IMG/VR virus record: IMGVR_UViG_3300030376_007431
Location: 1 to 64,000 of that record
Strand: one strand, 5' to 3'
From: a virus
Taxonomy: Duplodnaviria > Caudoviricetes
Length of the DNA: 64,000 nt
Shown: one piece after another, positions 1 to 64,000 of the stretch
How positions within the stretch are numbered: the stretch's first letter is position 1
How the letters are laid out: each line of letters begins with the position of its first letter
Translations under genes and position numbers: made by a program
Notes under the pieces: generated by a model
What the model saw: only the letters and a program-made list of their open reading frames with translations
What the model was told of the DNA's origin: nothing
Databases searched by the model: none

Positions 1-418
1 CTGGTATGGCACAGCAGATAACAATATAGAAAAACGTGTTGGCATGGTTAATATATCTACCATAGGTAGAGATTGCACCAGCGAACAACGGTCAGAATAC
101 TGTGAGTGGGATAAAGATAACCTTGAGCGTGAAACGATAGCTGATGTAATTAACTCAAATTTTGAGGACATTGAAGCTGTTATCGGTGGAGAGATTAGTA
201 TAGATATTTATCCCAAAGGCAAAGACAAATCGCAGATTCTTGGATGTCTTGAGGGTAAGAATATATTTTTTGGAGACAGTTGTCATCTCGGAGGTAACGA
301 CTATACTATAGCTGAAGCCGCTTACGAAAAATATCATGTAGCAGATTGGACTCAGACTAGAGATATTCTAGCGGTTATGGATAAGATGAGAGAAATTGAC
401 CTAGAGCCTGTAAAATGA
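1..418 (+). CDS. Eukaryotic-type phosphomannomutase (HAD-IIB, PMM family), 5'-truncated by the window edge
   Basis: Frame is open upstream of the track start (WYGTADNNIEKRVGMVNISTIGR). PMM motifs: GMxNxSxIGR, GGEISIDIYPKGKDK and FFGDxxxxGGNDY. Confidence 0.8.
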   Translation, partial: WYGTADNNIEKRVGMVNISTIGRDCTSEQRSEYCEWDKDNLERETIADVINSNFEDIEAVIGGEISIDIYPKGKDKSQILGCLEGKNIFFGDSCHLGGNDYTIAEAAYEKYHVADWTQTRDILAVMDKMREIDLEPVK

Positions 419-675
419 AATATTTAATAAAGTGCTGTGGACGGATTGTCGATGTAGATAATAAACCAATATGGTGTATTAAATGTGGCGAACACGATAT
501 AGAAGTAGTAAAATTCACAGACGACACGATGTTACCATGTCCTTTCTGTGGTGGTGAGCCAATGGCCGAGTCATTAGCTGGTATGTATTGGTACGAATGT
601 GACGATTGCACAGCCTCTTCTGGACATGCAGATGACTGGGTTAAAGCAAGAAAGAACTGGAATGGAAGAAAATAA
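415..675 (+). CDS. Lar (restriction alleviation)-like zinc-finger protein
   Basis: LPCPFCGG...YECDDC...A..NWNGR pattern typical of the Lar family; extra N-terminal Cys pairs. Confidence 0.6.
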   Translation: MKYLIKCCGRIVDVDNKPIWCIKCGEHDIEVVKFTDDTMLPCPFCGGEPMAESLAGMYWYECDDCTASSGHADDWVKARKNWNGRK

Positions 676-829
676 ACATATAGAGTGGTTAGAATCTGAA
701 CAGCAGTGGATCGTTTGGGACGAAGCAGAAATGGCTGTAGGTTTCTATGATACTTATGCGGAAGCGGCAACAGCATTTAAGTTTTATTGTTTAGAATTAC
801 TTGAAGATGAGGAGCCTGACAGTGTGTGA
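662..829 (+). CDS. Small hypothetical protein (MEENKHIEW...)
   Basis: ATG at 662 overlaps the upstream gene end; in frame with track ORF 599..829. Confidence 0.5.
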   Translation: MEENKHIEWLESEQQWIVWDEAEMAVGFYDTYAEAATAFKFYCLELLEDEEPDSV

Positions 830-980
830 CGATCTTTATAAAAATGAATTTGAAGCTAAACTCGCAAAGGCTGAAAGAAAATGGGAGTTTAGGTATCAAC
901 AGCAATGGAAAAAACAAAAAGAACTCGAAGAAACTATCGACAGACTAAGGCAAAAAATAAGAGAATTGAAGAATGGATGA
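822..980 (+). CDS. Small coiled-coil hypothetical protein, 52 aa (not in ORF track)
   Basis: GTG start; VCDDLYKNEFEAKLAKAERKWEFRYQQQWKKQKELEETIDRLRQKIRELKNG*. Fills the gap between neighbours with overlaps at both ends. Confidence 0.55.
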   Translation: MCDDLYKNEFEAKLAKAERKWEFRYQQQWKKQKELEETIDRLRQKIRELKNG

Positions 981-1185
981 AATAATTTTCAAAGATTATC
1001 GTGATCCATTTCGAGCATTTAATATACATATGTCAATCATATGTGATTTAGAGCAAGGTGGAAAGATAACTGAAGAAGAAGCGTTTGCTCAAATAAAAGA
1101 TTTATATAAACAGTTTAAGTATTATTATAAATATACAGTAAAACCAAAACTAGAAACTATGGACAAGAAAGGTTATTATAAATGA
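973..1185 (+). CDS. Conserved small hypothetical protein
   Basis: ICDLEQGGKITEEEAFAQIKDLY resembles a small marine bacterial/phage family (recollection); coupled to neighbours. Confidence 0.55.
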   Translation: MDEIIFKDYRDPFRAFNIHMSIICDLEQGGKITEEEAFAQIKDLYKQFKYYYKYTVKPKLETMDKKGYYK

Positions 1186-1634
1186 GTGGAAGAGTAGTCG
1201 TCGTTAGTGGTTATTTTAATCCAATTCATTCTGGTCATCTTGATTATTTGGAATCGGCTAAAGAGTTAGGTGACTATTTAATAGTTATAGTAAATAATGA
1301 CAAACAAGTTGAATTAAAAGGTAGTGTACCCTTCATGGATGAAGAAGAAAGAGTTAAGATTGTATCTAGTCTCAGGTGTGTAAACAGGGCTGTAGTTTCT
1401 ATAGATGACGATCCTACCGTTTGTCAAAGTATAAAAAAAGAATATCACAGGCTACAGGACGACCCTTTCTTTATTGGAATGGCTTTTGCTAATGGAGGAG
1501 ATAGAAAAAAGGGCGGTGTTCCTGAAGATGTATTAGAAGAAGAGCTTGGAATTAATATGATATATAATGTTGGAGGAAAGAAAACTCAATCATCCAGTAG
1601 ACTAATACAAACAAGCAAGATTAGAAATGTATAA
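1182..1634 (+). CDS. Cytidylyltransferase-like protein (HxGH superfamily; TagD/RfaE-II/FAD-synthetase-like)
   Basis: VVVSGYFNPIHSGHLDYL (HxGH), ERVKIVSSLRCV, FANGGDR, KTQSSS. Confidence 0.85.
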   Translation: MSGRVVVVSGYFNPIHSGHLDYLESAKELGDYLIVIVNNDKQVELKGSVPFMDEEERVKIVSSLRCVNRAVVSIDDDPTVCQSIKKEYHRLQDDPFFIGMAFANGGDRKKGGVPEDVLEEELGINMIYNVGGKKTQSSSRLIQTSKIRNV

Positions 1635-2262
1635 CTTTAGAGTTGAGAAGTGTCGCAAGTATTTCAAAGAGAACTATTTTGACTTACTTAGAGATTCTGG
1701 TGTTTATTTCTGGATTGCGGGAGGCTGTGTTGCCGATAATATATTTGACAGAGAATATAGAGATGTCGATCTTTTCTTTAGATCAAAGGAAGAAAGTCAG
1801 AAAGCTATAGATTTTTGTGTTGCAAATTATGGATTCGATGGTATAAAGAAATACAACATGCTTGAGGCTTTCCTCTCGCACAGAATGGACACTTGGGAGT
1901 TCTGGCATTATCCAAACTTTGATGACCTCACTCCAACAGTTTGTATAAAGTATTTTGACTTTACAGTAAGTGCGTGTGCCATAGATTCTGATTTGAATTT
2001 TTATTATTGCGAGAATTTTTTTAAGGACAACGATAATCGCAATTTAGTTTACACTGGAAATCATTATAACCTTAGCAATGGTAGACATACCACATGTATC
2101 AATAGGCTATATCGCTATATGCAAAAGGGCTTTGATCTTAAAAACTTAGATTTTTGGGTAGAGTCTAACGCAGAAAGAACCGATATGATAAATGGTGACA
2201 CTCATTGGGAGCCAGTTATTGAAACACAATTAAATATTATAGTAGATAGATACAATGGCTAA
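1627..2262 (+). CDS. Stand-alone nucleotidyltransferase (polyA polymerase/CCA-enzyme head-domain-like)
   Basis: IAGGCVAD...DVDLFF catalytic motif; FDFTVSACAID resembles RDFTINA. Confidence 0.65.
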   Translation: MYNFRVEKCRKYFKENYFDLLRDSGVYFWIAGGCVADNIFDREYRDVDLFFRSKEESQKAIDFCVANYGFDGIKKYNMLEAFLSHRMDTWEFWHYPNFDDLTPTVCIKYFDFTVSACAIDSDLNFYYCENFFKDNDNRNLVYTGNHYNLSNGRHTTCINRLYRYMQKGFDLKNLDFWVESNAERTDMINGDTHWEPVIETQLNIIVDRYNG

Positions 2263-2434
2263 GAAAAAGACATTCAAAAAACCAGAAAACAATGAAGAAG
2301 AGCTTGAAAATTTCCGATTACATATTAAAATGATTAATGAGAAGACCAAAGCGATAGTAGAAAAATATCGCAAATGGTGGGATAAAGATAAGAGAACATG
2401 GAAAAAAGGATTCAAAGGACATGGACATTCGTGA
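2255..2434 (+). CDS. Basic hypothetical protein, 59 aa (not in ORF track)
   Basis: MAKKKTFKKPENNEEELENFRLHIKMINEKTKAIVEKYRKWWDKDKRTWKKGFKGHGHS*; overlaps both neighbours. Confidence 0.55.
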   Translation: MAKKKTFKKPENNEEELENFRLHIKMINEKTKAIVEKYRKWWDKDKRTWKKGFKGHGHS

Positions 2435-2672
2435 AGAGTTGTGTGAACGTCACGGCGATGATCTTCTGTTTGCCGATGGTTATGACGATGCTATTATTGG
2501 CGTTTGTGTTGGCTTCGACTCAGGAAGGGTTGCTTACTCTATTCCGAAAATGATTGAGATAGCGGCAAACGATCTCAGTGTAGATTATAATGAGGCTGTT
2601 GAGTGGCTTGAGTATAATACTTTTGGAGCATACGTTGGAGAAAACACACCTATTTATATGGAGGCTATATAG
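2421..2672 (+). CDS. Conserved phage hypothetical protein
   Basis: LLFADGYDDAIIG...EAVEWLEYNT.GAY.GE.TP pattern recalled from marine phage proteins. Confidence 0.65.
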   Translation: MDIREELCERHGDDLLFADGYDDAIIGVCVGFDSGRVAYSIPKMIEIAANDLSVDYNEAVEWLEYNTFGAYVGENTPIYMEAI

Positions 2673-2674
2673 AC

Positions 2675-2809
2675 ATGGAACCATTGTATGCAGGACTGTT
2701 AGCTTGGTTAATTGAGTTAAGCGTTGCAGGTGTGGCATTTTACCTACTGCGTAGGGAAGAGAATAAAGTATACCGAAGGAGAGAAGATGACAAGACCAGA
2801 AAAAGTTGA
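2675..2809 (+). CDS. Small membrane protein, 44 aa (not in ORF track)
   Basis: MEPLYAGLLAWLIELSVAGVAFYLLRREENK...: one hydrophobic helix plus a charged tail. Confidence 0.5.
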   Translation: MEPLYAGLLAWLIELSVAGVAFYLLRREENKVYRRREDDKTRKS

Positions 2810-2972
2810 GTGTATCGACTGTAATAAAAGCACATCTAATTATTATGTTATAAAAACCAATAAGGGTGATGTATATAGATGTGAGAAGTGTTACGAATCA
2901 AATTTCATGAGAAGGCAAAGAAATGAATACTCAAACTACAGCGATTCGCTCCAAAAAGCAAAAAAAGTCTAG
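2787..2972 (+). CDS. Small zinc-finger hypothetical protein
   Basis: CIDC...CEKC; AGGAG upstream of ATG 2787. Confidence 0.5.
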   Translation: MTRPEKVECIDCNKSTSNYYVIKTNKGDVYRCEKCYESNFMRRQRNEYSNYSDSLQKAKKV

Positions 2973-3366
2973 GACACCTAGAAAGAGTTGCCCTGAGTGT
3001 GGACAACACTGCCATGCTAGATCATCTTCTTGTGAGTGCGGTCATATATTTTTTCACAAGCAACTTTCCGTTGTTGAGGATTGGACTATGCTTGGCTTTG
3101 GGGACACTATAAAGTCAGTCAAGGGCAATGGTTCATACTGGCTAAACCCTGAAACCAAAGATAAGACCTATATGGGAGTGTATGGTAAGCTAATAGTCAA
3201 GGAAACAGTGTCTGATGGAGTTCTAGCCTACAAGGTAGTAAAGGGCATGAAGCACCACATATTGGAGTTTATCTATATGGGTAAAGCAAAGAAATCTGAC
3301 CTATTAGATAACTACTATAATAGGCCGCATAAATTAATTTGGGATAAAAAAGTAAAAATACGTTGA
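2923..3366 (+). CDS. Hypothetical protein with N-terminal zinc ribbon
   Basis: CPECG...CECGH. Confidence 0.6.
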   Translation: MNTQTTAIRSKKQKKSRTPRKSCPECGQHCHARSSSCECGHIFFHKQLSVVEDWTMLGFGDTIKSVKGNGSYWLNPETKDKTYMGVYGKLIVKETVSDGVLAYKVVKGMKHHILEFIYMGKAKKSDLLDNYYNRPHKLIWDKKVKIR

Positions 3367-3391
3367 CAATGGCCGCTGGCTATTCTATAAT
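3363..3391 (+). promoter_or_regulatory. Perfect sigma-70 consensus promoter
   Basis: TTGACA (3363-3368), 17-nt spacer, TATAAT (3386-3391), in an intergenic gap. Confidence 0.85.
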
Positions 3392-3429
3392 ATGTTGTAA
3401 CTTGTTTTTTTTAATTGGAGGATTTAATC

Positions 3430-3636
3430 ATGATTGATTGGGGTACTATTTTGTCTAACAAGACTAGAGTAAAGGCTGTAAAGAAATTCGCTCATAGCGA
3501 AGGGACAGGCCGAGAACTTACCTCAAGTTTTGCAAACACTGAAGGTAGTGGAGAAGTTCGTAATCTTCTTCGCAGTCACGGTGTAACTTACGGTCGCCGT
3601 CTTGCACGCAAGGCATTGAAGCGACGAGGATATTAA
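3430..3636 (+). CDS. Small basic hypothetical protein
   Basis: GGAGG RBS before ATG 3430; directly downstream of the consensus promoter. Confidence 0.65.
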   Translation: MIDWGTILSNKTRVKAVKKFAHSEGTGRELTSSFANTEGSGEVRNLLRSHGVTYGRRLARKALKRRGY

Positions 3637-3657
3637 TTTTTTTAGGAGTATAACACG

Positions 3658-4047
3658 ATGAATAATTTTGTAACTTTCGAGGGAAACCTCACTAAAGACC
3701 CAGAGCATAAGATGATTAACGAGACTCGTGACCTAGCTGTGTTCCGCATGGCAATCAACGAGCGAATCAGCAAAGACTATGAAGAGACTTTGTATATTGA
3801 CGTTAACGCTTGGGGTTATCAGGCATCTTACTGTAAGAATGTTGAACTCTCTAAGGGTGATCGAGTCAGCGTTCGAGGTCGTCTACAAGATCGCTCTTGG
3901 ACTGACCAAGAAGGCAATAAGAGGTTTTCTATGGTTGTTGTACCAGAGAACATCGCTAAAGTTGTTCGCGCTCCTAAAAAGCAGGATCAAGGCTTTGCTT
4001 CAGCAGCCCCTGCTTCGGCGGCCTCTGCTACAGAAGATGTGTTTTAA
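3658..4047 (+). CDS. ssb: Single-stranded DNA-binding protein (copy 1)
   Basis: NxVxxxGNLTxDPE OB-fold start, VSVRGRLQDRSW.D.EG.KR, acidic/aromatic C-terminus (TEDVF). Confidence 0.9.
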   Translation: MNNFVTFEGNLTKDPEHKMINETRDLAVFRMAINERISKDYEETLYIDVNAWGYQASYCKNVELSKGDRVSVRGRLQDRSWTDQEGNKRFSMVVVPENIAKVVRAPKKQDQGFASAAPASAASATEDVF

Positions 4048-4060
4048 TAGAGATGAGAGT

Positions 4061-4092
4061 CTGGCGGGAGGAAACTCCCGTCAGCTTTATTA
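4061..4092 (+). terminator. Probable intrinsic terminator hairpin after ssb
   Basis: CTGGCGGGAG-GAAA-CTCCCGTCAG, a 10-bp stem with a GNRA loop, followed by CTTTATTA. Confidence 0.65.
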
Positions 4093-4274
4093 TGAATAAA
4101 AATAGAATATATGATAGACTACAACGTATCAATGATTCCATATTTGATCTTGATTGCAAAGTCGATTCTGTTATCACAGAACACGATAGAAGAGAATATA
4201 TGAAGAAGAGATCGAAGCTAGTAAAACAAAGAAACAAACTCAAGAAGAGATTGCATAATAGTCATGAGCGATAA
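4092..4274 (+). CDS. Small coiled-coil hypothetical protein
   Basis: ATG 4092 (MNKNRIYDRLQ...) in frame with track ORF 4053..4274. Confidence 0.5.
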   Translation: MNKNRIYDRLQRINDSIFDLDCKVDSVITEHDRREYMKKRSKLVKQRNKLKKRLHNSHER

Positions 4275-4473
4275 AAAAAATATTAGAAAGCTAAAGGCTC
4301 GTAAGAAAAGAGTAAAAGCTAAAATTCTAAAACGAAGGCAGGCACACCGCAAAGACGTAAAAGATAAGAAAGAAATCTGGAAAATCAAGCGTCAGGGAGA
4401 GAAGTTAAGCAACAGACTTACTGGTGCTACTTATAGAAAACCAAAAGAAATTTCAGAAAACACTGAAGAATAA
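4264..4473 (+). CDS. Highly basic hypothetical protein
   Basis: K/R-rich 69-aa ORF. Confidence 0.55.
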   Translation: MSDKKNIRKLKARKKRVKAKILKRRQAHRKDVKDKKEIWKIKRQGEKLSNRLTGATYRKPKEISENTEE

Positions 4474-4475
4474 TC

Positions 4476-4503
4476 TTGCAAACGACGATTAGTATAGTAT
4501 AAT
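4476..4503 (+). promoter_or_regulatory. Sigma-70-like promoter upstream of rIIA
   Basis: TTGCAA (4476-4481), 16-nt spacer, TATAAT (4498-4503). Confidence 0.65.
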
Positions 4504-4547
4504 AAGACACGTATCAGGTTAATAACACGTTATAGGGGATTCAAATT

Positions 4548-6659
4548 ATGAAATTACAAACTAATCAAAACACTATTCAACGATCATCCGACTTTCAGTC
4601 AACCAGTTATAAGATCGAGGCTACCGCAAAAGCGTTCTCTATCTTGTCAGATGGTCTTTACTCAAACAAGATCAAAGCAGTTATTCGTGAGCTATCTACT
4701 AATGCGTATGATGCTCATGTCTCGGCAGGCTGTCCTGATTCCCCGTTCCGTGTTCAGCTTCCAACAAAGCTGGAGCCGGTATTTGTCGTGCGTGACTTTG
4801 GCACAGGCCTTAGTTACGATGACTGCTTTAATCTTTATACTACTTACTTCGGTAGCAACAAGACTGACTCCAACGATGCTGTTGGTTGCTTAGGTCTTGG
4901 CAGTAAATCTCCCTTTGCCTATACTGACTCCTTCATGGTTGAGTCTTTCTTCAACGGCACTCGCTACGTTTTCAATTCTTATATGAATGAAACTGGTTCT
5001 CCTGAGTTTGCAATGTTACACGAAGAGTCTACCGATGAGCCTAACGGTATGCAGATTAGCATGAACGTAGAGTCTAATGATATTTGGGAATTTGAGAATG
5101 AAGCCAACTTGATCTTCCAACATTTTATTGTTCGTCCAGAGATTAATGCCGAGCTTGAATATAAGACTGAAGAGGTTAAGATTGGTGGTGACAACTGGTC
5201 TGTTCTTAAAAGACGCTCTGGCAACCATGTTATCATGGGTCAAATTTTATACCCTATTGACGACACGCAGTTCCAGAGTGAAGAGACAGACGACATCTGG
5301 CGTGCGCTCCGAACGCTTGGTAATCTCCGCTTGCACATGGACATTGGTGACATTGACATCACTCCTTCTCGTGAGTCCATCTCTTACACTGGCAGAACTA
5401 AGTATAATATTACTTGTGCCATTAATCGCATCATAGAAAGCATTGGAGAAAAGGCCAAAGCGGAAATACTTGCCTGTACTAATCTTTGGAGTGCAAGATG
5501 GAGAGCTATGGAAATCTTTGATACTGTTGGTAGGATTGGCAACTTGGCAGACGATATGCTGTTTGAGATAGAGTTCAACGGTCAGAAGGTTTTTGAGGAT
5601 GGTTCAGAATTCATAAAGCTGAAGACAGATGATGATCAAAGACTGACGATTGTACGTTATGACAAATCAAGATGGCGTGAGACTTGCTCAAGAGAAGATG
5701 TATACCACATCCGTGCTGGCAAAGGTCATGTCTTCTATCAGGACAAGAAGTCAGGTAGTGTTGCTCGTATAAGACACTTACTGAGAGAAGAAGGCGAAGG
5801 TATCGTATATCTTATTCCTAATGGGAAGTTAGAACAGGCCGCTAAATGTTTTGGTTGCGAGCCAGAGTACATCACCAACGTGACTACTCTCCCTGCTCCT
5901 CCAAAGCAAGTATCTAAGACTACATCTAGCTCATCATACGTTGCTGGTCTTGATGGTCTGTACAAGTCTAAAGGTCAAGGCTACCATGAATGGTGTGGAC
6001 GGACTTATAACGTAGGTGTTAAAGAAGAGGATGCTTACTATATTATTCAGACCAGAGGTGACATGGAGATCAAGGGTTACAATGTCGGTACTCGTTATAT
6101 CAAATCGGCTCTCACTGTTTTGGATTCGCTTGGTGTTGATACAAGTCACCTAAGTGAGAAGTTATTCTTTGTAACTCCATCCAAAGCTAAGACCATGAAG
6201 CTCGAAGAACGGGATAACTGGCAGGATGGACTAGAATATATCCAAAACCAGATCAAGCGTCAACTTGTCATTATGACTAACGATCTTACGTTGTTCCATA
6301 ATTCATCCACTGGTAAGTGGTCTATCGGCAACGAACACACAGGGCGTGTAGCTACACTGCAAGAGTTACATCCGCTCCTGAATAGTCGTGGAGACTTCTA
6401 CGAGTTTTCTAAGTTGTTCCATCCAGACTACAGCGTTGATAAGGTCGTGTTGTCAGATTTGAAAGAAGTATCTCAGCGTCTGAAAGTATGGACAGATTTT
6501 GCAGAGAATCTGGAAGAAAATTCAAGTAAGTCACTTGATACTGACGAATTATATGATAGTATAGTAGAGAAGTATCCGATGTTGCAGTTTGTTACAGGCT
6601 GGATGTCGGACGAACAGTTACAAGTTGTTGCAAATTATATTGATAGTATGGAGGTGTGA
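4548..6659 (+). CDS. rIIA: T4 rIIA-like protein (N-terminal GHKL/Hsp90-like ATPase)
   Basis: AFSILSDGLYSNKIKAVIRELSTNAYDAH, RDFGTGLS, GCLGLGSKSPFAYTDSF; followed by an rIIB-like gene. Confidence 0.85.
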   Translation: MKLQTNQNTIQRSSDFQSTSYKIEATAKAFSILSDGLYSNKIKAVIRELSTNAYDAHVSAGCPDSPFRVQLPTKLEPVFVVRDFGTGLSYDDCFNLYTTYFGSNKTDSNDAVGCLGLGSKSPFAYTDSFMVESFFNGTRYVFNSYMNETGSPEFAMLHEESTDEPNGMQISMNVESNDIWEFENEANLIFQHFIVRPEINAELEYKTEEVKIGGDNWSVLKRRSGNHVIMGQILYPIDDTQFQSEETDDIWRALRTLGNLRLHMDIGDIDITPSRESISYTGRTKYNITCAINRIIESIGEKAKAEILACTNLWSARWRAMEIFDTVGRIGNLADDMLFEIEFNGQKVFEDGSEFIKLKTDDDQRLTIVRYDKSRWRETCSREDVYHIRAGKGHVFYQDKKSGSVARIRHLLREEGEGIVYLIPNGKLEQAAKCFGCEPEYITNVTTLPAPPKQVSKTTSSSSYVAGLDGLYKSKGQGYHEWCGRTYNVGVKEEDAYYIIQTRGDMEIKGYNVGTRYIKSALTVLDSLGVDTSHLSEKLFFVTPSKAKTMKLEERDNWQDGLEYIQNQIKRQLVIMTNDLTLFHNSSTGKWSIGNEHTGRVATLQELHPLLNSRGDFYEFSKLFHPDYSVDKVVLSDLKEVSQRLKVWTDFAENLEENSSKSLDTDELYDSIVEKYPMLQFVTGWMSDEQLQVVANYIDSMEV

Positions 6660-6660
6660 T

Positions 6661-7533
6661 ATGAAATATATCATTAGTGATTCAGGTGTAGTAAATGCTT
6701 TTGTTGGTGGCGAGGCGTATACTTTTGACAAGAACCACCACAATTATAATTCTCTCATTCGCCATTTGAAGGGTGGCAATGTAGAACACTTTGAGGCGGC
6801 ATACGATGTTGCATCTTCAGTAGAGCATTTCTGTGATGGTTATGTACATGTTAAGAATGGAACACTGAACTGGAACGGGATTCCAATGCCAGAACTGTTC
6901 ACTGATCGTATCTTAGACATGAAGAAGGAAGGCTTTGACTTTGATTCCATGCTTAACTTCATGTGCAATCTAAATGATAATCCATCAGACAAATCTATCC
7001 TAGAATTGTTTGACTTCATGCAGAACAAGAATCTGCCGATCACACAAGACGGTCACTTCTTGGCTTACAAAGCTGTACGTCCAGACTTCAAAGATATTTA
7101 CAGTGGCTCGATTGACAATAGTATTGGCGAAGTGGTTGAGGTTGATCGTTCTAAGGTTGATGGTAATCGTAATCGACATTGTAGTGCAGGCCTTCACGTT
7201 GGAGCTATCGACTATGTTACCAGCTACGGCGGTATCAGTTTGGATAATCATGATAACAATGACAGTGACGGTGGAAACCAGATTGTCATCTGCAAAGTTA
7301 ATCCTGCTGATGTTGTGAGCGTACCAAGTGACTCTCGCTTTCAGAAGCTCCGAGCCTGTCGCTACGAAGTAGTCGCAATCTTTGAAGATGTGTTTGATAA
7401 AGCTGTTGAAGTTTTGGGTTCTACGGTTGATAATGTTAGTGTCGTAAAGTATAATGATGCTTGGAAAGAAGACATCCGTGTTCGACTTGAGCGTTTATCA
7501 ACAGTCCTCAAAGGACAGAGTGTAGGAGTTTAG
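6661..7533 (+). CDS. rIIB: T4 rIIB-like protein
   Basis: LPITQDGHFLAYKAV, CSAGLHVG, KVNPADVVSVPSD...KLRACRYEVV; start taken as ATG 6661. Confidence 0.85.
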   Translation: MKYIISDSGVVNAFVGGEAYTFDKNHHNYNSLIRHLKGGNVEHFEAAYDVASSVEHFCDGYVHVKNGTLNWNGIPMPELFTDRILDMKKEGFDFDSMLNFMCNLNDNPSDKSILELFDFMQNKNLPITQDGHFLAYKAVRPDFKDIYSGSIDNSIGEVVEVDRSKVDGNRNRHCSAGLHVGAIDYVTSYGGISLDNHDNNDSDGGNQIVICKVNPADVVSVPSDSRFQKLRACRYEVVAIFEDVFDKAVEVLGSTVDNVSVVKYNDAWKEDIRVRLERLSTVLKGQSVGV

Positions 7534-7534
7534 A

Positions 7535-8437
7535 ATGAAGTGTATCGTTACTGGTGGCGCAGGTTTTATTGGTAGTCATATTGTTGACAGATTAATCGAG
7601 GATGGTAACGAGGTAATCTCGTTGGATAATGAGTCGGCTACATCTAATGAAGAATTTTATTGGAATCCGCAGGCTCATAAAGCTGTACTTGACATATGTG
7701 ATTATGATAAAATCGAACCTCTTTTTAAGGGTGTTAATTGCGTCTTCCATCTGGCGGCTGAAGCTCGTATTCAGCCAGCCATTAAGAATCCCTGCAAGGC
7801 ATCAGCTACCAATGTTTTGGGAACTTGTAACGTACTTCAGGCCGCTAGGGAGAACGGTGTAGATCGTGTGATTTACTCGTCTACATCGTCTGCCTACGGT
7901 TTAACCAACACTCCTCCTTTAACCGAGGACATGCCAAACGATTGCCTTAATCCTTATTCAGTCACTAAGGTTGCGGGTGAAGAGTTATGTAAAATGTATA
8001 CTAAACTATTTGGGCTGAAGACATTAACGCTGCGATACTTTAATGTGTATGGAGAACGGCAGCCGATTAAAGGCCAGTACGCTCCCGTTGTTGGTATATT
8101 CTTGTGTCAGACCGAAGCTGGTGAACCAATGACTATTGTTGGAGATGGTCTACAGAGAAGAGACTTCACGTATATCTCTGATGTTGTTGATGCTAATATG
8201 TTAGCGATGAATAGCGAAGCTGTTAACATATGGGGTCAAACCTGCAACATTGGTACTGGCAAAAATCACTCTGTTTTAGAGCTTGCAAAAATGATTGGCA
8301 CAAAGTATATTCATATGCCTGAAAGGTTAGGTGAGGCTAGAGTAACTTTGGCAGACATAACCAAAGCAAGATCTGTATTAGATTGGGAACCTAAAGTACA
8401 ACTTGAAGATTGGATAAAGGAATATACAAATGTTTAA
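7535..8437 (+). CDS. NAD-dependent nucleotide-sugar epimerase/dehydratase (extended SDR)
   Basis: TGGAGFIG, HLAA, SSTSSAYG, YSVTK (YxxxK), LRYFNVYG, RDFTY. Confidence 0.92.
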   Translation: MKCIVTGGAGFIGSHIVDRLIEDGNEVISLDNESATSNEEFYWNPQAHKAVLDICDYDKIEPLFKGVNCVFHLAAEARIQPAIKNPCKASATNVLGTCNVLQAARENGVDRVIYSSTSSAYGLTNTPPLTEDMPNDCLNPYSVTKVAGEELCKMYTKLFGLKTLTLRYFNVYGERQPIKGQYAPVVGIFLCQTEAGEPMTIVGDGLQRRDFTYISDVVDANMLAMNSEAVNIWGQTCNIGTGKNHSVLELAKMIGTKYIHMPERLGEARVTLADITKARSVLDWEPKVQLEDWIKEYTNV

Positions 8438-8873
8438 CAGTGAATTAGCTATGGTCTGGTCGCTGTTTTTTATGGCTCCATTCTTTGTATTTATTCTTTC
8501 AAGACTAGGACTTTTCTCCTCAGTTTACGCCGTTAAAACTCCAGAGGTTCATCATGTATACGAACCTGAAATAACTATAAGTTATGATCCTCCTATGTCA
8601 AGACAGGAACAGTGGGAAGCTATAGTTAACTCAACAGTGCAGAGCGCAATGGAGGGAGACAAATCTGCTAGAGACTGGGTTACTAAAAATGTTTTTCAGG
8701 AGCCGGTATCGCCTCAGAACCCAAGCTCTGCGTTAATTAGAGAGGCTGTAGATGCCCTAAAAACTGTTGGTTATAAGGCTGGCAATGTAAAAAAAGTTGC
8801 CAACGAGTTATGTGCCACGAATAACTACACAGTTCTGGAAGATTTGATACAAGATATTATTAAAAACTGTTGA
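8430..8873 (+). CDS. Membrane-anchored protein with C-terminal RuvA domain III-like segment
   Basis: N-terminal hydrophobic helix; C-terminal EAVDALKTVGYKAGNVKKV...EDLIQDIIK resembles the RuvA CTD (EAxxALxxLGY...EELIRxAL). Confidence 0.5.
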   Translation: MFNSELAMVWSLFFMAPFFVFILSRLGLFSSVYAVKTPEVHHVYEPEITISYDPPMSRQEQWEAIVNSTVQSAMEGDKSARDWVTKNVFQEPVSPQNPSSALIREAVDALKTVGYKAGNVKKVANELCATNNYTVLEDLIQDIIKNC

Positions 8874-8895
8874 TTTGTGTATAGAAGGTTGTACT

Positions 8896-9441
8896 ATGAA
8901 TAGACTTAAAAACTCGCTCTGCTACCTTTGTGGAGCTATGGATCGTGTTGAAGATGGTGGTGCTGGTTGGAGAGAAAACATAACCCCAAAATTAAAAGAA
9001 ATGGGTGTTGGTGTTTTGAATCCATGTGACAAGCCAAGTGATTATGGTATCGAGAATAACGAGACTAGAGAATTGCTTGAGCAACTAAAACTATCTGAAA
9101 AGTACGATAAAGTTACTGAGTACATGAAACCTATTTGCGCGATTGATTTGCGTATGGTTGACATTGCTCACTTCATAGTCATGAGTATAGACGTAGATGC
9201 TCACCTTTGCGGGTCATATCACGAAGCGGCTGTTGCGATCAGTCAAAAGAAGCCAGTCGTCGTAATGTGTAAACAGGGAAAGAGTAAACTTCCAACTTGG
9301 ATGTTTGGAGTAATACCACATGAGATGGTATTCTCGAACTGGAGTGAAGTTTTAGAATATTTGAATCACATAAACGAAGACGAAGATGCGAAGCATCAGA
9401 ACAGATGGCGATTTTTTGACTGGGAGAAAGTATATGTTTAG
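8896..9441 (+). CDS. Nucleoside 2-deoxyribosyltransferase-like protein
   Basis: YLCGAM...WRE...VLNP...DLRMVD...GSYHE. Confidence 0.7.
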   Translation: MNRLKNSLCYLCGAMDRVEDGGAGWRENITPKLKEMGVGVLNPCDKPSDYGIENNETRELLEQLKLSEKYDKVTEYMKPICAIDLRMVDIAHFIVMSIDVDAHLCGSYHEAAVAISQKKPVVVMCKQGKSKLPTWMFGVIPHEMVFSNWSEVLEYLNHINEDEDAKHQNRWRFFDWEKVYV

Positions 9442-9601
9442 TTTCTATTGTAAGGCTTGCGATCAGGAAGTGGACTCGGAAGCGTGCAGGCTTGCAGATA
9501 TAATCGAGAACACAGGCGGCAGAGTATATGTTTTTGAGTGTTGTGACTGTGGAGAAGTTTCATCAAGCGAATTAATAGAGGAATACGAATATGACTTCTA
9601 A
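9434..9601 (+). CDS. Small zinc-ribbon protein
   Basis: CKAC...CCDCG; ATG 9434 overlaps the upstream stop. Confidence 0.55.
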   Translation: MFSFYCKACDQEVDSEACRLADIIENTGGRVYVFECCDCGEVSSSELIEEYEYDF

Positions 9602-10292
9602 AAATAATATTATAAAAGGTATCAATGAAGCCCTTGCGTCTGAGATAGATTCAATAACATTTGATAAACCTCCCACAGAAAAGCATTTGGATGTCATGAA
9701 CAAGCCATCTAGCTTGGTGACGATTGACTGGAAGAACGTGTTACCGGAACCCCCAAAGAACAGTTCAAATATAACCCGTAGAGAACTAGAATATATATCA
9801 TCTATGACTAATGATCTTTCAGAGGAAGAATATAATCTAGTCATTGAAGTTGATAAAGACCCTAACAATGTGTTTATGGGCTTACTAAAGAAATATGGCC
9901 TTGAGTTCCCAAAGGAAAAATTTGAAGAGTTCTACTTTGAACAGGTTGACCCTATAATCCTTAGCCTCAAACACAAATACGATAGAGCTAGACCATACCA
10001 GTTAGCTGAGAAGTACGATATAGATATTAATATTACTGAGACTGACACTCATCACACACCGGCATATCCATCTGGTCACACAGCTTATGCCGCTTTCGCA
10101 GGCTCTATGCTTGCCACTCTTTATCCACAACACACATCAGAATTCTATGAACTTATAAACCTAGCGGGGAGAGCTAGGATTCTACAAGGTGTACATTATC
10201 CTTCAGACAATGATGCTTCTATGGTTATAGCATCTGTGTTATATGAAGATTTGAAATATAAGATGTTTCCAGATATTAAAATCAGGGGGTGA
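9591..10292 (+). CDS. PAP2/haloperoxidase-superfamily phosphatase
   Basis: Three motifs: KxxxxRxRP (KHKYDRARPY), PSGH, and RxxxxxHYPSD. Confidence 0.85.
   Translation: MTSKNNIIKGINEALASEIDSITFDKPPTEKHLDVMNKPSSLVTIDWKNVLPEPPKNSSNITRRELEYISSMTNDLSEEEYNLVIEVDKDPNNVFMGLLKKYGLEFPKEKFEEFYFEQVDPIILSLKHKYDRARPYQLAEKYDIDINITETDTHHTPAYPSGHTAYAAFAGSMLATLYPQHTSEFYELINLAGRARILQGVHYPSDNDASMVIASVLYEDLKYKMFPDIKIRG
10251..10279 (+). promoter_or_regulatory. Possible sigma-70 promoter for tmRNA embedded in the PAP2 gene end
   Basis: TTGAAA (10251-10256), 17-nt spacer, TATTAA (10274-10279); predicted start about 10285, the tmRNA +1. Confidence 0.45.
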
Positions 10293-10626
10293 ATTGGAAT
10301 CGACCAGTAATAAAGTTATTGATCGCATGTAGTAGTTGAACGAATGGCTACTTAAAAAATCGTTCATATTTTTTTAAGTGTAGAAGAGAATTTCGCACTA
10401 GCCGCTTAATGCGGCAGGGGTATCACAGCCCTGTAAACCAAATAGTGATGATGCAGATAATTCCGCTAGAGTATATATACTTGAATTAAATATATATGAT
10501 AACAATAATTTGTTTGACTCCGATAATTCGGATAGCCTAGTATGGTGGGCGATAATAATTATACTAAACATGTAGAAGTTAATAATAATATTATGTGGCA
10601 CGCGGGTTCAAATCCCGCCACCTCCA
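10285..10626 (+). ncRNA. ssrA: tmRNA (transfer-messenger RNA); tag (A)VEENFALAA; CCA not encoded
   Basis: 5' GGGGGTGAATTGGAATCGAC; 3' T-arm GCGGGTTCAAATCCCGC. Acceptor stem GGGGGTG/CACCTCC has the G3-U alanine determinant and discriminator A. Pseudoknot-1 stems AGTAG/CTACT and TGAACGA/TCGTTCA. Tag ORF 10380-10409. Confidence 0.95.
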
Positions 10627-10743
10627 CTCTTTTATTTTGTCCTGTCCGAACAACCCCGATCATGGTGTATGCAATGGCAAAATTTTTTTTCGTGTTTTTA
10701 TAAAACTTACACACTAAAATATATGGTATTGATCGGAGAAAAA

Positions 10744-11646
10744 ATGAGCAGAATAAAAGTCTTTATACTAAATTCAAATGACACAGATGTAGAGAGTGAT
10801 TCTTTACTATCTTGGTATGACTCACAAGACCCAAACGGTTTTGTTTTTGAGCCTTCACTCGAAGGAATTCTAAGGCAATCAAAAGATCTAGATATTTCGA
10901 TAGATATTGACAAAGCAAATTACGAAGAGCTTCCATCTAAAACAGATTCTAATCTAGTTATCTTGTTAAATGAAAACAGCATGATCAGCTCTAAATATCT
11001 GCTGAATGTTGTATCACTGAATAACATGTATCCAGACTTTTCCATACTCTGCGGAAACATTGAAAACCATTACACTGGTGTGCGTGATGACTTTTTTATA
11101 AAAAAGATTAGCCCTTATTATCACTCGTATAATGTCTTCCCTTCTGAAGGTGTTGTGCTTTCGGATGTATCTAAAGATATTTCAAATTTACCTCCGTCTT
11201 ATAATATATCATTGAATGGCCTAATTTATAACAAGCTCGGAGGAGTGTGTCCTCTAAGGACATCGAGGGGGAATATATTAGATAATCGTCAGTTTGTCTC
11301 TAAGGCTTCAAAGCTAGGAGATGTAATACACTCTAAGAATCTAGGGGTAAAGAATATATTTTCAGAAAAAGATTTATCAATGTCTTCGGTGGCAAAATAT
11401 TTTTACGGACTAGGCTACCTTGCCTCAATATCCATAAAGAGCAGTGACGCTCCAGTCTATGAACATATATGGAAACAGTTTGTAGAAACCCCAGAATCTC
11501 TGGATCATAGAATCTTAGGAAGACTTACGTTTGAAAAAGAGATACCAGAAGGCCAGCACAAACTATACGGACAGAAGATGGCGATGATAAAGTGTAGTTA
11601 TCAGTGCGGTTTATTTGAAGGGCTTTCAGGTTTAGAAATATTATGA
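10744..11646 (+). CDS. Hypothetical protein, possibly a degenerate GT-A-fold glycosyltransferase
   Basis: Weak GT2-like layout (LVILLNENSMI at the DxD position); located in a glycosyltransferase cluster. Confidence 0.35.
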   Translation: MSRIKVFILNSNDTDVESDSLLSWYDSQDPNGFVFEPSLEGILRQSKDLDISIDIDKANYEELPSKTDSNLVILLNENSMISSKYLLNVVSLNNMYPDFSILCGNIENHYTGVRDDFFIKKISPYYHSYNVFPSEGVVLSDVSKDISNLPPSYNISLNGLIYNKLGGVCPLRTSRGNILDNRQFVSKASKLGDVIHSKNLGVKNIFSEKDLSMSSVAKYFYGLGYLASISIKSSDAPVYEHIWKQFVETPESLDHRILGRLTFEKEIPEGQHKLYGQKMAMIKCSYQCGLFEGLSGLEIL

Positions 11647-12611
11647 TTTCCTTGGATATTTCAAAATGCTATGGCTTTGATAAACATAGGAGTGGTTGGG
11701 GATATTGTATAAATTCTCTTAGGCCGTTTCATTCTTATTCTGGAATACATGTTGATGGTTTTGTTGAGCATAATTTTTGCTGGCATATCGAAGACTACTT
11801 TTATGGCGGAGCAAAATCTCACATACCATATAAAAAACCTTGGATTGGTTTTGTGCATAACCCTCCCAATCCCCCCAACTGGTTTGATATGTACAACTCT
11901 CCATTAGCTATGTTTTCCAGAGAGGTCTTTCAGCAATCTTTGAAGTGCTGTGAAGCGATTATTGTCTTATCTGATTACCTGAAAAGATGGGTTGAAGAAA
12001 GGTGTAGTGTCCCCTGCATATCTGTTAAACATCCAACAGAAACAAATGTTCCTAAGTGGACTCCCGAAAACTACATAAACTGTGGTCGTCCTACATTGCT
12101 ACAGATAGGTTACTGGTTAAGAAAATTAGAGTCTATTGTAGATATTAAAGTTCCATATCCATTCATAAAAAAGTGGCTACCTAGCCATAAAGGTTATGCA
12201 GAAGACTTGCTTTCAGTCTATAATAGAACTAAGCTGGATTTTTTTGAAGGTAGATACAAATGGTCTGGCGTAGAATTGTTAGACTGGGTTTCCCATGAAG
12301 ATTATGATACAATGCTTTCTGGAATTGTATTTCTTGACTTATATGATAGCTCAGCAAACAATGCTGTTATCGAATGTATAGCTAGGAATACACCTCTATT
12401 AGTAAACAGGCATCCAGCAGTCATCGAGTATTGTGGAGAAGATTACCCACTTTATTTTGACGACTTAGACCACGCCTCTTCGATTCTCGTAGATACAGAT
12501 AGAATAATTTCAGCACACGAGTATTTTAAACGTATGGATAAGTCTTGGATAAAGGGCGACTACTTTGCTAATGACCTGATTTTAAAATTAGAAAGAATAA
12601 AAAATGGATGA
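11643..12611 (+). CDS. Putative GT-B-fold glycosyltransferase-like protein
   Basis: VFLDLYDSSANNAVIECIARNTPLLVNRHPAVIEY resembles the GT-B donor-binding segment. Confidence 0.55.
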   Translation: MISLDISKCYGFDKHRSGWGYCINSLRPFHSYSGIHVDGFVEHNFCWHIEDYFYGGAKSHIPYKKPWIGFVHNPPNPPNWFDMYNSPLAMFSREVFQQSLKCCEAIIVLSDYLKRWVEERCSVPCISVKHPTETNVPKWTPENYINCGRPTLLQIGYWLRKLESIVDIKVPYPFIKKWLPSHKGYAEDLLSVYNRTKLDFFEGRYKWSGVELLDWVSHEDYDTMLSGIVFLDLYDSSANNAVIECIARNTPLLVNRHPAVIEYCGEDYPLYFDDLDHASSILVDTDRIISAHEYFKRMDKSWIKGDYFANDLILKLERIKNG

Positions 12612-15129
12612 GAGACATTATTGCACAAGACCGTTTGAGTTTTTTGAGACTTATGACGATGGCTCTATTGGTTTTTGCTGTCCTTCTTGGTATAACAACT
12701 ATGAAATAGGAAACATAAATGATAACTCTGTTGAGGAAGTCTGGAATGGCGAAGCAGCACAGGAATTAAGGCGTTCTATTCTAGATGGATCTTTCAAATA
12801 TTGCGATGAAAAAGTATGCCCACATCTGTCAACAAAAACTCACTGTGTACAAACATTACACCAAATAGAAGTTGCAGGAGAAAAGGGTTGGGACTTAGTT
12901 GCGGATGATATAAAAAATGATAGGACAATATTGAATCACAGTCCTCTTCAGATTCAGTTTGGGTACGATAGATCATGTCAGTTGGCATGTCCATCTTGCA
13001 GGCTAGAAGTGATTATGGAGGGTGGAGCGAGAAGAGAATTCATCATTGGACTACAAGATAAGTTAAGAAAAGAAGCATTTAAGGACGCTAAAACTTTTAC
13101 AATCACAGGCTCTGGAGATCCTTTTGCCAGTCCGGTCTTTAGAGAATTGCTGATGACACTCAAGGAAGAAGAGGCTCCAAATTTAGAGTACATTCAGCTT
13201 TTAACTAATGGGCTTTTGCTTGATACGTATTGGGATAAAATATCAGACTTTGCAAGGGAAAAAATAAAGCACATCTCAATCTCTATAGATGCGGCATCAG
13301 AAGAGATGTATAAAAAAGTCAGAAAGGGAGGTGACTGGAATCGCCTATTAGAGAATTTAAGTTTTACGAAGAAGCTAAAAGATGAAGGACAAATAATATC
13401 ATTTAACACTAGTTTTGTTATACAAGACGAAAATGTTGAAGAGATGTTAGATTTTGTTGACTTATGTGCAGGTTACGATGTCACCCTTGTCCAATTTCAA
13501 ACATATGAACCAGACTTTCTAGACTTCACCGAAAACTTCTTGCCTATTTGGTATGAGAGGGCTGTGCAAGAAAAAACACATCCTAAACATGGAAAATTGA
13601 TTAACGCTTTACATCATCCAAATATAAAAGCTAGGTATTTAGACTACTTAAACTGGGAGACAGTCCACGAAGACTGGGAACATGGATATGCTACAAAAGT
13701 TATGGTTGGAGGTTTAAGCTCTGTTCTGCTTCACGGAGAAGATATATCTCAATTAGAAGCTAACTTGTTAAAGTATGGTTATAAAGATGTATATTATGAT
13801 GGCAAACTTCATATTATAGAAAACAAATACCTAGAAGCTTTTGAAGATACAGAAAGAGTAAAGTTTGGAGAGCTTGATCTGGTCTGGGATGGCTCTCAAA
13901 ATAAATGGCTAACTCATGGAGACTGGGAAAATAGACAAATTCTTCTTGGGTTATTTGAGGCTCCTGTTTTTAATGAAGAAAAAGAATATGAGCTGGACAA
14001 GATAAATATGGACGCTGGAAATAGTGACCTCCCAATAGTTGATACATCTAACCTATTTTGCAAACAGCCATTTGAAAATTTTGAAGTAGATGATAATGGA
14101 AACGTAAGAACATGTTGTGCTTATTGGATGAATCAAACAATAGGAAACATACATCATTCGCCTATAGAAGAAATACTTAACTCAGAAGAAGCTAAAAAAA
14201 TTAGAGCCTCAATTTTAGATGGAAGCTTTTCTTATTGTAATAAACAAACATGTGCTAGGCTACAAAGTAAAGGTACTTATGATGATCAGTCTGGACTTTT
14301 CTCAAAAGATAAAGTGACAGATTCTCGATATAGAAAAATTATAGATGAAGATATAGTAGAAGTGGAGCGAATCAAGCACGTTAACTTCTTATGGGATGAC
14401 TCCTGCAATTTAAAATGTCCAAGCTGTAGGATAAGCTCAATATTGCATACTTCCGGCAAGAAATATGATGATGCTGTTGAAATACAAAATAAGATAATGG
14501 ATTTTGTTTTGAACGAACAGCCTAAAGGCGAGACATCGTTAAATATTACTGGGTCTGGAGATGCTTTTGGCTCCAAGGTTTTTAGAGACTTCTTAATAAA
14601 CTTTGATGGAGAACAGCACCCAGAAATTCAGATCAATTTGCAGACAAACGGCGTGATGTTTACAGAAAAAATGTGGCGATCAATGCACAAATGTCATAAT
14701 AATATAGGAGAGGTTTTAGTCTCGATTGATGCTGGCACAAAAGAAACTTATGATATAGTTAGGGTTGGTGGTAATTGGGACTTGTTGATGAAAAATATTC
14801 AGATGCTATCCAATCTGCGACTTGAAGGAAAAATAAAAGTTACACTAACTCTAGACTTTGTAGTACAAAAACACAATTACAAAGAAATGTCGTTAGCTAT
14901 TGAGTTAGCCAACTCTTTAGAGGGTGTTGACAAAATGAAGTTTTCTCTTGTTACAGATTGGGGAACTTGGAAAAGAGATGTTTTTGAAGACCATGCCGTA
15001 TGGATGGAAAACAATCCGCTACATGAAGATTTTGTAAATTCATTTAACAATGAAATTTTTTCAGGTGACAAAGTAGACTTAGGAAATGTGTATCACTATT
15101 ATGAAATAGCAAGAGGTAAAAATGATTAA
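12604..15129 (+). CDS. Tandem-duplicated radical SAM protein (two SPASM/twitch + radical SAM modules)
   Basis: Two CX3CX2C motifs (SCQLACPSC, SCNLKCPSC), each preceded by C..PFE...G...CC..W...IGNI...R.SILDGSF.YC and followed by ITGSGD.F, TNG and SIDA. Confidence 0.88.
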   Translation: MDERHYCTRPFEFFETYDDGSIGFCCPSWYNNYEIGNINDNSVEEVWNGEAAQELRRSILDGSFKYCDEKVCPHLSTKTHCVQTLHQIEVAGEKGWDLVADDIKNDRTILNHSPLQIQFGYDRSCQLACPSCRLEVIMEGGARREFIIGLQDKLRKEAFKDAKTFTITGSGDPFASPVFRELLMTLKEEEAPNLEYIQLLTNGLLLDTYWDKISDFAREKIKHISISIDAASEEMYKKVRKGGDWNRLLENLSFTKKLKDEGQIISFNTSFVIQDENVEEMLDFVDLCAGYDVTLVQFQTYEPDFLDFTENFLPIWYERAVQEKTHPKHGKLINALHHPNIKARYLDYLNWETVHEDWEHGYATKVMVGGLSSVLLHGEDISQLEANLLKYGYKDVYYDGKLHIIENKYLEAFEDTERVKFGELDLVWDGSQNKWLTHGDWENRQILLGLFEAPVFNEEKEYELDKINMDAGNSDLPIVDTSNLFCKQPFENFEVDDNGNVRTCCAYWMNQTIGNIHHSPIEEILNSEEAKKIRASILDGSFSYCNKQTCARLQSKGTYDDQSGLFSKDKVTDSRYRKIIDEDIVEVERIKHVNFLWDDSCNLKCPSCRISSILHTSGKKYDDAVEIQNKIMDFVLNEQPKGETSLNITGSGDAFGSKVFRDFLINFDGEQHPEIQINLQTNGVMFTEKMWRSMHKCHNNIGEVLVSIDAGTKETYDIVRVGGNWDLLMKNIQMLSNLRLEGKIKVTLTLDFVVQKHNYKEMSLAIELANSLEGVDKMKFSLVTDWGTWKRDVFEDHAVWMENNPLHEDFVNSFNNEIFSGDKVDLGNVYHYYEIARGKND

Positions 15130-16168
15130 CATAACAGCGCCGATCAACAATCTAGGGTATGGAGTAGCGTCTTTTAACATTGTCAAACAGCTGTTAAAGA
15201 TGAACCATGACATACAGTTAAATGTTTTAGGTAGGATAGAAGACCCCCATCAGATGTCTATTGTCTATGACTGCATAGAAAAGTCGGTGAGCAACAATTC
15301 AACATCAGTCAAAATATGGCATCAGAATGATGTACATCACCACATTGGTAAAGGTATGCATGTAGCCTTTCCTATATTTGAACTCAATGAATTTACCAAA
15401 ACTGAGAAGTGGAGCCTTGGGCATAACGACAGGATTATGGTCTGCTCTGATTGGGCTAAGGGTGTGGTAGAGAGTCAAGTTAGAGTGCCCACGAAAGTTG
15501 TTCCGCTTGGCGTTGACACTGAAATGTTTTTTCCTGCCAGTACATCAAGATCCCAGACAGTATTTTTTAACTGTGGCAAGTGGGAGGTGAGGAAAGGGCA
15601 TGATGTTTTAGTTGAATGTTTTAACAAGGCTTTTGATTACAACGACGATGTTGAACTTTGGATGATGTGTGAGAATCCCTTTTATTCGGAGGCACAGCAG
15701 GCTGAATGGATAGGCATGTATAAAAATTCTCCACTGGGCAACAAAATAAGAATCATACCTAGACAGACGGCACATGAAGATGTGTGCAATATTATGAGAC
15801 AAACTGATTGTGGTGTGTTCCCAGCTAGGGCAGAAGGTTGGAACCTAGAGCTTTTAGAAATGATGGCATGTGGAAAACATGTTATAGCTACTGACTACTC
15901 TGGACACACAGAGTTCTGTACTCATCAAAACAGCAGACTCATAGACGTAACTAGCCTTGAGAGAGCCTCTGATGGTGTATGGTTTAATGGTCAGGGTATG
16001 TGGGCGTCACTGGGAGAGACTTCAAAAGATCAGATTATAAACCACATGAGGGACATTCATAACAAGAAACAGTCGGGAGATTTAGGTCAGAATCAAGATG
16101 GGATTATAACAGCTACAGAGTTTTCTTGGGAAAACTCAGCGAAAAAGTTCTTAGAAGCTATAGAATAA
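15122..16168 (+). CDS. GT4-family (GT-B) glycosyltransferase
   Basis: GKWEVRKGHDVL, VFPARAEGWNLELLEMMACG (EX7E). Confidence 0.88.
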   Translation: MINITAPINNLGYGVASFNIVKQLLKMNHDIQLNVLGRIEDPHQMSIVYDCIEKSVSNNSTSVKIWHQNDVHHHIGKGMHVAFPIFELNEFTKTEKWSLGHNDRIMVCSDWAKGVVESQVRVPTKVVPLGVDTEMFFPASTSRSQTVFFNCGKWEVRKGHDVLVECFNKAFDYNDDVELWMMCENPFYSEAQQAEWIGMYKNSPLGNKIRIIPRQTAHEDVCNIMRQTDCGVFPARAEGWNLELLEMMACGKHVIATDYSGHTEFCTHQNSRLIDVTSLERASDGVWFNGQGMWASLGETSKDQIINHMRDIHNKKQSGDLGQNQDGIITATEFSWENSAKKFLEAIE

Positions 16169-16170
16169 AG

Positions 16171-16199
16171 TTGCAAACATGGTCACGCCATGCTAAAAT
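16171..16199 (+). promoter_or_regulatory. Sigma-70-like promoter with extended -10
   Basis: TTGCAA (16171-16176), 17-nt spacer, TGc-TAAAAT (16194-16199). Confidence 0.7.
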
Positions 16200-16240
16200 A
16201 TTTCTAGTAACCAGTTATCTTTTTTAATAAGGAGAAGAAA

Positions 16241-16414
16241 ATGGTAGATAAGCTAAAAAGCTTAGTGAGGTCAAAACGTTTTTGGACTGCTGTCGGTACT
16301 GTTGTTACCGTATGTCTTCAGGACGTTGTTGGCATCCCGCCAGAAACGGCAACGAGTATTGTTGCGGTTGCTGTCGCTTGGATTGTAGGTGATTCTCTTC
16401 GCGCAACGGAGTAG
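16241..16414 (+). CDS. 57-aa two-TM membrane protein, holin-like (not in ORF track)
   Basis: AAGGAG RBS; MVDKLKSLVRSKRFWTAVGTVVTVCLQDVVGIPPETATSIVAVAVAWIVGDSLRATE*. Confidence 0.75.
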   Translation: MVDKLKSLVRSKRFWTAVGTVVTVCLQDVVGIPPETATSIVAVAVAWIVGDSLRATE

Positions 16415-16438
16415 ACATAAATAGAGAATCATGATTCA

Positions 16439-16470
16439 GGGTTCGGTGCATGATGCGCCGGACTCTTTTT
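16439..16470 (+). terminator. Intrinsic terminator
   Basis: GGGTTCGGTGCA-TGA-TGCGCCGGACTC, a 12-bp stem with G-U pairs, followed by TTTTT. Confidence 0.75.
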
Positions 16471-16485
16471 ATAAGGAGAAAAAAA

Positions 16486-16743
16486 TTGGAATTAGATTTT
16501 ATTACAGCCGCTGAATCTCACTATAAAGCAAAAATGGATGAGGCAGCTTTAACAATGAGGGTATATATGAGAAACGCTGCCGGTATTGGAGAACACCCTC
16601 AAATTTTTGATGAGTTCAGAAATGCTCTCGAAGACTTCCAAAGCGCTAGAGAAAATTATAAGCTGGTTCAGGAATTAAAAGCTCAGTTCATAAGCTCTCA
16701 GCAAGAAGAGAGTAGTCAGGAAGGCGCAAAAGTTGAAGACTAA
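16486..16743 (+). CDS. Conserved small phage protein (GIGEH motif)
   Basis: AAGGAG RBS before TTG 16486; VYMRNAAGIGEHPQI resembles small T4-like marine phage proteins (recollection). Confidence 0.6.
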   Translation: MELDFITAAESHYKAKMDEAALTMRVYMRNAAGIGEHPQIFDEFRNALEDFQSARENYKLVQELKAQFISSQQEESSQEGAKVED

Positions 16744-17107
16744 GATAACACTACTTCCGGTAGCTTATGATATTTCAAAAGCTCCCCTAGACCCGAAAAG
16801 AAATGTTCTTCTTATAGACGAGCAACCTCTTTTTAGGTACATGGCTAACGAACAACCGCAGGAAGTACTGAGAAAAATATGCGAAGAGTATATAGGCTAT
16901 GCTTATAGCTGGCTTAAATTTGAGCTCGGTGATTTTCTCAGGCACTCAGATCATTTTGAGGTAGTCTATTATTGTAGCTTTCCCAATATGCTAGGCTGGA
17001 ACAAAAAGGGAGCCATTTTACATATGTCGATTGATGAAGAGCTACAACAGATAGGAGAACATTATTTTGACACACTATCAAGATTCACCTCAAGAAGATA
17101 CGGTTAA
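16733..17107 (+). CDS. Hypothetical protein
   Basis: ORF track; overlaps the upstream gene. Confidence 0.55.
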   Translation: MKTKITLLPVAYDISKAPLDPKRNVLLIDEQPLFRYMANEQPQEVLRKICEEYIGYAYSWLKFELGDFLRHSDHFEVVYYCSFPNMLGWNKKGAILHMSIDEELQQIGEHYFDTLSRFTSRRYG

Positions 17108-17390
17108 GTCCTGTTACTTTGAATGTTTTGTTGACAAAGAGACAGGCGCTGTAATGTTTGAATGTGGTTGGGGAGACTCAGATCTCGACCTTGATAACTT
17201 TGCTTTTATGCTAAAGATGCTCAACAAAGGCAAATATGAATCCGTAGTCTTAGAAGAGATAGGAAACCAATGTGGTGATAACGAGACAAAATTACAACAG
17301 TATTTTACTCTTCTAAATAAATATGAGGCTTTGTTTGCAGAAGAAGATTCTTCATCTGTAGCTATAAAACCTAGCAGAGTAAACCCCTAA
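17067..17390 (+). CDS. Hypothetical protein (start uncertain)
   Basis: ORF track. Confidence 0.5.
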   Translation: MTHYQDSPQEDTVKSCYFECFVDKETGAVMFECGWGDSDLDLDNFAFMLKMLNKGKYESVVLEEIGNQCGDNETKLQQYFTLLNKYEALFAEEDSSSVAIKPSRVNP

Positions 17391-17437
17391 TAGTGTGTAT
17401 AACACATTATACTATTGTCCTTTTTGGAGGCTAGGGA

Positions 17438-18082
17438 ATGTTAAATAACAAGAAGATTGCTTGGCAAAGCTGGAATGCTATGGTAACTGAGTTCTACGAG
17501 AATGACGCAGAGCTAGCTTTACTTGAAGAATTGCTTTCAGCTAACTCACACGAAGAACCTACCGAAAACACACTCAAATTTCTAGACCCAATGCCTAGAG
17601 TTTTGTACACCCCTTATGGGCCATTTCCTACAGAGTCCTTTTTGAAACCGTCTGACAGATGGGATTGTTGGATTTGTTATACTAACTTCGACGTTACTAT
17701 ATCTATGATAGAGTCCATAGAGGGGATAGATGGCGTTGAAGCGATAAAAGCTATGGGAAGATATACTATTTTTATAGGAATTGCAAAACTTTTTAATTCT
17801 ACTGAAGTTAAACTAAACATAGAGAACTTAGTAGCCGATACAAAACATATAAACAACATGGAAACCGCAGCAGAGGATCTAAAAGATGCTATAGAAGCAA
17901 TAAAAGATCAGGTTTCAAATAAACCATATTGGTCTATTTTTGTTTCCTCTGTTGGCGATATTGATTATATCATGTCAGATTCCTTAGATGAGGACTATCT
18001 TCATGATTTAAATAAATTTGAAAACTTACGTAAAAAAGTTGGTGGTATTATTATTAGGAGTTCTAATGAACAGAAACATTGA
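17438..18082 (+). CDS. Hypothetical protein
   Basis: GGAGG upstream; 214-aa ORF. Confidence 0.65.
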   Translation: MLNNKKIAWQSWNAMVTEFYENDAELALLEELLSANSHEEPTENTLKFLDPMPRVLYTPYGPFPTESFLKPSDRWDCWICYTNFDVTISMIESIEGIDGVEAIKAMGRYTIFIGIAKLFNSTEVKLNIENLVADTKHINNMETAAEDLKDAIEAIKDQVSNKPYWSIFVSSVGDIDYIMSDSLDEDYLHDLNKFENLRKKVGGIIIRSSNEQKH

Positions 18083-18533
18083 TGAAGCCGTTGTTAATAT
18101 TGATTATAAGAAAATTATGGATAAGGTTTGCTCTAAGTACAACCGTTTTGTAGACGCTGATGATTTGTCGTCTATGAGAATGGTTACTTTGTGGCAGTGT
18201 CTTAATAAGTTTGATCCGAGTAGGAATGTTAAATTCACATCTTACTTGTATCAGCAACTGACATTTGCCATCAAAAACTTTCTGAAAAAGAAAAAAAGAG
18301 AGTTCACTAATATCCCATTTGATGTAGCAAAAGAATCCATGGAAAACATGGAGGTTGTAATGCTAGATTTCCCAGATGAATATAAAAAGCTTTTGAGGCA
18401 GAAATATATTTATCGAATGACCATGAGTGAGATTGGTCAGATAAACGGATACAGCAGAGAAACAGCACGTCGTAGGTTCAACAAGGCTAAAGTCTACTAT
18501 GAGGAAATGAATGAGAGTAGAGCTACTCTGTAA
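18066..18533 (+). CDS. Phage sigma-70-family RNA polymerase sigma factor (copy 1)
   Basis: Region-2-like DDLSS...LWQCLNKFDPSRNVKFTSYLY; region-4 HTH MTMSEIGQINGYSRETARRRFNKA. Confidence 0.8.
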   Translation: MNRNIDEAVVNIDYKKIMDKVCSKYNRFVDADDLSSMRMVTLWQCLNKFDPSRNVKFTSYLYQQLTFAIKNFLKKKKREFTNIPFDVAKESMENMEVVMLDFPDEYKKLLRQKYIYRMTMSEIGQINGYSRETARRRFNKAKVYYEEMNESRATL

Positions 18534-19152
18534 TGAGTCTAAATACCCAGAGATATTGCAGTGTATATTTGAGGCATCTGAAAAGAGGTTAGATCAAATA
18601 TGCACTCCTTCTGGGATTATACCTAGAATAGATGAAGTTTTTATACGGGAACATTGCAACTTCTCAGCACTGGTAGATTTTCCGTATGGAATATCCGAGA
18701 CTAGGATTAGAGTCCATGAGATATTACTATGCTCCAAAAGAGGCGTGAAGGATATTGATCTTGTTATAAACAGAAATGATATAGAGTCGTCTAACCTAAA
18801 CTCAATAAGAAAAGATTTTAGAACCTGCTTCTCTGCCTGTAAGGAGAATGGCCTTAACATAAGACCTATCATAGAATACAGATTCACTGATGATGAATTC
18901 CTTTATGAGCTTTGTAGCTCTTTAAAATACAACGGCGCGGTAGAGATCGTAATTGGTACTGGATCTATGGTTGATGATATACTAGATAACATAATTTCTT
19001 CAAAGCTAATAGAAGATAAGTTAAACCTTGATGTTGTTAGTTGCTCACCAATACTTTCTCAAGAGCATTATGACATATTTTATGATTCAAATATTCATGG
19101 AATTAGATTAAAGTCTTATAAAATACTAGATAATTTGTGTACAATATGGTAG
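18511..19152 (+). CDS. DeoC (deoxyribose-phosphate aldolase)-like TIM barrel lacking the catalytic lysines
   Basis: LVDFPYG, GVKDIDLVIN and RPIIE align to DeoC; KTSTG is replaced by VIGTG. Confidence 0.65.
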   Translation: MRVELLCNESKYPEILQCIFEASEKRLDQICTPSGIIPRIDEVFIREHCNFSALVDFPYGISETRIRVHEILLCSKRGVKDIDLVINRNDIESSNLNSIRKDFRTCFSACKENGLNIRPIIEYRFTDDEFLYELCSSLKYNGAVEIVIGTGSMVDDILDNIISSKLIEDKLNLDVVSCSPILSQEHYDIFYDSNIHGIRLKSYKILDNLCTIW

Positions 19153-19219
19153 GAACAGGACACTCTTATGGATAATTGAGGATTTATATATCTTTATTTT
19201 TGCATAGGAGTCATATATC

Positions 19220-20011
19220 ATGGCAGTTCCCGGCGCTTTAACAAATTATTCCGTATCTACTACGAATAACGGAAATCCCTCCACCAACAAAGAAGGTGGA
19301 ACAATCTTAGGTAATGATAACACTGGTGACGTTATCACTAAAGCTTTTGAATTAATCACCGCAACAAAAGATAACTACAATGCTATTGGCACAGGGCCTA
19401 TCACAGGCAATGGTACTAACGCTATGGTTGGTGCTCAAAAAGTTCTTGCCGCTGGTACGTTCGCTTATCACGTAGCAGGCGAGTATGTTATCGCTAGAGC
19501 TTCAGCTACTCTATCTGGTGTAGCAAAAACTCAGCTCTTGACTATGGGCGCTGGCGATCAGCGACCATCTATTGCTCAGTTCTATCGTCAGATTGGAGCT
19601 AAGATACTCACAGCCTTCCGTTCTAATAGATTTAGCTGGACTAGTACTAAGTCTTACGGTACTGCTGGAGCTGCCCTCACAAGCAGACTCAACTGGGTCG
19701 CAGCTACAACCGCAGGTGGTAATGCTGCTGCTGCTCCAGACACTCTCTCTGGTCAGCAGTTGCGCGCTATTGGTGGAGCAACTAGAAACGGTACTGCCGC
19801 AGATGCAGACTACACTGACGCAGCCGCAAATGGTTACGTTGGAGCTGCAGATGTCGATTCTGGCAGTGGCCTTGCTCTTGCTGATACGGGACTTAGAAAA
19901 GTTCCGGGTCGCTTGGTAATCAAGTCTAACTTCGTTAACTTGAACCCTTGGACTTCAGTTAAGACTAGCGCTAGACCTGACTTCAACAACTACAAGCCAA
20001 TCACTGGTTAG
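19220..20011 (+). CDS. Ala/Gly/Thr-rich protein, probable virion component
   Basis: Composition and codon bias typical of highly expressed structural genes; ATAGGAG RBS; followed by a terminator. Confidence 0.5.
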   Translation: MAVPGALTNYSVSTTNNGNPSTNKEGGTILGNDNTGDVITKAFELITATKDNYNAIGTGPITGNGTNAMVGAQKVLAAGTFAYHVAGEYVIARASATLSGVAKTQLLTMGAGDQRPSIAQFYRQIGAKILTAFRSNRFSWTSTKSYGTAGAALTSRLNWVAATTAGGNAAAAPDTLSGQQLRAIGGATRNGTAADADYTDAAANGYVGAADVDSGSGLALADTGLRKVPGRLVIKSNFVNLNPWTSVKTSARPDFNNYKPITG

Positions 20012-20018
20012 TAATTTT

Positions 20019-20055
20019 AGAGGGGGGAGACATTCTCCCCCTTCTATTTTTTTTT
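20019..20055 (+). terminator. Intrinsic terminator
   Basis: AGAGGGGGGAGA-CAT-TCTCCCCCTTCT followed by A and a T-run. Confidence 0.85.
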
Positions 20056-20079
20056 AAATATAACACGGGGAGAACCCAG

Positions 20080-20361
20080 ATGGATTGGTCATCAATCAAC
20101 GATATAGCACAAATTGTGGGGATGGTAGCACTTCCAGTAATAGGATGGGTTTTTCACACAGTGGTGAAGCATGGGAGTAAGCTTGTGATGTTAGAAGAAA
20201 AAGTTAACGATTCTATTCAAAGAAGATTGGATTCTTTAGAAAATAAGGTTGACGGATTAGAGACTAAGATTGATAATAAGATAGACAAACTCGAAGATTC
20301 GCTTCATGAAACACAGCTTACTATGGCAGAAAAAATCATAGAGGCTATAAACAAAAATTAG
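20080..20361 (+). CDS. Single-TM coiled-coil membrane protein (XhlA/holin-like architecture)
   Basis: Hydrophobic IVGMVALPVIGWVF followed by heptad repeats. Confidence 0.55.
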   Translation: MDWSSINDIAQIVGMVALPVIGWVFHTVVKHGSKLVMLEEKVNDSIQRRLDSLENKVDGLETKIDNKIDKLEDSLHETQLTMAEKIIEAINKN

Positions 20362-20378
20362 GATATAAGGAGAGATAG

Positions 20379-20633
20379 ATGTTACTAAAAGATGTTATTG
20401 AAAAAGCAAGTTCCGCTAGTAGTGCTGAACAAAGTGGTTTATCTGGAGAAGATACTTTTAAAGCTTTGAAATATTTGAGCGAAAAAATTACGGTTGCACA
20501 TTACATTAATGTTAATGTCGATTTAGATGGGGCTCCTGAGCCTCCTGCACCCGCCCCAGAACCTGAGCCACCAGCAGAAGACGGAGCCTCGGAGGTTAAT
20601 GACGATGGAGGATCTGAATTTTTTAACGGATAA
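20379..20633 (+). CDS. Acidic Pro-rich hypothetical protein
   Basis: AAGGAG RBS; PEPPAPAPEPEPP tail. Confidence 0.6.
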   Translation: MLLKDVIEKASSASSAEQSGLSGEDTFKALKYLSEKITVAHYINVNVDLDGAPEPPAPAPEPEPPAEDGASEVNDDGGSEFFNG

Positions 20634-20657
20634 TCATTTTAATTATAAATTTTTATC

Positions 20658-20685
20658 TTGTAAATCAACATAACGACACTATAAT
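20658..20685 (+). promoter_or_regulatory. Sigma-70-like promoter upstream of the nrdA leader
   Basis: TTGTAA (20658-20663), 16-nt spacer, TATAAT (20680-20685). Confidence 0.55.
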
Positions 20686-20819
20686 AAAACCGGGGAGTAA
20701 ACAAGTCCAGCTTATATAAAGTGGGCTAAACGGCACTTTCCCCGACTAGCCGAAAGGCACAGTAGCTTATCAAGAATTACTTGTAGCGCTACTGTTTATT
20801 ATAAGTGTCGTTTTTTTTT
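20672..20819 (+). other. Structured intergenic element (candidate cis-regulatory RNA or sRNA) upstream of nrdA
   Basis: 17/18-nt inverted repeat (20672-20688 and 20795-20812) enclosing three hairpins, one with GCC-GAAA-GGC, then T9. Confidence 0.6.
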
Positions 20820-20846
20820 GTAAACAACTTTTGACGCAGTGAGATT

Positions 20847-23294
20847 ATGAGCCAGAATATAAAAATCAAAAAGAGAAATGGTCGGTTAGAAGAAGTAAAT
20901 TTAGACAAAGTAAATAAGTGCGTAGAAAGAGCTTGTGAGAACTTAGAGGACGTATCTGTTAGTGAAGTGGTATTGGATGCAAGTCTACAGCTCTACAATA
21001 AAATTCCGACATCTGAAATAAATCAGGCTCTTATACTGTCGGCAAGATCAAAGATAGAAAAAGAACCCAACTATGCCTATGTAGCAGCTCGAATGTTACT
21101 AAACAATCTTTACAAAGAAGTGTTTGGAGAAGATGTAGGCAGTGAAAGTTTTGAAGAGCAGTACAAAAAGGCTTTTGTTAAAAATATTAAAAGGTTAGTG
21201 AAAGAAGAGCGACTGAGTGATAGACTTCTAAGCTATGATCTAGAATACTTAGCCGATAAAATGGTTCCCTCTAGAGACAAATTATTCAAATATTTGGGGA
21301 TTCAAACACTGTATGATAGATATTTCATACACCTAAATGAACAGAGAATGGAAACTCCGCAGGCTTTTTATATGCGAGTAGCTATGGGTTTGTGTCTAGC
21401 CGAAGAAAATATGGAAGACAAAGCTCTTGAAATATATAATATGATGTCCGAATTCAGGTACTCGCCATCAACACCGACCCTATTTAATAGCGGCACTCGC
21501 AGGTCGCAACTTTCTTCCTGCTATTTAAGCACTGTCGGTGATTCGCTTGATGGAATCTTTGGTACTCTTCATGGCCAATCTAGGCTTTCTAAATATGCGG
21601 GAGGCCTTGGAGTGGACTGGTCTGGAGTAAGAGCTACAGGCGGTTATATAAAGGGCACAAACGGCAAATCTACAGGGCTTGTGCCTTGGCTTAAGATATT
21701 CAATGACCTGCTTGTTGCAGTTAATCAAGGAGGGAAGAGAAAAGGTGCTGGGTGTGCATATATTGAACCTTGGCATCTAGACATTGAGGATTTCTTAGAT
21801 CTCAGGAAAAACACTGGCGATGATCGTCGCAGATGTCACGATATGAACACAGCGCTATGGATTCCAGACGATTTTATGTTAGCTGTTTCAAAGAACCAAG
21901 ATTGGTATTTATTTGATCCTTCTGAATGCCCAGAGCTACATGATACATACGGTAAAGAATTTACTAAAATGTATAAGAAATACAAAAAGGCTGCTGACAA
22001 TGGAGAATTAAAAAATTATACAATCATCAATTCTAAAGATTTGTGGAAAAAGATTCTCACAGCCCTATATGAAACTGGGCATCCTTGGATTACATTCAAA
22101 GACCCATCTAATATAAGATATTCTAATAAGCATGAAGGGGTAGTGCATTCATCTAACCTATGTACAGAGATCTTATTACATACAAAACCCACCGAGTATG
22201 ATGAAGGTGAGATTATCGAGGTTGGAGAGACTGCGGTGTGTAATTTAGCGAGTGTCAACTTGTCTTCACACCTTAAAGTCCGCACCATAGATTGGAAAAA
22301 GCTACAAAAAACTGTAGAGGTTGCCGTGAGAGGCTTGGATAATGTAATAAATTTAAATTTTTATCCAACTAAAGAGGCAAAGAAGGCAAACCTAAAACAT
22401 AGACCTGTTGGTCTTGGAATTATGGGCACTCATGATGTGCTACATAGACTAGGAATACCTTACAATTCTCAGGATGCAGTGGTATTGTGCGGGAAAATAC
22501 AAGAGTTTATCTCCCTGCATGCAATCAAAACTTCAGCATTATTAGCTAAAGAAAAGGGAGAATACCCCTCTTTTGAGGGTTCTCTTTGGAGTCAGGACAA
22601 ATTTCCAATAGATACTTATTGTGATTTGATGAATCAGAGACATACTCATAAGCCAGAAAATGTGTATAAGAGAGTGGACTTTGAGAGCTTTGAAGAAGAG
22701 TGGGATGAGGTTAGGGAATTAGTAAGAAGACATGGTATGCGTAATAGTAATGTCATGGCGATTGCTCCTACCGCAACTATTTCATATATTCAAGGCTGTT
22801 CGCAGTCTATTGAACCAGATTACTCAATTCTTTATGTTTATTCAACACTCAGTGGTGAGTTCACAATGGTCAACGAGCATTTTGTCTCAATGGCAAAGAA
22901 GAAAGGTATTTGGTGTCAAGAGTTAGTGGACGCTCTTAAAACTGCTGACGGAGACGTTATGGCAGTTGATTTAGATGAGGATATTCAAAGAGAGTTTATG
23001 ACGGCTTTTGATATTGAACCAGAAATTTTAATTAAGGCTGCGGCTGAAAGGCAGAAGTGGATTGACATGGGACAGTCACTGAACCTTTATAACAAACACG
23101 ACAGTCTTAAATTTTTAAATGACCTATATTTTTGTGCTTGGGAAAACGGTTTAAAAACTACATATTACCTAAGAGGCAAAGCCGCAACTCGGCTAGAAAA
23201 ATCAACTGTTAGTTTTAAATCAACCGAAGAACCGACAACAGAAGAAATTAAGGCCTGTTCTATTTTAGATCCCGGATGTGAGAGTTGTCAATGA
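20847..23294 (+). CDS. nrdA: Class I ribonucleotide reductase alpha subunit with N-terminal ATP cone
   Basis: IKKRNG ATP cone, PSTPTLFN, LSSCY, SNLCTEI, VCNLASVN, APTATIS, LKTTYYLR, C-terminal CESCQ. Confidence 0.97.
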   Translation: MSQNIKIKKRNGRLEEVNLDKVNKCVERACENLEDVSVSEVVLDASLQLYNKIPTSEINQALILSARSKIEKEPNYAYVAARMLLNNLYKEVFGEDVGSESFEEQYKKAFVKNIKRLVKEERLSDRLLSYDLEYLADKMVPSRDKLFKYLGIQTLYDRYFIHLNEQRMETPQAFYMRVAMGLCLAEENMEDKALEIYNMMSEFRYSPSTPTLFNSGTRRSQLSSCYLSTVGDSLDGIFGTLHGQSRLSKYAGGLGVDWSGVRATGGYIKGTNGKSTGLVPWLKIFNDLLVAVNQGGKRKGAGCAYIEPWHLDIEDFLDLRKNTGDDRRRCHDMNTALWIPDDFMLAVSKNQDWYLFDPSECPELHDTYGKEFTKMYKKYKKAADNGELKNYTIINSKDLWKKILTALYETGHPWITFKDPSNIRYSNKHEGVVHSSNLCTEILLHTKPTEYDEGEIIEVGETAVCNLASVNLSSHLKVRTIDWKKLQKTVEVAVRGLDNVINLNFYPTKEAKKANLKHRPVGLGIMGTHDVLHRLGIPYNSQDAVVLCGKIQEFISLHAIKTSALLAKEKGEYPSFEGSLWSQDKFPIDTYCDLMNQRHTHKPENVYKRVDFESFEEEWDEVRELVRRHGMRNSNVMAIAPTATISYIQGCSQSIEPDYSILYVYSTLSGEFTMVNEHFVSMAKKKGIWCQELVDALKTADGDVMAVDLDEDIQREFMTAFDIEPEILIKAAAERQKWIDMGQSLNLYNKHDSLKFLNDLYFCAWENGLKTTYYLRGKAATRLEKSTVSFKSTEEPTTEEIKACSILDPGCESCQ

Positions 23295-23428
23295 GATTTG
23301 TTGAGTTTAAACAGTCTGGAACATCGCCAGTAAAATATAGACTAGAAATTAATTCAGAAGAAGCCGAAAAAGTTAAGGACTTATTGCAGGAAATTATTGA
23401 GAGATTAAGTAAAAATGAAAAAAACTAA
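23291..23428 (+). CDS. 45-aa hypothetical protein between nrdA and nrdB (not in ORF track)
   Basis: ATGA overlap with the nrdA stop; MRFVEFKQSGTSPVKYRLEINSEEAEKVKDLLQEIIERLSKNEKN*. Confidence 0.55.
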   Translation: MRFVEFKQSGTSPVKYRLEINSEEAEKVKDLLQEIIERLSKNEKN

Positions 23429-24422
23429 GCAGATTATATCAGATAAAGTAGCGAGTGTAAATCAAATTCTTCCTCATGTAAATAAATGGGCTTGGGATTT
23501 ATTCATAGATGGTGCGGCTAATAACTGGATGCCAACCGAAATTTCTATGGCTAAGGATATAGAGCAGTGGAAATCCAACTCATTATCCGAAGATGAGAGA
23601 TTGGTAGTAAAGAGATGTCTAGGATTCTTTGCTGGCTCAGAGTCTTTGGTCGCCAATAACTTACTGCTTAGCGTGTTTAAGTTTGTAACAGATCCAGAAT
23701 GTCGCCAGTATATTCTACGTCAAGCATATGAAGAAAGCCTGCACAACTTAACGGTGGTATATATTTGCGACTCACTGAGTCTAGATATCGACGAAGTATA
23801 TCAAGCATATAATTCAGTCCCTAGCATTAAAGCTAAAGACGAGTTCTTGATGAATATTACTAGTGATATAAATCGTCCTGACTTCAACATAAACACATTG
23901 GAAGGCAAGAGAGAGTTTCTTCGTAATATCATAACATATTATATTATATGCGAGGGGATATTCTTCTTCTCTGGTTTTGCTATGCTATTATCCTTTAATA
24001 GGCAGAACAAGCTTCCGGGAATTGGTGAACAAATCCAATACACTCTTCGTGATGAGAGTATACATATTGATTTTGGGACTACACTTATCAATAGATTAAG
24101 AGAAGATAACCCTAAAATTTGGACAAAAGCTATGGAAAAAGAAACCATTGAGCATATTGATACAGCTATGGAGCTTGAATTAGCTTACGCTAGAGATGTG
24201 TTGCCGAATGGTATTCTAGGATTGAACGCAGATATGTTTATTGACTATGTTCAATTTATTGCGAACAGAAGGCTTACTAACTTAGGTCTGCCATCACCAT
24301 ATACGAATGCACAGAATCCATTCCCTTGGATGAGTGAAATAATAGATTTAGAGAAGTGTAAAAACTTTTTTGAGACGAGAGTTACAGAGTATTCAGTGGG
24401 TAATTTAGTGGACGATTTTTAA
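23415..24422 (+). CDS. nrdB: Ribonucleotide reductase beta subunit, class Ic (R2c)-type signature
   Basis: NNWMPTEI, FFAGSESLV (Glu ligand), EESLHNLTV (Val at the radical-Tyr site), EGIFFFSGF, RDESIH, NFFETRVTEY. Confidence 0.95.
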   Translation: MKKTKQIISDKVASVNQILPHVNKWAWDLFIDGAANNWMPTEISMAKDIEQWKSNSLSEDERLVVKRCLGFFAGSESLVANNLLLSVFKFVTDPECRQYILRQAYEESLHNLTVVYICDSLSLDIDEVYQAYNSVPSIKAKDEFLMNITSDINRPDFNINTLEGKREFLRNIITYYIICEGIFFFSGFAMLLSFNRQNKLPGIGEQIQYTLRDESIHIDFGTTLINRLREDNPKIWTKAMEKETIEHIDTAMELELAYARDVLPNGILGLNADMFIDYVQFIANRRLTNLGLPSPYTNAQNPFPWMSEIIDLEKCKNFFETRVTEYSVGNLVDDF

Positions 24423-24436
24423 TAAGGTTTTAAAAA

Positions 24437-25552
24437 ATGGCTAACAGAATATTTTATGCGTGTCAGGGTGTCTTTGTAGATGGCTCTGAGTTGAAAAACG
24501 TGCAGAGCGTTGGTGTAAATTATTCTGCTGAAGCTGAAGGAGTGTCTGATCAAGGCAGACAACAACAGTTTAGAAGTCTTTACGCAAAGCCTGAAGTTGA
24601 GATAACTATAGAAAGAAATCTAAATCATGGTTTCACTCCATTCTATGCCGCTACAACTCCTTCTACATATGTAGGCGGCTTTTTACTTGCCGATGGTAAT
24701 TTGGGGATGTGCGGCTGGGACGGTAGCTCGAATTTAAAAGAATACAAAGTCGAGCTTGTGTATATGGACGATCAGAGCACAAGCACTAGGGTTGCTAATA
24801 TCCAATACAAATATTGTTTAATTACCAATATATCTTATTCTTTTCAGGTTGGCGGCCCAGCTACAGAGTCTATAACACTCAAAACAAATAATCTAATCAG
24901 AGAGGGAACCGCGACAGTTCCGGTTACTGGAGGTACTGACGGTGGCACAAATATAAAAAGACAAGCTTATATTAAACCGGAAGGCGCAGGTACTAATTCT
25001 ACAGTTATTCCCACAGAGCTATCAAGTATAATCACTAAGGATACAGGTATTGGTAGCCATAACGGTCTTATTCAATCCATTGAGGCAAGCATGGATGTCT
25101 CTTATGAAGAGCTTTCAGATCAAGGAAACTGGAGAGGTGCTAATCAAACAACAAACCCCTCAGAGCAGAACAAATGGAAATATGTCACCGATGTGGATAT
25201 AGAGACCTCAATAACTGCCAATTTGACAAAATCAATTCAACAAGATATTTTAATGAAAGACACAAACTTTATGGCTGCATTTCCAAAGCCAGATAGAGAG
25301 ATTAAGCTGGCCTTTACCAATGGCGCCAGTAATTTCTTTGTATTAGATCTTGGTAAAAGAAACTATTTAACAAGCATAAGCTGGTCTGGAGGCGATACAG
25401 GAGGTGGCAACGTAACTGGTGCTTTTACATATAAGAATGATATGAAAGAATTTGTTCCATATGTCCACAGCGCTGTGTATAATATAGCGGCGCCAACAAT
25501 AGCCGTCACTAACCCAGATGGCTCAGAAACAACATTTAATGTATATTATTAA
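24437..25552 (+). CDS. Putative virion protein, tail-tube-like
   Basis: MANRIFYACQ...VQSVGVN...PEVEITIER; beta-rich, Gly/Thr-rich; resembles tail tube proteins of large environmental phages (recollection). Confidence 0.45.
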   Translation: MANRIFYACQGVFVDGSELKNVQSVGVNYSAEAEGVSDQGRQQQFRSLYAKPEVEITIERNLNHGFTPFYAATTPSTYVGGFLLADGNLGMCGWDGSSNLKEYKVELVYMDDQSTSTRVANIQYKYCLITNISYSFQVGGPATESITLKTNNLIREGTATVPVTGGTDGGTNIKRQAYIKPEGAGTNSTVIPTELSSIITKDTGIGSHNGLIQSIEASMDVSYEELSDQGNWRGANQTTNPSEQNKWKYVTDVDIETSITANLTKSIQQDILMKDTNFMAAFPKPDREIKLAFTNGASNFFVLDLGKRNYLTSISWSGGDTGGGNVTGAFTYKNDMKEFVPYVHSAVYNIAAPTIAVTNPDGSETTFNVYY

Positions 25553-25566
25553 TAAAGGAGAAAACC

Positions 25567-26820
25567 GTGTTAGACTTTATTTTTGATCGCAGGAACTTTT
25601 TAAGAGTAGGAAGTATTGGTGCTGGACTCAGTGCAGTAGGGTTATCTGACTATGCTTTGGCTCAGGAAACTCTGTCACACGAAGATAAAGCTGTTGTTTG
25701 GGTATGGCTTGGAGGAGGGCCAACTCAATTTGAGACATTTCATGCTCCTAATGACACGGTTCCAACTGAATGGCAGCCAATCAATGGCGCGATTCATGAT
25801 GCCAAAACTAATATTACGCTAGGAGCTGACTGGACTGAGTTAGCTAAACATACTAGCAAGATGAACGTAATCAATTCATTTAGCCATAGGGATTCTTCTC
25901 ATCGCCAAGGTACTCACTTCATGATGACTGGACACTATAATCCAGAGAGAACAACTACATCCATAACGAAGTACCCATCTTTTGGTTCTATAATCTCTGC
26001 CGTTTACGGGGCTAATCATCCTCAAAATGGAGTACCCACATATGTTAAACAAGGTAAAATCGAAGGTGATGAAGGTGCTTGGTTGGGCGGAGCATATAAA
26101 CCTTTCGATCCATCCAATAAAGACAACCTTACCCCAAGAGTTGAACTTAATAGATTCTCAACAAGAAAAGAATTGCTCAGAGGACTCGACGCCGCCAGAG
26201 TAGCTGGACAAAGCGCAGACTCTGTGGACTTTTATAAGGGTCAGGCATATGATGTAATTCTAGGCTCAGCCAAAGATGCTTTTTCTACAGATAAAGAAAC
26301 AGAAGCAACAAAAAAACTATACGGATCAGAGAAAGCCAACGATATCGGTGAACAATTAATGCTAGCTCGACGACTAGTAGAACATGGAACAAAATTTATA
26401 ACTTTACATTACGGTGGCTGGGATATGCACTCTAATATTTCTAACGCTTTGAAAGGCAAGGTTCCACCTATTGACAAGGCTCTAGCTGGATTTATGCAAG
26501 ATGTGTCTGATAAGGGTTTAAGTGATAAAGTATTATTAGTGGTCACTGGTGAATTTGGCAGAACTAAGATCAACGCCAATGCTGGTCGTGACCATTGGCC
26601 ATCAATCACACCAATGTTTATGTTTGGTGGGGATTACCAATCAGGCAGAACTATTGGAGAATCAGACAGATCATATAGTCCAATAGAGAACCCAGTTGGG
26701 CCATTGGATTTACAAGCAACACTATTTAATCATTTCGGAATAGATAAAGGCATTCAGCGTGTAGATAACGGCGGAAGGCCTAGATATTTACTGGAAGGCG
26801 AAGCAAAGGTAATATTATAA
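25567..26820 (+). CDS. DUF1501-family protein with Tat signal (copy 1)
   Basis: RRNFL...ALA signal; WLGGGPTQFETF, SHRQGTHFMMTG, LMLARRLVE, GGWDMH, GEFGRT, GRDHWP. Confidence 0.9.
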   Translation: MLDFIFDRRNFLRVGSIGAGLSAVGLSDYALAQETLSHEDKAVVWVWLGGGPTQFETFHAPNDTVPTEWQPINGAIHDAKTNITLGADWTELAKHTSKMNVINSFSHRDSSHRQGTHFMMTGHYNPERTTTSITKYPSFGSIISAVYGANHPQNGVPTYVKQGKIEGDEGAWLGGAYKPFDPSNKDNLTPRVELNRFSTRKELLRGLDAARVAGQSADSVDFYKGQAYDVILGSAKDAFSTDKETEATKKLYGSEKANDIGEQLMLARRLVEHGTKFITLHYGGWDMHSNISNALKGKVPPIDKALAGFMQDVSDKGLSDKVLLVVTGEFGRTKINANAGRDHWPSITPMFMFGGDYQSGRTIGESDRSYSPIENPVGPLDLQATLFNHFGIDKGIQRVDNGGRPRYLLEGEAKVIL

Positions 26821-27731
26821 TGAAAAAAGAAAACTATGCAAGTGCATTTAATGAATATTTAAACGAAACAGGTTACACCGAAGAGCTTACAGAGGAGAAT
26901 TTCTATGTGCCTGCGGAAGCGGAATATGTAGACTTTGGTGAAGATACTGAAGACTGGGATATTGCAGAGGCAAAACCCGGACTTTGGGAAAATATCCGCA
27001 AGAAGAAGGAAAGAGAAGGTAAAAATTATAGGCCTGCTCGCACTGAAAAAGAAGGTAGGCCGAGTCAAGAAGAATTAAAGAAAGCTAAGTCTGATAAGCC
27101 CTCCAAGGGCGATCCTCGAAGAACTCCTGCCCCCAAGAAAGACCAGAAGAAAGGATCTAAAAAGAACAAGCCAGACAGCGCGAAGAACCCAAGCGGCAAG
27201 ATTACTTTTAGCAAAGAGGTAACAAAGCAGTTATCAAATAAGGTTAAAGAACATAATGCTAAAGGCAAAGGTTCAAAGGCTAGTCTTGGGATGTTAAAAG
27301 CTGTATATAGAAGAGGTGCTGGCGCTTATTCTACAAGCCATGCACCAAAGATGAGTCGTCATGGTTGGGCTATTGCTAGAGTAAATGCTTTCCTGACATT
27401 GCTTAGAACTGGCAAGCCATCTAATTCTGCATATAAGCAAGATAATGATCTATTGCCAAAAGGTCATCCTAGAAAATCTAAAGCGGCAGAATATCAAGGT
27501 AGAAAAGTCACTTTGAACAAACCATTTAGAACTCCAGATGGGCCAAAGAAATTTGCGGTATATACTAAGAATGGATCTGGTAAGGTTGTCATTGTACGAT
27601 TTGGCGATCCAAATATGGAGATCAAAAGAGATAATCCAAAAAGAAGAAAAAGTTTTAGAGCAAGACATAAATGTGATACAGCTCCGGGCCCAAAGTGGAA
27701 AGCTCGGTACTGGTCTTGCAGAATGTGGTAA
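26820..27731 (+). CDS. Highly basic multi-module phage protein (possible DNA-condensing or head-associated)
   Basis: Concatenated short modules: GLWENIRKK; KAVYRRGAGAY...WAIARVNAFL; KVTLNKP...KKFAVY...FGDPNM...RRKSFRARHKC...ARYWSC. Confidence 0.6.
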   Translation: MKKENYASAFNEYLNETGYTEELTEENFYVPAEAEYVDFGEDTEDWDIAEAKPGLWENIRKKKEREGKNYRPARTEKEGRPSQEELKKAKSDKPSKGDPRRTPAPKKDQKKGSKKNKPDSAKNPSGKITFSKEVTKQLSNKVKEHNAKGKGSKASLGMLKAVYRRGAGAYSTSHAPKMSRHGWAIARVNAFLTLLRTGKPSNSAYKQDNDLLPKGHPRKSKAAEYQGRKVTLNKPFRTPDGPKKFAVYTKNGSGKVVIVRFGDPNMEIKRDNPKRRKSFRARHKCDTAPGPKWKARYWSCRMW

Positions 27732-27741
27732 AGGAAATTTT

Positions 27742-29040
27742 ATGAATTGTAAAGGTAATCGCAGATCTTTTCTGCATGTTGGTTTTTTGGGTGGGCTAGG
27801 CTTAACTTTATCGGATTACTTCCGAATGGAGAAGCTTCAGGCTGACCAGAAATTTTATGAAAGTATTGAAGGCCCAGCAAAGTCTGTTATTTATATTTAT
27901 TTGCCGGGAGGTTCAGCACATCAAGAGACATTTGATCCTAAACCTTTTGCTCCACTTGAGTACAGAGGGCCAATGTCTAGTATTGAAACAGTAGTTCCCG
28001 GAACTAGGCTTAACGAAATGATGGCTAAAACAGCCAAAGTCACAGACAAGATGACTATCATTCGCAGTATGACTCATGGAGAAGCAGCTCATGAACGAGG
28101 CACACATAATATGTTTACTGGTTATAGACCTAGCCCAGCCCTTCAATACCCATCAATGGGTTCAGTGGTGGCGCACGAGTTTGGCCCTCGCCAAAACCTT
28201 CCTCCATATGTCTGTATCCCAAACCAACCTAATGAATATGCAGGTACTGGATATTTAAGCAGCTCGTTTTCAGGCTTTAGTTTAGGCGCTGATCCAGCAA
28301 GTGATGGATTTCAGGTTCGAGATTTGAAACTACCTAACGGAGTCAATGATGGTAGATTTGGCAGTAGAAGAAAAATGCTTTCCGCAGTCAATGATTACTT
28401 TGCCACTAAAGAAAAGTCAGACTCTTTAGATGCTGTAGATAGTTTCTATGACAGAGCGTATAGTCTAATTAGCAGTGAAAAAGCTAGAGATGCTTTTGAT
28501 ATCAACAAAGAAAGCGATGCAATGCGAGATAAGTATGGTAGAAATACCGCTGGAGCCCGCATGCTTTTAGCTCGACGTTTAGTAGAAGCTGGAACACGTT
28601 TTGTCACGCTCACTTATGGTGGATGGGACATGCACAATAATATAGAAAATGGTATTCGTGGACAAGTACCCGCACTAGATCAAGGGCTTGCGGCTCTTAT
28701 TGAAGACCTTAGTGATAGAGGCATGCTAGACTCAACATTAGTTTGCTTAGCTTCTGAATTCGGTCGCACGCCTAAGATTAATGCAACCGCTGGGCGTGAC
28801 CACTGGCCAAAAGTGTTTAGTGTAGTTATGGCTGGAGGAGGAATACAAAGTGGAATGATTTACGGAAGCTCCAATGCTACAGCAAGTGAGCCAGAAGATA
28901 ATCCAATGACAGTAGAAGACTGGGCAGCTACTATCTATAATAGAATTGGTATTGTTGCTGACAAAGAGCTTATGGCTCCCGGCGATAGACCTATAGAAAT
29001 TGTAGACGGTGGCAAAGTTAGACAAGACTTAATTGTATAA
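27742..29040 (+). CDS. DUF1501-family protein with Tat signal (copy 2)
   Basis: True start probably ATG 27742 (MNCKGNRRSFL); AKSVIYIYLPGGSAHQETFDPKP, HERGTHNMFTG, LLARRLVEAG, GGWDMH, SEFGRTP, GRDHWP. Confidence 0.93.
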   Translation: MNCKGNRRSFLHVGFLGGLGLTLSDYFRMEKLQADQKFYESIEGPAKSVIYIYLPGGSAHQETFDPKPFAPLEYRGPMSSIETVVPGTRLNEMMAKTAKVTDKMTIIRSMTHGEAAHERGTHNMFTGYRPSPALQYPSMGSVVAHEFGPRQNLPPYVCIPNQPNEYAGTGYLSSSFSGFSLGADPASDGFQVRDLKLPNGVNDGRFGSRRKMLSAVNDYFATKEKSDSLDAVDSFYDRAYSLISSEKARDAFDINKESDAMRDKYGRNTAGARMLLARRLVEAGTRFVTLTYGGWDMHNNIENGIRGQVPALDQGLAALIEDLSDRGMLDSTLVCLASEFGRTPKINATAGRDHWPKVFSVVMAGGGIQSGMIYGSSNATASEPEDNPMTVEDWAATIYNRIGIVADKELMAPGDRPIEIVDGGKVRQDLIV

Positions 29041-29050
29041 GGGAAACAAA

Positions 29051-29263
29051 ATGCCTTTACCTAAAAGAAATAAAGATGAGGATGCTAAAAACTTTGTTAA
29101 TCGCTGCATGTCCAGTGATGTCATGAAGGAAGAATATCCTAGTCAACAACAGCGAGTTGCTGTATGTATCAGTCAATCACGAGCCGCTTCTACAGTAGAG
29201 GGTTTAGCCGCTGCTAGTGAAGAGCTTATTTACGAAAATATTAAAAAGGAGACACAACAATGA
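29051..29263 (+). CDS. Small conserved phage module (P.P...FVNRCM...EYP..QQRVAVC)
   Basis: Motif recalled from phage head-associated proteins; ATG 29051. Confidence 0.55.
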   Translation: MPLPKRNKDEDAKNFVNRCMSSDVMKEEYPSQQQRVAVCISQSRAASTVEGLAAASEELIYENIKKETQQ

Positions 29264-29454
29264 AATTTAAAGTACCGCTGATAGCAATTATGATAGTTGC
29301 GGCAATATGTTTCATCAACAAAGAGGAGATAAAAAATATGTTTAGTGGCGATCAACCAGTTATTTGTGAAATATGTGAACCAGAATGTCCATGTCCAGAA
29401 GCAGGTTGCATTTGCGACGTTAATATATGCAAATGTGAAAAGTGCGTTAGTTAA
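29260..29454 (+). CDS. Membrane-anchored or secreted Cys-rich (metallothionein-like) small protein
   Basis: N-terminal hydrophobic helix; 9 Cys in 27 residues at the C-terminus. Confidence 0.6.
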   Translation: MKFKVPLIAIMIVAAICFINKEEIKNMFSGDQPVICEICEPECPCPEAGCICDVNICKCEKCVS

Positions 29455-29539
29455 TTTCGATCTCGACCAAACGGCGAGAGCTAGCATCGAAATCAGTTTT
29501 GGGCGTTCGTTAAAAAGGAATTTATCGGGCGCTCAAACT
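29454..29539 (+). other. Intergenic double hairpin (terminator or candidate cis-regulatory RNA)
   Basis: ATTTCGAT...ATCGAAAT enclosing CTCG-ACC-AAAC-GG-CGAG; second stem AGTTTTGGGCGTTCG / CGGGCGCTCAAACT with G-U pairs. Confidence 0.45.
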
Positions 29540-29559
29540 TAACCAAAGGAGTTAATATA

Positions 29560-29997
29560 ATGAAATATTTAGTAACACTATTATGTTTATTGTTTGTGCC
29601 ATTATCTGCAAACGCAGATCGACCAGAGCGTAAGGTAATCAAACCTCCCCAAGTTGTCAGAAGCCAACCCAGAGAGTTTACAAGACCTCCTGCGGCAAAA
29701 CCCGTACAGAACAAACCTCTGCCAAAAGGATTCGGCGTACCGATTCAACGCCCACAAGGGTTTGGAAAACAGCAGTGGCAGAAACCACAGCCTCAACCTC
29801 AACAACCAAAAGTTCAGACTAAACATAGCTTTGGTTTTTATAATTACTATAGACCCGTGAACCCGCATTTTAGATATTATAGAGTTCCCTCTTATTATCC
29901 CCCTGTGATTATTCAGCCTCCTGTTGTTATTCAACCTCAGCCAATGCCGATTTATCCGGGCCCATTTCATGGTTTCTTTTTTCAATTTAGATTTTAA
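29560..29997 (+). CDS. Secreted Pro/Gln/Tyr-rich low-complexity protein
   Basis: AAAGGAG RBS; signal peptide ending SANA; QPQPQQP and YYRP..YYPP tracts; ends GFFFQFRF. Confidence 0.7.
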   Translation: MKYLVTLLCLLFVPLSANADRPERKVIKPPQVVRSQPREFTRPPAAKPVQNKPLPKGFGVPIQRPQGFGKQQWQKPQPQPQQPKVQTKHSFGFYNYYRPVNPHFRYYRVPSYYPPVIIQPPVVIQPQPMPIYPGPFHGFFFQFRF

Positions 29998-30006
29998 GGT
30001 AATACT

Positions 30007-30579
30007 ATGACAACACAATACGCAAGACCTGATAGTGACATATCTGTTGACTCTTTTGGAGCGTATGGCTGGTTCGCAAGCACTGGCTCCGATCTGTATG
30101 CAATGATAGATGAAGAAGTTGCAGACGATACCGACTATGCGAGATGCCGAGGAAGCAACGCTGAAAGTGGCTATAGATATTACAAGCTAGGTCTGAGCGA
30201 CATTGACGAACCTAGTGACAAGTCTACTTTAAGTATTCGGGTAAGAGTTAGTAATGTAGATGACGCTGGGGATTTACGACTGTATCAAGGCTCTAGTCTG
30301 ATTAAAAGGTTCAACGGTTCTGGCAATGGGTTTGGAACTGGCTCTAAAAGAAATCTTGACTTTGCAATTCCTGAAGCCGATGCAGAAAATATAACAGACT
30401 ATACGGATTTGAATCTTTGGATTGGTATAGATAATGATTCGTATGGTACTGCTTACATCTATCAGGTGTACTTGGAAGCCGGTAGTGCCAGTGGTGGCTC
30501 AACTAGAAAGCAAAATTTGTCTATTATATCTCCCTCTATGGGTATTCAGGGTTTAGGAAATGGTTTTACTTTAGCATAA
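30007..30579 (+). CDS. Beta-rich putative virion/fibre-associated protein
   Basis: YARPDSD...W...LY..IDE...DD.DY pattern and acidic Gly/Ser-rich composition. Confidence 0.4.
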   Translation: MTTQYARPDSDISVDSFGAYGWFASTGSDLYAMIDEEVADDTDYARCRGSNAESGYRYYKLGLSDIDEPSDKSTLSIRVRVSNVDDAGDLRLYQGSSLIKRFNGSGNGFGTGSKRNLDFAIPEADAENITDYTDLNLWIGIDNDSYGTAYIYQVYLEAGSASGGSTRKQNLSIISPSMGIQGLGNGFTLA

Positions 30580-30592
30580 GGACACACGTAAT

Positions 30593-31807
30593 ATGAAGAG
30601 ACGCAACTTTTTAGCTTCTGTAGCGAGCGTAATGTCGCTAGCAGAAACTGTCAAAGCGAATCAAGAAGAGTTGAAAAAAAATGGTAAATCCGCTATCCTG
30701 TTATGGATGGGCGGCGGCCCTTCAACGATGGACATCTGGGACTTAAAATCCGGCGCTCCAACAGGAGGCCCTTTCAGGCCTATAGCTACTAGCGGAGATG
30801 TTCAGATTAGTGAGCATATGCCTTTAATGGCTAAACAAATGCATAACGCCGCCATTATTAGAAGTATGAGTACTCGTGAAGCTGACCATATGCGTGGTCG
30901 TTATTATATGCACACCGGCTACGTTCCTAATCCATCTATTGACCACCCAAGCTATGGGTCTGTCCTATCCCATCAACTCCGACGAAAAGATTTGTCGATC
31001 CCCCAATTCATCTCAGTGGGAGGAGGAAGTATGGGCGCAGGTTTTCTGGGAGCTAAATACAATCCGTTCATGGTAAATAGTGATGGTAGAATTAGAAATC
31101 TAGATATGAAAGTAGATGAAAGATTTTATCAAAGAGCTTACGCTTTAGATGCAATTGAAAATAACTTTATAAACCAGAGAAGAGGATCATTAGCAAAAGA
31201 ACATCAGGCGATCCTTAAAGAGACATTTAATGTTCTAACGAGCGCCCAAATGGATGCGCTTAAAGTAGCTGGTGAACCTGACAATATAAAAGAAAGATAC
31301 GGAGACAATAACTTTGGTAAGGGGTGCTTGATGGCACGGCGTTTAGTCGAAGCAGGAGTACCATTTATTGAAGTTAATCTAGGTGGCTGGGATAATCACC
31401 AGAACATTTTCCCTACATTAAGAGATACGAAACTGCCCATGTTAGATCAAGGCATGAGCGCGCTGTATGAAGATTTAGAGCAGCGTGGGTTATTACAAGA
31501 CACAGCGATTATTTGGATGGGTGAGTTCAGTAGGACTCCTCGTATCAACGGTAATGCTGGTCGTGACCACTGGGCACGAAGCTGGAGTGTTGTCGTTGGC
31601 GGAGCCGGAATGAATGGCGGTATCGCTATTGGCGAAACAAACTCAGATGGTACTCGTGTGGAAACCGAACCATATACATCTCAGGATGTCATGGCTTCCG
31701 TTTGCAAAGCGCTTGGTATTTCTTTGGGTACTACGTTTACTAGCAACAGTGGTAGACCTATGAAAATCGCTAACTCTGGTAAGGTCATAACCGAACTGTT
31801 TGGTTAA
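30593..31807 (+). CDS. DUF1501-family protein with Tat signal (copy 3)
   Basis: MKRRNFL; ILLWMGGGPSTMDIWDLK, DHMRGRYYMHTG, CLMARRLVEAG, GGWDNH, GEFSRTP, GRDHWA. Confidence 0.92.
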   Translation: MKRRNFLASVASVMSLAETVKANQEELKKNGKSAILLWMGGGPSTMDIWDLKSGAPTGGPFRPIATSGDVQISEHMPLMAKQMHNAAIIRSMSTREADHMRGRYYMHTGYVPNPSIDHPSYGSVLSHQLRRKDLSIPQFISVGGGSMGAGFLGAKYNPFMVNSDGRIRNLDMKVDERFYQRAYALDAIENNFINQRRGSLAKEHQAILKETFNVLTSAQMDALKVAGEPDNIKERYGDNNFGKGCLMARRLVEAGVPFIEVNLGGWDNHQNIFPTLRDTKLPMLDQGMSALYEDLEQRGLLQDTAIIWMGEFSRTPRINGNAGRDHWARSWSVVVGGAGMNGGIAIGETNSDGTRVETEPYTSQDVMASVCKALGISLGTTFTSNSGRPMKIANSGKVITELFG

Positions 31808-31811
31808 TCTT

Positions 31812-32108
31812 ATGAAATTTTTTAGAAACGCAGTTTATGTGCTATTTTCTTTATCTTTACTGAATTTAGCGGGCTCTTTCTATATGTATAGACATATAAT
31901 GAATAGGAGCAATATAATAGAGGTTAAAATTCCTATGTCGGAAGACCTCAAGGATCTACCTTTGCATACAAGACTCAGAGATTCACAGATTATGCAAGCG
32001 ATCCTTATGACTCATCACCAACTCGGTATACATGAGCCCGGCTCTCAGCCGATGTGTCCAATGTGTCAAGATTCAGAAATTAAAACTATAACAGTAGAGA
32101 ATAATTAA
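31812..32108 (+). CDS. Membrane-anchored hypothetical protein
   Basis: N-terminal TM helix; C-terminal CPMC. Confidence 0.55.
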   Translation: MKFFRNAVYVLFSLSLLNLAGSFYMYRHIMNRSNIIEVKIPMSEDLKDLPLHTRLRDSQIMQAILMTHHQLGIHEPGSQPMCPMCQDSEIKTITVENN

Positions 32109-32806
32109 TGGCAAGACAACCAAAGAAGAAGCCCGCAACTAGACAACGCCGTAAAATACTTCGACCAAAGACTAGAAATCAAGAAGACTATATGGGTCAC
32201 ATTCATAAGTCTGACGTGACATTCTGTTCAGGGCCAGCAGGCTCAGGAAAGACCAGCGTATCTGTAGGAATGGCCTGTGAATACTTGATCGAGAAAAAGG
32301 TAGATAAAATCATTATCACTAGACCTGTCGTAGAATCCGGTAGAGGTTTAGGCCACCTTCCGGGAACACTAGTTGAAAAAATAAATCCGTATCTAATACC
32401 TATACTAGAAGAGATGAATCACTATCTCACTAGAAATACCGTTGAGACTTACAGAAATAGAAATATTATTGAGTTATGTCCTTTGGAATATATGCGAGGT
32501 AGAAACTTTCATAATTGCTTTATGATACTTGACGAGGCTCAGAATGCCACATTTGAGCAGATTAAAATGTTTATTACTAGAATTGGCAAGGATTCTAAAG
32601 CTGTAATAAATGGAGACTTAAGACAGTCCGATCTAGGTAAACAACAAGGAGGTTTGCATACCTGTATGGAAAAATTAGTTGAGGTCTCCGGTGTAGGAGT
32701 CTGCGAACTTGACTATAGCGATATTGTGCGAAGCGATATTGTCTCCAAGATTCTTATAAGACTAAACAAGAAAGAAGATGACGATGAACCAGTTAAATAT
32801 TTTTAG
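32108..32806 (+). CDS. phoH: PhoH-like ATPase
   Basis: GPAGSGKT, ITRPVVE..GHLPG, PLEYMRGR, ILDEAQN, INGDLRQSD, IVRS. Confidence 0.95.
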   Translation: MARQPKKKPATRQRRKILRPKTRNQEDYMGHIHKSDVTFCSGPAGSGKTSVSVGMACEYLIEKKVDKIIITRPVVESGRGLGHLPGTLVEKINPYLIPILEEMNHYLTRNTVETYRNRNIIELCPLEYMRGRNFHNCFMILDEAQNATFEQIKMFITRIGKDSKAVINGDLRQSDLGKQQGGLHTCMEKLVEVSGVGVCELDYSDIVRSDIVSKILIRLNKKEDDDEPVKYF

Positions 32807-33101
32807 AGGTGTATTCTTAGCAGCTATAGTAGTTATAGGGGTTAGATCCGAATATAATAATCAACAACTCAATCGAAGACTCGGCATCTTAGAAGAGGGT
32901 ATTTTCTACAATCAGGCAGTGCAAAACGACACGTCTATGAAACTTGAAACATTCTTACAGGCCCTCTCTGATGAGCTACCTATAGAGGTTGAAGCTTACG
33001 CTACTGAGACCGCAAAGAAAGTAGCCAGAGAAACAACTATAAGTACATTGCAACAATTCTCTGAAAATTTGAAAAAAATAGATGTCAAACTCGATAAGTG
33101 A
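32778..33101 (+). CDS. Membrane-anchored coiled-coil hypothetical protein
   Basis: N-terminal hydrophobic segment. Confidence 0.55.
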   Translation: MTMNQLNIFRGVFLAAIVVIGVRSEYNNQQLNRRLGILEEGIFYNQAVQNDTSMKLETFLQALSDELPIEVEAYATETAKKVARETTISTLQQFSENLKKIDVKLDK

Positions 33102-33110
33102 TCCTATAAT
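33082..33110 (+). promoter_or_regulatory. Possible sigma-70-like promoter upstream of the FmdB gene
   Basis: ATGTCA (33082-33087), 17-nt spacer, TATAAT (33105-33110). Confidence 0.45.
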
Positions 33111-33137
33111 ATCATAGACTATTTATAGGAGTTACAT

Positions 33138-33476
33138 ATGCCAACTTACGATTATGAATGTAGCCAATGCAGCTACTACGAAGAAGTGTTCCAGAAGTTT
33201 TCTGAAAAGCCTCTCGTAAGATGTCCTCAGTGTAAAAAGCATAAATTCAGAAGAGTTATTCTAAGTGCACCTCACATTTCAGTGAAGGGTGAGCCAGCTA
33301 CAATACAGCACTTAGCAGATAGAAATACCCAGAAAATGGGAAGATATGAGCTAGAATCTAAGATGCAGCAAGACAACATGGAGAAGGTCAAGAAAGACCG
33401 TGAGACTAATGTCTTGAGGAACAAAATTAATAAAATGACGCCAGCTCAGAAGAAAAAATATATAGAGAAAGGTTAA
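33138..33476 (+). CDS. FmdB-family zinc-ribbon protein
   Basis: MPTYDYECSQC...EVFQ...CPQC...RRVI. Confidence 0.85.
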   Translation: MPTYDYECSQCSYYEEVFQKFSEKPLVRCPQCKKHKFRRVILSAPHISVKGEPATIQHLADRNTQKMGRYELESKMQQDNMEKVKKDRETNVLRNKINKMTPAQKKKYIEKG

Positions 33477-33478
33477 TA

Positions 33479-33703
33479 ATGCCTGAAGTTATAAGAGCAG
33501 AGCAGCCCCATAAGGCTAGGATTAGGTTTGCTATAGATGTATTCCCCATGAACCAAGATGGTTCATTGGCGCCGATTCCCGTCAACTCAGAAGAGCTAAG
33601 CAATTATGGTATAACCGACTTTGCGGAGATATTCATTGACGGAATTGATAGACATAATTGTATTAAAAATGTTATTTCTAAATTGGAGAGCTTAAATGGC
33701 TAG
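33479..33703 (+). CDS. Hypothetical protein
   Basis: ORF track; coupled to neighbours. Confidence 0.55.
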   Translation: MPEVIRAEQPHKARIRFAIDVFPMNQDGSLAPIPVNSEELSNYGITDFAEIFIDGIDRHNCIKNVISKLESLNG

Positions 33704-34031
33704 ATGGGAACATGAAGATGTTAGCAATCTAAATCTTCCAGAACCAGACAGCATAAGCCATACTTACTATGGTTCTGATGCATCTGAAACCCAAGAAGAT
33801 TCGGCGTTTGCTAAATTGGCTAACAACAAAGGTTTTAAAACATACTATGTTAAGTATGGAAGGGGCGACCTGCTTGACCCGTTAGGGGCAGATAAAGGTA
33901 AACATAACCGACCATATTTTACATTTAGAAAAGTAGATGAGAAAGTTTTTGGATATTACATGCAATATCTTTCTACGTTGGATAGAATTTTTTTGACAAG
34001 AGCTCGCAGAGCATTAATGGAGAATAGTTAA
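33696..34031 (+). CDS. Hypothetical protein
   Basis: ORF track; coupled to neighbours. Confidence 0.6.
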   Translation: MARWEHEDVSNLNLPEPDSISHTYYGSDASETQEDSAFAKLANNKGFKTYYVKYGRGDLLDPLGADKGKHNRPYFTFRKVDEKVFGYYMQYLSTLDRIFLTRARRALMENS

Positions 34032-34370
34032 ATGACTAAAACAGGACCACTTTCTAAAGAAGAAAAGACTTACATCGAGGACAACAAAACGAAGAGCCCA
34101 GATTCTATCGCTAAAGATTTAGATAGGTCTGAGAGTATTGTTAATAAGCACCTCACAAAAATCAAGCCTGAACAGGAAGATTCTGGACAGGCGGGAGAAT
34201 GGTCTCCACCAAAGGCTGGCGATCAGTTTGCTCGCAATGAAAAATATGGATCTACGGCAATGACCGAAGGGGCATCTATGGCGGGAGATGAAAACAAGAA
34301 AAAGACTGTCAGAGCTATGCCAGACAGAATGAAAGATTATATTTGTGAAATAAAGAGGGACGAAAAATGA
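34032..34370 (+). CDS. Hypothetical protein with N-terminal HTH-like segment
   Basis: LSKEEKTYIEDN...SPDSIAKDLDRSESIVNKHL. Confidence 0.55.
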   Translation: MTKTGPLSKEEKTYIEDNKTKSPDSIAKDLDRSESIVNKHLTKIKPEQEDSGQAGEWSPPKAGDQFARNEKYGSTAMTEGASMAGDENKKKTVRAMPDRMKDYICEIKRDEK

Positions 34371-34876
34371 TATGTACTGTCAGAGATGACTATATCAGAA
34401 AGCTAATCATGGAGGACATTTCCATGACTTGGAAATGCACACTAGACGATGATACTGTTGTCTGGGGTGATTATGAGAGGCCCGGACTAGCCCTAAGCCC
34501 TTGGGCTAGATTGCAGGAATATTGCGAAGAGTCTGGCAGGAATATAGTTAAGATTCAATCCATAGTGATTGGAGCGCCAGAAGAAGTGGTATATGAAGAT
34601 GAAGACGGCCTTGATGGTGTGTTTATTGCTAGAGGTTATTCAAAAGACATAGATATGACCACAGGAGATGGCCCTTCTTATCAGCACCTGACCTTTGGTC
34701 TATTGAATGAAAATTTAAAACAAGTTGACATTAAAAAATATAGCTGGCCTGAATGCGAATTTGTAGATTTTGTTCAGACTAGAAATATCACACAAGAAAA
34801 TCTTTCTTTTATGATTTGGCGAAATGGCGAAACAAAAAAGTCAAACGAGCAAATTCAAGTCACCCTCAACGGGTGA
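34367..34876 (+). CDS. Hypothetical protein
   Basis: ORF track; ATGA overlap. Confidence 0.6.
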   Translation: MICTVRDDYIRKLIMEDISMTWKCTLDDDTVVWGDYERPGLALSPWARLQEYCEESGRNIVKIQSIVIGAPEEVVYEDEDGLDGVFIARGYSKDIDMTTGDGPSYQHLTFGLLNENLKQVDIKKYSWPECEFVDFVQTRNITQENLSFMIWRNGETKKSNEQIQVTLNG

Positions 34877-35276
34877 GTATTGTACTACAGCTCAATACAT
34901 TGCAGAAATACTTATACAGCGCAAAGCAGAGTCCGAAAACAAGGGCTCTCTTGCGTATAAGTTTTGGAACAAAGCCCAAAAATCAGCTTATACAAGACAA
35001 GTACAGTCTGTTAGTAAGTTGATGTCTGAGTTTGGCGAGCGTGCAGTTTTTGATTATATAATAAACAAAAATAAAAAAGTTTACTCTGCAATGCCAAAAT
35101 GGGTTAAAGAAGCAATCCAAAAGCACGCATATTTTCTCAACAGAAAAAAAGAGGCTATAAAAGAGCCCAAGCAGATACGCAAGGAAAGCGTGAACTCTAA
35201 ACCCAGAAAAACATACGGAAAGAAAACACTTTTTTCAAAATTAAGGAGCTCTAATGGCAAGAGTAAAGAAGAATGA
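34824..35276 (+). CDS. Basic hypothetical protein
   Basis: ORF track; precedes recA. Confidence 0.6.
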   Translation: MAKQKSQTSKFKSPSTGEYCTTAQYIAEILIQRKAESENKGSLAYKFWNKAQKSAYTRQVQSVSKLMSEFGERAVFDYIINKNKKVYSAMPKWVKEAIQKHAYFLNRKKEAIKEPKQIRKESVNSKPRKTYGKKTLFSKLRSSNGKSKEE

Positions 35277-36318
35277 TCCTGCGTTCGTTAAGGATATTAT
35301 TAAGAAATACGGAAATGTTATATCTACCGGAAATCAGATATTAGAAAAGAGGAAGGATTACAAAGTTATAACCGTAAGCCCTTCTATAGACTTATCTCTT
35401 AGCGGAGGTATTAAGGAAGGATCTTGGGTTATCCTTACAGGAGACCCTAAATGCGGCAAGACCACAACCGCCTTACAGATAGCAGCGAACTGCCAGAAAG
35501 AGGGAAGGCCCATCATATATCTTGATGCCGAAGGTAGACTCAAAGAAATGAACCTGCTTGGCGTTGATGGTCTCGACAAAGAAAAGATGCAGGTTATCCA
35601 TTCTGAAGATGAGCCTTTGAGTGCAGAAACCTTTTTAGATATTGCGGTTAAATTAGTTAGCGCAAAAGAAAATGAAGGTTGTGTCTGTATTATCGACTCG
35701 ACATCTGCTCTTATGCCAGCCAAAGAACTAGATGGAGATATGACTCCCGGACGGGCTGGACTACCAAAAATTTTGTCGGTGTTCTGTAAGAAGATGGGAC
35801 AGATTGTGCCAAACCAGCGAGCAACTATAATTATCATTACCCACTTCATCGCCAACACCTCTGGCTATGGAGCATCAAGGATGCCAGACTGTGGACGAAA
35901 GATTCAGTATCAAGCTGATACACGTATGGAAGTTAAATCAATTAGCCCTTGGGTTCAAGCTGACCGCCAAGTTGGACAGGCTGTTAATTGGAAGGTTGTT
36001 TGCTCATCTATGGGTTCGCCCGGAACAGAGTGTCAAAGCTGGATCAAATATGGGCACGGCATAGATAAAATCCAAGAACTCATTATGCTCGGTCTAGACT
36101 TAGGTCTTATTGGCAAGGCTGGAGCTTGGTTCACATGCGAGTTTATGGTAGCCCATACAGACATTGTAAAAGAAATAAAACCAGAAATCAATATAGAAGA
36201 CACTGAAGCCGTGCTTAAATCTGTTAAATTTCAAGGACAAGAAAAGCTATATAATTTCTTCTTGTCAAATGATAAAGTGGTTGACAAACTAGAGAAAGAA
36301 ATTAGGTTAATGCTTTAA
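35254..36318 (+). CDS. recA: RecA/UvsX-like recombinase
   Basis: SIDLSLSGGI, Walker A GDPKCGKTT, YLDAEGR, Walker B IIDSTSAL, GAWF. Confidence 0.88.
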   Translation: MARVKKNDPAFVKDIIKKYGNVISTGNQILEKRKDYKVITVSPSIDLSLSGGIKEGSWVILTGDPKCGKTTTALQIAANCQKEGRPIIYLDAEGRLKEMNLLGVDGLDKEKMQVIHSEDEPLSAETFLDIAVKLVSAKENEGCVCIIDSTSALMPAKELDGDMTPGRAGLPKILSVFCKKMGQIVPNQRATIIIITHFIANTSGYGASRMPDCGRKIQYQADTRMEVKSISPWVQADRQVGQAVNWKVVCSSMGSPGTECQSWIKYGHGIDKIQELIMLGLDLGLIGKAGAWFTCEFMVAHTDIVKEIKPEINIEDTEAVLKSVKFQGQEKLYNFFLSNDKVVDKLEKEIRLML

Positions 36319-37283
36319 TGTATATACAACAGCACTGTAATATTAATCAGCAAAATAAGATATACAGTCCTATAGATATTCTAGACGACAAGACAACTAG
36401 ATGCTTCTTTGGTCTGCGTGGTGGGCATGTGGCTGGAGACGGCGATGTTTTTCGCACATGTCTTACGAGAGTCTTGGGTTTTAGCTTACGAGGCCTAGAG
36501 AACGCCTGTGAGGTAAACAATATTTCCTTTGCTGATCTTCCGAGAGAAAACTTGATAGTATTCTGCGATGATTTTTCAGCTCACTTTGATTACAGGGGAT
36601 ATAATAGAGCTTCTAAAAGTAGAAGAGGCACTAGACTAGAAAACCACTATTGGTTTGGTACTGATTTTGATAGATGGGCTCCTATTGACTTGGATTCGCT
36701 CTTCTCTCATTTTGGGAATATATTTATGACCAACCTAAAATCGCCAATAGTTTCTTCTTCTACAAATAAGCGCCTTTTCCCAATTCCTATTGGGCCATTT
36801 CCAGATAAAAGCTTTCACGATAAATTAGTTTTTGGTGAGAGCAAACAGAATTTGGTGCTGTCAAGTTTTGATATTACGCACCATAGTAGAGAGTCTTTAA
36901 ATGCAGTAATCAAAGAGCTCGATTATGTCACACATTTTGCACCAGAAGCAATGCCTATAAGAGAAGAGTTCTATAGGATGTTATCCGAACATAGGTTTTG
37001 TATTTCTCCAGAAGGAAATGCGTGTGATACGTTTAGAACTTGGGAATCAATATTGTGCAACTGTATTCCGATAGTGCAGAGCAGCTTTTGTGTGGATATA
37101 TTCTCCCGTATATGGCCAATGCTCAAAATGAATCCATATAAATTTGCTGAAAATCTTCCTGTGGAGATGTGCAAGTTTCTTCTTAAAAATCCTAACTACA
37201 AATATAAGGATGTAGAGCTTTTGAGACAAGAAAACATTGAGGGATTGTTAGAAAGGATAAAGTATGAATGTAGTAGGACTTGA
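36318..37283 (+). CDS. Exostosin-like (GT47-like) glycosyltransferase
   Basis: FCISPEGNACDTFRTWESILCNCIPIV. Confidence 0.7.
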   Translation: MYIQQHCNINQQNKIYSPIDILDDKTTRCFFGLRGGHVAGDGDVFRTCLTRVLGFSLRGLENACEVNNISFADLPRENLIVFCDDFSAHFDYRGYNRASKSRRGTRLENHYWFGTDFDRWAPIDLDSLFSHFGNIFMTNLKSPIVSSSTNKRLFPIPIGPFPDKSFHDKLVFGESKQNLVLSSFDITHHSRESLNAVIKELDYVTHFAPEAMPIREEFYRMLSEHRFCISPEGNACDTFRTWESILCNCIPIVQSSFCVDIFSRIWPMLKMNPYKFAENLPVEMCKFLLKNPNYKYKDVELLRQENIEGLLERIKYECSRT

Positions 37284-37677
37284 TGGCAAGACTTGGATTT
37301 GGAATCCAACAAGAAGTCAGGCCTCAGTTGATGAAAAAAATAGGTCTTCTTTTCATAAAAAAGCCAAAACCCTCTTGAAAAAGGTTTACCCGTATGATAG
37401 AATTCTACAAGAAGTCACCCTTCCGGGAACAAAAACAGGATCAAGAAAGACACTTCTTTACGCAGACCTGTATATCCCCAATAGAGATTTGATAGTAGAG
37501 ATTCATGGCCAACAGCATTATGAATTTAACTCATTTTTTCACAAGGACAAAATGGCATTTTTCAAAGCCCAAGCTAGAGATAACGATAAGAAAGCTTGGT
37601 GTGAAATGAATGACATAACTCTTGTTGTGTTGTCATATAATGAATCTATAGAAGAATGGAGGAGCAAACTTGACTAA
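37264..37677 (+). CDS. DUF559/Vsr-like endonuclease
   Basis: ADLYIPNRDLIVEIHGQQH...RDNDKKAWC. Confidence 0.75.
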   Translation: MNVVGLDGKTWIWNPTRSQASVDEKNRSSFHKKAKTLLKKVYPYDRILQEVTLPGTKTGSRKTLLYADLYIPNRDLIVEIHGQQHYEFNSFFHKDKMAFFKAQARDNDKKAWCEMNDITLVVLSYNESIEEWRSKLD

Positions 37678-38137
37678 CGAACAAAAACTTACAGAATTTT
37701 TGAAGAATGTAGATGATTGGATTGAAGATAGGCATGCGGAATTAGCCGATATAAATGAAGAGGTCGAGGGCATAATGCAGTTGACATCTGAGCAGGTGCA
37801 AGACTTAGACCCTCAGACAGCACTTTCTCATAGCTTTGTGCTTTTTGCCCATGCAGAATACATACAAACATTACATAATAAAGAGAGAACCGTTCTCGAC
37901 TTCTGCTCCAATAGCATTTGGTTTATTGTTGCAGACAAGATGGACAACTATGGCGGCCAGTACTCAAAATGGGAAGTTAGATATCACTCTGCTGTTAAAG
38001 AAAACCCTTTGGCGTCAGAGCTGTATAGACTTAAATTATCTGCAGAAGCTAGATTAAACCGCCTGCAATCAAAGTCCGAAAATGTTAGAAGAATGGCGTC
38101 TGTTTTACAAGACATAGGCAAAAGAAGAGGATACTAA
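37670..38137 (+). CDS. Helical hypothetical protein (recombination-mediator-like position)
   Basis: ORF track; predicted coiled; no recognisable motif. Confidence 0.55.
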   Translation: MTNEQKLTEFLKNVDDWIEDRHAELADINEEVEGIMQLTSEQVQDLDPQTALSHSFVLFAHAEYIQTLHNKERTVLDFCSNSIWFIVADKMDNYGGQYSKWEVRYHSAVKENPLASELYRLKLSAEARLNRLQSKSENVRRMASVLQDIGKRRGY

Positions 38138-38577
38138 TGAGCATTATAGATACCGCAAAAAAGCTATTACAAAAAGCTATTGAGCTAAATGACGACGACT
38201 TGATTAGAATGGCTAATGCTCTATTGGAAGATGAGGTTGATGCTATAGTCAAAGACGTTTCATTGCCAGAACCTGAACCACAAGTTGAGGTTTCAGATAC
38301 TCGCATTGACACTTCTCAGTTTACTGTAGAAAAAAGAGCTTCCAAGAAAAAGTCTCAAGCAGTAAATGAAGTATCTCGCGGAGAGAACCTTTTTGTTGAC
38401 GACGGGACAGAGCATAGCGATATAGAAACTCCAGACTTTATCCCAACACAAAGGAGAGGCGCGTCTAGAGACGTAACGCAAACATGCGAGGAGTGTGGGA
38501 AAAAATTTAAAGTACCCAAGGTTCACAGTAGAGAGTTTTTTGTGTGTGATACCTGCTTAAATAATAGGATTAGATAA
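38137..38577 (+). CDS. Hypothetical protein with C-terminal zinc finger
   Basis: CEECG...VCDTC. Confidence 0.6.
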   Translation: MSIIDTAKKLLQKAIELNDDDLIRMANALLEDEVDAIVKDVSLPEPEPQVEVSDTRIDTSQFTVEKRASKKKSQAVNEVSRGENLFVDDGTEHSDIETPDFIPTQRRGASRDVTQTCEECGKKFKVPKVHSREFFVCDTCLNNRIR

Positions 38578-38578
38578 T

Positions 38579-39001
38579 ATGATTAAAGTTAAGCTGTTAA
38601 GCGAAGAGGCTAAAGTGCCAACCAAATCACATAAGTCTGATGCTGGCTGGGATCTGTACGCTTCCGGCACATCGCAACCAGTTTATCCGCATAAAAGAAG
38701 ACTGGTTTCTACAGATATATGTATAGCTATTCCTGATGGCTATTGTGGGTTAATTTGGCCAAGATCTGGTTTATCGGTTAACAATGGAATTGATGTTCTT
38801 GCTGGGGTGATTGACTCCGGATACAGGGGAGAAATAAAAGTGTGCCTGTTCAATACATCAGATACACTAGTACATATTCATCCGGGTGATAGAATCGCTC
38901 AATTAATTGTACAGAAAGTTGAAGATATTAATTTTTTAGAGGTTGACAGTCTTGACGATAGTGATCGTGGAGATGGCGGCTTCGGAAGCACGGGGAAGTA
39001 A
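38579..39001 (+). CDS. dut: Trimeric dUTPase
   Basis: AGWDL, PRSGLS, GVIDSGYRGEI, GDRIAQLI, RGDGGFGSTG. Confidence 0.96.
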   Translation: MIKVKLLSEEAKVPTKSHKSDAGWDLYASGTSQPVYPHKRRLVSTDICIAIPDGYCGLIWPRSGLSVNNGIDVLAGVIDSGYRGEIKVCLFNTSDTLVHIHPGDRIAQLIVQKVEDINFLEVDSLDDSDRGDGGFGSTGK

Positions 39002-39391
39002 ATGCCTTTATTTAACAAAAAAGAATATAGTATTTTAGAAAAAAACGGACTGTTCGTCGTCTACGAAAAAATAGAGAGTGAAGATGGTAGCTATACTAAC
39101 AAAGAGGTGGCTAGCTACAATACAGAGGAGGATGCTGAAGACTCTATTAAATCAAAAAAGGAACTTAAAAAAGAAGACAGGAAGGAACGTAGAGAAGAAA
39201 AGGTCGGAGAAAGACGAGAATACCGATTAGAGAAGCTGAACGCACTAAAAGAAAAGTTTTATGCGGTTGCATCTAAAAGAAAATGGTTGTTTTTTATCAT
39301 TGCAGGTGCTATAGTAGCATACCTAGTTATCTTCAAAGGCGGTTTTGGAGGCGGTGATATTCTAACTAAGATCAAAGGATTTTTTGGATAA
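39002..39391 (+). CDS. Hypothetical protein with C-terminal TM helix
   Basis: Charged core followed by WLFFIIAGAIVAYLVIF. Confidence 0.6.
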   Translation: MPLFNKKEYSILEKNGLFVVYEKIESEDGSYTNKEVASYNTEEDAEDSIKSKKELKKEDRKERREEKVGERREYRLEKLNALKEKFYAVASKRKWLFFIIAGAIVAYLVIFKGGFGGGDILTKIKGFFG

Positions 39392-39489
39392 TGAAAAAAG
39401 CAATTACTTTAGAGTGGAAAGATTTTTTACTTGGTGTTTTTTTGAGTGCTACTATTTGTATGGGATTCTATATTTTTAGAGGTATGTAA
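39391..39489 (+). CDS. 32-aa membrane peptide (not in ORF track)
   Basis: TAATG overlap; MKKAITLEWKDFLLGVFLSATICMGFYIFRGM*. Confidence 0.45.
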   Translation: MKKAITLEWKDFLLGVFLSATICMGFYIFRGM

Positions 39490-39657
39490 ATGACTTTTGG
39501 TATGACGGCTATCGCTGTCTCTGCAGTGATGTATGTTATTGTTGGGTTTTCTTGTATTAGGCAAAAAGATCAACCACATGCGCTTATGTGGTTTTCTTAT
39601 GCTATGGCTAACATTGGATTATTATGGTACGAAATAAAGAAAATAAGCGGAGGCTAG
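39490..39657 (+). CDS. 55-aa two-TM membrane protein (not in ORF track)
   Basis: MTFGMTAIAVSAVMYVIVGFSCIRQKDQPHALMWFSYAMANIGLLWYEIKKISGG*. Confidence 0.55.
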   Translation: MTFGMTAIAVSAVMYVIVGFSCIRQKDQPHALMWFSYAMANIGLLWYEIKKISGG

Positions 39658-41099
39658 AAGACGTAGCTGCAGAAAGAGCTGTGCTTGCAGGCCTTTGTCA
39701 ATATGGGATAGATGTCCTTCTTGATATTGATTACATTGACACTGATTACTTTGTAGATGACAAGAATCAGATTATATTTAATTGTGTTAAGAAGGCTTTA
39801 AAGGATACGCAGAGAGCTGAGTTAGCTTCAATCCTATCTGCAGCGAATCAACTCGACTTATACGCTAATATCAGCAATCAGGAAGAGATAGGCTTTTTGC
39901 GGTCTTTGTTCAATTTTCCAATACATCAAGAAAATGTCAGAGTTCACGCCGAGAAGCTAGCTAAACTTAAAGTGGCTAGGGATGTCAAGCAGACGCTTAG
40001 TATCTGCTCTTCTAGAATTGAAAAGATAACTGGAGATGAAGATATAAACGACATCATCTCAATCGTAGAGACTCCCGTTCTTGATGCCACGGCTAAAATA
40101 TATCAAACATCTGATAACAAACCGGAAATTATCGGAGGAGAACTGGAAGAGTATATCGAGTTCTTGAAAGACAACCAGAGCGAAATGATGGGAATTAGTA
40201 CTGGCTTCCCTACCTATGATGAGGCAATCGGTGGTGGCCTAAGAAGAAAGTGCGTGGATCTTGTCGCTGCTCGCCCAAAGGTTGGTAAGTCTATGTTTGG
40301 TGACGCCGTAGCTATGCATGTCGCTAAGAACCTAAATATCCCTGTGTTAATGCTAGATACAGAAATGTCAAAGGAAGACCACCTCAATCGTATGCTGGCA
40401 AACATTAGCGGTGTTGAAATAAATAATATCGCCAGCGGAAATTTTGCAAGCAACAATCTTAATACTGAAAAAATTGAGTGTGCTGCGGATGAACTTTCTG
40501 AAATACCTTATCATTATGTGAGTATTGCGGGACAACCTTTCGAGAATATATTGAGTATAATGCGTAAATGGATTTACCAAGAGGTTGGTTTTGATGAGAA
40601 CGGCAGAACAAAAGATTGTTTAATTATTTATGACTACCTGAAACTAATGAACTCTTCCAGTATTTCTAACTCTATGCAGGAGTTCCAAGTGTTGGGGTTT
40701 CAAATAACACAACTTCATAACTTCTGTGTTAAGTATGATGTCCCCTGCCTAAGCTTTGTGCAGTTAAACAGAGATGGAATTACAAAAGAGTCAACAGACG
40801 TTGTTTCAGGATCTGACAGGCTTATATGGCTATGTACGAGCTTTACTATCTTTAAGATGAAGTCCGACGAAGAAATTGCTGATGACGATGAAGACAATGG
40901 TAATAGAAAACTTGTTCCGATTGTTGCTAGACATGGAGCAGGACTTGATGACGGTGATTACATAAATATGAATATGTTTGGAAAGTTTGGCAAGCTAGTA
41001 GAAGGCCAGACAAGAAATCAATTGAAAACTAAATCTAGGATTAGGGATAATGGATTCGACTCAGCAGGTGAACAACCAGCAGATATTGAAGCTGTCTAA
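39624..41099 (+). CDS. dnaB: DnaB-family replicative helicase
   Basis: AERAVLAGL N-domain, ISTGFP..DE.IGG, AARPKVGKS, DTEMS, IIYDYLKLM, SFVQLNR; no intein. Confidence 0.93.
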   Translation: MVRNKENKRRLEDVAAERAVLAGLCQYGIDVLLDIDYIDTDYFVDDKNQIIFNCVKKALKDTQRAELASILSAANQLDLYANISNQEEIGFLRSLFNFPIHQENVRVHAEKLAKLKVARDVKQTLSICSSRIEKITGDEDINDIISIVETPVLDATAKIYQTSDNKPEIIGGELEEYIEFLKDNQSEMMGISTGFPTYDEAIGGGLRRKCVDLVAARPKVGKSMFGDAVAMHVAKNLNIPVLMLDTEMSKEDHLNRMLANISGVEINNIASGNFASNNLNTEKIECAADELSEIPYHYVSIAGQPFENILSIMRKWIYQEVGFDENGRTKDCLIIYDYLKLMNSSSISNSMQEFQVLGFQITQLHNFCVKYDVPCLSFVQLNRDGITKESTDVVSGSDRLIWLCTSFTIFKMKSDEEIADDDEDNGNRKLVPIVARHGAGLDDGDYINMNMFGKFGKLVEGQTRNQLKTKSRIRDNGFDSAGEQPADIEAV

Positions 41100-42102
41100 C
41101 CAGCTATTTACAAAATTGGATGCACTGTTAAAATACTTTGATATAGACTATATTGAGTACCCAAATAGGTATGCGTTTGCATGTCCTATACATGGTGGAG
41201 ATAACCCAGAGGGGTGCAGTATCTTTACTGACGGGAATACAGCTAAAGGAAACTGGAATTGTTGGACTAACAACTGTCAAGAAGATTTCGGCAGGAATCT
41301 ATTTGGTTTTGTGCGAGGTGTGCTTTCTAATGACAGGGCCACAACAGTCAGTATTCAAGAGACGGTAAAATTCTGTTTGAAATTTCTTGGGCTAAGTAGT
41401 GATGACTTACAATTTGTCAAAGACATAGAAACCAACAATGACATTAAACTCTTGGATATTTTTGATAGAAGCCCACAAAGAACAGAATCCTCTATAGATA
41501 GAGCAACTGTAATAGAGAGCATTGACATTCCTGCAAAATATTATATTAACCGAGGTTACACGCAAGAGATCCTCAAGACATTTGATATAGGAACCTGCAA
41601 CAAAAAAAGCAGACCAATGTCCGGAAGAGTTGTTGTCCCAATCTATGATGAAGGATATAATTACATTGGCTGCATAGGAAGAGCGAAGTATGATAACATG
41701 AAACCAAAGTGGTTGCATAGCAAAGGCTTTAAGAAAAGCTCATATCTATATGGCCTCAATGTGGCGAAAGACAAGATACTTTCTACATCAACAGCAGTTT
41801 TAGTTGAAGGTCAAGGTGATGTATGGCGTATGCACGAGGCTGGAATTACAAATACAGTCGGTATATTCGGAGCTAACCTGAGTGATGATCAACTAGTACT
41901 TTTGGAGAGAAGTGGAGCACTTAATCTAGTTATATTAACTGATTACGACGATGCCGGCTGTAGAGCTGCTGAACAGATAATTGCTAAATGCGGAAGAAGA
42001 TTCAATTACTACCGTCCTGAAATCACAGAAAAAGATGTTGGAGACATGACGGTAGAACAAATACAAACACAAATTATAGATGAATTGGACGGAGTAATAT
42101 AA
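41050..42102 (+). CDS. dnaG: DnaG-type primase (zinc-binding domain plus TOPRIM)
   Basis: CPIHGGDN...WNCWTNNC; RVVVPIYD...GR; LYGL; VLVEGQGDV; TDYDDAG. Confidence 0.88.
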   Translation: MDSTQQVNNQQILKLSNQLFTKLDALLKYFDIDYIEYPNRYAFACPIHGGDNPEGCSIFTDGNTAKGNWNCWTNNCQEDFGRNLFGFVRGVLSNDRATTVSIQETVKFCLKFLGLSSDDLQFVKDIETNNDIKLLDIFDRSPQRTESSIDRATVIESIDIPAKYYINRGYTQEILKTFDIGTCNKKSRPMSGRVVVPIYDEGYNYIGCIGRAKYDNMKPKWLHSKGFKKSSYLYGLNVAKDKILSTSTAVLVEGQGDVWRMHEAGITNTVGIFGANLSDDQLVLLERSGALNLVILTDYDDAGCRAAEQIIAKCGRRFNYYRPEITEKDVGDMTVEQIQTQIIDELDGVI

Positions 42103-42923
42103 TGACAAAAATCATTGCCTTTGCCGGCAAGAAACAATCTGGCAAGAATACATGCTGCTCGTTTTTACATGGGTATCAGTTGAGGTCATACCATTTGGTC
42201 GAAGATTTCGGTCTGGATGAGGAAGGTTGCTTAGTTGTAGACACTATGATGCTCGACGCATCTGGACAAGCTCAAAAAACAATGGGCGCCCTAGATGTCA
42301 CTAGAACAGACCACGATTTTAGTTTGTGGGCAGCGTCAAACATGTGGCCCTTTGTTAAGCATTACTCTTTCGCATCGGCGCTTAAAGAAATATGCGTTGG
42401 TTTATTTGGTCTCAGTAAAGACCAGTGTTATGGCTCTGATATAGACAAGAATCAGCTTACTTGGTTTAGGTGGTCAGACATGCCCGGATATAAAGGCAAG
42501 AAAAAAGATAAGATGACAGCTAGAGAGTTTATGCAGTATGTTGGAACAGATGTATTTAGATACATACATCCAAGCATATGGACTGATAGAACATTATCTA
42601 GCATTAGCAATGAGTCTCCTGCCTTGGCGCTCATCTCAGATTGTCGATTCCAAAATGAGGTGGAGGCCGTACAGAGAGCGGGAGGAAAAATAATTAAACT
42701 TACTAGAGGTTTAGATTCCGATGGCCACTCTAGTGAAACCTCTGTGGATAAACTTAAGGGGTGTGATGCGATCATCGACAATTCTAAATTAACCATCGAA
42801 GAGACAAACGGTGAGATTGTAGAACTTATGAACTCTTGGGGTTGGCTCGGTAGTGTAATCGAGAAGCCTAAAGAAAAAGACCCAGACAATTTAGTCGGCG
42901 GCATACAAAAGATTAAGGAATAA
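42102..42923 (+). CDS. Deoxynucleoside monophosphate kinase (T4 gp1-like)
   Basis: IAFAGKKQSGKNT, SFASALKE, REFMQYVGTD, ISDCRFQNE, HSSE. Confidence 0.85.
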   Translation: MTKIIAFAGKKQSGKNTCCSFLHGYQLRSYHLVEDFGLDEEGCLVVDTMMLDASGQAQKTMGALDVTRTDHDFSLWAASNMWPFVKHYSFASALKEICVGLFGLSKDQCYGSDIDKNQLTWFRWSDMPGYKGKKKDKMTAREFMQYVGTDVFRYIHPSIWTDRTLSSISNESPALALISDCRFQNEVEAVQRAGGKIIKLTRGLDSDGHSSETSVDKLKGCDAIIDNSKLTIEETNGEIVELMNSWGWLGSVIEKPKEKDPDNLVGGIQKIKE

Positions 42924-42924
42924 A

Positions 42925-43938
42925 ATGTTAGTAACATATATACGTAGCTCTAGCTACAACAATTTTGAGTACTGTGAGATGCAGTATTTTATGACTTATG
43001 TTTTGGGCCACCAGACAGTATCTGGCAAGAAAGCCCAGCTAGGTACAGTTGTTCATAAGGTTATGGAAGTCCTTGCTGGATGCAAAAAGATTTTACAGGA
43101 TAAAGGCGAGCTATTGCTTAAGGATGACGCTATCGGAGAGGTCGAGTTTACAAAACGTAGACTCGGAACAAAGAAATTTGTAAACGAAATCCTTAAGCGT
43201 AGCTACGACCACTATACCGGAAGTTGTAGCCATCACTACACAAATGCTGACTACAAGTTTTGTGATAAGACAACTTGGGAAGGCTTGACTTATGACGATG
43301 GCAATTTTGATCCCCGTAAAAGAAATATAGTAGCCGCAGAGCCGCAGTTCGACATCCTTATTGAGGAAGACTGGGCTAAGTATGAATACAAAATGCCTGA
43401 CGGACAAGTCATAGAAGGGCAACTAGCAATAAAGGGCACTATTGACCTTGTAACCGAAGTCGATGACGGCGTTATAGAGGTTATTGACTGGAAGACTGGA
43501 AGACGATTAAATTGGGCTACAGGTGAAGAGAAGACATATGAGAAGCTATGCAAAGACCCGCAATTAATGCTCTATCATTATGCTATTTCTAAGCTTTTTC
43601 CTGAATATCAAGATGCAATCATGTCGATATATTTTATTAGAGACGGCGGTCCATTTAGCATTTGTTTTGAGGAAAGTGACAGACAAAAGTTTTTAGGTAT
43701 GCTTAAAGATAGGTTTGAACAAATTAAGAAAACAACACGACCAAAAATGTTATCTAGGAATCAGGCGCATTGGAAGTGTCAGAAGCTTTGTGATTTCTGC
43801 AAAAAAGATTGGCCCGGAACTAATGAGAGTATGTGTAAACATGTTAGTGACCACCTAGATCAATTTGGAATGTTAGATACAGTACAAAATTGCACAAGAG
43901 AAGGATTTGATGTTGGATACTACGAAGCGCCCGGATAA
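42925..43938 (+). CDS. PD-(D/E)xK Cas4/RecB-like exonuclease
   Basis: SSSYNNFEYC, GTVVHKVME, GTIDLV, IDWKTG, QLMLY, C-terminal C..CDFC. Confidence 0.85.
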   Translation: MLVTYIRSSSYNNFEYCEMQYFMTYVLGHQTVSGKKAQLGTVVHKVMEVLAGCKKILQDKGELLLKDDAIGEVEFTKRRLGTKKFVNEILKRSYDHYTGSCSHHYTNADYKFCDKTTWEGLTYDDGNFDPRKRNIVAAEPQFDILIEEDWAKYEYKMPDGQVIEGQLAIKGTIDLVTEVDDGVIEVIDWKTGRRLNWATGEEKTYEKLCKDPQLMLYHYAISKLFPEYQDAIMSIYFIRDGGPFSICFEESDRQKFLGMLKDRFEQIKKTTRPKMLSRNQAHWKCQKLCDFCKKDWPGTNESMCKHVSDHLDQFGMLDTVQNCTREGFDVGYYEAPG

Positions 43939-43951
43939 AGGAAGAAAAAAG

Positions 43952-44575
43952 ATGGAACACTATTATCAAGATGTAGAGGGATGGTGGGGAGAACCTGATG
44001 TCTCTAAATATAAAGAAATGGTAAGAAAATTTGATAGCGGCTCTCATTTTGTAGAGATAGGCTCTTTTAAGGGCAAAAGCACTGCGTGTATGGGTGTTGA
44101 AATTATAAATAGTGGTAAAGAGATAAAGTATGACCAAGTAGACACTTGGCTTGGTTCTACTGAGCATAGAGGTGACCCAAGTATAATCGGTGGAACTTTA
44201 TTTGATGAGTTCAATAAAAACACTGAAAAGGTTTCACATGTGATCAATCCTATTAGACTTGCGTCAGTGGAAGCATCTAAGCTTTACGAAGATGAATCTT
44301 TAGATTTTGTCTTCATTGACGCAGCACATGACCTTGTTAATGTTTTGAAGGATATAACTTCTTGGATTCCAAAAGTTAAGAAGGGCGGCGTGATTGCTGG
44401 GCATGATTATGGCGGAGGCTTTTTTGGCGTGAACGGAGCGGTTGATAATTACTTTGCGCAAATTCCAGAAGCTAAGGTAGAGTCTACGCCTGACTGCTCT
44501 TGGTGGCTCGTAAATAAGAATTTTCAAATTCCAGAATATTTAGATTTTCAGTATGTGTGGAACAAGATACAATGA
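43952..44575 (+). CDS. Class I SAM-dependent methyltransferase (Methyltransf_24-like)
   Basis: VEIGSFKGKS, VDTW, LDFVFIDAAH, VKKGGVIAGHDY. Confidence 0.88.
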   Translation: MEHYYQDVEGWWGEPDVSKYKEMVRKFDSGSHFVEIGSFKGKSTACMGVEIINSGKEIKYDQVDTWLGSTEHRGDPSIIGGTLFDEFNKNTEKVSHVINPIRLASVEASKLYEDESLDFVFIDAAHDLVNVLKDITSWIPKVKKGGVIAGHDYGGGFFGVNGAVDNYFAQIPEAKVESTPDCSWWLVNKNFQIPEYLDFQYVWNKIQ

Positions 44576-45054
44576 TAGAAGTACAAATTACAGACGACAT
44601 GAAGAAAAGAGCTTGGGCAAAATCCAGAGAGATGGGAGTGATTAAGAACTCCATCATGAAGGGCGATGGAAATATCGCAGGCTTTTTAGGTGAAGAGGTT
44701 GCAAATGTTGTTATCAATGGTACAATAAACAACACATATGATTACGACTTGGTTGCACAAGATGGGACTAAGTATGATGTAAAAACAAAGAGATGTACCT
44801 CAGCACCTAAACCGTTTTACGATTGCTCAGTAGCAAACTTTAACACTAAACAAAAGTGTGACCGTTATGTATTTGTCCGAATCGAGAACAAAAATAAGAG
44901 ATGGGGCAGAGCTTGGGTTTTAGGCTGGATGGGACACGACGAGTATTTTGAAAAGGCTCGCAAATTGACTAAGGGACAAACAGATCCGTCAAACGGCTTT
45001 GTTGTTAGAGCAGACTGCCATAATGTGGCTATCTCAGAATTGAATGAATTTTAA
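44572..45054 (+). CDS. Restriction-fold (PD-(D/E)xK-like) hypothetical protein
   Basis: GFLGE...YDYDL...YDVKTK. Confidence 0.55.
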   Translation: MIEVQITDDMKKRAWAKSREMGVIKNSIMKGDGNIAGFLGEEVANVVINGTINNTYDYDLVAQDGTKYDVKTKRCTSAPKPFYDCSVANFNTKQKCDRYVFVRIENKNKRWGRAWVLGWMGHDEYFEKARKLTKGQTDPSNGFVVRADCHNVAISELNEF

Positions 45055-45071
45055 CATTAGGACATATTGAC

Positions 45072-46643
45072 ATGAATTGGGTTCCATTAAATGTGAAGAC
45101 GCATTTTAGTCTTCAGAGAGGATTCTCTAAACCTGACAAGCTAGCTAAAAAGTGCAAAGAATTTGGGTACACAGCTTGTGCTATTACAGACATTAATACT
45201 ATTTCTGGAGCTGTTACATTCTACAAAGAGTGCAAAAAGAATGGCATAAAACCTATAATTGGTTGCACTTTAGAGTTTGATAACGGCAAGAAGAAGACTC
45301 TCATTTCTAAGAACAAAAAAGGGTGGTATGCGTTAATTGACTTGGTGTCAAAAAAGAATATGTATGAAGACGATGTGGTATATAAACTTATACAGTCTTC
45401 GCTTGACGAGAATCTAATATGCGTTGATGGACTTAAGCAATATTCTACATACTATGTTGAGCCTTCCGAAGCGGAGGTACACAGAATATTATTGTGTTCA
45501 GGCATGAAGACAACAATGTCTAAAGCCAAATCCAAACTAGACTCGTTCAAACATCTAAAACCGTTCTTTTCCTCAGACGGTTTTTATTTGCCAAACATGC
45601 AAGAAGTTGAAGAAAAATATACAAGTGAGCAGATTGTTCTTAGTGTAGAGATAGCGGATCAATGTGAAGAGTATAACATCTTAGGCGCTCCAATGTTGCC
45701 AGAATTTGACTGTCCCGATGATTACACAGAAGACGAATATCTAAAGCAGTTATGTAGGGACGGCTGGCGTAAATTGCTTACTGAGACTGGTAAGATTGAC
45801 GACGAAACTAGAAAGCAACAGTATCTCGACAGAATCAAAAATGAGATGGATGTTATATTTGAAGCTAAGCTTTCTGGATACTTTCTGATTGTTCAGGATA
45901 TTGTCAACCATGTAAGGTCTCAGAATTGGCTTCCGGGCCCCGGAAGAGGCTCCGCTGCAGGATGTCTGATTTCTTATCTGATTGGTATTACTGAAATTGA
46001 CCCGATTGAGTATGATTTAATTTTTGAGCGGTTCTACAACGCTGGACGTAATACCGAAGATCACGTATCGCTCCCTGATATTGACTTAGACGTACCTGCA
46101 GAAAACAGGGATGAGGTAATAACATACATCAAATCAAAGTATGGGCAAGACAACGTATCACAAATGATTACATTTAATAAGCTGCAGGGTAGAGCTGCAC
46201 TTAAAGAAATCATGCGTATAAACAGCACTGTCTCTTTCGGAGAGATGAACGATGTAACCAAAAACATTCCTAATGAAGCCGATGTTTCTGACCTGATTGA
46301 GCAAAGCGGAGAGAAATCCTTGATAAAGTGGACACTAAAATATCAGCCTGAAGTTTTGGATAGATGGTGTAAGTTGAACAGCGAAGACGATCTTGTGGGT
46401 CCTTTGTCGTTGGTTTTTGAGCAGGCTATGGACATAGAGGGAACGATCAAGTCGCAGGGTAAACACGCGGCTGGAGTAATCATATCATCGAATAAACTAA
46501 CTCAAGTTTGCCCGATGGTGCAAGATAAAAACAACAACCTTGTTGCTGGTTTTGAAATGGGAGACCTTGAAGAACAGGGACATGTTAAATTTGATATATT
46601 GGGCATTGACCTACTTAGTAAAATAATGGAGATAAAAGAATAA
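45072..46643 (+). CDS. dnaE: DNA polymerase III alpha, N-terminal half (degenerate PHP domain plus palm/thumb)
   Basis: GPGRGSAAG, ITEIDP...LIFERF, LPDIDLD, GKHAAGVII, KFDILG; ends about 11 residues later. Confidence 0.92.
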   Translation: MNWVPLNVKTHFSLQRGFSKPDKLAKKCKEFGYTACAITDINTISGAVTFYKECKKNGIKPIIGCTLEFDNGKKKTLISKNKKGWYALIDLVSKKNMYEDDVVYKLIQSSLDENLICVDGLKQYSTYYVEPSEAEVHRILLCSGMKTTMSKAKSKLDSFKHLKPFFSSDGFYLPNMQEVEEKYTSEQIVLSVEIADQCEEYNILGAPMLPEFDCPDDYTEDEYLKQLCRDGWRKLLTETGKIDDETRKQQYLDRIKNEMDVIFEAKLSGYFLIVQDIVNHVRSQNWLPGPGRGSAAGCLISYLIGITEIDPIEYDLIFERFYNAGRNTEDHVSLPDIDLDVPAENRDEVITYIKSKYGQDNVSQMITFNKLQGRAALKEIMRINSTVSFGEMNDVTKNIPNEADVSDLIEQSGEKSLIKWTLKYQPEVLDRWCKLNSEDDLVGPLSLVFEQAMDIEGTIKSQGKHAAGVIISSNKLTQVCPMVQDKNNNLVAGFEMGDLEEQGHVKFDILGIDLLSKIMEIKE

Positions 46644-46858
46644 TGGATGTTACAGCTGACTATAAGTCTGTCCTGTTTTCAGGATGCGCTATTGAATACA
46701 AAGATATTAGCCTATGCAATTTAGGCTCATATTTACCTTCAAGACTTGGTATGTCTCGAACATATCAGGTTCACTCAAAGAAACATAAGTTCAGTAAAAT
46801 ATACAAAAATGTTGATGATGCTGTCTGCATGTTTCTAGAACTAAAGAGGAGATCTTAA
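46643..46858 (+). CDS. Small hypothetical protein inside the split dnaE locus
   Basis: TAATG overlaps on both sides. Confidence 0.6.
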   Translation: MDVTADYKSVLFSGCAIEYKDISLCNLGSYLPSRLGMSRTYQVHSKKHKFSKIYKNVDDAVCMFLELKRRS

Positions 46859-47547
46859 TGAATTACAGAGATATAATTGTTTTTGACTTTGAAACCGGAT
46901 CTAGAAATCCACACAAGACACAGCCAACGCAAATCGCAGCTATCGCCCTTCATGGTCGTAAGCTGACGGTTCAACCCGGAGGAGTCTTTAACAGCGAAAT
47001 CCGCCCCATTCTAGATGACAAAAAAGCGATTGAGGCAGGCTTTGATCCTATAGAAGACGAAGCTCTTGACATCACAGGCAAGACACGTAAAGCATTAGCC
47101 AAGGCGCCCCTACCTAAAACGGTATGGCAGAAGTTTGAAGACTTTTGTAATAAGTTTAATTTTAGAGGCACATCTTATACTGCTCCTATTGCTGCCGGTT
47201 ACAATATCATTGGTTTTGACCTGCCAATCGTTCAGCGTATGTGTGACATGCACGGGACTACTGACTCAAGAGGTCGCCAAACTGTGTTCAATCCGATCTT
47301 TAAGTTAGACTTGATGGATATGGTATTCTCTTGGACTGAGAACAATAAGGACTTCAAGAGCCTCAGCATGGACTTTCTAAGAGACTATATGGGCTTCCCT
47401 GAAGAAAGCAAGGAGAACGCTCACGACGCGCTACAGGACGTTAAAGACACAGCTAATATACTTATTAAGTTTTTAAAGTTCCAGAGAAACATTTCGGAAA
47501 AAACCAAATTTGAGAAAGCATTTGCAAATGGCGAATTCTACGTTTAA
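46858..47547 (+). CDS. DEDDh 3'-5' exonuclease (DnaQ/epsilon-like)
   Basis: VFDFETG, AGYNIIGFDL, AHDALQD. Confidence 0.9.
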   Translation: MNYRDIIVFDFETGSRNPHKTQPTQIAAIALHGRKLTVQPGGVFNSEIRPILDDKKAIEAGFDPIEDEALDITGKTRKALAKAPLPKTVWQKFEDFCNKFNFRGTSYTAPIAAGYNIIGFDLPIVQRMCDMHGTTDSRGRQTVFNPIFKLDLMDMVFSWTENNKDFKSLSMDFLRDYMGFPEESKENAHDALQDVKDTANILIKFLKFQRNISEKTKFEKAFANGEFYV

Positions 47548-49090
47548 TATTGATGACTATAATGACTCTGGTGTTTGGGATTTAATTTGTGAGGGACAAA
47601 CAAAAGGTGTCTTTCAGTTAGAGTCACAGCTTGGCAGATCGTGGGCTAAAAGGGTGCGTCCTCGCAACATTGAAGAATTAGCAGCGTTAATATCTTTGAT
47701 TAGGCCCGGATGTCTGAAGGCTTTTACCGAAGGTAAATCAATGACACAGCATTATGTTGACCGTAAAGCTGGTATTGATGAAGTCAAATATTTACATGAA
47801 AGTCTTAAGCCAATCCTTGAAGAGACTTATGGGGTTCTTGTGTATCAAGAGCAATCCATGAAGATTGCACAGCAGCTTGCGGGATTTGATTTAAAGGAAG
47901 CGGATAGTCTTCGTAAGGCCATCGGTAAGAAAAAGGCAGACTTAATGAACCAGATCAAAGGGTCTTTCCTTGAGGGGGCCGTTTCTGTTGGAGGATTAGA
48001 AAAAGAAACTGCGGAAGAAATCTTTAGCTGGATCGAAAAGTCAAATAGATATGCGTTTAACAAGTCTCACGCTGTATCTTATGCTGTTAACGCCTACAGG
48101 AGCGCATACTGCAAACATTACAGAAAGGTAAAGTTTTTTGAGGTTTATCTAAATCACTCTGAAAGAAAACCAGATAGTCAACTAGAAATTAAAGAGCTGG
48201 TTTCTGATTCTAAGATGTACGATATAGAAAATTTGCCACCCAGACTGGGCCATTTTTATGAAGATTTTACAGCCAAAGACAACACAATATATTTTGGGAT
48301 TACTAGCGTTAAGGGCGTTGGTGGGTCAGAGGCAAATAAAATGCTGTCGCTTATACCTGATCTTGAGGAAAGGTTAGACAAGCAGTTTTCAGAGTTTACA
48401 TGGGCTGATACGTTATTCAATTTTGGCCTCAAGATAAATAAGACATGTATGGAGTCTCTTATAAATGTTGGAGCCTTTAATGGTTCAAACAATAGAAAGC
48501 ACCGAAATGCAATGCTTTATGAATACAAGAGCTATAGAAATCTTTCTTCTAGGGAAAGAGAATGGCTGTCGGAAAACTATCTAGACACAGCATCTTTGGT
48601 TCAAAACATTGATAATATGATAAACAATCTAAAAATAAACTCAAATAGACTAATCAAGGTATTTGATGTTCGTAATGTTGTTGAGTCTCCTCCTTTTGAT
48701 ATATCCGATCATCCAGACTGGATAGCTGATACAGAAAAAAAGTATATGGGTACATCTCTAACATTTTCAAAAACCGATTCTATCCAAAGCTCAATAGTTG
48801 ACTCTACATGTAAAGAAATATTAACAGGTAAAACGGGTAAGGTAACGCTTGTCCTGCATGTGAACTCTCTTAGGGAATACACAACTAAGAATGGGAAAAA
48901 TCCGGGACAGATCATGGCGTTCCTATCAGTAGAAGATAGCACAGCTACGCTAGACTCGGCTATAGTATTCCCAGATGCGTATGAAGAATTCAAGGGTATA
49001 TTGTACGAAGGTAATACTGTAATAGCATTCGGACAAGTTTCTAAGAAAAAAGATACAAGTTTGATCATTAACAAAGTGTCTCAAGCATAA
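47528..49090 (+). CDS. dnaE: DNA polymerase III alpha, C-terminal half (fingers, HhH, OB fold)
   Basis: TKGVFQLES, ALISLIRPG, ILEETYGVLVYQEQ, ADSLRKAIGKK, YAFNKSHAVSY, GITSVKGVG, C-terminal MAFLSVED OB fold. Confidence 0.92.
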   Translation: MANSTFNIDDYNDSGVWDLICEGQTKGVFQLESQLGRSWAKRVRPRNIEELAALISLIRPGCLKAFTEGKSMTQHYVDRKAGIDEVKYLHESLKPILEETYGVLVYQEQSMKIAQQLAGFDLKEADSLRKAIGKKKADLMNQIKGSFLEGAVSVGGLEKETAEEIFSWIEKSNRYAFNKSHAVSYAVNAYRSAYCKHYRKVKFFEVYLNHSERKPDSQLEIKELVSDSKMYDIENLPPRLGHFYEDFTAKDNTIYFGITSVKGVGGSEANKMLSLIPDLEERLDKQFSEFTWADTLFNFGLKINKTCMESLINVGAFNGSNNRKHRNAMLYEYKSYRNLSSREREWLSENYLDTASLVQNIDNMINNLKINSNRLIKVFDVRNVVESPPFDISDHPDWIADTEKKYMGTSLTFSKTDSIQSSIVDSTCKEILTGKTGKVTLVLHVNSLREYTTKNGKNPGQIMAFLSVEDSTATLDSAIVFPDAYEEFKGILYEGNTVIAFGQVSKKKDTSLIINKVSQA

Positions 49091-49095
49091 AAGTT

Positions 49096-49104
49096 TGCTA
49101 TAAT
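49096..49104 (+). promoter_or_regulatory. Possible extended -10 promoter upstream of ssb copy 2
   Basis: TGcTATAAT in an intergenic gap; no good -35. Confidence 0.45.
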
Positions 49105-49134
49105 CTTTTATACATACTTTGGATAGGAGACACA

Positions 49135-49473
49135 ATGAATAACTGTAACTTTGTAGGTAGACTAGCATCTGATGTAGAATTAAAAGATGTTGGATCTACG
49201 AAATTGGCAACATTTTCAATAGCTGTGGAAGAGCATAGAAAAGACAAAGAGGGAAACAAGAAGAAAAGAGTTGACTTTTTTGAGTTCGAGGCTTGGGACA
49301 CGGGAGCTATAACAATACAGAAAATGTGTAAAAAGGGCGATATGGTAGCTGTTCAATGCTGTGCCAGACAACAAAAATGGACAGACTCGACTGGAAATTC
49401 AAAACAAAAAGTAAACTTTAGAATGCAAAGCTTTAAGGTGTTTCATGGAAAAGAACCTAGTAATGAACAATGA
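49135..49473 (+). CDS. ssb: Single-stranded DNA-binding protein (copy 2, lacks the acidic tail)
   Basis: NNCNFVGRLASDVELK, FSIAV, EAWD...A, KGDMVAV. Confidence 0.85.
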   Translation: MNNCNFVGRLASDVELKDVGSTKLATFSIAVEEHRKDKEGNKKKRVDFFEFEAWDTGAITIQKMCKKGDMVAVQCCARQQKWTDSTGNSKQKVNFRMQSFKVFHGKEPSNEQ

Positions 49474-49924
49474 TGAATTGAGCTTGGAGGCCAACTTAGA
49501 TATAATTATTTGTCTGGTCACTGAGTTTAGTAACTCCGTAGATTCGTATGAGTTTGAAGATCTTCTACAGGTAGCGTATTTAGGCGCACTTAAGGCAATA
49601 AAAAATTATGACGAGGAAGTAGGCCCTCTAAAACCCTATGTTTTTTCTTGTGTTAGAAATCATCTACTAAGATTCCTAAAGAGCGAAAAAAGATGGTCTG
49701 AGTCCGTAGAATTGATTTCAAATATTTCACCTAAATATAATGATGACCATACTTTTATGGAATTCAAAAACGTGATAGACAATACAAAAAAGCTATTGCC
49801 TCTCGAAAGAAACTTATTGCATATGAAGGTGTTAGGGCTTTCAAGAAAAGAGATTTGCGATAATCTTAGCCTGACCAAAAATGAATATTATAATTTTATG
49901 TACTCAGGATTAAACAAGATCTAA
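49445..49924 (+). CDS. Phage sigma-70-family sigma factor (copy 2)
   Basis: EDLLQVAYLGALKAIKNYD...Y...VRNHL; region 4 LPLERNLL...GLSRKEICDNLSL. Confidence 0.8.
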   Translation: MEKNLVMNNDELSLEANLDIIICLVTEFSNSVDSYEFEDLLQVAYLGALKAIKNYDEEVGPLKPYVFSCVRNHLLRFLKSEKRWSESVELISNISPKYNDDHTFMEFKNVIDNTKKLLPLERNLLHMKVLGLSRKEICDNLSLTKNEYYNFMYSGLNKI

Positions 49925-49927
49925 AGA

Positions 49928-51595
49928 ATGAGAAGAAAAAAAATACTAATCTGCACCGAAGCCCACTGGCTACCCACCGGCTACTCCGTGTATACCAAAG
50001 AAGTTTTAGGTAGACTTAGCAGAAACCCTAATTTTGAAATAGCTGAGTTAGCCTGCTATGTCACACAAGAAGAGGCTGATGGCCAAAACGTACCTTGGAA
50101 AATTATAGCTAATCAACCACTAAAAAATGGTCCGGAGTGGGAAGTATATAAATCAAGTCCTTCTAGTGAATTCGGGGAGTTCAAGTTTAACGAAACTTTG
50201 ATTGACTTTATGCCAGATTTTGTTATGGATATAAGAGACTGGTGGATGTTGGAGTTCGTTGGTCGTACGCTTTTCCGAGATTTCTTTCAATGGGCAATAA
50301 TGCCGGCTGTTGACGCTCGCCCTCAAAACAAACAATGGGTAGATACGTACTCATCCGCAGATGCAGTATTTGCATATTCTGAGTTTGGTAGGGATGTATT
50401 GCTAGGGCAGTCGGATGGAATGAATTTTATAGATGTCGCATCACCTTGCGCAAGTCCTGTTTTTCATCCACCGGAAAGCAAAAGTGAACACAAGAAGCTT
50501 GGAGGTATAGATCCAGATTCTTTCGTTATAGGTACGGTAATGAGAAACCAAAGGAGAAAGCTCTACCCAGACTTATTTGAAGTATTCGCAAACTTCTTAG
50601 ATGCAACCAAAGCAAACAACGCCTACTTATATTGCCACACCGCTTATCCAGATTTAGGCTGGGAAATACCGCAACTTCTTCATGAATACGGTATCGGAGA
50701 CAGGGTATTATTTACATACAGATGTAAAAAATGTGGCACAATTACTCCAAAGCTATTCAGTGACGTAATATCTCACTGTTCTCACTGCGGAAGTTACGAA
50801 TCTCAGATGATTGGAATAAATAACAAAGCAACTGAAGAGGATCTAGCGGAAGTCTATAGGCTATTCGATGTCTATATTCAGTATGCTAATAGCGAAGGTT
50901 TTGGGATGCCTCAACTAGAGGCGACCAGTACTGGATTACCCTTGATAACGGTTGATTATTCAGCAATGGAGTCGGTGGGAAATAAGATTGGTGCATTCAA
51001 AGTTCCTGTCATGAAACTACACACCGAGTGTGAAACTGGATGCTTACGAGCTATACCAGACAATGATGCAGCAATGTTGTATCTCATGAAACTTTATTCG
51101 CTTGGGAATGAGGCTGTGGTTGATTCCGGCGAAAGAATGAGACAGGCAACGTTAGAAAACTATAGCTGGGATACGACGGCACAGAAGTGGGGTGACTATT
51201 TTGACAGAACTCCCGTGCTTGACCTGAAGAAAACATGGCTTTCTCCGCCAAGAATGTTTAACCCAGCTAAGGAAATACCTGCGAATTTAACAACAATCAA
51301 AGATCAAGTTGACTTTTTGTTTGCTAATGTTCTTGGGCGCCCAGAGTGGATAGGAAATTATTTTTGGAAGAGAACAGTTAGAGACCTCACATACAAGAGT
51401 ACAATGGCCAGCACTGCTGTTGACTTTCATTTTAGTGAATCTCATACTGGCTCTCATGATGTAAGAGCTTGGAGTCGCTTTACTTTGCAAGATGCACATG
51501 AGAGTTTTATTAAGGCGGCAGAAGTAAACAATCAATGGGAACGCTATCGCCTAGAAAAAGTTGAAGCTATAATGTCTGGAGGAGTCAGCAGATAA
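49928..51595 (+). CDS. GT4-like glycosyltransferase with zinc-ribbon insertion
   Basis: TGYSVY, GTVMRNQRRK, EGFGMPQLEA; inserted CKKC...CSHC. Confidence 0.85.
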   Translation: MRRKKILICTEAHWLPTGYSVYTKEVLGRLSRNPNFEIAELACYVTQEEADGQNVPWKIIANQPLKNGPEWEVYKSSPSSEFGEFKFNETLIDFMPDFVMDIRDWWMLEFVGRTLFRDFFQWAIMPAVDARPQNKQWVDTYSSADAVFAYSEFGRDVLLGQSDGMNFIDVASPCASPVFHPPESKSEHKKLGGIDPDSFVIGTVMRNQRRKLYPDLFEVFANFLDATKANNAYLYCHTAYPDLGWEIPQLLHEYGIGDRVLFTYRCKKCGTITPKLFSDVISHCSHCGSYESQMIGINNKATEEDLAEVYRLFDVYIQYANSEGFGMPQLEATSTGLPLITVDYSAMESVGNKIGAFKVPVMKLHTECETGCLRAIPDNDAAMLYLMKLYSLGNEAVVDSGERMRQATLENYSWDTTAQKWGDYFDRTPVLDLKKTWLSPPRMFNPAKEIPANLTTIKDQVDFLFANVLGRPEWIGNYFWKRTVRDLTYKSTMASTAVDFHFSESHTGSHDVRAWSRFTLQDAHESFIKAAEVNNQWERYRLEKVEAIMSGGVSR

Positions 51596-52707
51596 TGAAG
51601 GTATTATATATAGGAAATTACAATGACCAGACCGGCTGGGGTGATGCAGCATTAAATAATATATTAGCCCTAGATTCCGCAGGCGTAGATGTTGTACCTA
51701 GATCTATTTCTTTTAATAATTCTCATATTGCGAATGAACTAAGAATCAAACAGCTAGAACTTAATAGCACAAAAGGGTGCGATATATGTATTCAGCATAC
51801 ACTACCTAACCTTTATTCTTATCATGAGGGTTTAAAAAATATAGGCGTATTCTATACCGAAACTCTAACTTTCACTGAGAGTATGTGGCACAAACATATA
51901 AACCTATTAGATGAAGTGTGGGTAGCTAATAGCCAAATGGCGGAGGCGTGTCAAAAAAGTTTGGTCAACATTCCAGTGAGTATTGCTCCACTATCTTTAG
52001 ATATCGCAGATTACGGAGATAGATATAAAGATTGCGCGACTATGGATAACATCGAGTCCACATTTAATTTTTGCTTTGTTGGAGAGATGATACACAGAAA
52101 AAACATTGAAGGCTTGCTCAGAGCATTCCATACAGAGTTTCACCCGTCTGAACCTGTTAATCTCTTCCTAAAAGTAACAAAGTCAGGATACAATTCACAA
52201 GACACACTATCTTATTTTGAAGCAATGGCGGCCAACGTAAAAAGAAACTTAAAGATAAGAGACAATTATAAAGAGGAAGTAGTTGTTTCCGGACATTTAG
52301 AAAAAAGACACCTAAAGTCGCTTATGGCAAAATGCAACTGTTTTGTTATGCCTAGTTTTGGAGAAGCTTGGTGCATACCTGCCTTAGAAGCCATGGCTTT
52401 GGCTATGCCTGTCATATACACTAAGGGGACTGGCATGGATGATTTTTGTTACGGTTGGAGCGTTGACTCTAGACCTTCACCATGCTATGGAGCTACTGAC
52501 TCTCTTGGTGGCCTCTACACATCAAAGACTAAATGGGTAGAGCCTGATATTGAGTCGCTAGCTTCGTGCATGAGGGTCGCATTTGAGACGTATAAAAATT
52601 CACCTCAGAAATATAGCGAGATGCAGCAGAACGCAAGAAGCCGCGCTGTGAAATACGACCGCCTATCTATAGGTAGAAAATTAAAGGAGTTACTGCAAAA
52701 TGGCTAA
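51595..52707 (+). CDS. GT4-like glycosyltransferase
   Basis: GEMIHRKNIEGL, FVMPSFGEAWCIPALEAMA. Confidence 0.88.
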   Translation: MKVLYIGNYNDQTGWGDAALNNILALDSAGVDVVPRSISFNNSHIANELRIKQLELNSTKGCDICIQHTLPNLYSYHEGLKNIGVFYTETLTFTESMWHKHINLLDEVWVANSQMAEACQKSLVNIPVSIAPLSLDIADYGDRYKDCATMDNIESTFNFCFVGEMIHRKNIEGLLRAFHTEFHPSEPVNLFLKVTKSGYNSQDTLSYFEAMAANVKRNLKIRDNYKEEVVVSGHLEKRHLKSLMAKCNCFVMPSFGEAWCIPALEAMALAMPVIYTKGTGMDDFCYGWSVDSRPSPCYGATDSLGGLYTSKTKWVEPDIESLASCMRVAFETYKNSPQKYSEMQQNARSRAVKYDRLSIGRKLKELLQNG

Positions 52708-53731
52708 TGCTACACAGCAATCCATAAGGTCTATAATTAGAAGATCTCAACTGACACCTCAGCAAAAGTTAAACATCTTGACGTTTTGCACACATGAAAG
52801 ATACGAGCAGAACCTATGCAAGACAGGTCATAATTTCTATGCTATCAACCAAGGCAAGACTTGGAATAAAGATTTTGGAGTCATACCAGACAATTACCAT
52901 GAAATAGATGTATTACCTTGGCACGTTGGGTTTGACTTAGTATTATGCCACACTAGCTGTGATAGGTTAATAACAGCCAAAAAAATCCAGAACATGTATA
53001 ATATACCTATAATCCGGCATACTCATGTGCTGCCAGATGTAAGGCTTGATGTACAGAACCAAATACATTCATTCAATAGCATTGAGGTTGATCACAATAG
53101 TTTTATATCCAATTACAATAGATCTGCGTGGGGATATGGCCACGAAAATACGTCCTTCATAGAGCATGGGATTGACTATAAGTTTTGGTCTGATAATTCC
53201 AATGACGAAAAAGAAAGGGAGAATGTCTGTATCTCGGTCGTTAACCAGTGGCCAAATAGAGATTGGTGCTGCGGGTGGAATTTATGGAAAGAAACAGTAG
53301 GATTTTCGGAAGAGACCATGCAGGCATCGCTGCCAATAAAGGTTCTTGGCGATAGTCCCGGACTATCCGAAGCCGCCCCTAGTATAGAATCCCTGAGAGG
53401 CTCATATAGGGCTTCTTCTGTTTTCCTTAATACTTCTCTCCATTCACCAGTACCTACCGTCCTGATGGAAGCTATGGCTTCTGGATGCGCTATAGTAAGC
53501 ACTAACAACTGCATGATTCCAGAAATAATCCAGCATGGTGAGAACGGTCTGCTTGCGGATACCGCAGATGAGCTACGCGCATCTTGCCAGTATCTGCTTA
53601 ACAATCCAGACGAATCGAGAAGACTGGGCCAAAATGCACAAGACACAATAAAAGAAAAATACAATCTAGAAAGATTCGTACATAACTGGAATGAGTTATT
53701 TTTCGGAACAATAGATAATTATAGGAAATAA
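52700..53731 (+). CDS. GT4-like glycosyltransferase
   Basis: VFLNTS..SPVPTVLMEAMASG...IQHGENGLL. Confidence 0.88.
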   Translation: MANATQQSIRSIIRRSQLTPQQKLNILTFCTHERYEQNLCKTGHNFYAINQGKTWNKDFGVIPDNYHEIDVLPWHVGFDLVLCHTSCDRLITAKKIQNMYNIPIIRHTHVLPDVRLDVQNQIHSFNSIEVDHNSFISNYNRSAWGYGHENTSFIEHGIDYKFWSDNSNDEKERENVCISVVNQWPNRDWCCGWNLWKETVGFSEETMQASLPIKVLGDSPGLSEAAPSIESLRGSYRASSVFLNTSLHSPVPTVLMEAMASGCAIVSTNNCMIPEIIQHGENGLLADTADELRASCQYLLNNPDESRRLGQNAQDTIKEKYNLERFVHNWNELFFGTIDNYRK

Positions 53732-53733
53732 TA

Positions 53734-54156
53734 ATGAGAATCATACTATCCAACACAGAGCCAAGTTTAAAAAACTATACTTGGATTAAAGACATTTCTT
53801 CTTTAGATGAAGTTGTTGATGACGCTGAAGCCACTGAGATTATAGTTGATAATTTTTTATCTTCTTTTAACTTCTCATTTGCTGGTGAGGCTCTCAAGAA
53901 AATACTATCTAAACTAAGAACTAGAGGGACTATTACAGTTTACGTTAAAGATATTTCTTTAATCTGCCATAATGTGGCGTCAGTTGCTTTAGATATATCT
54001 GATATAAACACACTATTCTTTGAGGATAGTCAGGCTATAGCTTCTGTTCTTAATTTGTCTAATGTAGACGATATTCTAACTCAGTGTGGATTAACAGTTA
54101 AAGAAAAACATCTAAATATTGAAACATGCCAAGGCATTATTGTAGCAGCGAGGTAA
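53734..54156 (+). CDS. Degenerate class I methyltransferase-like fragment
   Basis: ATEIIVDNFLSSF...ALKKILSKLRTRGTITV resembles the D.I...LEH...L.E..RVLKPGG motif, without motif I. Confidence 0.35.
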   Translation: MRIILSNTEPSLKNYTWIKDISSLDEVVDDAEATEIIVDNFLSSFNFSFAGEALKKILSKLRTRGTITVYVKDISLICHNVASVALDISDINTLFFEDSQAIASVLNLSNVDDILTQCGLTVKEKHLNIETCQGIIVAAR

Positions 54157-54160
54157 AACT

Positions 54161-55009
54161 ATGGAAGATCTAAAAGAGCAAGCATGCAACCAAATCGAGA
54201 TGAGATGCAAAGGCTGTGTGTTCATCACCAATATAGAACAAGAGGCGTCAACCAAACAAATCGGATGTCGGCTAGGAAGATCGGACGTGTTGTGTCCAGA
54301 CTCGACTGGGGAAACAGACGAAGATGGAAATTTTAGCTTTGTATTTGATAGATTCTGCAACTGCTATAGACCAAAGGCTTGGGCAGATAGACTAAGCGCA
54401 GATGTTATACAGGAAGAGGAAGTACTAGAAGAGGTTGTCCCACGAGTTGGTCTGTTCCTAATCTTTGACAAATCATTTAAGGAGCAAGGAATCGCCAAAC
54501 TGTTAGAGACCATCGGAGACGTAAAATCACAAACATTATCTAAATTTAGATATGTTGTTGTGCTTAATCCTGACGTGGCATACAATCAAGAAATACAGGA
54601 AATTTTAGCTGATAGTTTTGACTTTGAACAAACTGAGTACCACTTAATCCAAGTATTGTCAGATGATGTTGAGCCGTATCATCTGGATGACGCTATTGGG
54701 TTTGCGAAAAATGGCTGGGTCTTAGTTACTACTATAGGTCAGAATATTCCTCATGATTTCATTGAGAAAATGAATAATAGAATAAATAGAGATCTTCTCC
54801 GTACAGCAATTATTAAGCCGTATGACGGACTAAATGGTCTGGTATTCCAGTCCAGCCTGTATAAATTTTTAGATGGCAATAAAAGAGTGATCCACTCAGA
54901 AACAGGAGAAGAAATTCCGTTCAGTTTTCTTGATCGTGTTAATGGCATGGAACAGAGTGACGACAATATCGTATCCAAATGGGAGGACTTTGTAAATGAC
55001 CCTTCCTAA
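54161..55009 (+). CDS. Hypothetical protein (Cys-rich N-terminus, possible degenerate GT-A)
   Basis: CKGC...C...C..Y N-terminus; located in the glycan island. Confidence 0.45.
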   Translation: MEDLKEQACNQIEMRCKGCVFITNIEQEASTKQIGCRLGRSDVLCPDSTGETDEDGNFSFVFDRFCNCYRPKAWADRLSADVIQEEEVLEEVVPRVGLFLIFDKSFKEQGIAKLLETIGDVKSQTLSKFRYVVVLNPDVAYNQEIQEILADSFDFEQTEYHLIQVLSDDVEPYHLDDAIGFAKNGWVLVTTIGQNIPHDFIEKMNNRINRDLLRTAIIKPYDGLNGLVFQSSLYKFLDGNKRVIHSETGEEIPFSFLDRVNGMEQSDDNIVSKWEDFVNDPS

Positions 55010-55811
55010 TGTGGCAATTATAATTAGTAACTATAACTACGGAGACTATGTTTTAGATGCTATATCAAGCGCTTTGAAGCAAGACTATGAAGGTCAGATG
55101 CGAATTTATGTAGTAGACGATGGCTCTTCTGATGGATCTTACCAGAAGCTATTAGACTACGCAGGGGAAGACATATCCTGCATAACGGACGCTTATCAGA
55201 AGACAGAACCATATTATAATGGCGAGATGAGGTCATTTCAGTGCAGCGACCTGAACCTGTGGTGTTACCATATAGAAAATTCAGGCGCGAGTACAGCCAG
55301 AAATGTTGGCATATGGGAAGCTTGGGAATGGGCAGACATCTTTGCTATTCTTGACGCGGATGACACTTATCGAAGTGACAAGGTTCGTAAACAAGTTGCG
55401 AAACTCACAAAGCATAAAGAGGTGGGAGTAACGTATTCAGACTATATAATCCATAAAACCTATAACGGCAATGACTACTCTAAATACGAGTACAAGTATC
55501 CTTACTCTAGAAAAGAGCTTGACAACCAATGTATAGTTCATAGCGCAGGGCTTATTAAGAAAGAGTATTTGGAGATGATAATGTTGTCAAATCAAGAGTT
55601 TTATGACAGTAGACTGCACGGGCCGGGAAGCAAAGCATTCATAGGATGTACCGAAGATTACGACCTATGGTTAAGATTAGCCAAACACTGTATTATAACA
55701 CACATACCCGAGCCTCTTTCCTTTGTTCGTGAGACTGGCCAAAACCAATCTATGAAAATGACAGCCGATATATTTCAAGAAAACGCTAAAATTTTGAGGC
55801 AAAATGTCTAG
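54996..55811 (+). CDS. GT2-family glycosyltransferase
   Basis: IIISNYNYG, VVDDGSSDGS, GASTARNVG, ILDADD, EDYDLWLRL. Confidence 0.93.
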   Translation: MTLPNVAIIISNYNYGDYVLDAISSALKQDYEGQMRIYVVDDGSSDGSYQKLLDYAGEDISCITDAYQKTEPYYNGEMRSFQCSDLNLWCYHIENSGASTARNVGIWEAWEWADIFAILDADDTYRSDKVRKQVAKLTKHKEVGVTYSDYIIHKTYNGNDYSKYEYKYPYSRKELDNQCIVHSAGLIKKEYLEMIMLSNQEFYDSRLHGPGSKAFIGCTEDYDLWLRLAKHCIITHIPEPLSFVRETGQNQSMKMTADIFQENAKILRQNV

Positions 55812-56514
55812 ATTTATTCATAAAATAAAAGGCACTCCGAGATCATCTCCGGTGGCTATACTTTCCGCAGGGATAGGTTCAAGAATAAAATCTCACGAAC
55901 CTAGAGCCTTACTTAAGGTTGGAAATAAATTACTTTTAGAGCACCAAATAGAGGTAATCAACAAGGCATTTCCTCAACCGGATGTAATTGTGGGTGTAGG
56001 ATACGAGCCTTGGAAGATAATGAAAAGAGTATCGGAGTCTGCGAGATTTGTCGAGAATCAATTATATGAGACATCTGGTAGTTTTGAAACCCTTAGACTT
56101 ATAGTCAACAATACCAAAGAAGACAACATTATCTTTTTTCACGGGGATCTATACTTCAAACAGCAATTTTTTCAAAGCTTTGACTATTCAAAATCATTTG
56201 TTGTATGTGATAATACAAACAATATGTCGGACAAAGAAGTTGGAGTTACTGAGAATAGACAAAAAGCTACAATATTTTCTTATGGACTTGAGAATAAATG
56301 GTGCCAAATTGCCTTTTTAAAAAACAAGGAGATGACCATACTTCGTCAAATATGCCAGAAACCAAGTCAAGAAATGAAGTCGCTATTGACTTTTGAGATT
56401 CTTAATGCTATAATTAACAAAGGAGGCGTTTTCAATATACACTACGCTCCGGAAAACTCAATATTGGAAATTGATTCCATGAAGGATTTGAATAATGAAA
56501 ATTTTAATTTCTAG
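55804..56514 (+). CDS. Nucleotidyltransferase (MobA/LicC-like NTP transferase)
   Basis: ILSAGIGSRI...PRALL, FFHGDL, EIDS..DL. Confidence 0.75.
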   Translation: MSRFIHKIKGTPRSSPVAILSAGIGSRIKSHEPRALLKVGNKLLLEHQIEVINKAFPQPDVIVGVGYEPWKIMKRVSESARFVENQLYETSGSFETLRLIVNNTKEDNIIFFHGDLYFKQQFFQSFDYSKSFVVCDNTNNMSDKEVGVTENRQKATIFSYGLENKWCQIAFLKNKEMTILRQICQKPSQEMKSLLTFEILNAIINKGGVFNIHYAPENSILEIDSMKDLNNENFNF

Positions 56515-57538
56515 CGACGGTATGCATGCCCATTATTTTCAAAGGGCTGCATGGCTAAAAGGTTTTAACGAAGCCGGTATACAAACGCTACTATGGGACT
56601 GCAAGACGACGCCAGCTTTTGATGTGTTTGATACCTTTGAACCAGATGTGTTTTTGGGGCAAACCTATAACCTAAATAAACCTCTACTTAAATGCATCTA
56701 TGAAAGGCCACATTTAAAGATAGGTCTTAGATCGGGAGATTGGGGAGACTTCGCACCTGACCCAAGATTCAATGTCCTCCATGCATCAGAGCAAGATATA
56801 AGAATACTTGAAAAGCTTAAGCAAGAGACGGGCAAGCCTGATTTTGTACATATTCATTATGCTCAAGATGCTGTAGACCAAACGCACTCTTCATACAAAA
56901 ACATTGGAATAGAAGCCAAATCTATTATAATGTGTGCAGATGTTCATGAGTATTCTGGATCATCTTATGATGAATCATTAGCCTGCGACATAGGTTTTGT
57001 TGGTGGATATTGGCCCCATAAGGGTATCATAATTGACAAGTATCTCACCCCGATGTGTCACCCTGTAGGTAAATATAACATTAAGATTTTTGGCAACCAA
57101 CCTTGGCATGTCAACCAATACTGTGGATTCATAAAGGACAACAAAGTAAAAGATCTTTTCAAGTCCGCAAAGGTGTCTCCTAATCTGAGCGAGCCCCATG
57201 CACATGAATACGGTTTTGATATTAATGAGAGATGTTTTAAAATATTGTGTGCGGGTGGATTCTGTGTGGCTGATAATGTAACAGCAATAAAGAAAATCTT
57301 TAATGGAAATGGTGTTGTTTTTGCAGAGTCACCCGATGACTTTACCAGCAAGATAGATCATTATATAAATAATCCCGAAGAAAGAAACGAGCTCGCTTCT
57401 CAAGGTCAGAAATTTGTTCTGTCAAATCATACAAACTTTCACAGGGTTTCGGAGATACTGAAGCTCTTTGGTTTTGAAGTAGAGGCTGCGAAAATTTTGA
57501 ACAGATGGGACGATATTAGGAAGACAGCTAATGTATAA
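56495..57538 (+). CDS. CgeB-like GT-B glycosyltransferase
   Basis: DIGFVGG, AKVSPNL, NERCFKILCAGGFCVAD. Confidence 0.75.
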   Translation: MKILISSDGMHAHYFQRAAWLKGFNEAGIQTLLWDCKTTPAFDVFDTFEPDVFLGQTYNLNKPLLKCIYERPHLKIGLRSGDWGDFAPDPRFNVLHASEQDIRILEKLKQETGKPDFVHIHYAQDAVDQTHSSYKNIGIEAKSIIMCADVHEYSGSSYDESLACDIGFVGGYWPHKGIIIDKYLTPMCHPVGKYNIKIFGNQPWHVNQYCGFIKDNKVKDLFKSAKVSPNLSEPHAHEYGFDINERCFKILCAGGFCVADNVTAIKKIFNGNGVVFAESPDDFTSKIDHYINNPEERNELASQGQKFVLSNHTNFHRVSEILKLFGFEVEAAKILNRWDDIRKTANV

Positions 57539-58490
57539 AGACGACAAAATTTTAATAACCGGAGGAACAGGCTTTTTAGGGAAGGCTGTTGTGAACACGC
57601 TTAGTTCGCAAGGCTACAACAATTTGCTACCCATAGGTAGGTCTGTGGATCTGACGTGTTGCGAGGAAACGTTTGATTTTTTTGAAAAGCAAAACCCTGA
57701 TGTGGTAATTCATCTTGCTGCTACTGTTGGCGGCATAGGTGCAAATAAAGAAAATCCCGGACTGTTCATGTACAACAATTTGGTCATGGGAACCAATACT
57801 ATTGAAGCTTCTAGACTTAACAAAGTTAAGAAATTTGTAATGGTTGGAACTGTTTGCGCTTATCCTAAATTCACACCTGTGCCATTTAAAGAGGACGATA
57901 TCTGGAATGGATACCCCGAAGAAACAAACGCGCCTTATGGTATTGCCAAGAAATCGCTTATGCGTTTGGTGCAATCGTATCATGAGCAATACAACTTTAA
58001 CGGCGTTAACCTCATTCCTGTTAATATGTATGGTCCTCACGATAACTTTGATCCTGCCATAAGCCATGTTATTCCAGCACTCATCCTTAAGTTCTATAAG
58101 GCTTTAAAATTTGATCTAGAAGCGGTGGAGGTTTGGGGTACTGGTGAAGCTAGTAGAGAGTTTTTATATGTAGAAGACTGTGCTCACGCTGTGCATTTAG
58201 CTCTTGAAAAGGATATTTCCCCAGAACCAATTAATATAGGGACTGGTGGTGAGATAAAAATAAAGTATCTAGCCCACACAATCGCAGAAGTTATGGGTTA
58301 TAAAGGTAGTATATATTTTAACTCCAGCTATCCAGATGGACAGCCCCGAAGACAGTTAGACATAAGCAGAGCTAAAGAAAGACTATATTATGAACCAAAG
58401 GTAGATCTCCTAGATGGGCTTGAGGCTACGGTAGACTGGTTTATGGAAAACAAGGAGGACTTTGATGTTTACCTTAACCGTATTCAGTAA
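57531..58490 (+). CDS. fcl: GDP-L-fucose synthase
   Basis: TGGTGFLG, HLAATVGGIGAN, GTVCAYPK, YGIAKK, NMYGPHDNF, SHVIPAL, WGTG..SREFLYVED, DGQPRR. Confidence 0.93.
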   Translation: MYKDDKILITGGTGFLGKAVVNTLSSQGYNNLLPIGRSVDLTCCEETFDFFEKQNPDVVIHLAATVGGIGANKENPGLFMYNNLVMGTNTIEASRLNKVKKFVMVGTVCAYPKFTPVPFKEDDIWNGYPEETNAPYGIAKKSLMRLVQSYHEQYNFNGVNLIPVNMYGPHDNFDPAISHVIPALILKFYKALKFDLEAVEVWGTGEASREFLYVEDCAHAVHLALEKDISPEPINIGTGGEIKIKYLAHTIAEVMGYKGSIYFNSSYPDGQPRRQLDISRAKERLYYEPKVDLLDGLEATVDWFMENKEDFDVYLNRIQ

Positions 58491-59373
58491 AGATAGAGCT
58501 TTACAGCTTGATCTCACACTAAATAGTGTTAAAGAGAATTTAGCATTTTTTGATAATATAATTGTTTTATATAATATTTCATCACCCTCATTTCATAAAG
58601 GTTATGAGATACTGATGAAGCAACATCCTGACGTAAAGTTTATCCGTCAAAAGGGTAGCATATTTAGAAATATATCCTCTATAATTGATGACTGCGAAAA
58701 CGAATACTTTTGCATGTGTACAGATGATATGATAGCCTACACCTCTTATAGGAGCAGCGTAAGCATACATAAAGCATTTCAAACGCCTCTGCCTCATGAG
58801 GCTGGCCACGCTATAAATATATCTATGTTCTCGTTGAGGAATGGACGAAATATAACGAAAAGAAATGCTGCGGGGAGAACGATACCTGATCATATGCCTC
58901 TATTCCTATCAGACGGAGACACGGACTGCATCTACTGGAGCTGGACAAGTATTCCATATGGAGGGTATTGGGGATATCCACTTTCTACTGACGGACATAT
59001 ATATAAGACTAAAACAATAGCTAATGTATTTGAGGAACTTGTAGTCTTAGACAAATACTACTCAACAAAGGGAATTCCAAGATCAAAGAATGCTTGGCCC
59101 CAAACACCAAATGTAATAGAAAGCAAGATGCAGAGGGCTATCTATGACCTTGAAACAGTATGTGCGTGTCCGCCCCGTAGCTGTTTTGTAAACAGTCCCA
59201 ATAATAGAGTTCAAGATGTGGCTGCGAACTCTCACGGCGACAAGTATTCTTATAGCCAACAGGATTTAAATGATAAATTTTTAGATGGCGCTAGGATAGA
59301 CTTAAATAAACTTCATTTTGGTTTTATCGAGTGTCCACATACAGAGATAGACATATTAGAGGGTTTAGTATGA
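58462..59373 (+). CDS. GT-A-like hypothetical glycosyltransferase
   Basis: VFSKDRALQL...CMCTDD (DxD-like); glycan-island context. Confidence 0.5.
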   Translation: MMFTLTVFSKDRALQLDLTLNSVKENLAFFDNIIVLYNISSPSFHKGYEILMKQHPDVKFIRQKGSIFRNISSIIDDCENEYFCMCTDDMIAYTSYRSSVSIHKAFQTPLPHEAGHAINISMFSLRNGRNITKRNAAGRTIPDHMPLFLSDGDTDCIYWSWTSIPYGGYWGYPLSTDGHIYKTKTIANVFEELVVLDKYYSTKGIPRSKNAWPQTPNVIESKMQRAIYDLETVCACPPRSCFVNSPNNRVQDVAANSHGDKYSYSQQDLNDKFLDGARIDLNKLHFGFIECPHTEIDILEGLV

Positions 59374-60176
59374 GTTTTTTTGAAATGTGCCAAGTAGAAA
59401 GTTCTCCATTTGATATCCAGTTTGCGAAGCAAGATCCTGACTGGAATATGGTGAGGGACGCTTATGATAACAATCTTTCTAGGGACGATCAAGACTGTGA
59501 AATACCCAAGATAATTCATTTTATATGGGTGGGAAGTAAGCTTCCAGAAAAGTATGTTGAAATTATTGAGGGGTGGAAACATTACAATCCAGACTTCGAG
59601 ATTTGGCTTTGGGATGACGAGAAGGTAGAAACTTTTTTGCCGCAGATGTTTAACAAAGACTTGTATTTACAGGCGCCAAGCTTTGGCAATAAATCCGACA
59701 TCTTAAGGTATGAGATACTTAAGCGATACGGAGGCGTATATGCAGACACTGATTTTGTCTGCCTTTCTAGTTTTGCTCATGCTCATCGTAAGTATTGCTT
59801 TTACGCTGGCATATTATATGAAAAGCCAGTTCAGCTAGGCAACGGAATTATAGCTGCTGTGCCCAACCATCCTATCGTAGATATATGTATACGTCAAATG
59901 AGATTAGATAACCCTTGGGGAATACAGTGTCCGCAGACGCTTGTGCTTTATCAGACTGGGCCTTGGGCTTTGACTAAGAGTGTCTTGCATTATATGAAAC
60001 ATGTGGGCGATGAAGGAATAATGATATATCCAACAACGAGTTTCCACGCTTTCCCAGCTGTTCTCAGGCATGAAGCTACCGACGAACTAATTGAGTCTTA
60101 CTATAGACCTTGGAGTATGGCGTGTCATCTCTGGCACTCAAGCTGGCAACCATCATCAGAACATTATAACGGATAA
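59370..60176 (+). CDS. DxD sugar-binding glycosyltransferase (GT32/Och1-like)
   Basis: IPKIIHFIW, SDILRYEILKRYGGVYADTD, TGPWAL. Confidence 0.9.
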   Translation: MSFFEMCQVESSPFDIQFAKQDPDWNMVRDAYDNNLSRDDQDCEIPKIIHFIWVGSKLPEKYVEIIEGWKHYNPDFEIWLWDDEKVETFLPQMFNKDLYLQAPSFGNKSDILRYEILKRYGGVYADTDFVCLSSFAHAHRKYCFYAGILYEKPVQLGNGIIAAVPNHPIVDICIRQMRLDNPWGIQCPQTLVLYQTGPWALTKSVLHYMKHVGDEGIMIYPTTSFHAFPAVLRHEATDELIESYYRPWSMACHLWHSSWQPSSEHYNG

Positions 60177-60182
60177 ATTAAA

Positions 60183-61001
60183 ATGTCAGAAATAATAAAC
60201 TTAGCTAAAGACAAGCCAGACACTTATGTATACCAGCAAGCCGCTGAAATATTATGTGACACACTTGAAAAAGATTACTCTTTCGTTATACAGTTGTGGG
60301 ATCACGAGAAACCAAAAGATACAAAATATCCTAAAGTTTTGATCTCAACTTCTGACGAAAAGCATGGTGTGCCTGTCGAAGCTCAAGATGACTCCTATGC
60401 GCACATTTTCAAACAGTACGCCCCAATGCTTGATATGAAAAATCCTACTTCAGTCAGAAGAGAATGGGATGGGAAAGTTAGTCCGCTTCCACTCTGTTCT
60501 CTACAGGGCTTTAAGCCAAACCCAATAAACATACATGAGCGAAAGTATGATTGGTCTTGGATGGGTCAGTTCGATCCATATACTAGAGTGGCGTTCAGAA
60601 ATTCTGTCAGTGATTTGCAAACAAAAGAACATACATGCAAAATCCTTTGGTATGAAGGATGGAATAATGGAAGTTCGATAGAAGAATATGCCGATGTTAT
60701 GAGCAATACCAAAATAGCCTTAGTGCCTAATGGCTCAGCCAGCTTTGAAAGTTTTAGATTTTTTGAGGCTGCAATGGCGGGATGTGTAATAGTTAGCCAG
60801 CAAATGCCGATTGTTCCAATGTACAATGTGGCACCGACCATAACTGTGGATAATAATTGGAGTAATCTCCCAGATGTTATAGACATGATCTTGGACAACA
60901 AAGAAGAGATGGAGTATTATTCGCACGCAAGCAAAGCGTGGTATGATTACTTCTGCTCTCCAGAAGGACTGGCTTACTACATGAAGAAAAGGTTGGTTTG
61001 A
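60183..61001 (+). CDS. Exostosin-like (GT47-like) glycosyltransferase
   Basis: YADVMSNTKIALVPNG...SFRFFEAAMAGCVIV. Confidence 0.7.
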   Translation: MSEIINLAKDKPDTYVYQQAAEILCDTLEKDYSFVIQLWDHEKPKDTKYPKVLISTSDEKHGVPVEAQDDSYAHIFKQYAPMLDMKNPTSVRREWDGKVSPLPLCSLQGFKPNPINIHERKYDWSWMGQFDPYTRVAFRNSVSDLQTKEHTCKILWYEGWNNGSSIEEYADVMSNTKIALVPNGSASFESFRFFEAAMAGCVIVSQQMPIVPMYNVAPTITVDNNWSNLPDVIDMILDNKEEMEYYSHASKAWYDYFCSPEGLAYYMKKRLV

Positions 61002-61005
61002 CTAT

Positions 61006-61770
61006 ATGGATTTTGTTGACGGAGAAAAGTTCCAGTCAGCTTGTGACTTTGAGCTTGGTCAAGAAATGCCCGAAAGACCAGAGTTGGTGATGTATGCGCC
61101 TTCAGAAAGCTACCTCGAAGCGCTGGTGTTTATTAAACAGAACACATCTACACGATTCAAGCTTGTCACTCATAATGGTGACATCGAGATTCATTTAGAT
61201 GATAGAGTTCTGCCGGACAATCTTATACACTGGTACGCGCAAAACCTGTGCGTCAAATCGAATAGAATATCGCCACTTCCTATAGCAATGGAGAACACTC
61301 ACTGGCATCCGACAAAGCGGTCAGCAATACTTAGCGTAGAACAGCAGTCAGAAAGGTTTCTTAAGCCGTTCACTCAATTTAATCCCCGCACACATCCATC
61401 TAGGTTGGATCTAGTAAGATTGATACAGCAAGGAGAAATTGATGTTGATTTTGCTCCTTCAATTAACGGGACGGGGTTTGATCAATATGTATACAATCTA
61501 TCTAAATACGCATTTTGTATTTGCCCGAGGGGTAACGGCATTGATACTCATAGGATATGGGAAGCCTTGCATATGGGCTGTGTGCCAATAGTAAAGAGGC
61601 ATGTTACGCACGAATGTTTGTTAGATTTGCCGGTCTTGTTCGTAGATGACTGGAGAGAAATAACTCATGAAAAGCTTGTGCAATTTATTCAACAAATACC
61701 CAACAATATATATAACATGCAGAAACTTTCTTTTTCCTACTGGGAGAATCTGATAAAAAATGACATCTAA
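61006..61770 (+). CDS. Exostosin-like (GT47-like) glycosyltransferase
   Basis: FCICPRGNGIDTHRIWEALHMGCVPIV. Confidence 0.75.
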   Translation: MDFVDGEKFQSACDFELGQEMPERPELVMYAPSESYLEALVFIKQNTSTRFKLVTHNGDIEIHLDDRVLPDNLIHWYAQNLCVKSNRISPLPIAMENTHWHPTKRSAILSVEQQSERFLKPFTQFNPRTHPSRLDLVRLIQQGEIDVDFAPSINGTGFDQYVYNLSKYAFCICPRGNGIDTHRIWEALHMGCVPIVKRHVTHECLLDLPVLFVDDWREITHEKLVQFIQQIPNNIYNMQKLSFSYWENLIKNDI

Positions 61771-62650
61771 GTTGAGAATTAAATTTGATAACTTTTGGGG
61801 TGGGTTTCCCCTGTATGACAATATAATAACAGTAGCTCTAAGTCTAAAACACGATGTAGAGATTGTTCAGCATGACCCAGATATTTTAGTGCATCAAGGC
61901 CAAACTTCCCACAAGCATGATGGCGCAATTACAATAGCTTGGTTTATAGAGTCTATGAATAGAATAGGGGAACCTGACTATAGTAAATGTGACTATTCTT
62001 TTAACAGTTGTAATCTTGATGATGAGAGAAACTATAGGATTCCCTTTTGGTCTACACAAATAAACTGGAATGGGGCTCCTGCGCATGACCTTAATCGAGG
62101 ACCAACATACTATATATCAATAGACGAGTTATCTAATAGGCAGATAGCTAATAGAGACAGGTTGTGTTGCTCAGTAGCGTCTGGAACGCTTGGTAGGAGA
62201 GCAGAGTTTTATCCTTACATATCCTCAAGAATGGATGTAGCACATGGAGGAGACTTCCTAAGAAATACAACAGAGATGATTGAAAAGCCGGGAAACAGTG
62301 ACTACTTAGAGAAGATAGAGTTTATTTCTAAATTTAAATCGAACCTATGTTTTGAGAACGATGACAGACAAGGATACGTATGTGAGAAGATACTACATGC
62401 TTTTTATGCTGGTTGTCTGCCCATATACTGGGGACCAGCAAATGTAGGTGAAGACTTCAACAAGAAAGCGTTTATTGATGTTAGTGATTTTGAGTCTAGC
62501 GAAGAGGCTGTTAATTATATACACGATGTGCTTTTAAACGATACAAAATTATTAGAATATCTAGAGCAACCAGTATTTGAAAATGGACAGGTGCCATATC
62601 ACTCAACACCGGAGTCACTATTAGAGTTCTTAGAGAAAAAGGGTATATAA
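61760..62650 (+). CDS. GT10 alpha-1,3/4-fucosyltransferase-like protein
   Basis: K.EFISKFKSNLCFEN...GYVCEKILHAFYAGCLPIYWG (GT10 motif). Confidence 0.88.
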   Translation: MTSKLRIKFDNFWGGFPLYDNIITVALSLKHDVEIVQHDPDILVHQGQTSHKHDGAITIAWFIESMNRIGEPDYSKCDYSFNSCNLDDERNYRIPFWSTQINWNGAPAHDLNRGPTYYISIDELSNRQIANRDRLCCSVASGTLGRRAEFYPYISSRMDVAHGGDFLRNTTEMIEKPGNSDYLEKIEFISKFKSNLCFENDDRQGYVCEKILHAFYAGCLPIYWGPANVGEDFNKKAFIDVSDFESSEEAVNYIHDVLLNDTKLLEYLEQPVFENGQVPYHSTPESLLEFLEKKGI

Positions 62651-63225
62651 TGGCTGGAGAATTTTCTTACAACCGCAAAAAGTATTTCTTTCTTCATATC
62701 CCGAAGACTGGCGGTAAGATGTGGGAGCATGTATTTAGCGGTATTGGGCTGACTTCTGGACATGGTTTCGTAGAATCTAAACCAGAAGGATATTCATTTA
62801 CTGTAATAAGAAACCCATTTGATAGATTGGTCAGCTGTTTCTATTACCTCAAGGCTGGCGGGTGCTGGTCGGGTGACGCAAATGATGCGTTAAAGTATGA
62901 TATTACAAACAATACTTTTGAAGACTGGCTCAAGCTAGCTAGCAAAAACCCTCAGCACTATCTAGAACAGCAACACGTTATGCCTATGATGCGTAGAATT
63001 GGCAAAAAAGAAAACTTCGACCATATTGGATTATTTGAAGATTTAGAACAGGAAACCAGAGATCTATACTCTATTATATATGGCCATAAAATTGATGAAG
63101 TGCCTGTGATTAACAAAAGCGCCCATCGCCACTTTGAAGATTGTTACACCGAAGAAACAAAAGCTATAGTTTCAGAACTATACAAGGATGATATAAAACT
63201 ATATGAGGAGCTATTAAATGCATAA
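62650..63225 (+). CDS. Carbohydrate sulfotransferase (Sulfotransfer_2-like)
   Basis: 5'-PSB FLHIPKTGG; 3'-PB FTVIRNPFDRLVSCFYY. Confidence 0.88.
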   Translation: MAGEFSYNRKKYFFLHIPKTGGKMWEHVFSGIGLTSGHGFVESKPEGYSFTVIRNPFDRLVSCFYYLKAGGCWSGDANDALKYDITNNTFEDWLKLASKNPQHYLEQQHVMPMMRRIGKKENFDHIGLFEDLEQETRDLYSIIYGHKIDEVPVINKSAHRHFEDCYTEETKAIVSELYKDDIKLYEELLNA

Positions 63226-63625
63226 GATATATAAAGACGAGAAGCTTTACCACTGCTACTTCAACGCTGACGAGTACCAAGAGGGTAGGTTTGATGCTAC
63301 CGACGCTGGAGAATATTTGCAGTGCGCTATTATAAATATGGATGACGGCAAGAAGTTTGATCCGCATGTCCATATCCCTTGTGAAAGAACAACTGACACA
63401 ACTCAAGAGGCTTGGGTTGTGCTTAAGGGCAAGATAAAAATAACATATTATGACGAAGATAAAAATCAAATGGACGAGCCGGCTATAGTTTCTGCCGGAG
63501 GGTGTACTATAAGTTTTTGGGGTGGTCATAAATATGAATGTCTAGAAGACGGAACTGTAGTCTATGAATTTAAGACTGGCCCGTACTTTGGCAAAGATGC
63601 TGATAAGGTAGTGTTTGATGCGTAA
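63218..63625 (+). CDS. WbuC-like cupin-fold protein
   Basis: PHVH...QEAWVVLKG...H.Y..LEDG..VYEFK.GPY. Confidence 0.75.
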   Translation: MHKIYKDEKLYHCYFNADEYQEGRFDATDAGEYLQCAIINMDDGKKFDPHVHIPCERTTDTTQEAWVVLKGKIKITYYDEDKNQMDEPAIVSAGGCTISFWGGHKYECLEDGTVVYEFKTGPYFGKDADKVVFDA

Positions 63626-64000
63626 TATTGTGCAATATAGTCTGCCTCGAACAGGTTCTACACTTATCCGTAGAGTGTTATATAGTCTGTTCCCTGAAAG
63701 CGAAGCCCCTTCACAGCATCCTCCGCTCCATTATAACTCCCGTGACGCTTTGATTGTGAGCTCATGCAGGTATCCACTGGATGTTTTGGTATCGTATGCT
63801 AGAGTACACCACTGTGAACAAGGTTATGAACTCGGTGGGATTGATGAGGATTTACTTGCACATCATGCAAAAAGGATAAAAACACTATATCAATGGTATT
63901 TTAAAGACTTAGACCATTGTAGGGGCGGCATTCTACAAATCAAATATGAAAAATTTTGGAACAACTATGATTATATTTTCGATAATCTTGAGACCTTTCT
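63618..64000 (+). CDS. Second sulfotransferase, 3'-truncated by the window edge (not in ORF track)
   Basis: Hand translation: MRNIVQYSLPRTGSTLIRRVL (PAPS loop)...CRYPLDVLVSY (3'-PB)...IKYEKF; frame open to the end. Confidence 0.8.
   Translation, partial: MRNIVQYSLPRTGSTLIRRVLYSLFPESEAPSQHPPLHYNSRDALIVSSCRYPLDVLVSYARVHHCEQGYELGGIDEDLLAHHAKRIKTLYQWYFKDLDHCRGGILQIKYEKFWNNYDYIFDNLETF

Follow-up and report, generated by a model that had tools for sequence, protein, structure and literature searches.

We identified a phage ribonucleotide reductase (RNR) with no tyrosine at the radical site of its beta subunit. Together, nrdA and nrdB probably encode a functional class I enzyme of the NrdAz/NrdBz (Chlamydia/Pseudomonas) family. 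The tyrosine-free beta subunit would be 'subclass Ic-like', with the oxidant most likely held on the metal cluster. Taken alone, NrdB is very probably an active RNR subunit that works free of a tyrosyl radical. The DNA analysed, referred to here as the window, covers the initial 64 kb of an IMG/VR virus record that is 85.6 kb long and was judged 55% complete. All genes in the window share the same coding strand and GC content is 36–42%. Phage hallmark genes encode rIIA, a DnaB-like helicase, UvsX and a split DNA polymerase. The source is a large uncultured marine phage with a genome of roughly 150 kb. For the polymerase, open reading frames (ORFs) at 45072–46643 and 47510–49090 (plus strand) match positions 245–610 and 623–1055, respectively, of phrog_405 (DNA polymerase family). 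They thus match the N- and C-terminal halves of one polymerase, which points to a split gene. The window also encodes a tmRNA (10285–10627, plus strand; ARAGORN) with the tag peptide VEENFALAA.

The nrdA gene (20847–23294, plus strand) encodes a large (alpha) subunit of 815 amino acids with one N-terminal ATP-cone (PF02867, 6e-182; PF00317; PF03477). The class Ic-like small (beta) subunit of 335 amino acids is encoded by nrdB (23415–24422, plus strand). This ORF runs from ATG to TAA and matches PF00268 across residues 17–302 (2.5e-79). In a profile search of the 85.6-kb record, itself about 55% complete, nrdB was the only PF00268 gene. The arrangement is well conserved; nrdA is directly upstream of nrdB at 85 of 88 viral loci. 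Between the two genes is a 45-codon ORF (23291–23428, plus strand) that matches phrog_34148 (function unknown; E 1e-5). Its ATG overlaps the nrdA stop codon (ATGA), its own stop overlaps the first codons of nrdB, and the product contains neither Cys nor His. An intact homologue of 44–50 amino acids occupies the same position in 46 of 84 viral relatives. In 36 of the 84, including the closest relative (locus L086), the ORF is absent and nrdA and nrdB abut. The spacer ORF is thus facultative in the lineage. An Rfam search around nrdA and nrdB, leader included, gave no credible match. In the nrdA leader (20660–20820, plus strand) a TATAAT-containing arm pairs with a distal arm. Inner hairpins lie between the arms and a T9 run follows.

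Comparison of L086 with positions 12604–31807 of the window revealed a mosaic. The block containing nrdA, nrdB and DUF1501 genes is 90–96% identical, while upstream genes (12604–20361) are 42–71% identical. Two DUF1501 genes, at 25567–26820 and 27538–29040 (plus strand), encode Tat-like signal peptides and are 90–93% identical in L086. Immediately 3′ of nrdB is an ORF of 371 amino acids (24437–25552, plus strand) with no Pfam family and a weak PHROG match to major tail protein. It is 48% identical in L086, compared with 90–96% for the flanking nrdB and DUF1501 genes, and is a fast-evolving gene inside a conserved block. Across relatives, L086 is syntenic with the window, two loci (L159 and L160) share replication genes only, and three (L161, L165 and L169) share the RNR only. 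Hence, several phage lineages carry this RNR.

Class Ia beta subunits have Asp as first metal ligand and Tyr at the radical site. The R2c protein of Chlamydia trachomatis has Glu89 and Phe127, and uses a Mn(IV)/Fe(III) cofactor with no tyrosyl radical. An earlier note on this DNA had read the phage protein as having Glu in place of Asp and Val in place of the radical Tyr. The coordinates of the ORF, and codons for Glu76 and Val114 starting at 23640 and 23754, proved exact. The Glu76 codon (23640–23642, plus strand; motif FFAGSESLV) is GAA or GAG at 85 of 85 viral loci. The radical-site residue is V114 (23754–23756), within the codons for N111-L112-T113-V114 (23745–23756, plus strand; motif EESLHNLTV). 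We aligned NrdB with E. coli K-12 NrdB using MAFFT and numbered the latter as the mature protein. The metal ligands correspond as follows: E76 to D84, E107 to E115, H110 to H118, E180 to E204, E214 to E238 and H217 to H241. Elsewhere, V114 equates to Y122, W38 to W48, F184 to F208, F188 to F212, T210 to I234 and Y326 to Y356. A HMMER comparison with PDB entry 1SYY gave a constant offset of 13 for Chlamydia R2c, pairing E76 with E89, V114 with F127, Y116 with Y129, Y209 with Y222 and Y326 with Y338. Both alignments bear out the substitutions described in the note. In place of the class Ia signature, an Asp first ligand and a radical Tyr, NrdB has Glu76 and Val114.

The ligand set and the radical relay are intact. 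The first-sphere ligands E76, E107, H110, E180, E214 and H217 form a complete Glu-Glu-His-Glu-Glu-His set. Second-sphere residues are E106, preceding ligand 2, and D213, preceding ligand 5. W38 and Y326 show no variation in any alignment, the relay residue Y209 is conserved, and the C-terminal alpha-binding tail is retained. The Y326 codon (24390–24392, plus strand), for the C-terminal radical-transfer tyrosine, is followed by a DDF C-terminus. Both the R2 fold and the family profile match class I RNR beta subunits. The best-scoring solved relatives are C. trachomatis R2c (1SYY/4D8F, 5e-128) and a second R2c (6Y2N, 2.5e-114), with E. coli R2 at about 1e-15. An AlphaFold model of NrdB (pLDDT 88, pTM 0.86) superposes on the Chlamydia Mn/Fe NrdB with a TM score of 0.90, rmsd of 1.0–1.9 Å and identity of 56–57%.

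The partner subunit also appears competent. Its best solved relative is the class Ia NrdA of P. aeruginosa (5IM3, 3.3e-250). We found the motifs SSCYL, SSNLCTEI, AVCNL and TTYYLR, and the C-terminal Cys pair. The thiyl-radical loop, redox cysteines and YY dyad are all retained. NrdA is full-length and, judged by these motifs, catalytically intact.

Because Val occupies the position of Tyr122, a tyrosyl radical is impossible at the canonical site. In the mechanism that we propose, there being no oxidisable side chain here, the oxidising equivalent would be stored on the metal cluster, as in the Mn(IV)/Fe(III) centre of Chlamydia R2c. The cluster would be high-valent, and hetero- or homobimetallic. 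The hole would pass via W38 and the C-terminal Y326 to the YY dyad of alpha, and from there to the catalytic cysteine. The enzyme would supply dNTPs for replication of the roughly 150-kb phage genome.

A different aromatic residue could, in principle, be an organic radical site. Tyr116 lies two residues beyond V114, and the earlier note had singled it out as the residue that might overturn its reading. Another candidate is Y175, which is enriched in the clade. However, Tyr116 corresponds to Chlamydia Y129, where there is no radical, and among 17 representatives of the clade four have Thr or Val in its place. Hence, Tyr116 is no substitute radical site. Similarly, Phe or Val replaces Y175 in four of the 17. 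We regard a radical on either tyrosine as exceedingly unlikely.

Some beta-like proteins generate no radical for an RNR. Yeast Y4 is a catalytically silent beta-like subunit, and R2lox proteins are oxidases. In favour of such a reading, the radical tyrosine is missing, and a second beta gene could lie outside a record that is about 55% complete. Even so, the six ligands, W38, Y326 and the alpha-binding tail are all intact, the gene shares an operon with nrdA at the 85 of 88 loci noted above, and the R2c enzymes that come closest among solved structures are active. An R2lox identity fits no better. R2lox proteins have neither the C-terminal Tyr nor an alpha partner (PMC3824934); NrdB has Y326 and the tail, nrdA is directly upstream, and the best R2lox match scores only 1.3e-11. 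A silent subunit or oxidase is therefore very improbable, and we favour a radical-generating beta subunit with a metal-centred oxidant.

Chlamydia R2c (1SYY, 4D8F, 4D8G, 4M1H and 4M1I) and 6Y2N share with the phage protein all six ligands, with Glu first, and the second-sphere Glu and Asp. The Chlamydia residues W51, Y222 and Y338 are equivalent to phage W38, Y209 and Y326. Given the 56–57% identity and the identical ligand spheres, Mn/Fe is the likelier cofactor, a view that we hold with modest confidence. The six first-sphere ligands are also the same in the di-manganese class Id proteins (PMC6370689, Table 3). Hence, the metals cannot be read from the first-sphere ligands by themselves. The class Id proteins of F. 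johnsoniae and L. blandensis (NrdBi) further resemble the phage protein in having a metal-centred oxidant and no tyrosyl radical. They differ in that identity is only 19–22%, the site Tyr is kept, and the second sphere has Cys or Ser where the phage has Glu (E106) (PMC6370689, Tables 3 and 4). As a sequence assignment, the note's proposal of a class Ic-type, NrdBz/R2c-like beta, with a Glu first ligand and an inert residue at the radical site, is sound. Class Ic-type chemistry is plausible on these grounds.

We then assessed how widely the Glu/Val combination occurs. Among close homologues (85–97% identity) in Tara, JGI and ENA marine assemblies, on contigs of up to 145 kb, 121 of 121 retain ESLHNLTVVY. 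Codon use at position 114 is varied; between them, 85 viral loci use each of the four Val codons and two Ile codons. Hence, V114 is neither a one-off nor a sequencing error. Representatives were taken from clusters at 50% identity; in the best 150, the first ligand and the residue at the Tyr site were paired as Asp/Tyr in 46, Glu/Phe in 26, Glu/Val in 12, Glu/Tyr in 6, Glu/Leu in 5 and Glu/Ile in 4. Related loci were then collected from GTDB and IMG/VR in searches seeded with a 5-sequence alignment. The 80 best IMG/VR loci are all Glu/Val or Glu/Ile. The 80 best loci in GTDB species genomes comprise 50 Glu/Phe, 28 Asp/Tyr and 2 of the Val/Ile type, named L002 and L003.

Both exceptions can be accounted for. 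L002 is on contig CAZYHH010000001.1 of an 'uncultured Pseudomonadales' metagenome-assembled genome (MAG). Its nrdAB genes match the query exactly as do those of IMG/VR contigs L168 and L169, and in the alpha alignment L002 and L169 have identical rows. Hence, L002 is a viral contig misbinned into a bacterial MAG. L003 is on a 7-kb contig of a 'Deinococcota' MAG and is likely to be of viral origin too. The 78 best genuinely cellular relatives among the 80 GTDB loci have Glu and Phe or Asp and Tyr only. A deeper Val subclade (P0127-like) is likewise found on viral contigs in IMG/VR. Among the deep representatives, which also include P0123, P0131, P0145 and P0179, genomic context was checked for the P0127-like proteins. 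Every Val/Ile member with a checked context is viral. From these surveys, the Val/Ile lineage appears to be virus-only and common in the ocean. Among the named phages of INPHARED we detected no NrdB of the Val/Ile type; Pseudomonas phage Lauda has Asp and Tyr, and Aquificae Joseph's Coat Spring virus has Glu and Phe.

One database entry labelled as a phage, L162 (CAKLQH020000007.1, 'Acinetobacter phage MD-2021a'), looks like a bacterial chromosome. LysR, PhzF-family and similar bacterial genes surround its nrdAB, and its NrdB is Asp/Tyr. A 44-amino-acid ORF is present between nrdA and nrdB here too. In addition, many metagenomic NrdBz-type betas are about 615–715 amino acids long, twice the normal length (P0122, P0124, P0128–P0130, P0132, P0134, P0141, P0144, P0149 and others). 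For these, the match to the query is split in two, with the break near residues 107–115 (the radical site) or 217–220 (the last ligand). Most likely, they carry an intein at the most conserved sites. The insertion renders the residue aligned to position 114 unreliable in these double-length proteins. Five representatives apparently combining Asp with Val, Ile or Leu (P0129, P0149, P0156, P0242 and P0249) have large insertions, probably inteins, beside residues 107–115. Their residue '114' may be an alignment artefact and they were excluded.

In maximum-likelihood trees, betas with Glu/Val, Glu/Ile and Glu/Ala form one clade (SH-aLRT 97–99). The clade is nested among Glu/Phe sequences of the NrdBz-type family, where the surrounding backbone is weakly supported. 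These beta trees were built without the Chlamydia R2c sequence, which was compared with the query by identity (56–57%) and structure only. Alphas paired with Val/Ile betas form a matching clade (support 100), apart from alphas partnered with Glu/Phe or Asp/Tyr betas. We considered that the phage gene might be a copy of a host gene. This was rejected because Planctomycete NrdB proteins have Glu and Phe or Asp and Tyr, are only 53–54% identical to the phage protein, and belong to another clade.

Residues close to the metal and radical site also set the clade apart. Position 111 is Asn in all 93 of the Glu/Val and Glu/Ile proteins, and mostly Thr in the Glu/Phe and Asp/Tyr types. Position 179 (codon 23949–23951, plus strand) is Cys in 90 of the 93, and Phe, Met or Leu in the other two types. 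Position 210 (codon 24042–24044, plus strand) is Thr in 91 of the 93; at this site, 65 of 70 Glu/Phe and 63 of 65 Asp/Tyr proteins have Ile. N111 adjoins ligand H110 and C179 directly precedes ligand E180. T210 equates to E. coli I234 which, with F208 and F212, forms a hydrophobic pocket around the radical tyrosine, as described in PMC3824934. Across the 85 viral loci, both Asn codons (111), both Cys codons (179) and all four Thr codons (210) are in use. Synonymous codons are thus saturated at V114, N111, C179 and T210. Hence, the residues are held by selection and not by recent common descent. Purifying selection is strong on V114 and on the remodelled pocket of N111, C179 and T210.

Thr at position 210 is also found in a separate Glu/Leu clade. 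Its presence in both this and the Val/Ile/Ala clade indicates that the aromatic ring was lost and Thr acquired together on at least two occasions. An independent-pairs test for coupled change, a small residue at 114 with Thr at 210, returned only 4–6 pairs (p = 1); events are too few and the coupling is descriptive. The clade is further marked by its DDF C-terminus, other types having a Trp-containing tail. This is in keeping with a tail that matches the cognate alpha. Relative to Chlamydia R2c, Phe127 is replaced by Val, Ile223 by Thr, Thr124 by Asn and the residue before E193 by Cys. The phage protein also differs in its DDF end in place of the Trp-containing tail, in a partner alpha with one ATP-cone, and in being viral rather than cellular. 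We infer that the smaller, more polar pocket tunes the metal cluster.

The remodelled pocket raises the question of whether the Val/Ile clade is a class I subclass of its own, biochemically distinct from Ic proper. Such an enzyme would have a metal-centred oxidant, but the pocket would allow a different metal pair (Mn/Mn or Fe/Fe), a different redox tuning or a different way of activation. N111, C179 and T210 are clade-specific, near-invariant, and located at or beside the metal and radical site; since the pocket is unlike that of Chlamydia at four positions, the chemistry may differ. No cellular sequence sampled falls within either the alpha or the beta clade. First-sphere ligands are common to di-manganese class Id (PMC6370689), and the authors of PMC12918982 treat the group as separate from Ic, without deciding on its cofactor. 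Conversely, identity to Chlamydia R2c is 56–57%, and the residues of both ligand spheres are the same. Identity to class Id structures is only 19–22%, and the second-sphere Cys/Ser of class Id is missing (PMC6370689, Table 4). The Glu/Leu clade also has Thr210, so Thr may do no more than make up for a smaller residue at 114. We consider a distinct subclass unlikely, though worth keeping in view, and retain the Ic-like reading.

The earlier note had presented its finding as new, on the basis that phage RNRs are usually described as class Ia, Ib, II or III. This view is outdated. R2c proteins in which Leu, Ile or Val takes the place of Phe were documented by Hogbom 2010 (cited in PMC3824934), and Harrison 2019 (PMC6370689) counted proteins as NrdBzc when the Tyr site was occupied by Phe, Leu or Val. 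The scheme in question is that of RNRdb (Lundin 2009). By its criteria as used in PMC6370689, the phage protein, an NrdBz-type sequence with Val and the pattern E-E-H-E-E-H / E-D (Tables 3 and 4), falls within NrdBzc. It is nevertheless unlike the cellular NrdBzc and NrdBza members among the 80 best GTDB loci, which have Glu and Phe (50) or Asp and Tyr (28) where the phage has Glu and Val. Most directly, a bioRxiv preprint of February 2026 (PMC12918982) describes a marine viral 'subclass Ic-like' clade, with alpha closest to NrdAz and Ile or Val in beta. It assigns 269 alpha sequences from GOV 2.0 to this clade, equal to 1.44% of viral RNRs. Its abundance is anti-correlated with predicted iron, from few observations and with a caution from the authors, and is maximal at the deep chlorophyll layer. 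The authors regard Ile and Val as unlike the Phe and Leu of reference proteins, and state that no Ic-like member has been characterised.

The features described here fit that clade. In each case the contigs are marine and viral, alpha is near NrdAz in a clade of its own, and beta has Val or Ile and no radical Tyr; identity with the GOV 2.0 clade is inferred from its description. The phage NrdB is thus a further member of a known Val/Ile type, and the clade is already on record. To this we add the restriction of the lineage to viruses, a clade of alphas that matches it, a pocket signature held by selection and the facultative small ORF. Neither the N111/C179/T210 signature nor the 45-amino-acid ORF appears in the passages of PMC12918982 consulted.

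RNR is a main marker gene in marine virus ecology, and the trace metals that a phage requires for replication depend on the RNR subclass. The earlier note had suggested that the phage enzyme could resist NO or radical scavengers and lower iron demand; this is speculation. The clade offers a natural Phe-to-Val/Ile plus Ile-to-Thr variant for pocket tuning of a high-valent metal oxidant. If the less likely reading were true, and this is a new subclass, it could be an adaptation of ocean phages to the supply of trace metals inside their hosts. If the cofactor is Mn/Fe, class Ic chemistry, known biochemically from few bacteria only, would extend to abundant phages of the ocean.

Follow-up and report, generated by a model that had tools for sequence, protein, structure and literature searches.

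What might a phage gain from carrying several genes of the DUF1501 family at once? In Planctomycetes and Verrucomicrobia, this family and its PSCyt/PSD partners rank with the largest that these phyla possess, and we know of no member of either with a known function. We addressed the question in a window of 64,000 nucleotides (positions 1 to 64,000 of the 85.6-kb IMG/VR record IMGVR_UViG_3300030376_007431), in which an initial annotation made from the sequence alone had pointed to three such genes. The record derives from an uncultured large marine phage and codes for rIIA and rIIB, UvsX, a DnaB-like helicase, a primase, a split DnaE and RNR, along with a large island of glycan-building genes, one of them for a sulfotransferase. 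We take the carrier to be a large lytic-type phage, the host of which is most likely a marine planctomycete of the Pirellulaceae, this host link being based on gene similarity and a loosely similar tmRNA tag. We found no DUF1501-bearing phage among the GenBank phage records, no related phage among 50,697 of these records, and no published paper on a phage DUF1501 cassette.

The three genes, all on the forward strand, encode proteins that we term A (25567-26820; 417 aa), B (27742-29040; 432 aa) and C (30593-31807; 404 aa). The Pfam profile PF07394 matches them with 222, 382 and 341 bits respectively (cut-off 27 bits) and spans each end to end, from profile positions 1-2 to 386-390 of 390, in agreement with their description as full-length members. 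The twin-arginine signals also stood up to scrutiny: RRNFL in A, RRSFL in B and RRNFL in C are each followed by a hydrophobic stretch, and the arginine pair is invariant across 103 phage orthologues (38 of A, 40 of B and 25 of C). A Shine-Dalgarno-like AAGGA precedes all three genes. The start of B had to be moved from 27538, from which the reading frame overlaps the preceding gene, to 27742, where the protein begins MNCKGNRRSFL. Since their pairwise identity is only 29-36%, A, B and C are divergent paralogues. The family motifs H...TG, GGWDxH, EF.RT and GRDHW show no variation in any of the 103 phage orthologues, as the initial annotation would lead one to expect; the aspartate that it placed at the end of the N-terminal motif is lacking in A, where this motif, GGPTQFETFH, ends in a histidine that is itself invariant in the 38 phage orthologues of A. 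In a 128-sequence alignment of the family, G56, G57, D296, H298, R342 and H354 are invariant, and all are present in A, B and C. Relaxed selection, which had been named as a possible counter-indication, was not seen: dN/dS values of 0.048 for A, 0.039 for B and 0.034 for C indicate purifying selection. These sequence features support the view that A, B and C are intact auxiliary phage genes with products of an exported type, under strong selection.

Given how closely B and C resemble genes of planctomycetes, the block might be a piece of host DNA that misassembly or mis-binning had attached to a phage contig. We rejected such a misjoin, which now appears extremely improbable, on several grounds. 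The GC3 of the cassette (0.29-0.38) is phage-like, whereas that of the host orthologues is 0.44-0.51, and its relative synonymous codon usage correlates with that of phage core genes (0.64-0.84) rather than host genes (0.01-0.25). The genes are tightly packed on one strand and overlap phage neighbors, and dozens of viral contigs, drawn from many samples, show the same gene order. Moreover, the junctions are bridged in independent marine metagenomes, in which contigs of two studies cover the 10.5-kb stretch and include zero-mismatch pieces at the junctions, and each host locus has one DUF1501 gene only, amidst wholly different neighbors. Across 54 related IMG/VR loci, A, B and C occur in one cluster in 27 and a fourth DUF1501 paralogue, D, is present in 19; an A-like gene is found on 59 further contigs, several of which also carry C. 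The cassette is a marker of large marine phages that form a widespread family, which it links to Planctomycetes.

The origins of the paralogues differ. B is 85-86% identical to genes of marine Pirellulaceae MAGs, and its orthologue is present in 35 of 41 Pirellulaceae genomes, nearly always in single copy. An IQ-TREE phylogeny places phage B together with marine Pirellulaceae in one clade (SH-aLRT 99) that nests among the planctomycete orthologues, and monophyly of phage B was not rejected by the AU test (p 0.75). C is 78-80% identical to genes of four marine Pirellulaceae genomes, and D is 58-59% identical to another paralogue in the same genomes. The proposed test of duplication against independent capture hence came out in favor of separate host origins for B, C and, in the relatives, D: B and C go back to two distinct DUF1501 genes of marine Pirellulaceae, each captured on its own. 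Together with the low identity among A, B and C, these separate origins bear out the suggestion that the phage keeps several DUF1501 subfamilies. The best match of A in five planctomycete genomes is just 36-38% identical, and neither these genomes nor the database matches yielded a cellular orthologue or donor; its best 120 database matches (59-95% identity) and 20 deeper clusters all lie on contigs of at most 182 kb. To go by these matches, A is a member of an older DUF1501 lineage seen so far only on phage-sized contigs, and because it has no cellular orthologue it also has no identifiable host partner. As regards the hallmarks of auxiliary genes, cellular origin, phage residence and purifying selection were all found for B and C, and the latter two for A.

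The three genes had been described as interleaved with virion-type genes, a description for which we found little support. The cassette is flanked upstream by the RNR large (20847-23294; Ribonuc_red_lgC, 606 bits) and small (23415-24422; Ribonuc_red_sm, 267 bits) subunit genes, which also flank it in relatives, and downstream by a gene for a PhoH-like ATPase (32108-32806; PF02562, 232 bits), all on the forward strand, as are the genes in between. Searches of Pfam, PHROGs and NCBIfam recovered no capsid, tail or fibre family for the products encoded at 26820-27731, 29033-29263, 29260-29454, 29560-29997 and 30007-30579. The first of these, a basic protein of 303 aa (23% Lys+Arg) that accompanies the cassette in many relatives, had been likened to a head module and matches only DUF5824 (PF19141, 32 bits), weakly DUF5754, and PHROGs of unknown function such as PHROG 7595. 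The supposedly fibre-like protein of 190 aa (30007-30579) has no Pfam, PHROG or NCBIfam match, and hence none to a family of known function; it recovered only unnamed viral clusters in the Atlas, and it was not found in related loci at a coverage of at least 50%. The sole lead toward a virion component concerns a gene just upstream of A (24437-25552) and outside the block first annotated, the position of which gene is kept in relatives (32-93% identity). Its 371-aa product shows a weak match to PHROG 238, "major tail protein" (E 5.5e-4), and resembles phage tail-tube clusters in ESM Atlas features (0.96-0.97) and structure (TM 0.69-0.76), with an AF2 model of low quality (pLDDT 46); it may be tail-tube-like, which we offer as a lead only.

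The Cys-rich peptide and the Pro-rich protein, the latter of which the initial annotation had called secreted, look like small membrane-anchored or secreted products and are conserved with the cassette; a virion role for these two was not supported. The 64-aa peptide with 10 cysteines (29260-29454), conserved after B, has an N-terminal hydrophobic segment (hydropathy 2.62) and a cysteine pattern kept in 31 loci. The 145-aa protein (29560-29997; 19% Pro) combines a signal-like N-terminus with a conserved aromatic C-terminus, FFFQFRF/W; it is present in 26 related loci and lies 3' of paralogue D in relatives. A membrane-anchored protein of 102 aa is encoded at 31800-32108 by a gene overlapping the 3' end of C, and most relatives that carry this gene likewise have it after C; the protein's motif LMTHH..G.H.PG.Q..CP.C is kept down to 44% identity across 29 related loci, and it shows no similarity to the product of the gene after host C. 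Between B and the Cys-rich peptide lies a gene for a conserved small phage protein of 76 aa (29033-29263; motif RCM...EYP..QQR.AVC), which tblastn recovered in 30 related viral loci and to which searches of Pfam, PHROGs and NCBIfam assigned no credible family.

To better understand what the DUF1501 proteins might do, we examined their predicted fold. Comparison of the AF2 model of B (pLDDT 91.6) with solved structures using VIA-align recovered snake-venom NPP (5gz5_A; Z 20.4, rmsd 3.1, 247 aligned), Xac NPP (7n1s_A; Z 20.0, rmsd 3.2, 245 aligned), the phosphatase PafA (5too; Z 19.8, rmsd 4.3, 273 aligned) and steroid sulfatase (1p49; Z 18.1, rmsd 3.4, 249 aligned). The modeled fold is thus that of the alkaline-phosphatase superfamily, its core being common to NPP/ENPP enzymes, PafA-type phosphatases and S1 sulfatases (Z 18-20), with a putative Asp/His/Glu site that is conserved and non-canonical. 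The DxH and DH residues lie at positions typical of metal ligands in this superfamily, whereas GG takes the place of the aspartate that ends strand 1; going by motif spacing, a conserved histidine may occupy the position of the threonine nucleophile of NPPs. The earlier idea of sulfatase chemistry is not favored by these data. Unlike S1 sulfatases, the DUF1501 proteins have an extra GRDHW loop, EFGRT in place of GDHG (a profile search against the PDB aligned the sulfatase "ifGDHGRa" with the DUF1501 "tgEFGRT", a weak alignment at E 0.05), and no formylglycine motif ([CS]xPxR), which is absent from A, B, C and all 103 phage orthologues. Nor was there a match at E 0.01 or better to the Pfam families Phosphodiest (PF01663), Sulfatase (PF00884) or PF00245.

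We also examined the gene contexts of the host orthologues. A four-gene planctomycete module headed by DUF1501 has been described (Kamneva et al. 2012, PMC3542564), and the host B locus reads DUF1501, PPC protein, Big_2-PSCyt2-PSD1 and PSCyt1-WD40; the host orthologue of C lies directly 3' of a gene for a 582-aa PSCyt2-PSD1 protein in which CxxCH is invariant. Likely host genomes hold 77-139 copies each of genes of the DUF1501/PSCyt/PSD families. When compared with such DUF1501 and PSCyt1/PSCyt2/PSD1 modules of Planctomycetes, Verrucomicrobia and Lentisphaerae (PMC3542564; He et al. 2017, 10.1101/150078), phage B and C are 78-86% identical homologues of the DUF1501 members, with the same Tat motif, conserved motifs and length. 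In contrast, the phage has DUF1501 genes alone, with three to four subfamilies side by side, no PSCyt/PSD1, PPC or WD40 partner, and a lineage (A) that is absent from the cellular genomes searched. The initial observation that no DUF1549/DUF1553 partner accompanies the genes extends to the whole 85.6-kb record, in which searches with PF07583 and PF07587 returned nothing at an E of 1 or better. PF07587 has no match in five relatives either, three of which, at 166.8 kb (rated 100% complete), 145 kb (94%) and 180 kb (100%), are complete or nearly so.

These contexts suggested that the phage proteins might engage partners supplied by the host. Co-folding of phage C with the host PSCyt2-PSD1 protein gave a score of 0.77, as against 0.00 for the best control, with at least 71% of contacts in agreement between runs and a partner pLDDT of at least 84; of 80 solved complexes 58 score this high, as do 2 of 110 mismatched pairs, counts that are rough because our own alignments were used. 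The model predicts an interface in which the PSD1 C-terminus packs against the helical insert of the DUF1501 protein. Between phage and host C, 27 of 40 interface residues are identical, as opposed to 279 of 339 elsewhere; the predicted interface shows no special conservation since it is sited in the most variable part of C. Among the roles initially proposed, plugging into a host periplasmic system is therefore the best-supported, given the PSCyt2/PSD1 genes of the host B and C modules and a co-fold of phage C that passed its controls; the scavenging of phosphate or sulfated glycans, exclusion and lysis would be conjectures.

On balance we lean toward A, B and C being auxiliary, Tat-exported, putative catalytic subunits that dock on host partners, the phage host likely belonging to the Pirellulaceae. 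Each protein would be made in the infected cell, fold in the cytoplasm, probably with metal, and be exported by the host Tat pathway; in the periplasm its helical insert would dock on the C-terminal PSD1 part of a host PSCyt2/PSD1 haem-motif protein. The phage would in this way add to or replace the catalytic subunit of host systems, the partner genes of which it lacks. Export, docking and benefit to the phage are what we infer from genes and models. The A-like lineage may work alone, since some phages hold only an A-like gene.

Alternatively, the proteins might be stand-alone periplasmic phospho- or sulfo-esterases that need no partner and supply phage DNA synthesis with P or S scavenged from dissolved organic matter, a possibility that we consider unlikely. 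It would accord with the fold, the nearest structures being NPP and PafA phosphatases, with Tat export, which is common to the PhoD and PhoX phosphatases, with the location of the cassette between RNR and PhoH, and with the A-type genes, which lack a cellular partner context and in some relatives are the only ones present. However, the complete absence of the formylglycine motif from the phage orthologues, the alignment of the sulfatase metal motif to EFGRT and the lack of Phosphodiest or Sulfatase matches speak against it, as do the 78-86% identity of B and C to host genes in PSCyt2/PSD1 modules and the successful co-fold, and the need for three or four subfamilies would be left unexplained. 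A more ambitious proposal, in our estimate quite unlikely, is a periplasmic metalloenzyme system built by the phage, in which the A lineage, found on more than 100 viral contigs, would have become the phage's own core enzyme, the captured B, C and D would direct it to several PSCyt2/PSD1 haem-protein scaffolds at once or seize these scaffolds, and the Cys/His-rich membrane peptides would deliver metal or serve as anchors; if true, infection would rewire a redox-linked network by which Planctomycetes process polymers.

We hold it distinctly improbable that the exported enzymes, the Cys/His-rich membrane peptides and the Pro-rich protein together alter surface or periplasmic polymers, thereby blocking superinfection, masking receptors or preparing lysis. 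The joint conservation of the membrane-anchored and secreted small proteins with the cassette, the glycan-building island with its sulfotransferase and the presence of rIIA and rIIB would fit such remodeling; but no lysis or exclusion family was matched, and since B and C are nearly identical to host genes that are widely conserved, a function of the host itself is favored over a novel one specific to the phage. That the proteins are mere decoys, which bind host PSCyt2/PSD1 so as to shut down or divert the host system, would accord with a docking predicted in the absence of partner genes and with an interface region that changes more rapidly than the core. A pure binder would, however, have no need of putative active-site residues that are all invariant or of a whole-protein dN/dS of 0.03-0.05, making this reading highly improbable.

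If the phage proteins indeed dock on host partners, the two to four DUF1501 subunits that a partnerless phage keeps would point to the host modules that matter most in infection, and the phage/host combinations of DUF1501 and partner would represent natural hybrid pairs for tests of binding and activity, rendering the cassette a compact handle on one of the phylum's largest unexplained gene families. The arrangement recalls cyanophages with psbA and psbD, host-derived photosystem genes of which the product PsbA works inside the host photosystem II. In both cases many related phages keep host-like genes on which purifying selection is strong, each gene product being a single subunit of a host system made up of several proteins, and phage and host sequences are intermixed in the tree. 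Complex, reaction and benefit have all been established for psbA, whereas the DUF1501 cassette is likened to it from genes and models; it also differs in that the phage carries several paralogous subunits together.

Three genes lying on the + strand between nrdB and phoH, which we term A (25567-26820), B (27742-29040) and C (30593-31807), encode full-length DUF1501 proteins (Pfam PF07394; 222, 382 and 341 bits, respectively) with pairwise identities of 29-36%, bearing out the three divergent paralogues reported in the initial annotation. The twin-arginine start described there is likewise present in all three, with a Shine-Dalgarno-like site upstream of each; B begins at 27742 and not at the upstream ATG of a longer open reading frame. 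The N-terminal motif was said to end in an aspartate throughout: this holds for B and C, but in A the final residue is a clade-specific, invariant histidine. All family motifs, and the RR pair with them, show no variation across 38 phage orthologues of A, 40 of B and 25 of C, and pairwise Nei-Gojobori dN/dS values among the phage orthologues are 0.048 for A, 0.039 for B, 0.034 for C and 0.036 for D, a fourth paralogue found in related phages. Neither relaxed selection nor loss of metal ligands was seen. NCBIfam searches of A, B, C, D and their neighbours gave no match. A DUF1501 gene was not found in any GenBank phage record: megablast with 20 kb of the window returned no match, while tblastn returned none for A and one weak partial match for B. 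Nothing on DUF1501 in phages was found in the literature searched.

We asked if the block might be misassembled host DNA. The GC3 of A, B and C (0.29-0.38) is as in the surrounding phage genes, against 0.44-0.51 in the host orthologues, and their codon usage correlates with that of phage core genes at r 0.64-0.84 versus r 0.01-0.25 with host genes. The genes of the block adjoin or overlap one another, and A, B and C occur in one cluster with the same neighbors in 27 of the 54 related IMG/VR loci that were found with B. D, absent from the window, lies between B and C in 19 of these 54 (e.g. L004:10499-11782, a related locus; PF07394 281 bits) and is followed in relatives by a Pro-rich gene, which the window retains despite missing D. 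A distant A-like protein used as query recovered another 59 viral contigs belonging to the same wider phage group, each with an A-like gene and sharing UvsX at 37-42% identity; many of them have a DUF5824 neighbor and several combine an A-like gene with C. A scan with P0303 recovered no relative. Beyond the possible source, runs from four studies contain more than half of the words sampled from the 6.2-kb stretch, and contigs from two of these four studies cover a 10.5-kb region, bridging the gene junctions with zero mismatches. The phage-like GC3 and codon usage, the recurring gene order and the bridged junctions speak against misassembly, which is excluded for practical purposes.

The same cassette also occurs under cellular labels: the contig VFHP01000007.1 (L136; 152,655 bp, GC 0.41), filed in a 'SAR202 cluster bacterium' metagenome-assembled genome, carries both UvsX and the A-B-C cassette and is therefore a mis-binned phage of this group. 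Similar mis-binning may also account for A-like proteins filed under 'Pacearchaeota archaeon' and 'Nitrososphaerales archaeon', which lie on 10-kb and 38-kb contigs. A strong terminator-like hairpin, whose 13-pair stem precedes a T run (20018-20046, +), is found upstream of the nrdA promoter region, and as no comparable strong intrinsic terminator was seen between it and phoH, the ribonucleotide reductase genes, the DUF1501 cassette and phoH may form one transcription unit. Two oligo-dT marine RNA libraries contain contigs that match A, B and the DUF5824 gene between them at 90-99%, with other parts lacking cover; DNA carry-over is possible, and contigs do not show transcription. In an RNA-library contig from a related strain, 246 bases that cover the 76-aa gene (at 29028-29275 of the window) are swapped for 47 other letters, and this gene is also missing from several related viral loci.

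To understand the provenance of the paralogues we compared them with genes of Planctomycetota, including four marine Pirellulaceae genomes that are candidate hosts, each with 77-139 DUF1501 matches. B shows 85-86% identity to genes of marine Pirellulaceae metagenome-assembled genomes and 70-78% to those of other Planctomycetia, C shows 78-80% to a different paralogue in the same four genomes and D 58-59% to a third. Every phage paralogue resembles its particular host gene much more than it resembles the remaining phage paralogues, and B, C and D are therefore independent captures rather than duplications. Of the alternatives posed earlier, duplication versus three independent captures, the latter stands for B and C (and D); for A, no cellular donor was found. 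The B orthologue is a core gene of Pirellulaceae, and not of all Planctomycetota, being present, nearly always in single copy, in 35 of 41 genomes of the best host genome's family and in 10 of 61 genomes drawn evenly across the phylum. The IQ-TREE phylogeny unites phage B with its marine Pirellulaceae counterparts in one clade (SH-aLRT 99) within the planctomycete orthologues; monophyly of phage B is not rejected (AU p 0.75), host B may be either sister to the phage B clade or nested in it (SH-aLRT 88; AU p 0.75), and any later exchange may have run in either direction. A FastTree overview similarly places the host C copy among those of phage C. The C copy of a subgroup of three related loci (L039, L040 and L046) is 47-49% identical to that of the window and groups with the orthologue of Gimesia (Planctomycetaceae), not with that of Pirellulaceae, and may have been captured separately by phages that infect another planctomycete.

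For A, the best matches in five planctomycete genomes reach 36-38% identity. The 120 database proteins closest to it (59-95%), like twenty deeper clusters, are all on contigs of at most 182 kb, none with a planctomycete label, and the tree puts it in a clade with about 72-88 representatives of ~410 aa, separate from the host genes and from B, C and D. A is best read as belonging to an older phage lineage, for which a partner may or may not exist.

The AF2 model of B (pLDDT 91.6) is closest to the NPP/ENPP enzymes (Z ~20, rmsd 3.1-3.2 over ~245 residues), followed by PafA-type phosphatases (Z 19.8, rmsd 4.3, 273 residues) and sulfatases (Z ~18). The model matches B to the alkaline-phosphatase superfamily, with the DUF1501 proteins predicted not to be canonical members of the NPP, PafA or sulfatase groups. 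No Pfam sulfatase or phosphodiesterase model matched A, B or C, and phmmer and family-profile searches of PDB sequences recovered only marginal sulfatase and LtaS matches (E 0.05 or worse). Unlike S1 sulfatases, none of the phage orthologues carries the formylglycine motif, and EFGRT of DUF1501 is the weakly aligned counterpart of the sulfatase GDHG motif. Conservation of the DxH, E and DH residues suggests a metal site that has been remodelled.

The B orthologue of Pirellulaceae and of Gimesia is the first of four genes in a module coding for DUF1501, PPC-domain, Big_2-PSCyt2-PSD1 and PSCyt1-WD40 proteins, which is the 'most complex' conserved cluster of Kamneva et al. 2012 (PMC3542564). The host C orthologue lies directly 3' of the gene for a well-conserved 582-aa PSCyt2-PSD1 protein with an invariant CxxCH motif. 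As noted initially, such a DUF1549/DUF1553 partner is not seen here: neither PSCyt2 nor PSD1 is found in the phage record, and no PSD1 gene is found in five relatives, three of them rated 94-100% complete, each having 2-4 clustered DUF1501 genes. When phage C and the host PSCyt2-PSD1 protein were co-folded, the score was 0.77 versus 0.00 for the best control. Among solved complexes 58 of 80 reach this mark, and among mismatched pairs 2 of 110, both counts being approximate here because the alignments were our own. At least 71% of contacts agree between runs, partner pLDDT is at least 84, and the predicted interface sets the C-terminal part of PSD1 (residues 409-582) against a helical insert of C (residues 137-215). 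The co-fold supports a predicted binding of phage C to PSCyt2/PSD1. Phage and host C agree at 27 of 40 predicted contact residues versus 279 of 339 elsewhere; conservation is lower at the contacts than in the remainder of the protein, and this comparison adds no further support.

In the best-supported account, A, B and C are auxiliary, Tat-exported catalytic subunits that act on PSCyt2/PSD1 partners supplied by the host, with B and C derived from two host modules. Real weight also attaches to three other readings, namely that these proteins are stand-alone nutrient-scavenging esterases, that they remodel the envelope, or that they serve as decoys.

The interleaved genes had been labelled virion-type, which is mostly unsupported: none matches a family of known function, and only the 371-aa gene upstream of A (24437-25552) is tail-tube-like, a likeness coming from language-model features, an Atlas model and a weak PHROG match only (AF2 pLDDT 46). 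The basic 303-aa protein (26820-27731) matched only DUF5824/DUF5754 and PHROGs without assigned function, and the 190-aa protein (30007-30579) is an orphan. Three further products accompany the cassette in 26-31 related loci: a membrane-anchored 64-aa peptide with about 10 conserved cysteines (29260-29454), a 145-aa protein with a signal-like start, 19% proline and a conserved aromatic C-terminus (29560-29997), and, after C, a membrane-anchored 102-aa protein with a conserved His/Cys motif (31800-32108).

The IMG/VR record, of which the window is the first 64 kb, is linear, 85.6 kb long and 55% complete by CheckV, with nearly all coding on the + strand; complete relatives measure 145-180 kb. 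It encodes rIIA, rIIB, a UvsX-like recombinase, a DnaB-like helicase, a primase, a class I ribonucleotide reductase, PhoH and many glycosyltransferases. It is a large tailed phage whose polymerase is not T4-like: its DnaE-type DNA polymerase III alpha is encoded in two pieces, one with PHP and polymerase (45072-46643, +) and the other with finger and HHH (47510-49090, +), on either side of an RNase T-like exonuclease gene (46858-47547, +). Beyond the window, the minus strand (genome 72580-84568) holds three very large open reading frames of 1424, 1155 and 1429 aa, which may encode novel structural or fibre proteins. With no PHROG match to these or to A, B and C, a virion gene is not identified in the record. 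ARAGORN predicts a tmRNA (10285-10627, +) with the tag VEENFALAA; those of the four candidate hosts are ADNNLALAA, AEDNLALAA or AENNLALAA, and that of Gimesia is ANKQFSMAA. The phage and candidate-host tags are alike in length and ending but non-identical, and their likeness is not diagnostic. An 841-aa protein (12604-15129, +) with two radical-SAM and two SPASM stretches is surrounded by glycosyltransferase genes, and a long glycosyltransferase run within 49928-63225 (+), including 49928-52707, shares its glycan island with a sulfotransferase (PF03567; 62650-63225, +).

Follow-up and report, generated by a model that had tools for sequence, protein, structure and literature searches.

A glycan island with a clade-wide core and exchangeable distal cassettes in an uncultured marine phage

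A ~150-kb uncultured marine phage carries an 18.5-kb island of glycan genes, which raises the question of what so long a gene run builds, and on which acceptor. The 64-kb stretch of DNA that we analyzed (the window) contains the island from its start at 49,928; the island ends at 68,393 in the same numbering, which is also that of the contig past position 64,000, and 4.4 kb of it lies beyond the window's edge. Its 22 genes all lie on one strand (+) and are closely packed, with inter-gene gaps between -43 and +6 nt. About 12 of them encode glycosyltransferase-like proteins; the rest include Fcl and Gmd, a WbuC cupin, a MobA-like NTP-transferase, a protein in which FkbM and DegT are fused, a pair of methyltransferases and a pair of sulfotransferases whose PAPS motifs are intact. 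A sequence-only reading of the window had listed the genes up to its edge and expected more beyond it. Every ORF it named is present on the + strand in the order claimed, glycan genes do run on to 68,393, and two ORFs absent from its list, of 140 aa (53734) and 282 aa (54161), complete the inventory. The assignment to a phage is upheld by rIIA/B, RNR, DnaB/DnaG, a split DnaE, SSB and a sigma factor, and by TerL in relatives. An assembly artefact was rejected, because at least eight independent IMG/VR contigs carry the island in synteny; near-identical sequence occurs in 20 runs from 12 studies, one of which is possibly the source of this DNA. The proximal genes and their left neighbor are as follows:

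49445-49924, +, sigma-70 region-2 protein, left neighbor of the island (PF04542, E 6e-11)
49928-51595, +, GT4a, a 555-aa GT-B glycosyltransferase, the island's anchor and hallmark (PF00534, 33.6 bits)
51595-52707, +, GT4b (PF00534, 51.8 bits; in 41/41 diverged relatives)
52700-53731, +, GT4c (PF00534, 59 bits; in 36/41 relatives)
53734-54156, +, 140-aa protein (no Pfam or PHROG match; in 39/41 relatives)
54161-55009, +, 282-aa protein with a Cys-rich N-terminus (no Pfam match; in 37/41 relatives)
54996-55811, +, GT2 glycosyltransferase (PF00535, 65.8 bits)
55804-56514, +, MobA-like NTP-transferase, NTP_transf_3 (PF12804, 36.2 bits; in 41/41 relatives)
56495-57538, +, Glyco_trans_1_2 (CgeB-like) GT-B transferase (PF13524, 86 bits)
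57531-58490, +, Fcl, GDP-L-fucose synthase-type epimerase/reductase (full-length match to NF047922, 299 bits, under its 500-bit equivalog cut-off; E. coli GMER 1bsv, E 3e-67)
58462-59373, +, 303-aa GT-A-like protein, final core gene (no Pfam/HMM match; in 36/41 relatives)

The sigma factor gene overlaps SSB (49135-49473), and 3 nt separate it from GT4a. The GT4a protein carries a CxxC..CxxC zinc ribbon insert and an additional C-terminal helical domain, and its predicted model (pLDDT 86.7) has as its top structural match a glycosyltransferase of chlorovirus NY-2A (3oy2, TM 0.82); solved folds nearby include sucrose-phosphate synthase, MshA, BshA and trehalose-phosphate synthase. Its homologues form 1789 protein clusters and occur on at least 566 IMG/VR contigs, with no cultured relative. 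Among 185,579 species genomes, it was found only on MAG contigs that bear 13 incompatible taxon labels, some of them phage-genome-sized; GT4a is phage-specific, and the MAG matches are mis-binned contigs. As leads only, ESM-atlas neighbors suggest a GT-A/GT2-like fold for the 282-aa protein (neighbors GT2-like and mostly viral) and place the 303-aa protein, which has a DxD-like CTDDM motif, in a GT2-like cluster (1278 members, 86% viral). The MobA-like protein, which GlmU N-terminal profiles match weakly, is by its sequence a candidate sugar-1-phosphate nucleotidylyltransferase.

Of 36 diverged relatives, 35 have these ten core genes in strictly colinear order behind the split DnaE/SSB genes. 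Each core gene is present in 35-41 of 41 relatives, a set restricted to less than 80% identity. Median identity among relatives is 35-61% for the core genes versus 56-57% for DnaE. The divergence of the core is thus comparable to that of DnaE, and the block behaves like an essential phage module. Its conservation makes the proximal core a hallmark of a very large clade of phages. The remaining genes and the right flank are:

59331-60176, +, GT32 (DXD sugar-binding) transferase, accessory (PF04488, 55.4 bits)
60183-61001, +, RXYLT1_C/GT47-like transferase a, a weak assignment (PF24785, 24 bits, below the 27-bit cut-off, E 3e-5)
61006-61770, +, RXYLT1_C/GT47-like transferase b (PF24785, 33.1 bits, above the cut-off)
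61760-62650, +, GT10 alpha-1,3/4-fucosyltransferase, accessory (PF00852, 51.2 bits; FucT_N, 30.5 bits)
62650-63225, +, Sulfotransfer_2, minimal (191 aa), carbohydrate-type, accessory (PF03567, 51.5 bits)
63218-63625, +, WbuC-family cupin (TIGR04366, 42 bits, equal to the cut-off)
63615-64,241, +, second sulfotransferase, Sulfotransfer_3/1-like, 208 aa, crossing the window edge (PF13469, 29 bits)
64,226-64,789 and 64,786-65,370, +, two Methyltransf_11 genes (PF08241, 43.5 and 34.9 bits)
65,367-66,725, +, FkbM methyltransferase fused to a DegT-type aminotransferase (PF05050, 44.6 bits; PF01041, 67.7 bits)
66,722-67,696, +, Gmd (PF16363, 365 bits; TIGR01472, 354 bits, cut-off 415)
67,698-68,393, +, GT25-like transferase, final glycan gene (phrog_2835, E 2.6e-9)
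68,353-70,719, conserved non-glycan right flank (167-aa ORF, HNH-like, 257-aa ORF, Zn-ribbon protein)
70,738-70,767, GC-rich 13-bp hairpin in the convergent gap ahead of the minus-strand structural module

The distal fucosyl, sulfo and methyl part is accessory and varies between close relatives; the non-glycan right flank is retained in relatives with a short island. GT10 occurs in nine of 20 large clade records and Sulfotransfer_2 in six, the second sulfotransferase is confined to G000 and G007 among the 20, and neither GT10 nor any sulfotransferase is present in the two complete genomes. L010 alone shares the DegT half of the fusion protein, and G002 carries a DUF6492 gene and a 290-aa ORF in place of GT32. 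Between G000 and G007, the GT10-sulfotransferase-cupin segment is 97-100% identical over a 77-90% background, and looks to have been recently exchanged between the two lineages.

We now turn to the chemistry that these genes would support. Fcl retains the catalytic residues of E. coli GMER (T/S107, C109, Y136, K140, H179). GT10 aligns with the H. pylori FucT 2nzw (E 7e-21) and keeps the FEN...EK motif, with R147, E199, N200, E209 and K210 invariant. These intact residues support the proposed route of fucose from Fcl to GT10. Supported as well is the proposed use of PAPS by the sulfotransferases, both of which have intact 5'-PSB and 3'-PB motifs: HIPKTG and RNPxxRxxS, invariant, in Sulfotransfer_2, and LPRTGST and RYPLDVLVS in the second enzyme, whose match to SULT4A1 is weak. 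The closest structures to the Sulfotransfer_2 model (pLDDT 92.9) are GAG O-sulfotransferases (Z 11.7 for HS 2-O-sulfotransferase and 10.7 for HS 6-O-sulfotransferase). The DegT part of the fusion has a PLP-lysine-like SFQFQK..GRGG motif and is without the C-terminal domain. The gmd gene, which the sequence-only reading had suggested seeking elsewhere in the genome, lies just past the window edge, and another leads the late operon, adjoining TerL, in all three near-complete genomes. The further glycan genes that it had placed elsewhere in the window were all located:

2-418, +, PMM, eukaryote-type phosphomannomutase (donor supply), truncated by the contig start (PF03332, 82.5 bits, profile positions 93-197)
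1182-1634, CTP_transf_like (cytidylyltransferase)
7535, epimerase
11643-16168, GT4-like, radical-SAM and GT4 genes
36318, GT47-like gene

By contrast with gmd, neither a manC-type nor a PAPS-synthesis gene was found, including in three relatives at least 94% complete, so the phage relies on its host for both. All island products are predicted to be soluble, no ORF having a hydrophobic 19-mer above KD 1.48, and neither G002 (94% complete) nor G009 (complete, terminally repeated) has a polytopic membrane ORF large enough to be a flippase or polymerase. Priming transferases of the Bac_transf and WecA/MraY types are absent from G000, G002, G007, G008 and G009, and no priming transferase, flippase, polymerase or ligase was found in the three near-complete genomes. 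There is likewise no processive synthase or export gene in the island or in the complete relatives. A single GT10 among ~12 differing transferases, together with the lack of polymerase and export genes, points to a defined hetero-oligosaccharide and not to the fucan, or fucoidan-like polysaccharide, that had been proposed.

The explanation that we favor, at a probability of roughly 45%, is that the island is a virus-autonomous system that glycosylates, in the cytoplasm, an acceptor made by the phage, probably its virion proteins. The phage PMM would yield mannose-1-phosphate, and GDP-mannose would come from host ManC or from the phage's MobA-like NTP-transferase. Gmd and Fcl, identified by sequence, would then convert GDP-mannose to GDP-L-fucose, and the DegT half of the fusion may, speculatively, channel the Gmd product into a 4-amino-6-deoxy sugar. 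About 12 soluble transferases from different families, making one linkage apiece, would assemble a defined, branched hetero-oligosaccharide instead of a polymer; SAM methyltransferases would O-methylate this chain, and the two sulfotransferases would O-sulfate it with host PAPS. The acceptor, most likely a phage-made protein and probably one exposed on the virion, would receive its glycan as the particle assembles or earlier, needing neither a lipid carrier nor export. The proximal ten genes would supply the clade-wide core machinery, and the exchangeable distal cassettes would vary the outer epitopes. In favor of this model are the lack of membrane and export genes, the DnaE-like conservation of the core, the restriction of GT4a to phages, the tie to late genes given by the Gmd beside TerL, and the variation of accessory cassettes between close relatives. 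By analogy, the model parallels glycosylation in chloroviruses and mimivirus and virion glycosylation in mycobacteriophages.

Several observations count against glycosylation of virion proteins. The island shares its strand with the early/replication genes and has no space for a promoter of its own, and only the second Gmd belongs to the late operon. LPS and O-antigen loci typically contain the GT4, GT2, GT25, GT32 and WbuC families; the transferases of such loci are soluble too and could borrow the host's lipid carrier and flippase. Enzymes structurally close to GT4a have substrates as diverse as sugars, small molecules and lipids, so the GT4a fold gives no pointer to a protein acceptor, and the structural proteins that could be recognized in G000 are not rich in Ser/Thr. 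The main rival, a possible though doubtful one, is remodeling of the host envelope: working at the cytoplasmic face, soluble transferases would extend or re-decorate a lipid-linked host glycan, be it of the LPS core, O-antigen, capsule or S-layer, with the host supplying the priming enzyme, flippase and ligase. The island's families, Gmd/Fcl included, are those of O-antigen loci, it is contiguous and co-oriented with the early/replication genes, and similar clusters have been read this way in print (PMC1079782, PMC7029224, PMC9602691). If so, it could provide superinfection exclusion, reduce adsorption of progeny to debris or help to evade grazers. However, none of the priming transferase, flippase, polymerase and ligase genes was found in the three near-complete genomes, a ten-gene core conserved like DnaE across a broad clade is hard to square with host-specific acceptors, and GT4a has no cellular homologues beyond the mis-binned contigs.

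We consider it unlikely that the acceptor is another non-exported molecule, whether a soluble small-molecule glycoside, a glycolipid or a host cytoplasmic protein, serving as a compatible solute or store, as a signaling or toxin-like glycoside, or to inactivate a host factor. The small-molecule enzymes among GT4a's nearest solved folds and the solubility of every island enzyme agree with it, but twelve transferases with methylation and sulfation are too much for a simple metabolite, the cassettes vary as surface antigens do, and no export or tailoring genes of the glycoside natural-product type were seen. Hypermodification of DNA, in which transferases beside the replisome genes would glycosylate modified bases and so evade restriction, is improbable. 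Phage transferases do build mono- to trisaccharides on DNA (10.1101/2023.12.21.572611; PMC13326640), the core is joined clade-wide to the DnaE/exonuclease/SSB block, GT4a has a zinc ribbon, and genes for a dNMP kinase and a dUTPase are present in the phage. Yet the known routes require a ThyA homologue, or a C5-methyltransferase with a TET-like oxygenase, and neither Thymidylat_synt nor DNA_methylase was found in G000, G002, G007, G008 or G009; Tet_JBP gave no match either, in a search whose positive control also gave none. An array of ~12 transferases with Fcl/Gmd, methyl- and sulfotransferases also goes far beyond any known DNA glycan. Least credible to us is the original proposal of a sulfated, fucoidan-like fucan on the virion or host surface, acting as bait for hosts that forage on polysaccharides and edited by DUF1501 proteins. 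Genes for making the fucose donor do occur alongside a FucT and two sulfotransferases of the carbohydrate type, and a second GT10 paralogue adjoins DUF1501 paralogues in the related contigs L026-L029. Against it, the island has one GT10 and neither polymerase nor processive synthase, its GT10 and sulfotransferases are accessory, and the complete genome G009 has the core island with no DUF1501, GT10 or sulfotransferase gene at all. We found no support for the polymer or the bait role, and no direct support for the build-and-edit role of DUF1501.

Glycan clusters in marine phages have already been published, and the conservation of the core is our main new result. Long runs of sugar-nucleotide and glycosyltransferase genes are likewise found in the lytic marine phages P-SSM2 of Prochlorococcus (24 'LPS genes'; PMC1079782) and S-SCSM1 of Synechococcus (Gmd, Fcl, three FucTs and five further glycosyltransferases, with no sulfotransferase reported; PMC9602691), and in the host recognition cluster of pelagimyophages (PMC7029224). 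The island has no sequence kinship with these clusters: its GT10 is at most 32% identical to that of any deposited phage, GT4a is missing from deposited phages, and TerL is ~26% identical. Moreover, the myophage clusters are described as hypervariable AMG regions, whereas half of this island is a conserved core joined to a replisome module. Bacterial O-antigen and capsule loci, Wzx/Wzy- or ABC-dependent, share the GT4, GT2, GT25, GT32, Gmd/Fcl, WbuC and DegT families, the placing of conserved donor-synthesis genes beside divergent transferases, and the swapping of cassettes between lineages; unlike them, the island has no priming phosphoglycosyltransferase, flippase, polymerase, chain-length regulator or ABC transporter.

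To our knowledge, no fucose-synthesis or sulfotransferase genes accompany virion glycosylation in mycobacteriophages. Phage transferases there are proposed to modify, in the cytoplasm, capsid and tail proteins of the phage itself (Freeman et al. 2023, as cited in PMC12582341), and soluble phage-encoded enzymes proposed to act on the virion are common to both systems. Those phages have few glycosyltransferase genes, an actinobacterial host and a chemically demonstrated modification. The Megavirinae and chloroviruses, eukaryotic giant viruses and not tailed phages, also encode their own nucleotide-sugar synthesis (Gmd and GMER in PBCV-1) along with numerous soluble glycosyltransferases and methyltransferases, and their glycan clusters are clade-specific, some with sulfate-metabolism genes that suggest sulfated sugars (PMC9614988); the best structural neighbor of the modeled GT4a is itself a chlorovirus enzyme. 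Their sulfate genes are of the SAT/APS-kinase type, whereas here sulfotransferases occur without PAPS synthesis, and their capsid and fibril acceptors have been shown experimentally. Because the core is conserved as a hallmark of a very large clade, the island probably serves the phage itself, most likely by coating its particle.

The source record is linear and 85,624 nt long, with an estimated completeness of 55% (CheckV), and the window covers its bases 1–64,000. Its gene content identifies the source as a tailed phage and not a eukaryotic virus: the phage encodes rIIA/rIIB, a class I RNR, RecA, DnaB, DnaG, a dNMP kinase, a PD-(D/E)XK nuclease, PhoH, a dUTPase and a DnaE split around an exonuclease, together with SSB and a sigma-70 region-2 protein, and its relatives carry the N-terminal domain of a T4-type TerL. 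A giant eukaryotic virus was considered and rejected, given a replisome of bacterial type together with the sigma factor, rIIA/B and TerL. Because TerL is at most ~26% identical to that of any deposited phage, the source has no cultured relative. Contigs of the same clade (L178–L193, up to 152–158 kb) occur in MAGs labelled Flavobacteriales, SAR202, Verrucomicrobiales, Paceibacteria, Promethearchaeota, Hydrogenophaga and others, and one NCBI sulfotransferase-family protein is labelled Porticoccaceae. The MAG labels are mutually incompatible across clade members and were rejected as host evidence; the clade contigs are likely MAG contamination.

The sequence-only reading described a contiguous run of glycosyltransferase, nucleotide-sugar and sulfotransferase genes that continued past the window edge. 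Every gene in its list was recovered in the same order, two ORFs of 140 and 282 aa missing from that list were added, and the same operon-like array indeed goes on beyond position 64,000. The features discussed below are as follows.

Features of the island and its surroundings (contig numbering)
2–418: eukaryote-type phosphomannomutase (PMM) gene, inside which the contig starts
1182–1634: CTP_transf_like cytidylyltransferase, 0.8 kb downstream of PMM
9591–10292: PAP2-family phosphatase
10669–16168: second glycan-like cluster
49928 to 59373: core block of ten genes, from the glycosyltransferase GT4a to a 303-aa GT-A-like gene
57531–58490: Fcl, GDP-fucose synthase
61760–62650: GT10 fucosyltransferase
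62650–63225: Sulfotransfer_2 protein, 191 aa
63615–64241: second sulfotransferase, complete only beyond the window edge
After it, in order: two Methyltransf_11 genes; FkbM-DegT fusion; Gmd (66722–67696); GT25-like transferase
68,393: island end, followed by four conserved non-glycan genes
70,738–70,767: strong hairpin after these right-flank genes, facing the minus-strand structural module

Since non-glycan genes follow position 68,393, the island proper spans 18.5 kb and 22 genes, with neighbouring genes spaced by −43 to +6 nt. About 12 of the products resemble glycosyltransferases. Eight of them exceed Pfam cut-offs, two fall below cut-off or are backed only by a PHROG or weak Pfam match, and for two the protein atlas gives the only lead. 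Within the island, terminator-like sites occurred at chance level and promoter-like sites showed a modest excess (76 versus a shuffled mean of 56.7, sd 7.4); the consensus scan gave no usable site of either kind.

We examined the enzymes of fucose synthesis and transfer. The gene at 61760–62650 encodes a GT10 alpha-1,3/4-fucosyltransferase, predicted to transfer fucose from GDP-fucose. It matches PF00852 at 51.2 bits (cut-off 23.9) and the FucT_N family PF18025 at 30.5 bits (cut-off 27.2), and it carries the FEN....Y.TEK motif, where LCFENDDRQGYVCEKI aligns to NLCFENTQGYGYVTEKI of the Helicobacter pylori alpha-1,3-fucosyltransferase (2nzw). Its R147 aligns to R195 of that enzyme, and R147, E199, N200, E209 and K210 are invariant in 14 homologues. 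At least 447 viral contigs carry GT10 relatives, and on many of them Gmd and Fcl are close by. Fcl scores 299 bits against NF047922, under the 500-bit equivalog cut-off; this is by far its best family, with positions 2–307 of 308 aligned. It aligns end to end to Escherichia coli GMER (1bsv, E = 3e-67), keeps that enzyme's Ser/Thr107-Tyr136-Lys140 triad (T107 here) and its epimerization residues Cys109 and His179, and its best 18 PDB matches are all GDP-fucose synthases, ahead of any other family. Gmd covers all 332 profile positions of PF16363 at 365 bits and scores 354 bits against the TIGR01472 equivalog (cut-off 415 bits). Together with PMM, cut by the contig start, Gmd and Fcl would form a nearly complete donor pathway. 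Thus the gmd gene that the sequence-only reading sought outside the window is present beyond its edge; the manC and PAPS-synthesis genes named with it were not found, as neither the source record nor its near-complete relatives contain a ManC-type nucleotidyltransferase, an APS kinase or an ATP sulfurylase. The host would consequently supply PAPS and GDP-mannose, although the MobA-like NTP-transferase might make the latter.

The 191-aa Sulfotransfer_2 protein contains both the 5′-PSB loop (PKxGxT) and the 3′-PB motif (RxPxxRxxS), and its HIPKTG and RNPFDRLVS (RNPxxRxxS) stretches are invariant over 23 homologues, down to 25% identity. Its structural model (pLDDT 92.9) gave weak Foldseek matches, every one of them a sulfotransferase. 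With VIA, the model aligned to heparan sulfate (HS) 2-O-sulfotransferase with a Z of 11.7 (173 residues, rmsd 3.6) and to HS 6-O-sulfotransferase with a Z of 10.7, and tyrosylprotein sulfotransferases scored lower (Z = 7.0). The modeled fold is therefore closest to glycan-acting enzymes, a common fold being no proof of a common acceptor. The assignment of the second sulfotransferase is weaker: it matches PF13469 at 29 bits, just over the 27-bit cut-off, and carries both PAPS motifs (LPRTGST and RYPLDVLVS); its sole PDB match is a weak one, to SULT4A1 (E = 0.015). Small Sulfotransfer_2 relatives are found on at least 228 viral contigs and in almost no cultured phages, and a literature search on phage-encoded sulfotransferases returned nothing relevant. 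GAG-type sulfotransferases are an addition to the phage repertoire.

We now turn to the conservation of the island. It is syntenic along its entire length in at least eight IMG/VR contigs, and 20 sequencing runs from 12 marine, seawater, plankton or sponge studies dated 2014–2025 contain sequence nearly identical to it; one of these studies may be the source of this DNA, and none of the listed runs is an RNA run. The first island gene, GT4a, encodes a GT-B enzyme of 555 aa that contains a CxxC..CxxC ribbon as an insertion and has an additional helical domain. Its homologues fill 1789 protein clusters, and at least 566 IMG/VR contigs, which reach 155 kb, carry the gene. Deposited phages lack it, and among 185,579 species genomes it was found only on MAG contigs with mutually incompatible taxon labels, some of which are 152–158 kb long and are thus mis-binned phages. 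The GT4a fold does not discriminate between acceptors, and a match to the SRRP O-GlcNAc transferase GtfA was discarded because it spans only the generic nucleotide-binding motif. Across 41 loci less than 80% identical and with at least 9 kb of downstream sequence, each of the ten core genes is present in 35–41 loci. The core block is strictly colinear in 35 of 36 loci, always directly after DnaE-exo-DnaE-SSB, and its genes have median identities of 35–61%, versus 56–57% for DnaE. In a small subclade, the same flanks enclose a short island made up of GT4a and GT4b with the 140-aa gene and the NTP-transferase. Two features are new here: a core that is linked to the replisome throughout the clade and whose anchor enzyme is phage-only, and a GAG-type sulfotransferase fold within a fully described donor-to-decoration pathway.

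The distal part of the island is accessory. Of 20 large records from the clade, 9 have GT10, 6 have Sulfotransfer_2 and 2 have Sulfotransfer_3, and none of the three is present in the two complete genomes. Close relatives differ in their cassettes: GT32 is swapped for a DUF6492 gene and a 290-aa ORF, additional methyltransferases appear, and the DegT half of the FkbM-DegT gene, a methyltransferase fused to a DegT-type aminotransferase without its C-terminal domain, is present or absent. The source phage and its relative G007 share 77–90% nucleotide identity overall and 97–100% across GT10-sulfotransferase-cupin; window positions 61500–63500 and 50000–51000 are both 97–100% identical, and 65.4–66.4 kb is not alignable at all. 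This pattern indicates recent recombination of island segments. A Gmd gene also adjoins TerL at the head of the late operon in all three near-complete genomes. This second Gmd (401–409 bits) and a conserved 265–289-aa ORF lie just upstream of TerL (G002, forward strand, 17927–19844; G009, 23195–25129; also G007 and G008); the partner ORF has no Pfam or PDB sequence match, and the region is missing from the source record.

Other glycan-related genes lie elsewhere in the clade. The second glycan-like cluster (10669–16168) consists of a 325-aa ORF and a GT4-like gene, then a gene for an 841-aa protein that has radical-SAM and SPASM stretches (two of each), then a GT4; G002 keeps the cluster, with a Sulfotransfer_2 gene (reverse complement, 22274–22867) inserted between the GT4-like and radical-SAM genes. 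The sequence-only reading had suggested that the island could form a build-and-edit system with the DUF1501 genes. The only physical DUF1501-glycan gene link observed is in contigs L026–L029 (e.g. IMGVR_UViG_3300032086_003519), where DUF1501 paralogues 83–93% identical to those of the source phage have among them an FkbM-like gene and a second GT10 paralogue, which is 35% identical.

To assess export, we used two rebuilt relatives colinear with the source phage, G002 (144,965 nt, 94% complete) and G009 (148,313 nt, terminal repeats, 100% complete). A crude hydropathy scan found no hydrophobic 19-mer above a KD of 1.48 in any island ORF and no polytopic membrane ORF of flippase or polymerase size in G002 or G009, where the only ORFs with four or more hydrophobic segments are a 157-aa protein and the giant fibre-like ORFs. 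Priming phosphoglycosyltransferases of families PF02397 (Bac_transf, WbaP/PglC) and PF00953 (WecA/MraY) are absent from the source record and from G002, G007, G008 and G009, with working positive controls. In contrast to a Wzx/Wzy- or ABC-dependent O-antigen or capsule locus, then, neither the initiating phosphoglycosyltransferase nor a polytopic flippase, polymerase or ABC permease was found. The PAP2-family phosphatase at 9591–10292 has no hydrophobic segment (maximum KD 0.53), and so is a soluble PAP2 and not a membrane undecaprenyl-pyrophosphate or lipid-A phosphatase.

Among structural proteins, giant ORFs of G009 (2022, 2461 and 879 aa) contain 23–24% Ser+Thr, ~12% Gly and only 3–4% Lys+Glu; the two largest (748–14212) adjoin a capsid-like gene and the 879-aa ORF (143174–145813) lies at the opposite record end. 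They resemble fibres and are candidate O-glycosylation substrates. Searches with the giant minus-strand ORFs gave no Pfam, PHROG or PDB sequence match. Ser/Thr-richness is not decisive as an acceptor sign, as the visible structural proteins of the source phage are ordinary. A 332–334-aa capsid-like protein of the structural module (G002, reverse complement, 116423–117427; G009, 14370–15368) has no Pfam match and is unusually well conserved, being 86% identical between the two genomes, against 72% for TerL and ~55% for DnaE. A search for the Gp23 family gave no match, and its positive control was silent as well.

The computed evidence comprises gene content, intact catalytic and cofactor motifs, product solubility, the absence of export genes, and a core/accessory structure. 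The island's enzymes would assemble a branched oligosaccharide of defined structure that contains fucose and is methylated and sulfated. The fucoidan-like polysaccharide proposed by the sequence-only reading is not borne out: only one of a dozen distinct transferases is a fucosyltransferase and a polymerase is lacking, so the product is probably not a fucan polymer. We favor a phage-made protein as the acceptor, probably on the virion, with a probability of roughly 0.45, because the core behaves as would an essential phage module passed on vertically, cells have no counterpart of its anchor enzyme, and no lipid-carrier or export step is encoded. Genomic hallmarks of virus-autonomous virion glycosylation were found, namely virus-encoded donor synthesis and soluble transferases with no cellular export machinery. 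Chlorovirus- and mimivirus-type glycan clusters, which are clade-specific and sometimes contain sulfate-metabolism genes (PMC9614988), follow the same logic, as does mycobacteriophage virion glycosylation (cited in PMC12582341).

The main competing explanation is that the island remodels the host envelope, which is the published reading of similar clusters in P-SSM2 (PMC1079782), S-SCSM1 (PMC9602691) and pelagimyophages (PMC7029224). O-antigen transferases are likewise soluble and could use host machinery, and we consider this explanation a serious one, if on balance rather doubtful. Glycosylation of the phage's DNA is unlikely. The enzyme set is far too large. Known phage DNA-glycosylation clusters (Pyle et al. 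2023; Lee et al. 2026) obtain hydroxylated pyrimidine through either a ThyA homologue or a C5-methyltransferase paired with a TET-like oxygenase, and neither of these sources was found: five or six records contain no ThyA homologue (PF00303) and no C5-methyltransferase (PF00145), with working positive controls, and Tet_JBP (PF12851, TET-like 5mYOX oxygenase) was unmatched, its positive control being silent too.

Glycan gene clusters have been known in marine phages since 2005, and to our knowledge nobody has shown what they modify. Fucose synthesis and fucosyltransferases in a marine phage have already been published for S-SCSM1 (PMC9602691) and, with the wide distribution of GT10 and Sulfotransfer_2 on viral contigs, this makes the island an instance of a known but unstudied kind. 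The clade offers an unusually clean handle on the target: its ten-gene core is conserved like DNA polymerase, hundreds of viral contigs carry the anchor enzyme, which is phage-only, and complete genomes show no export machinery, all of which together argues for a glycan that serves the virus itself. We tentatively propose, as a possibility somewhat short of an even chance, that a cosmopolitan clade of ~150-kb marine phages, none of them cultured, has in the core block an obligatory machine for virion glycosylation, and that its exchangeable outer cassettes (fucose, methyl, sulfate) set a lineage 'glyco-serotype', here a sulfated fucosylated coat. If so, the core block would be the bacteriophage counterpart of giant-virus glycosylation, and the coat could affect adsorption, the tendency of particles to stick to marine gels, or recognition by polysaccharide-foraging bacteria. 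If marine virions bear sulfated fucosylated glycans, the consequences would extend to adsorption, to the aggregation of particles and the export of carbon, and to the way in which bacteria specialized on polysaccharides encounter their phages.
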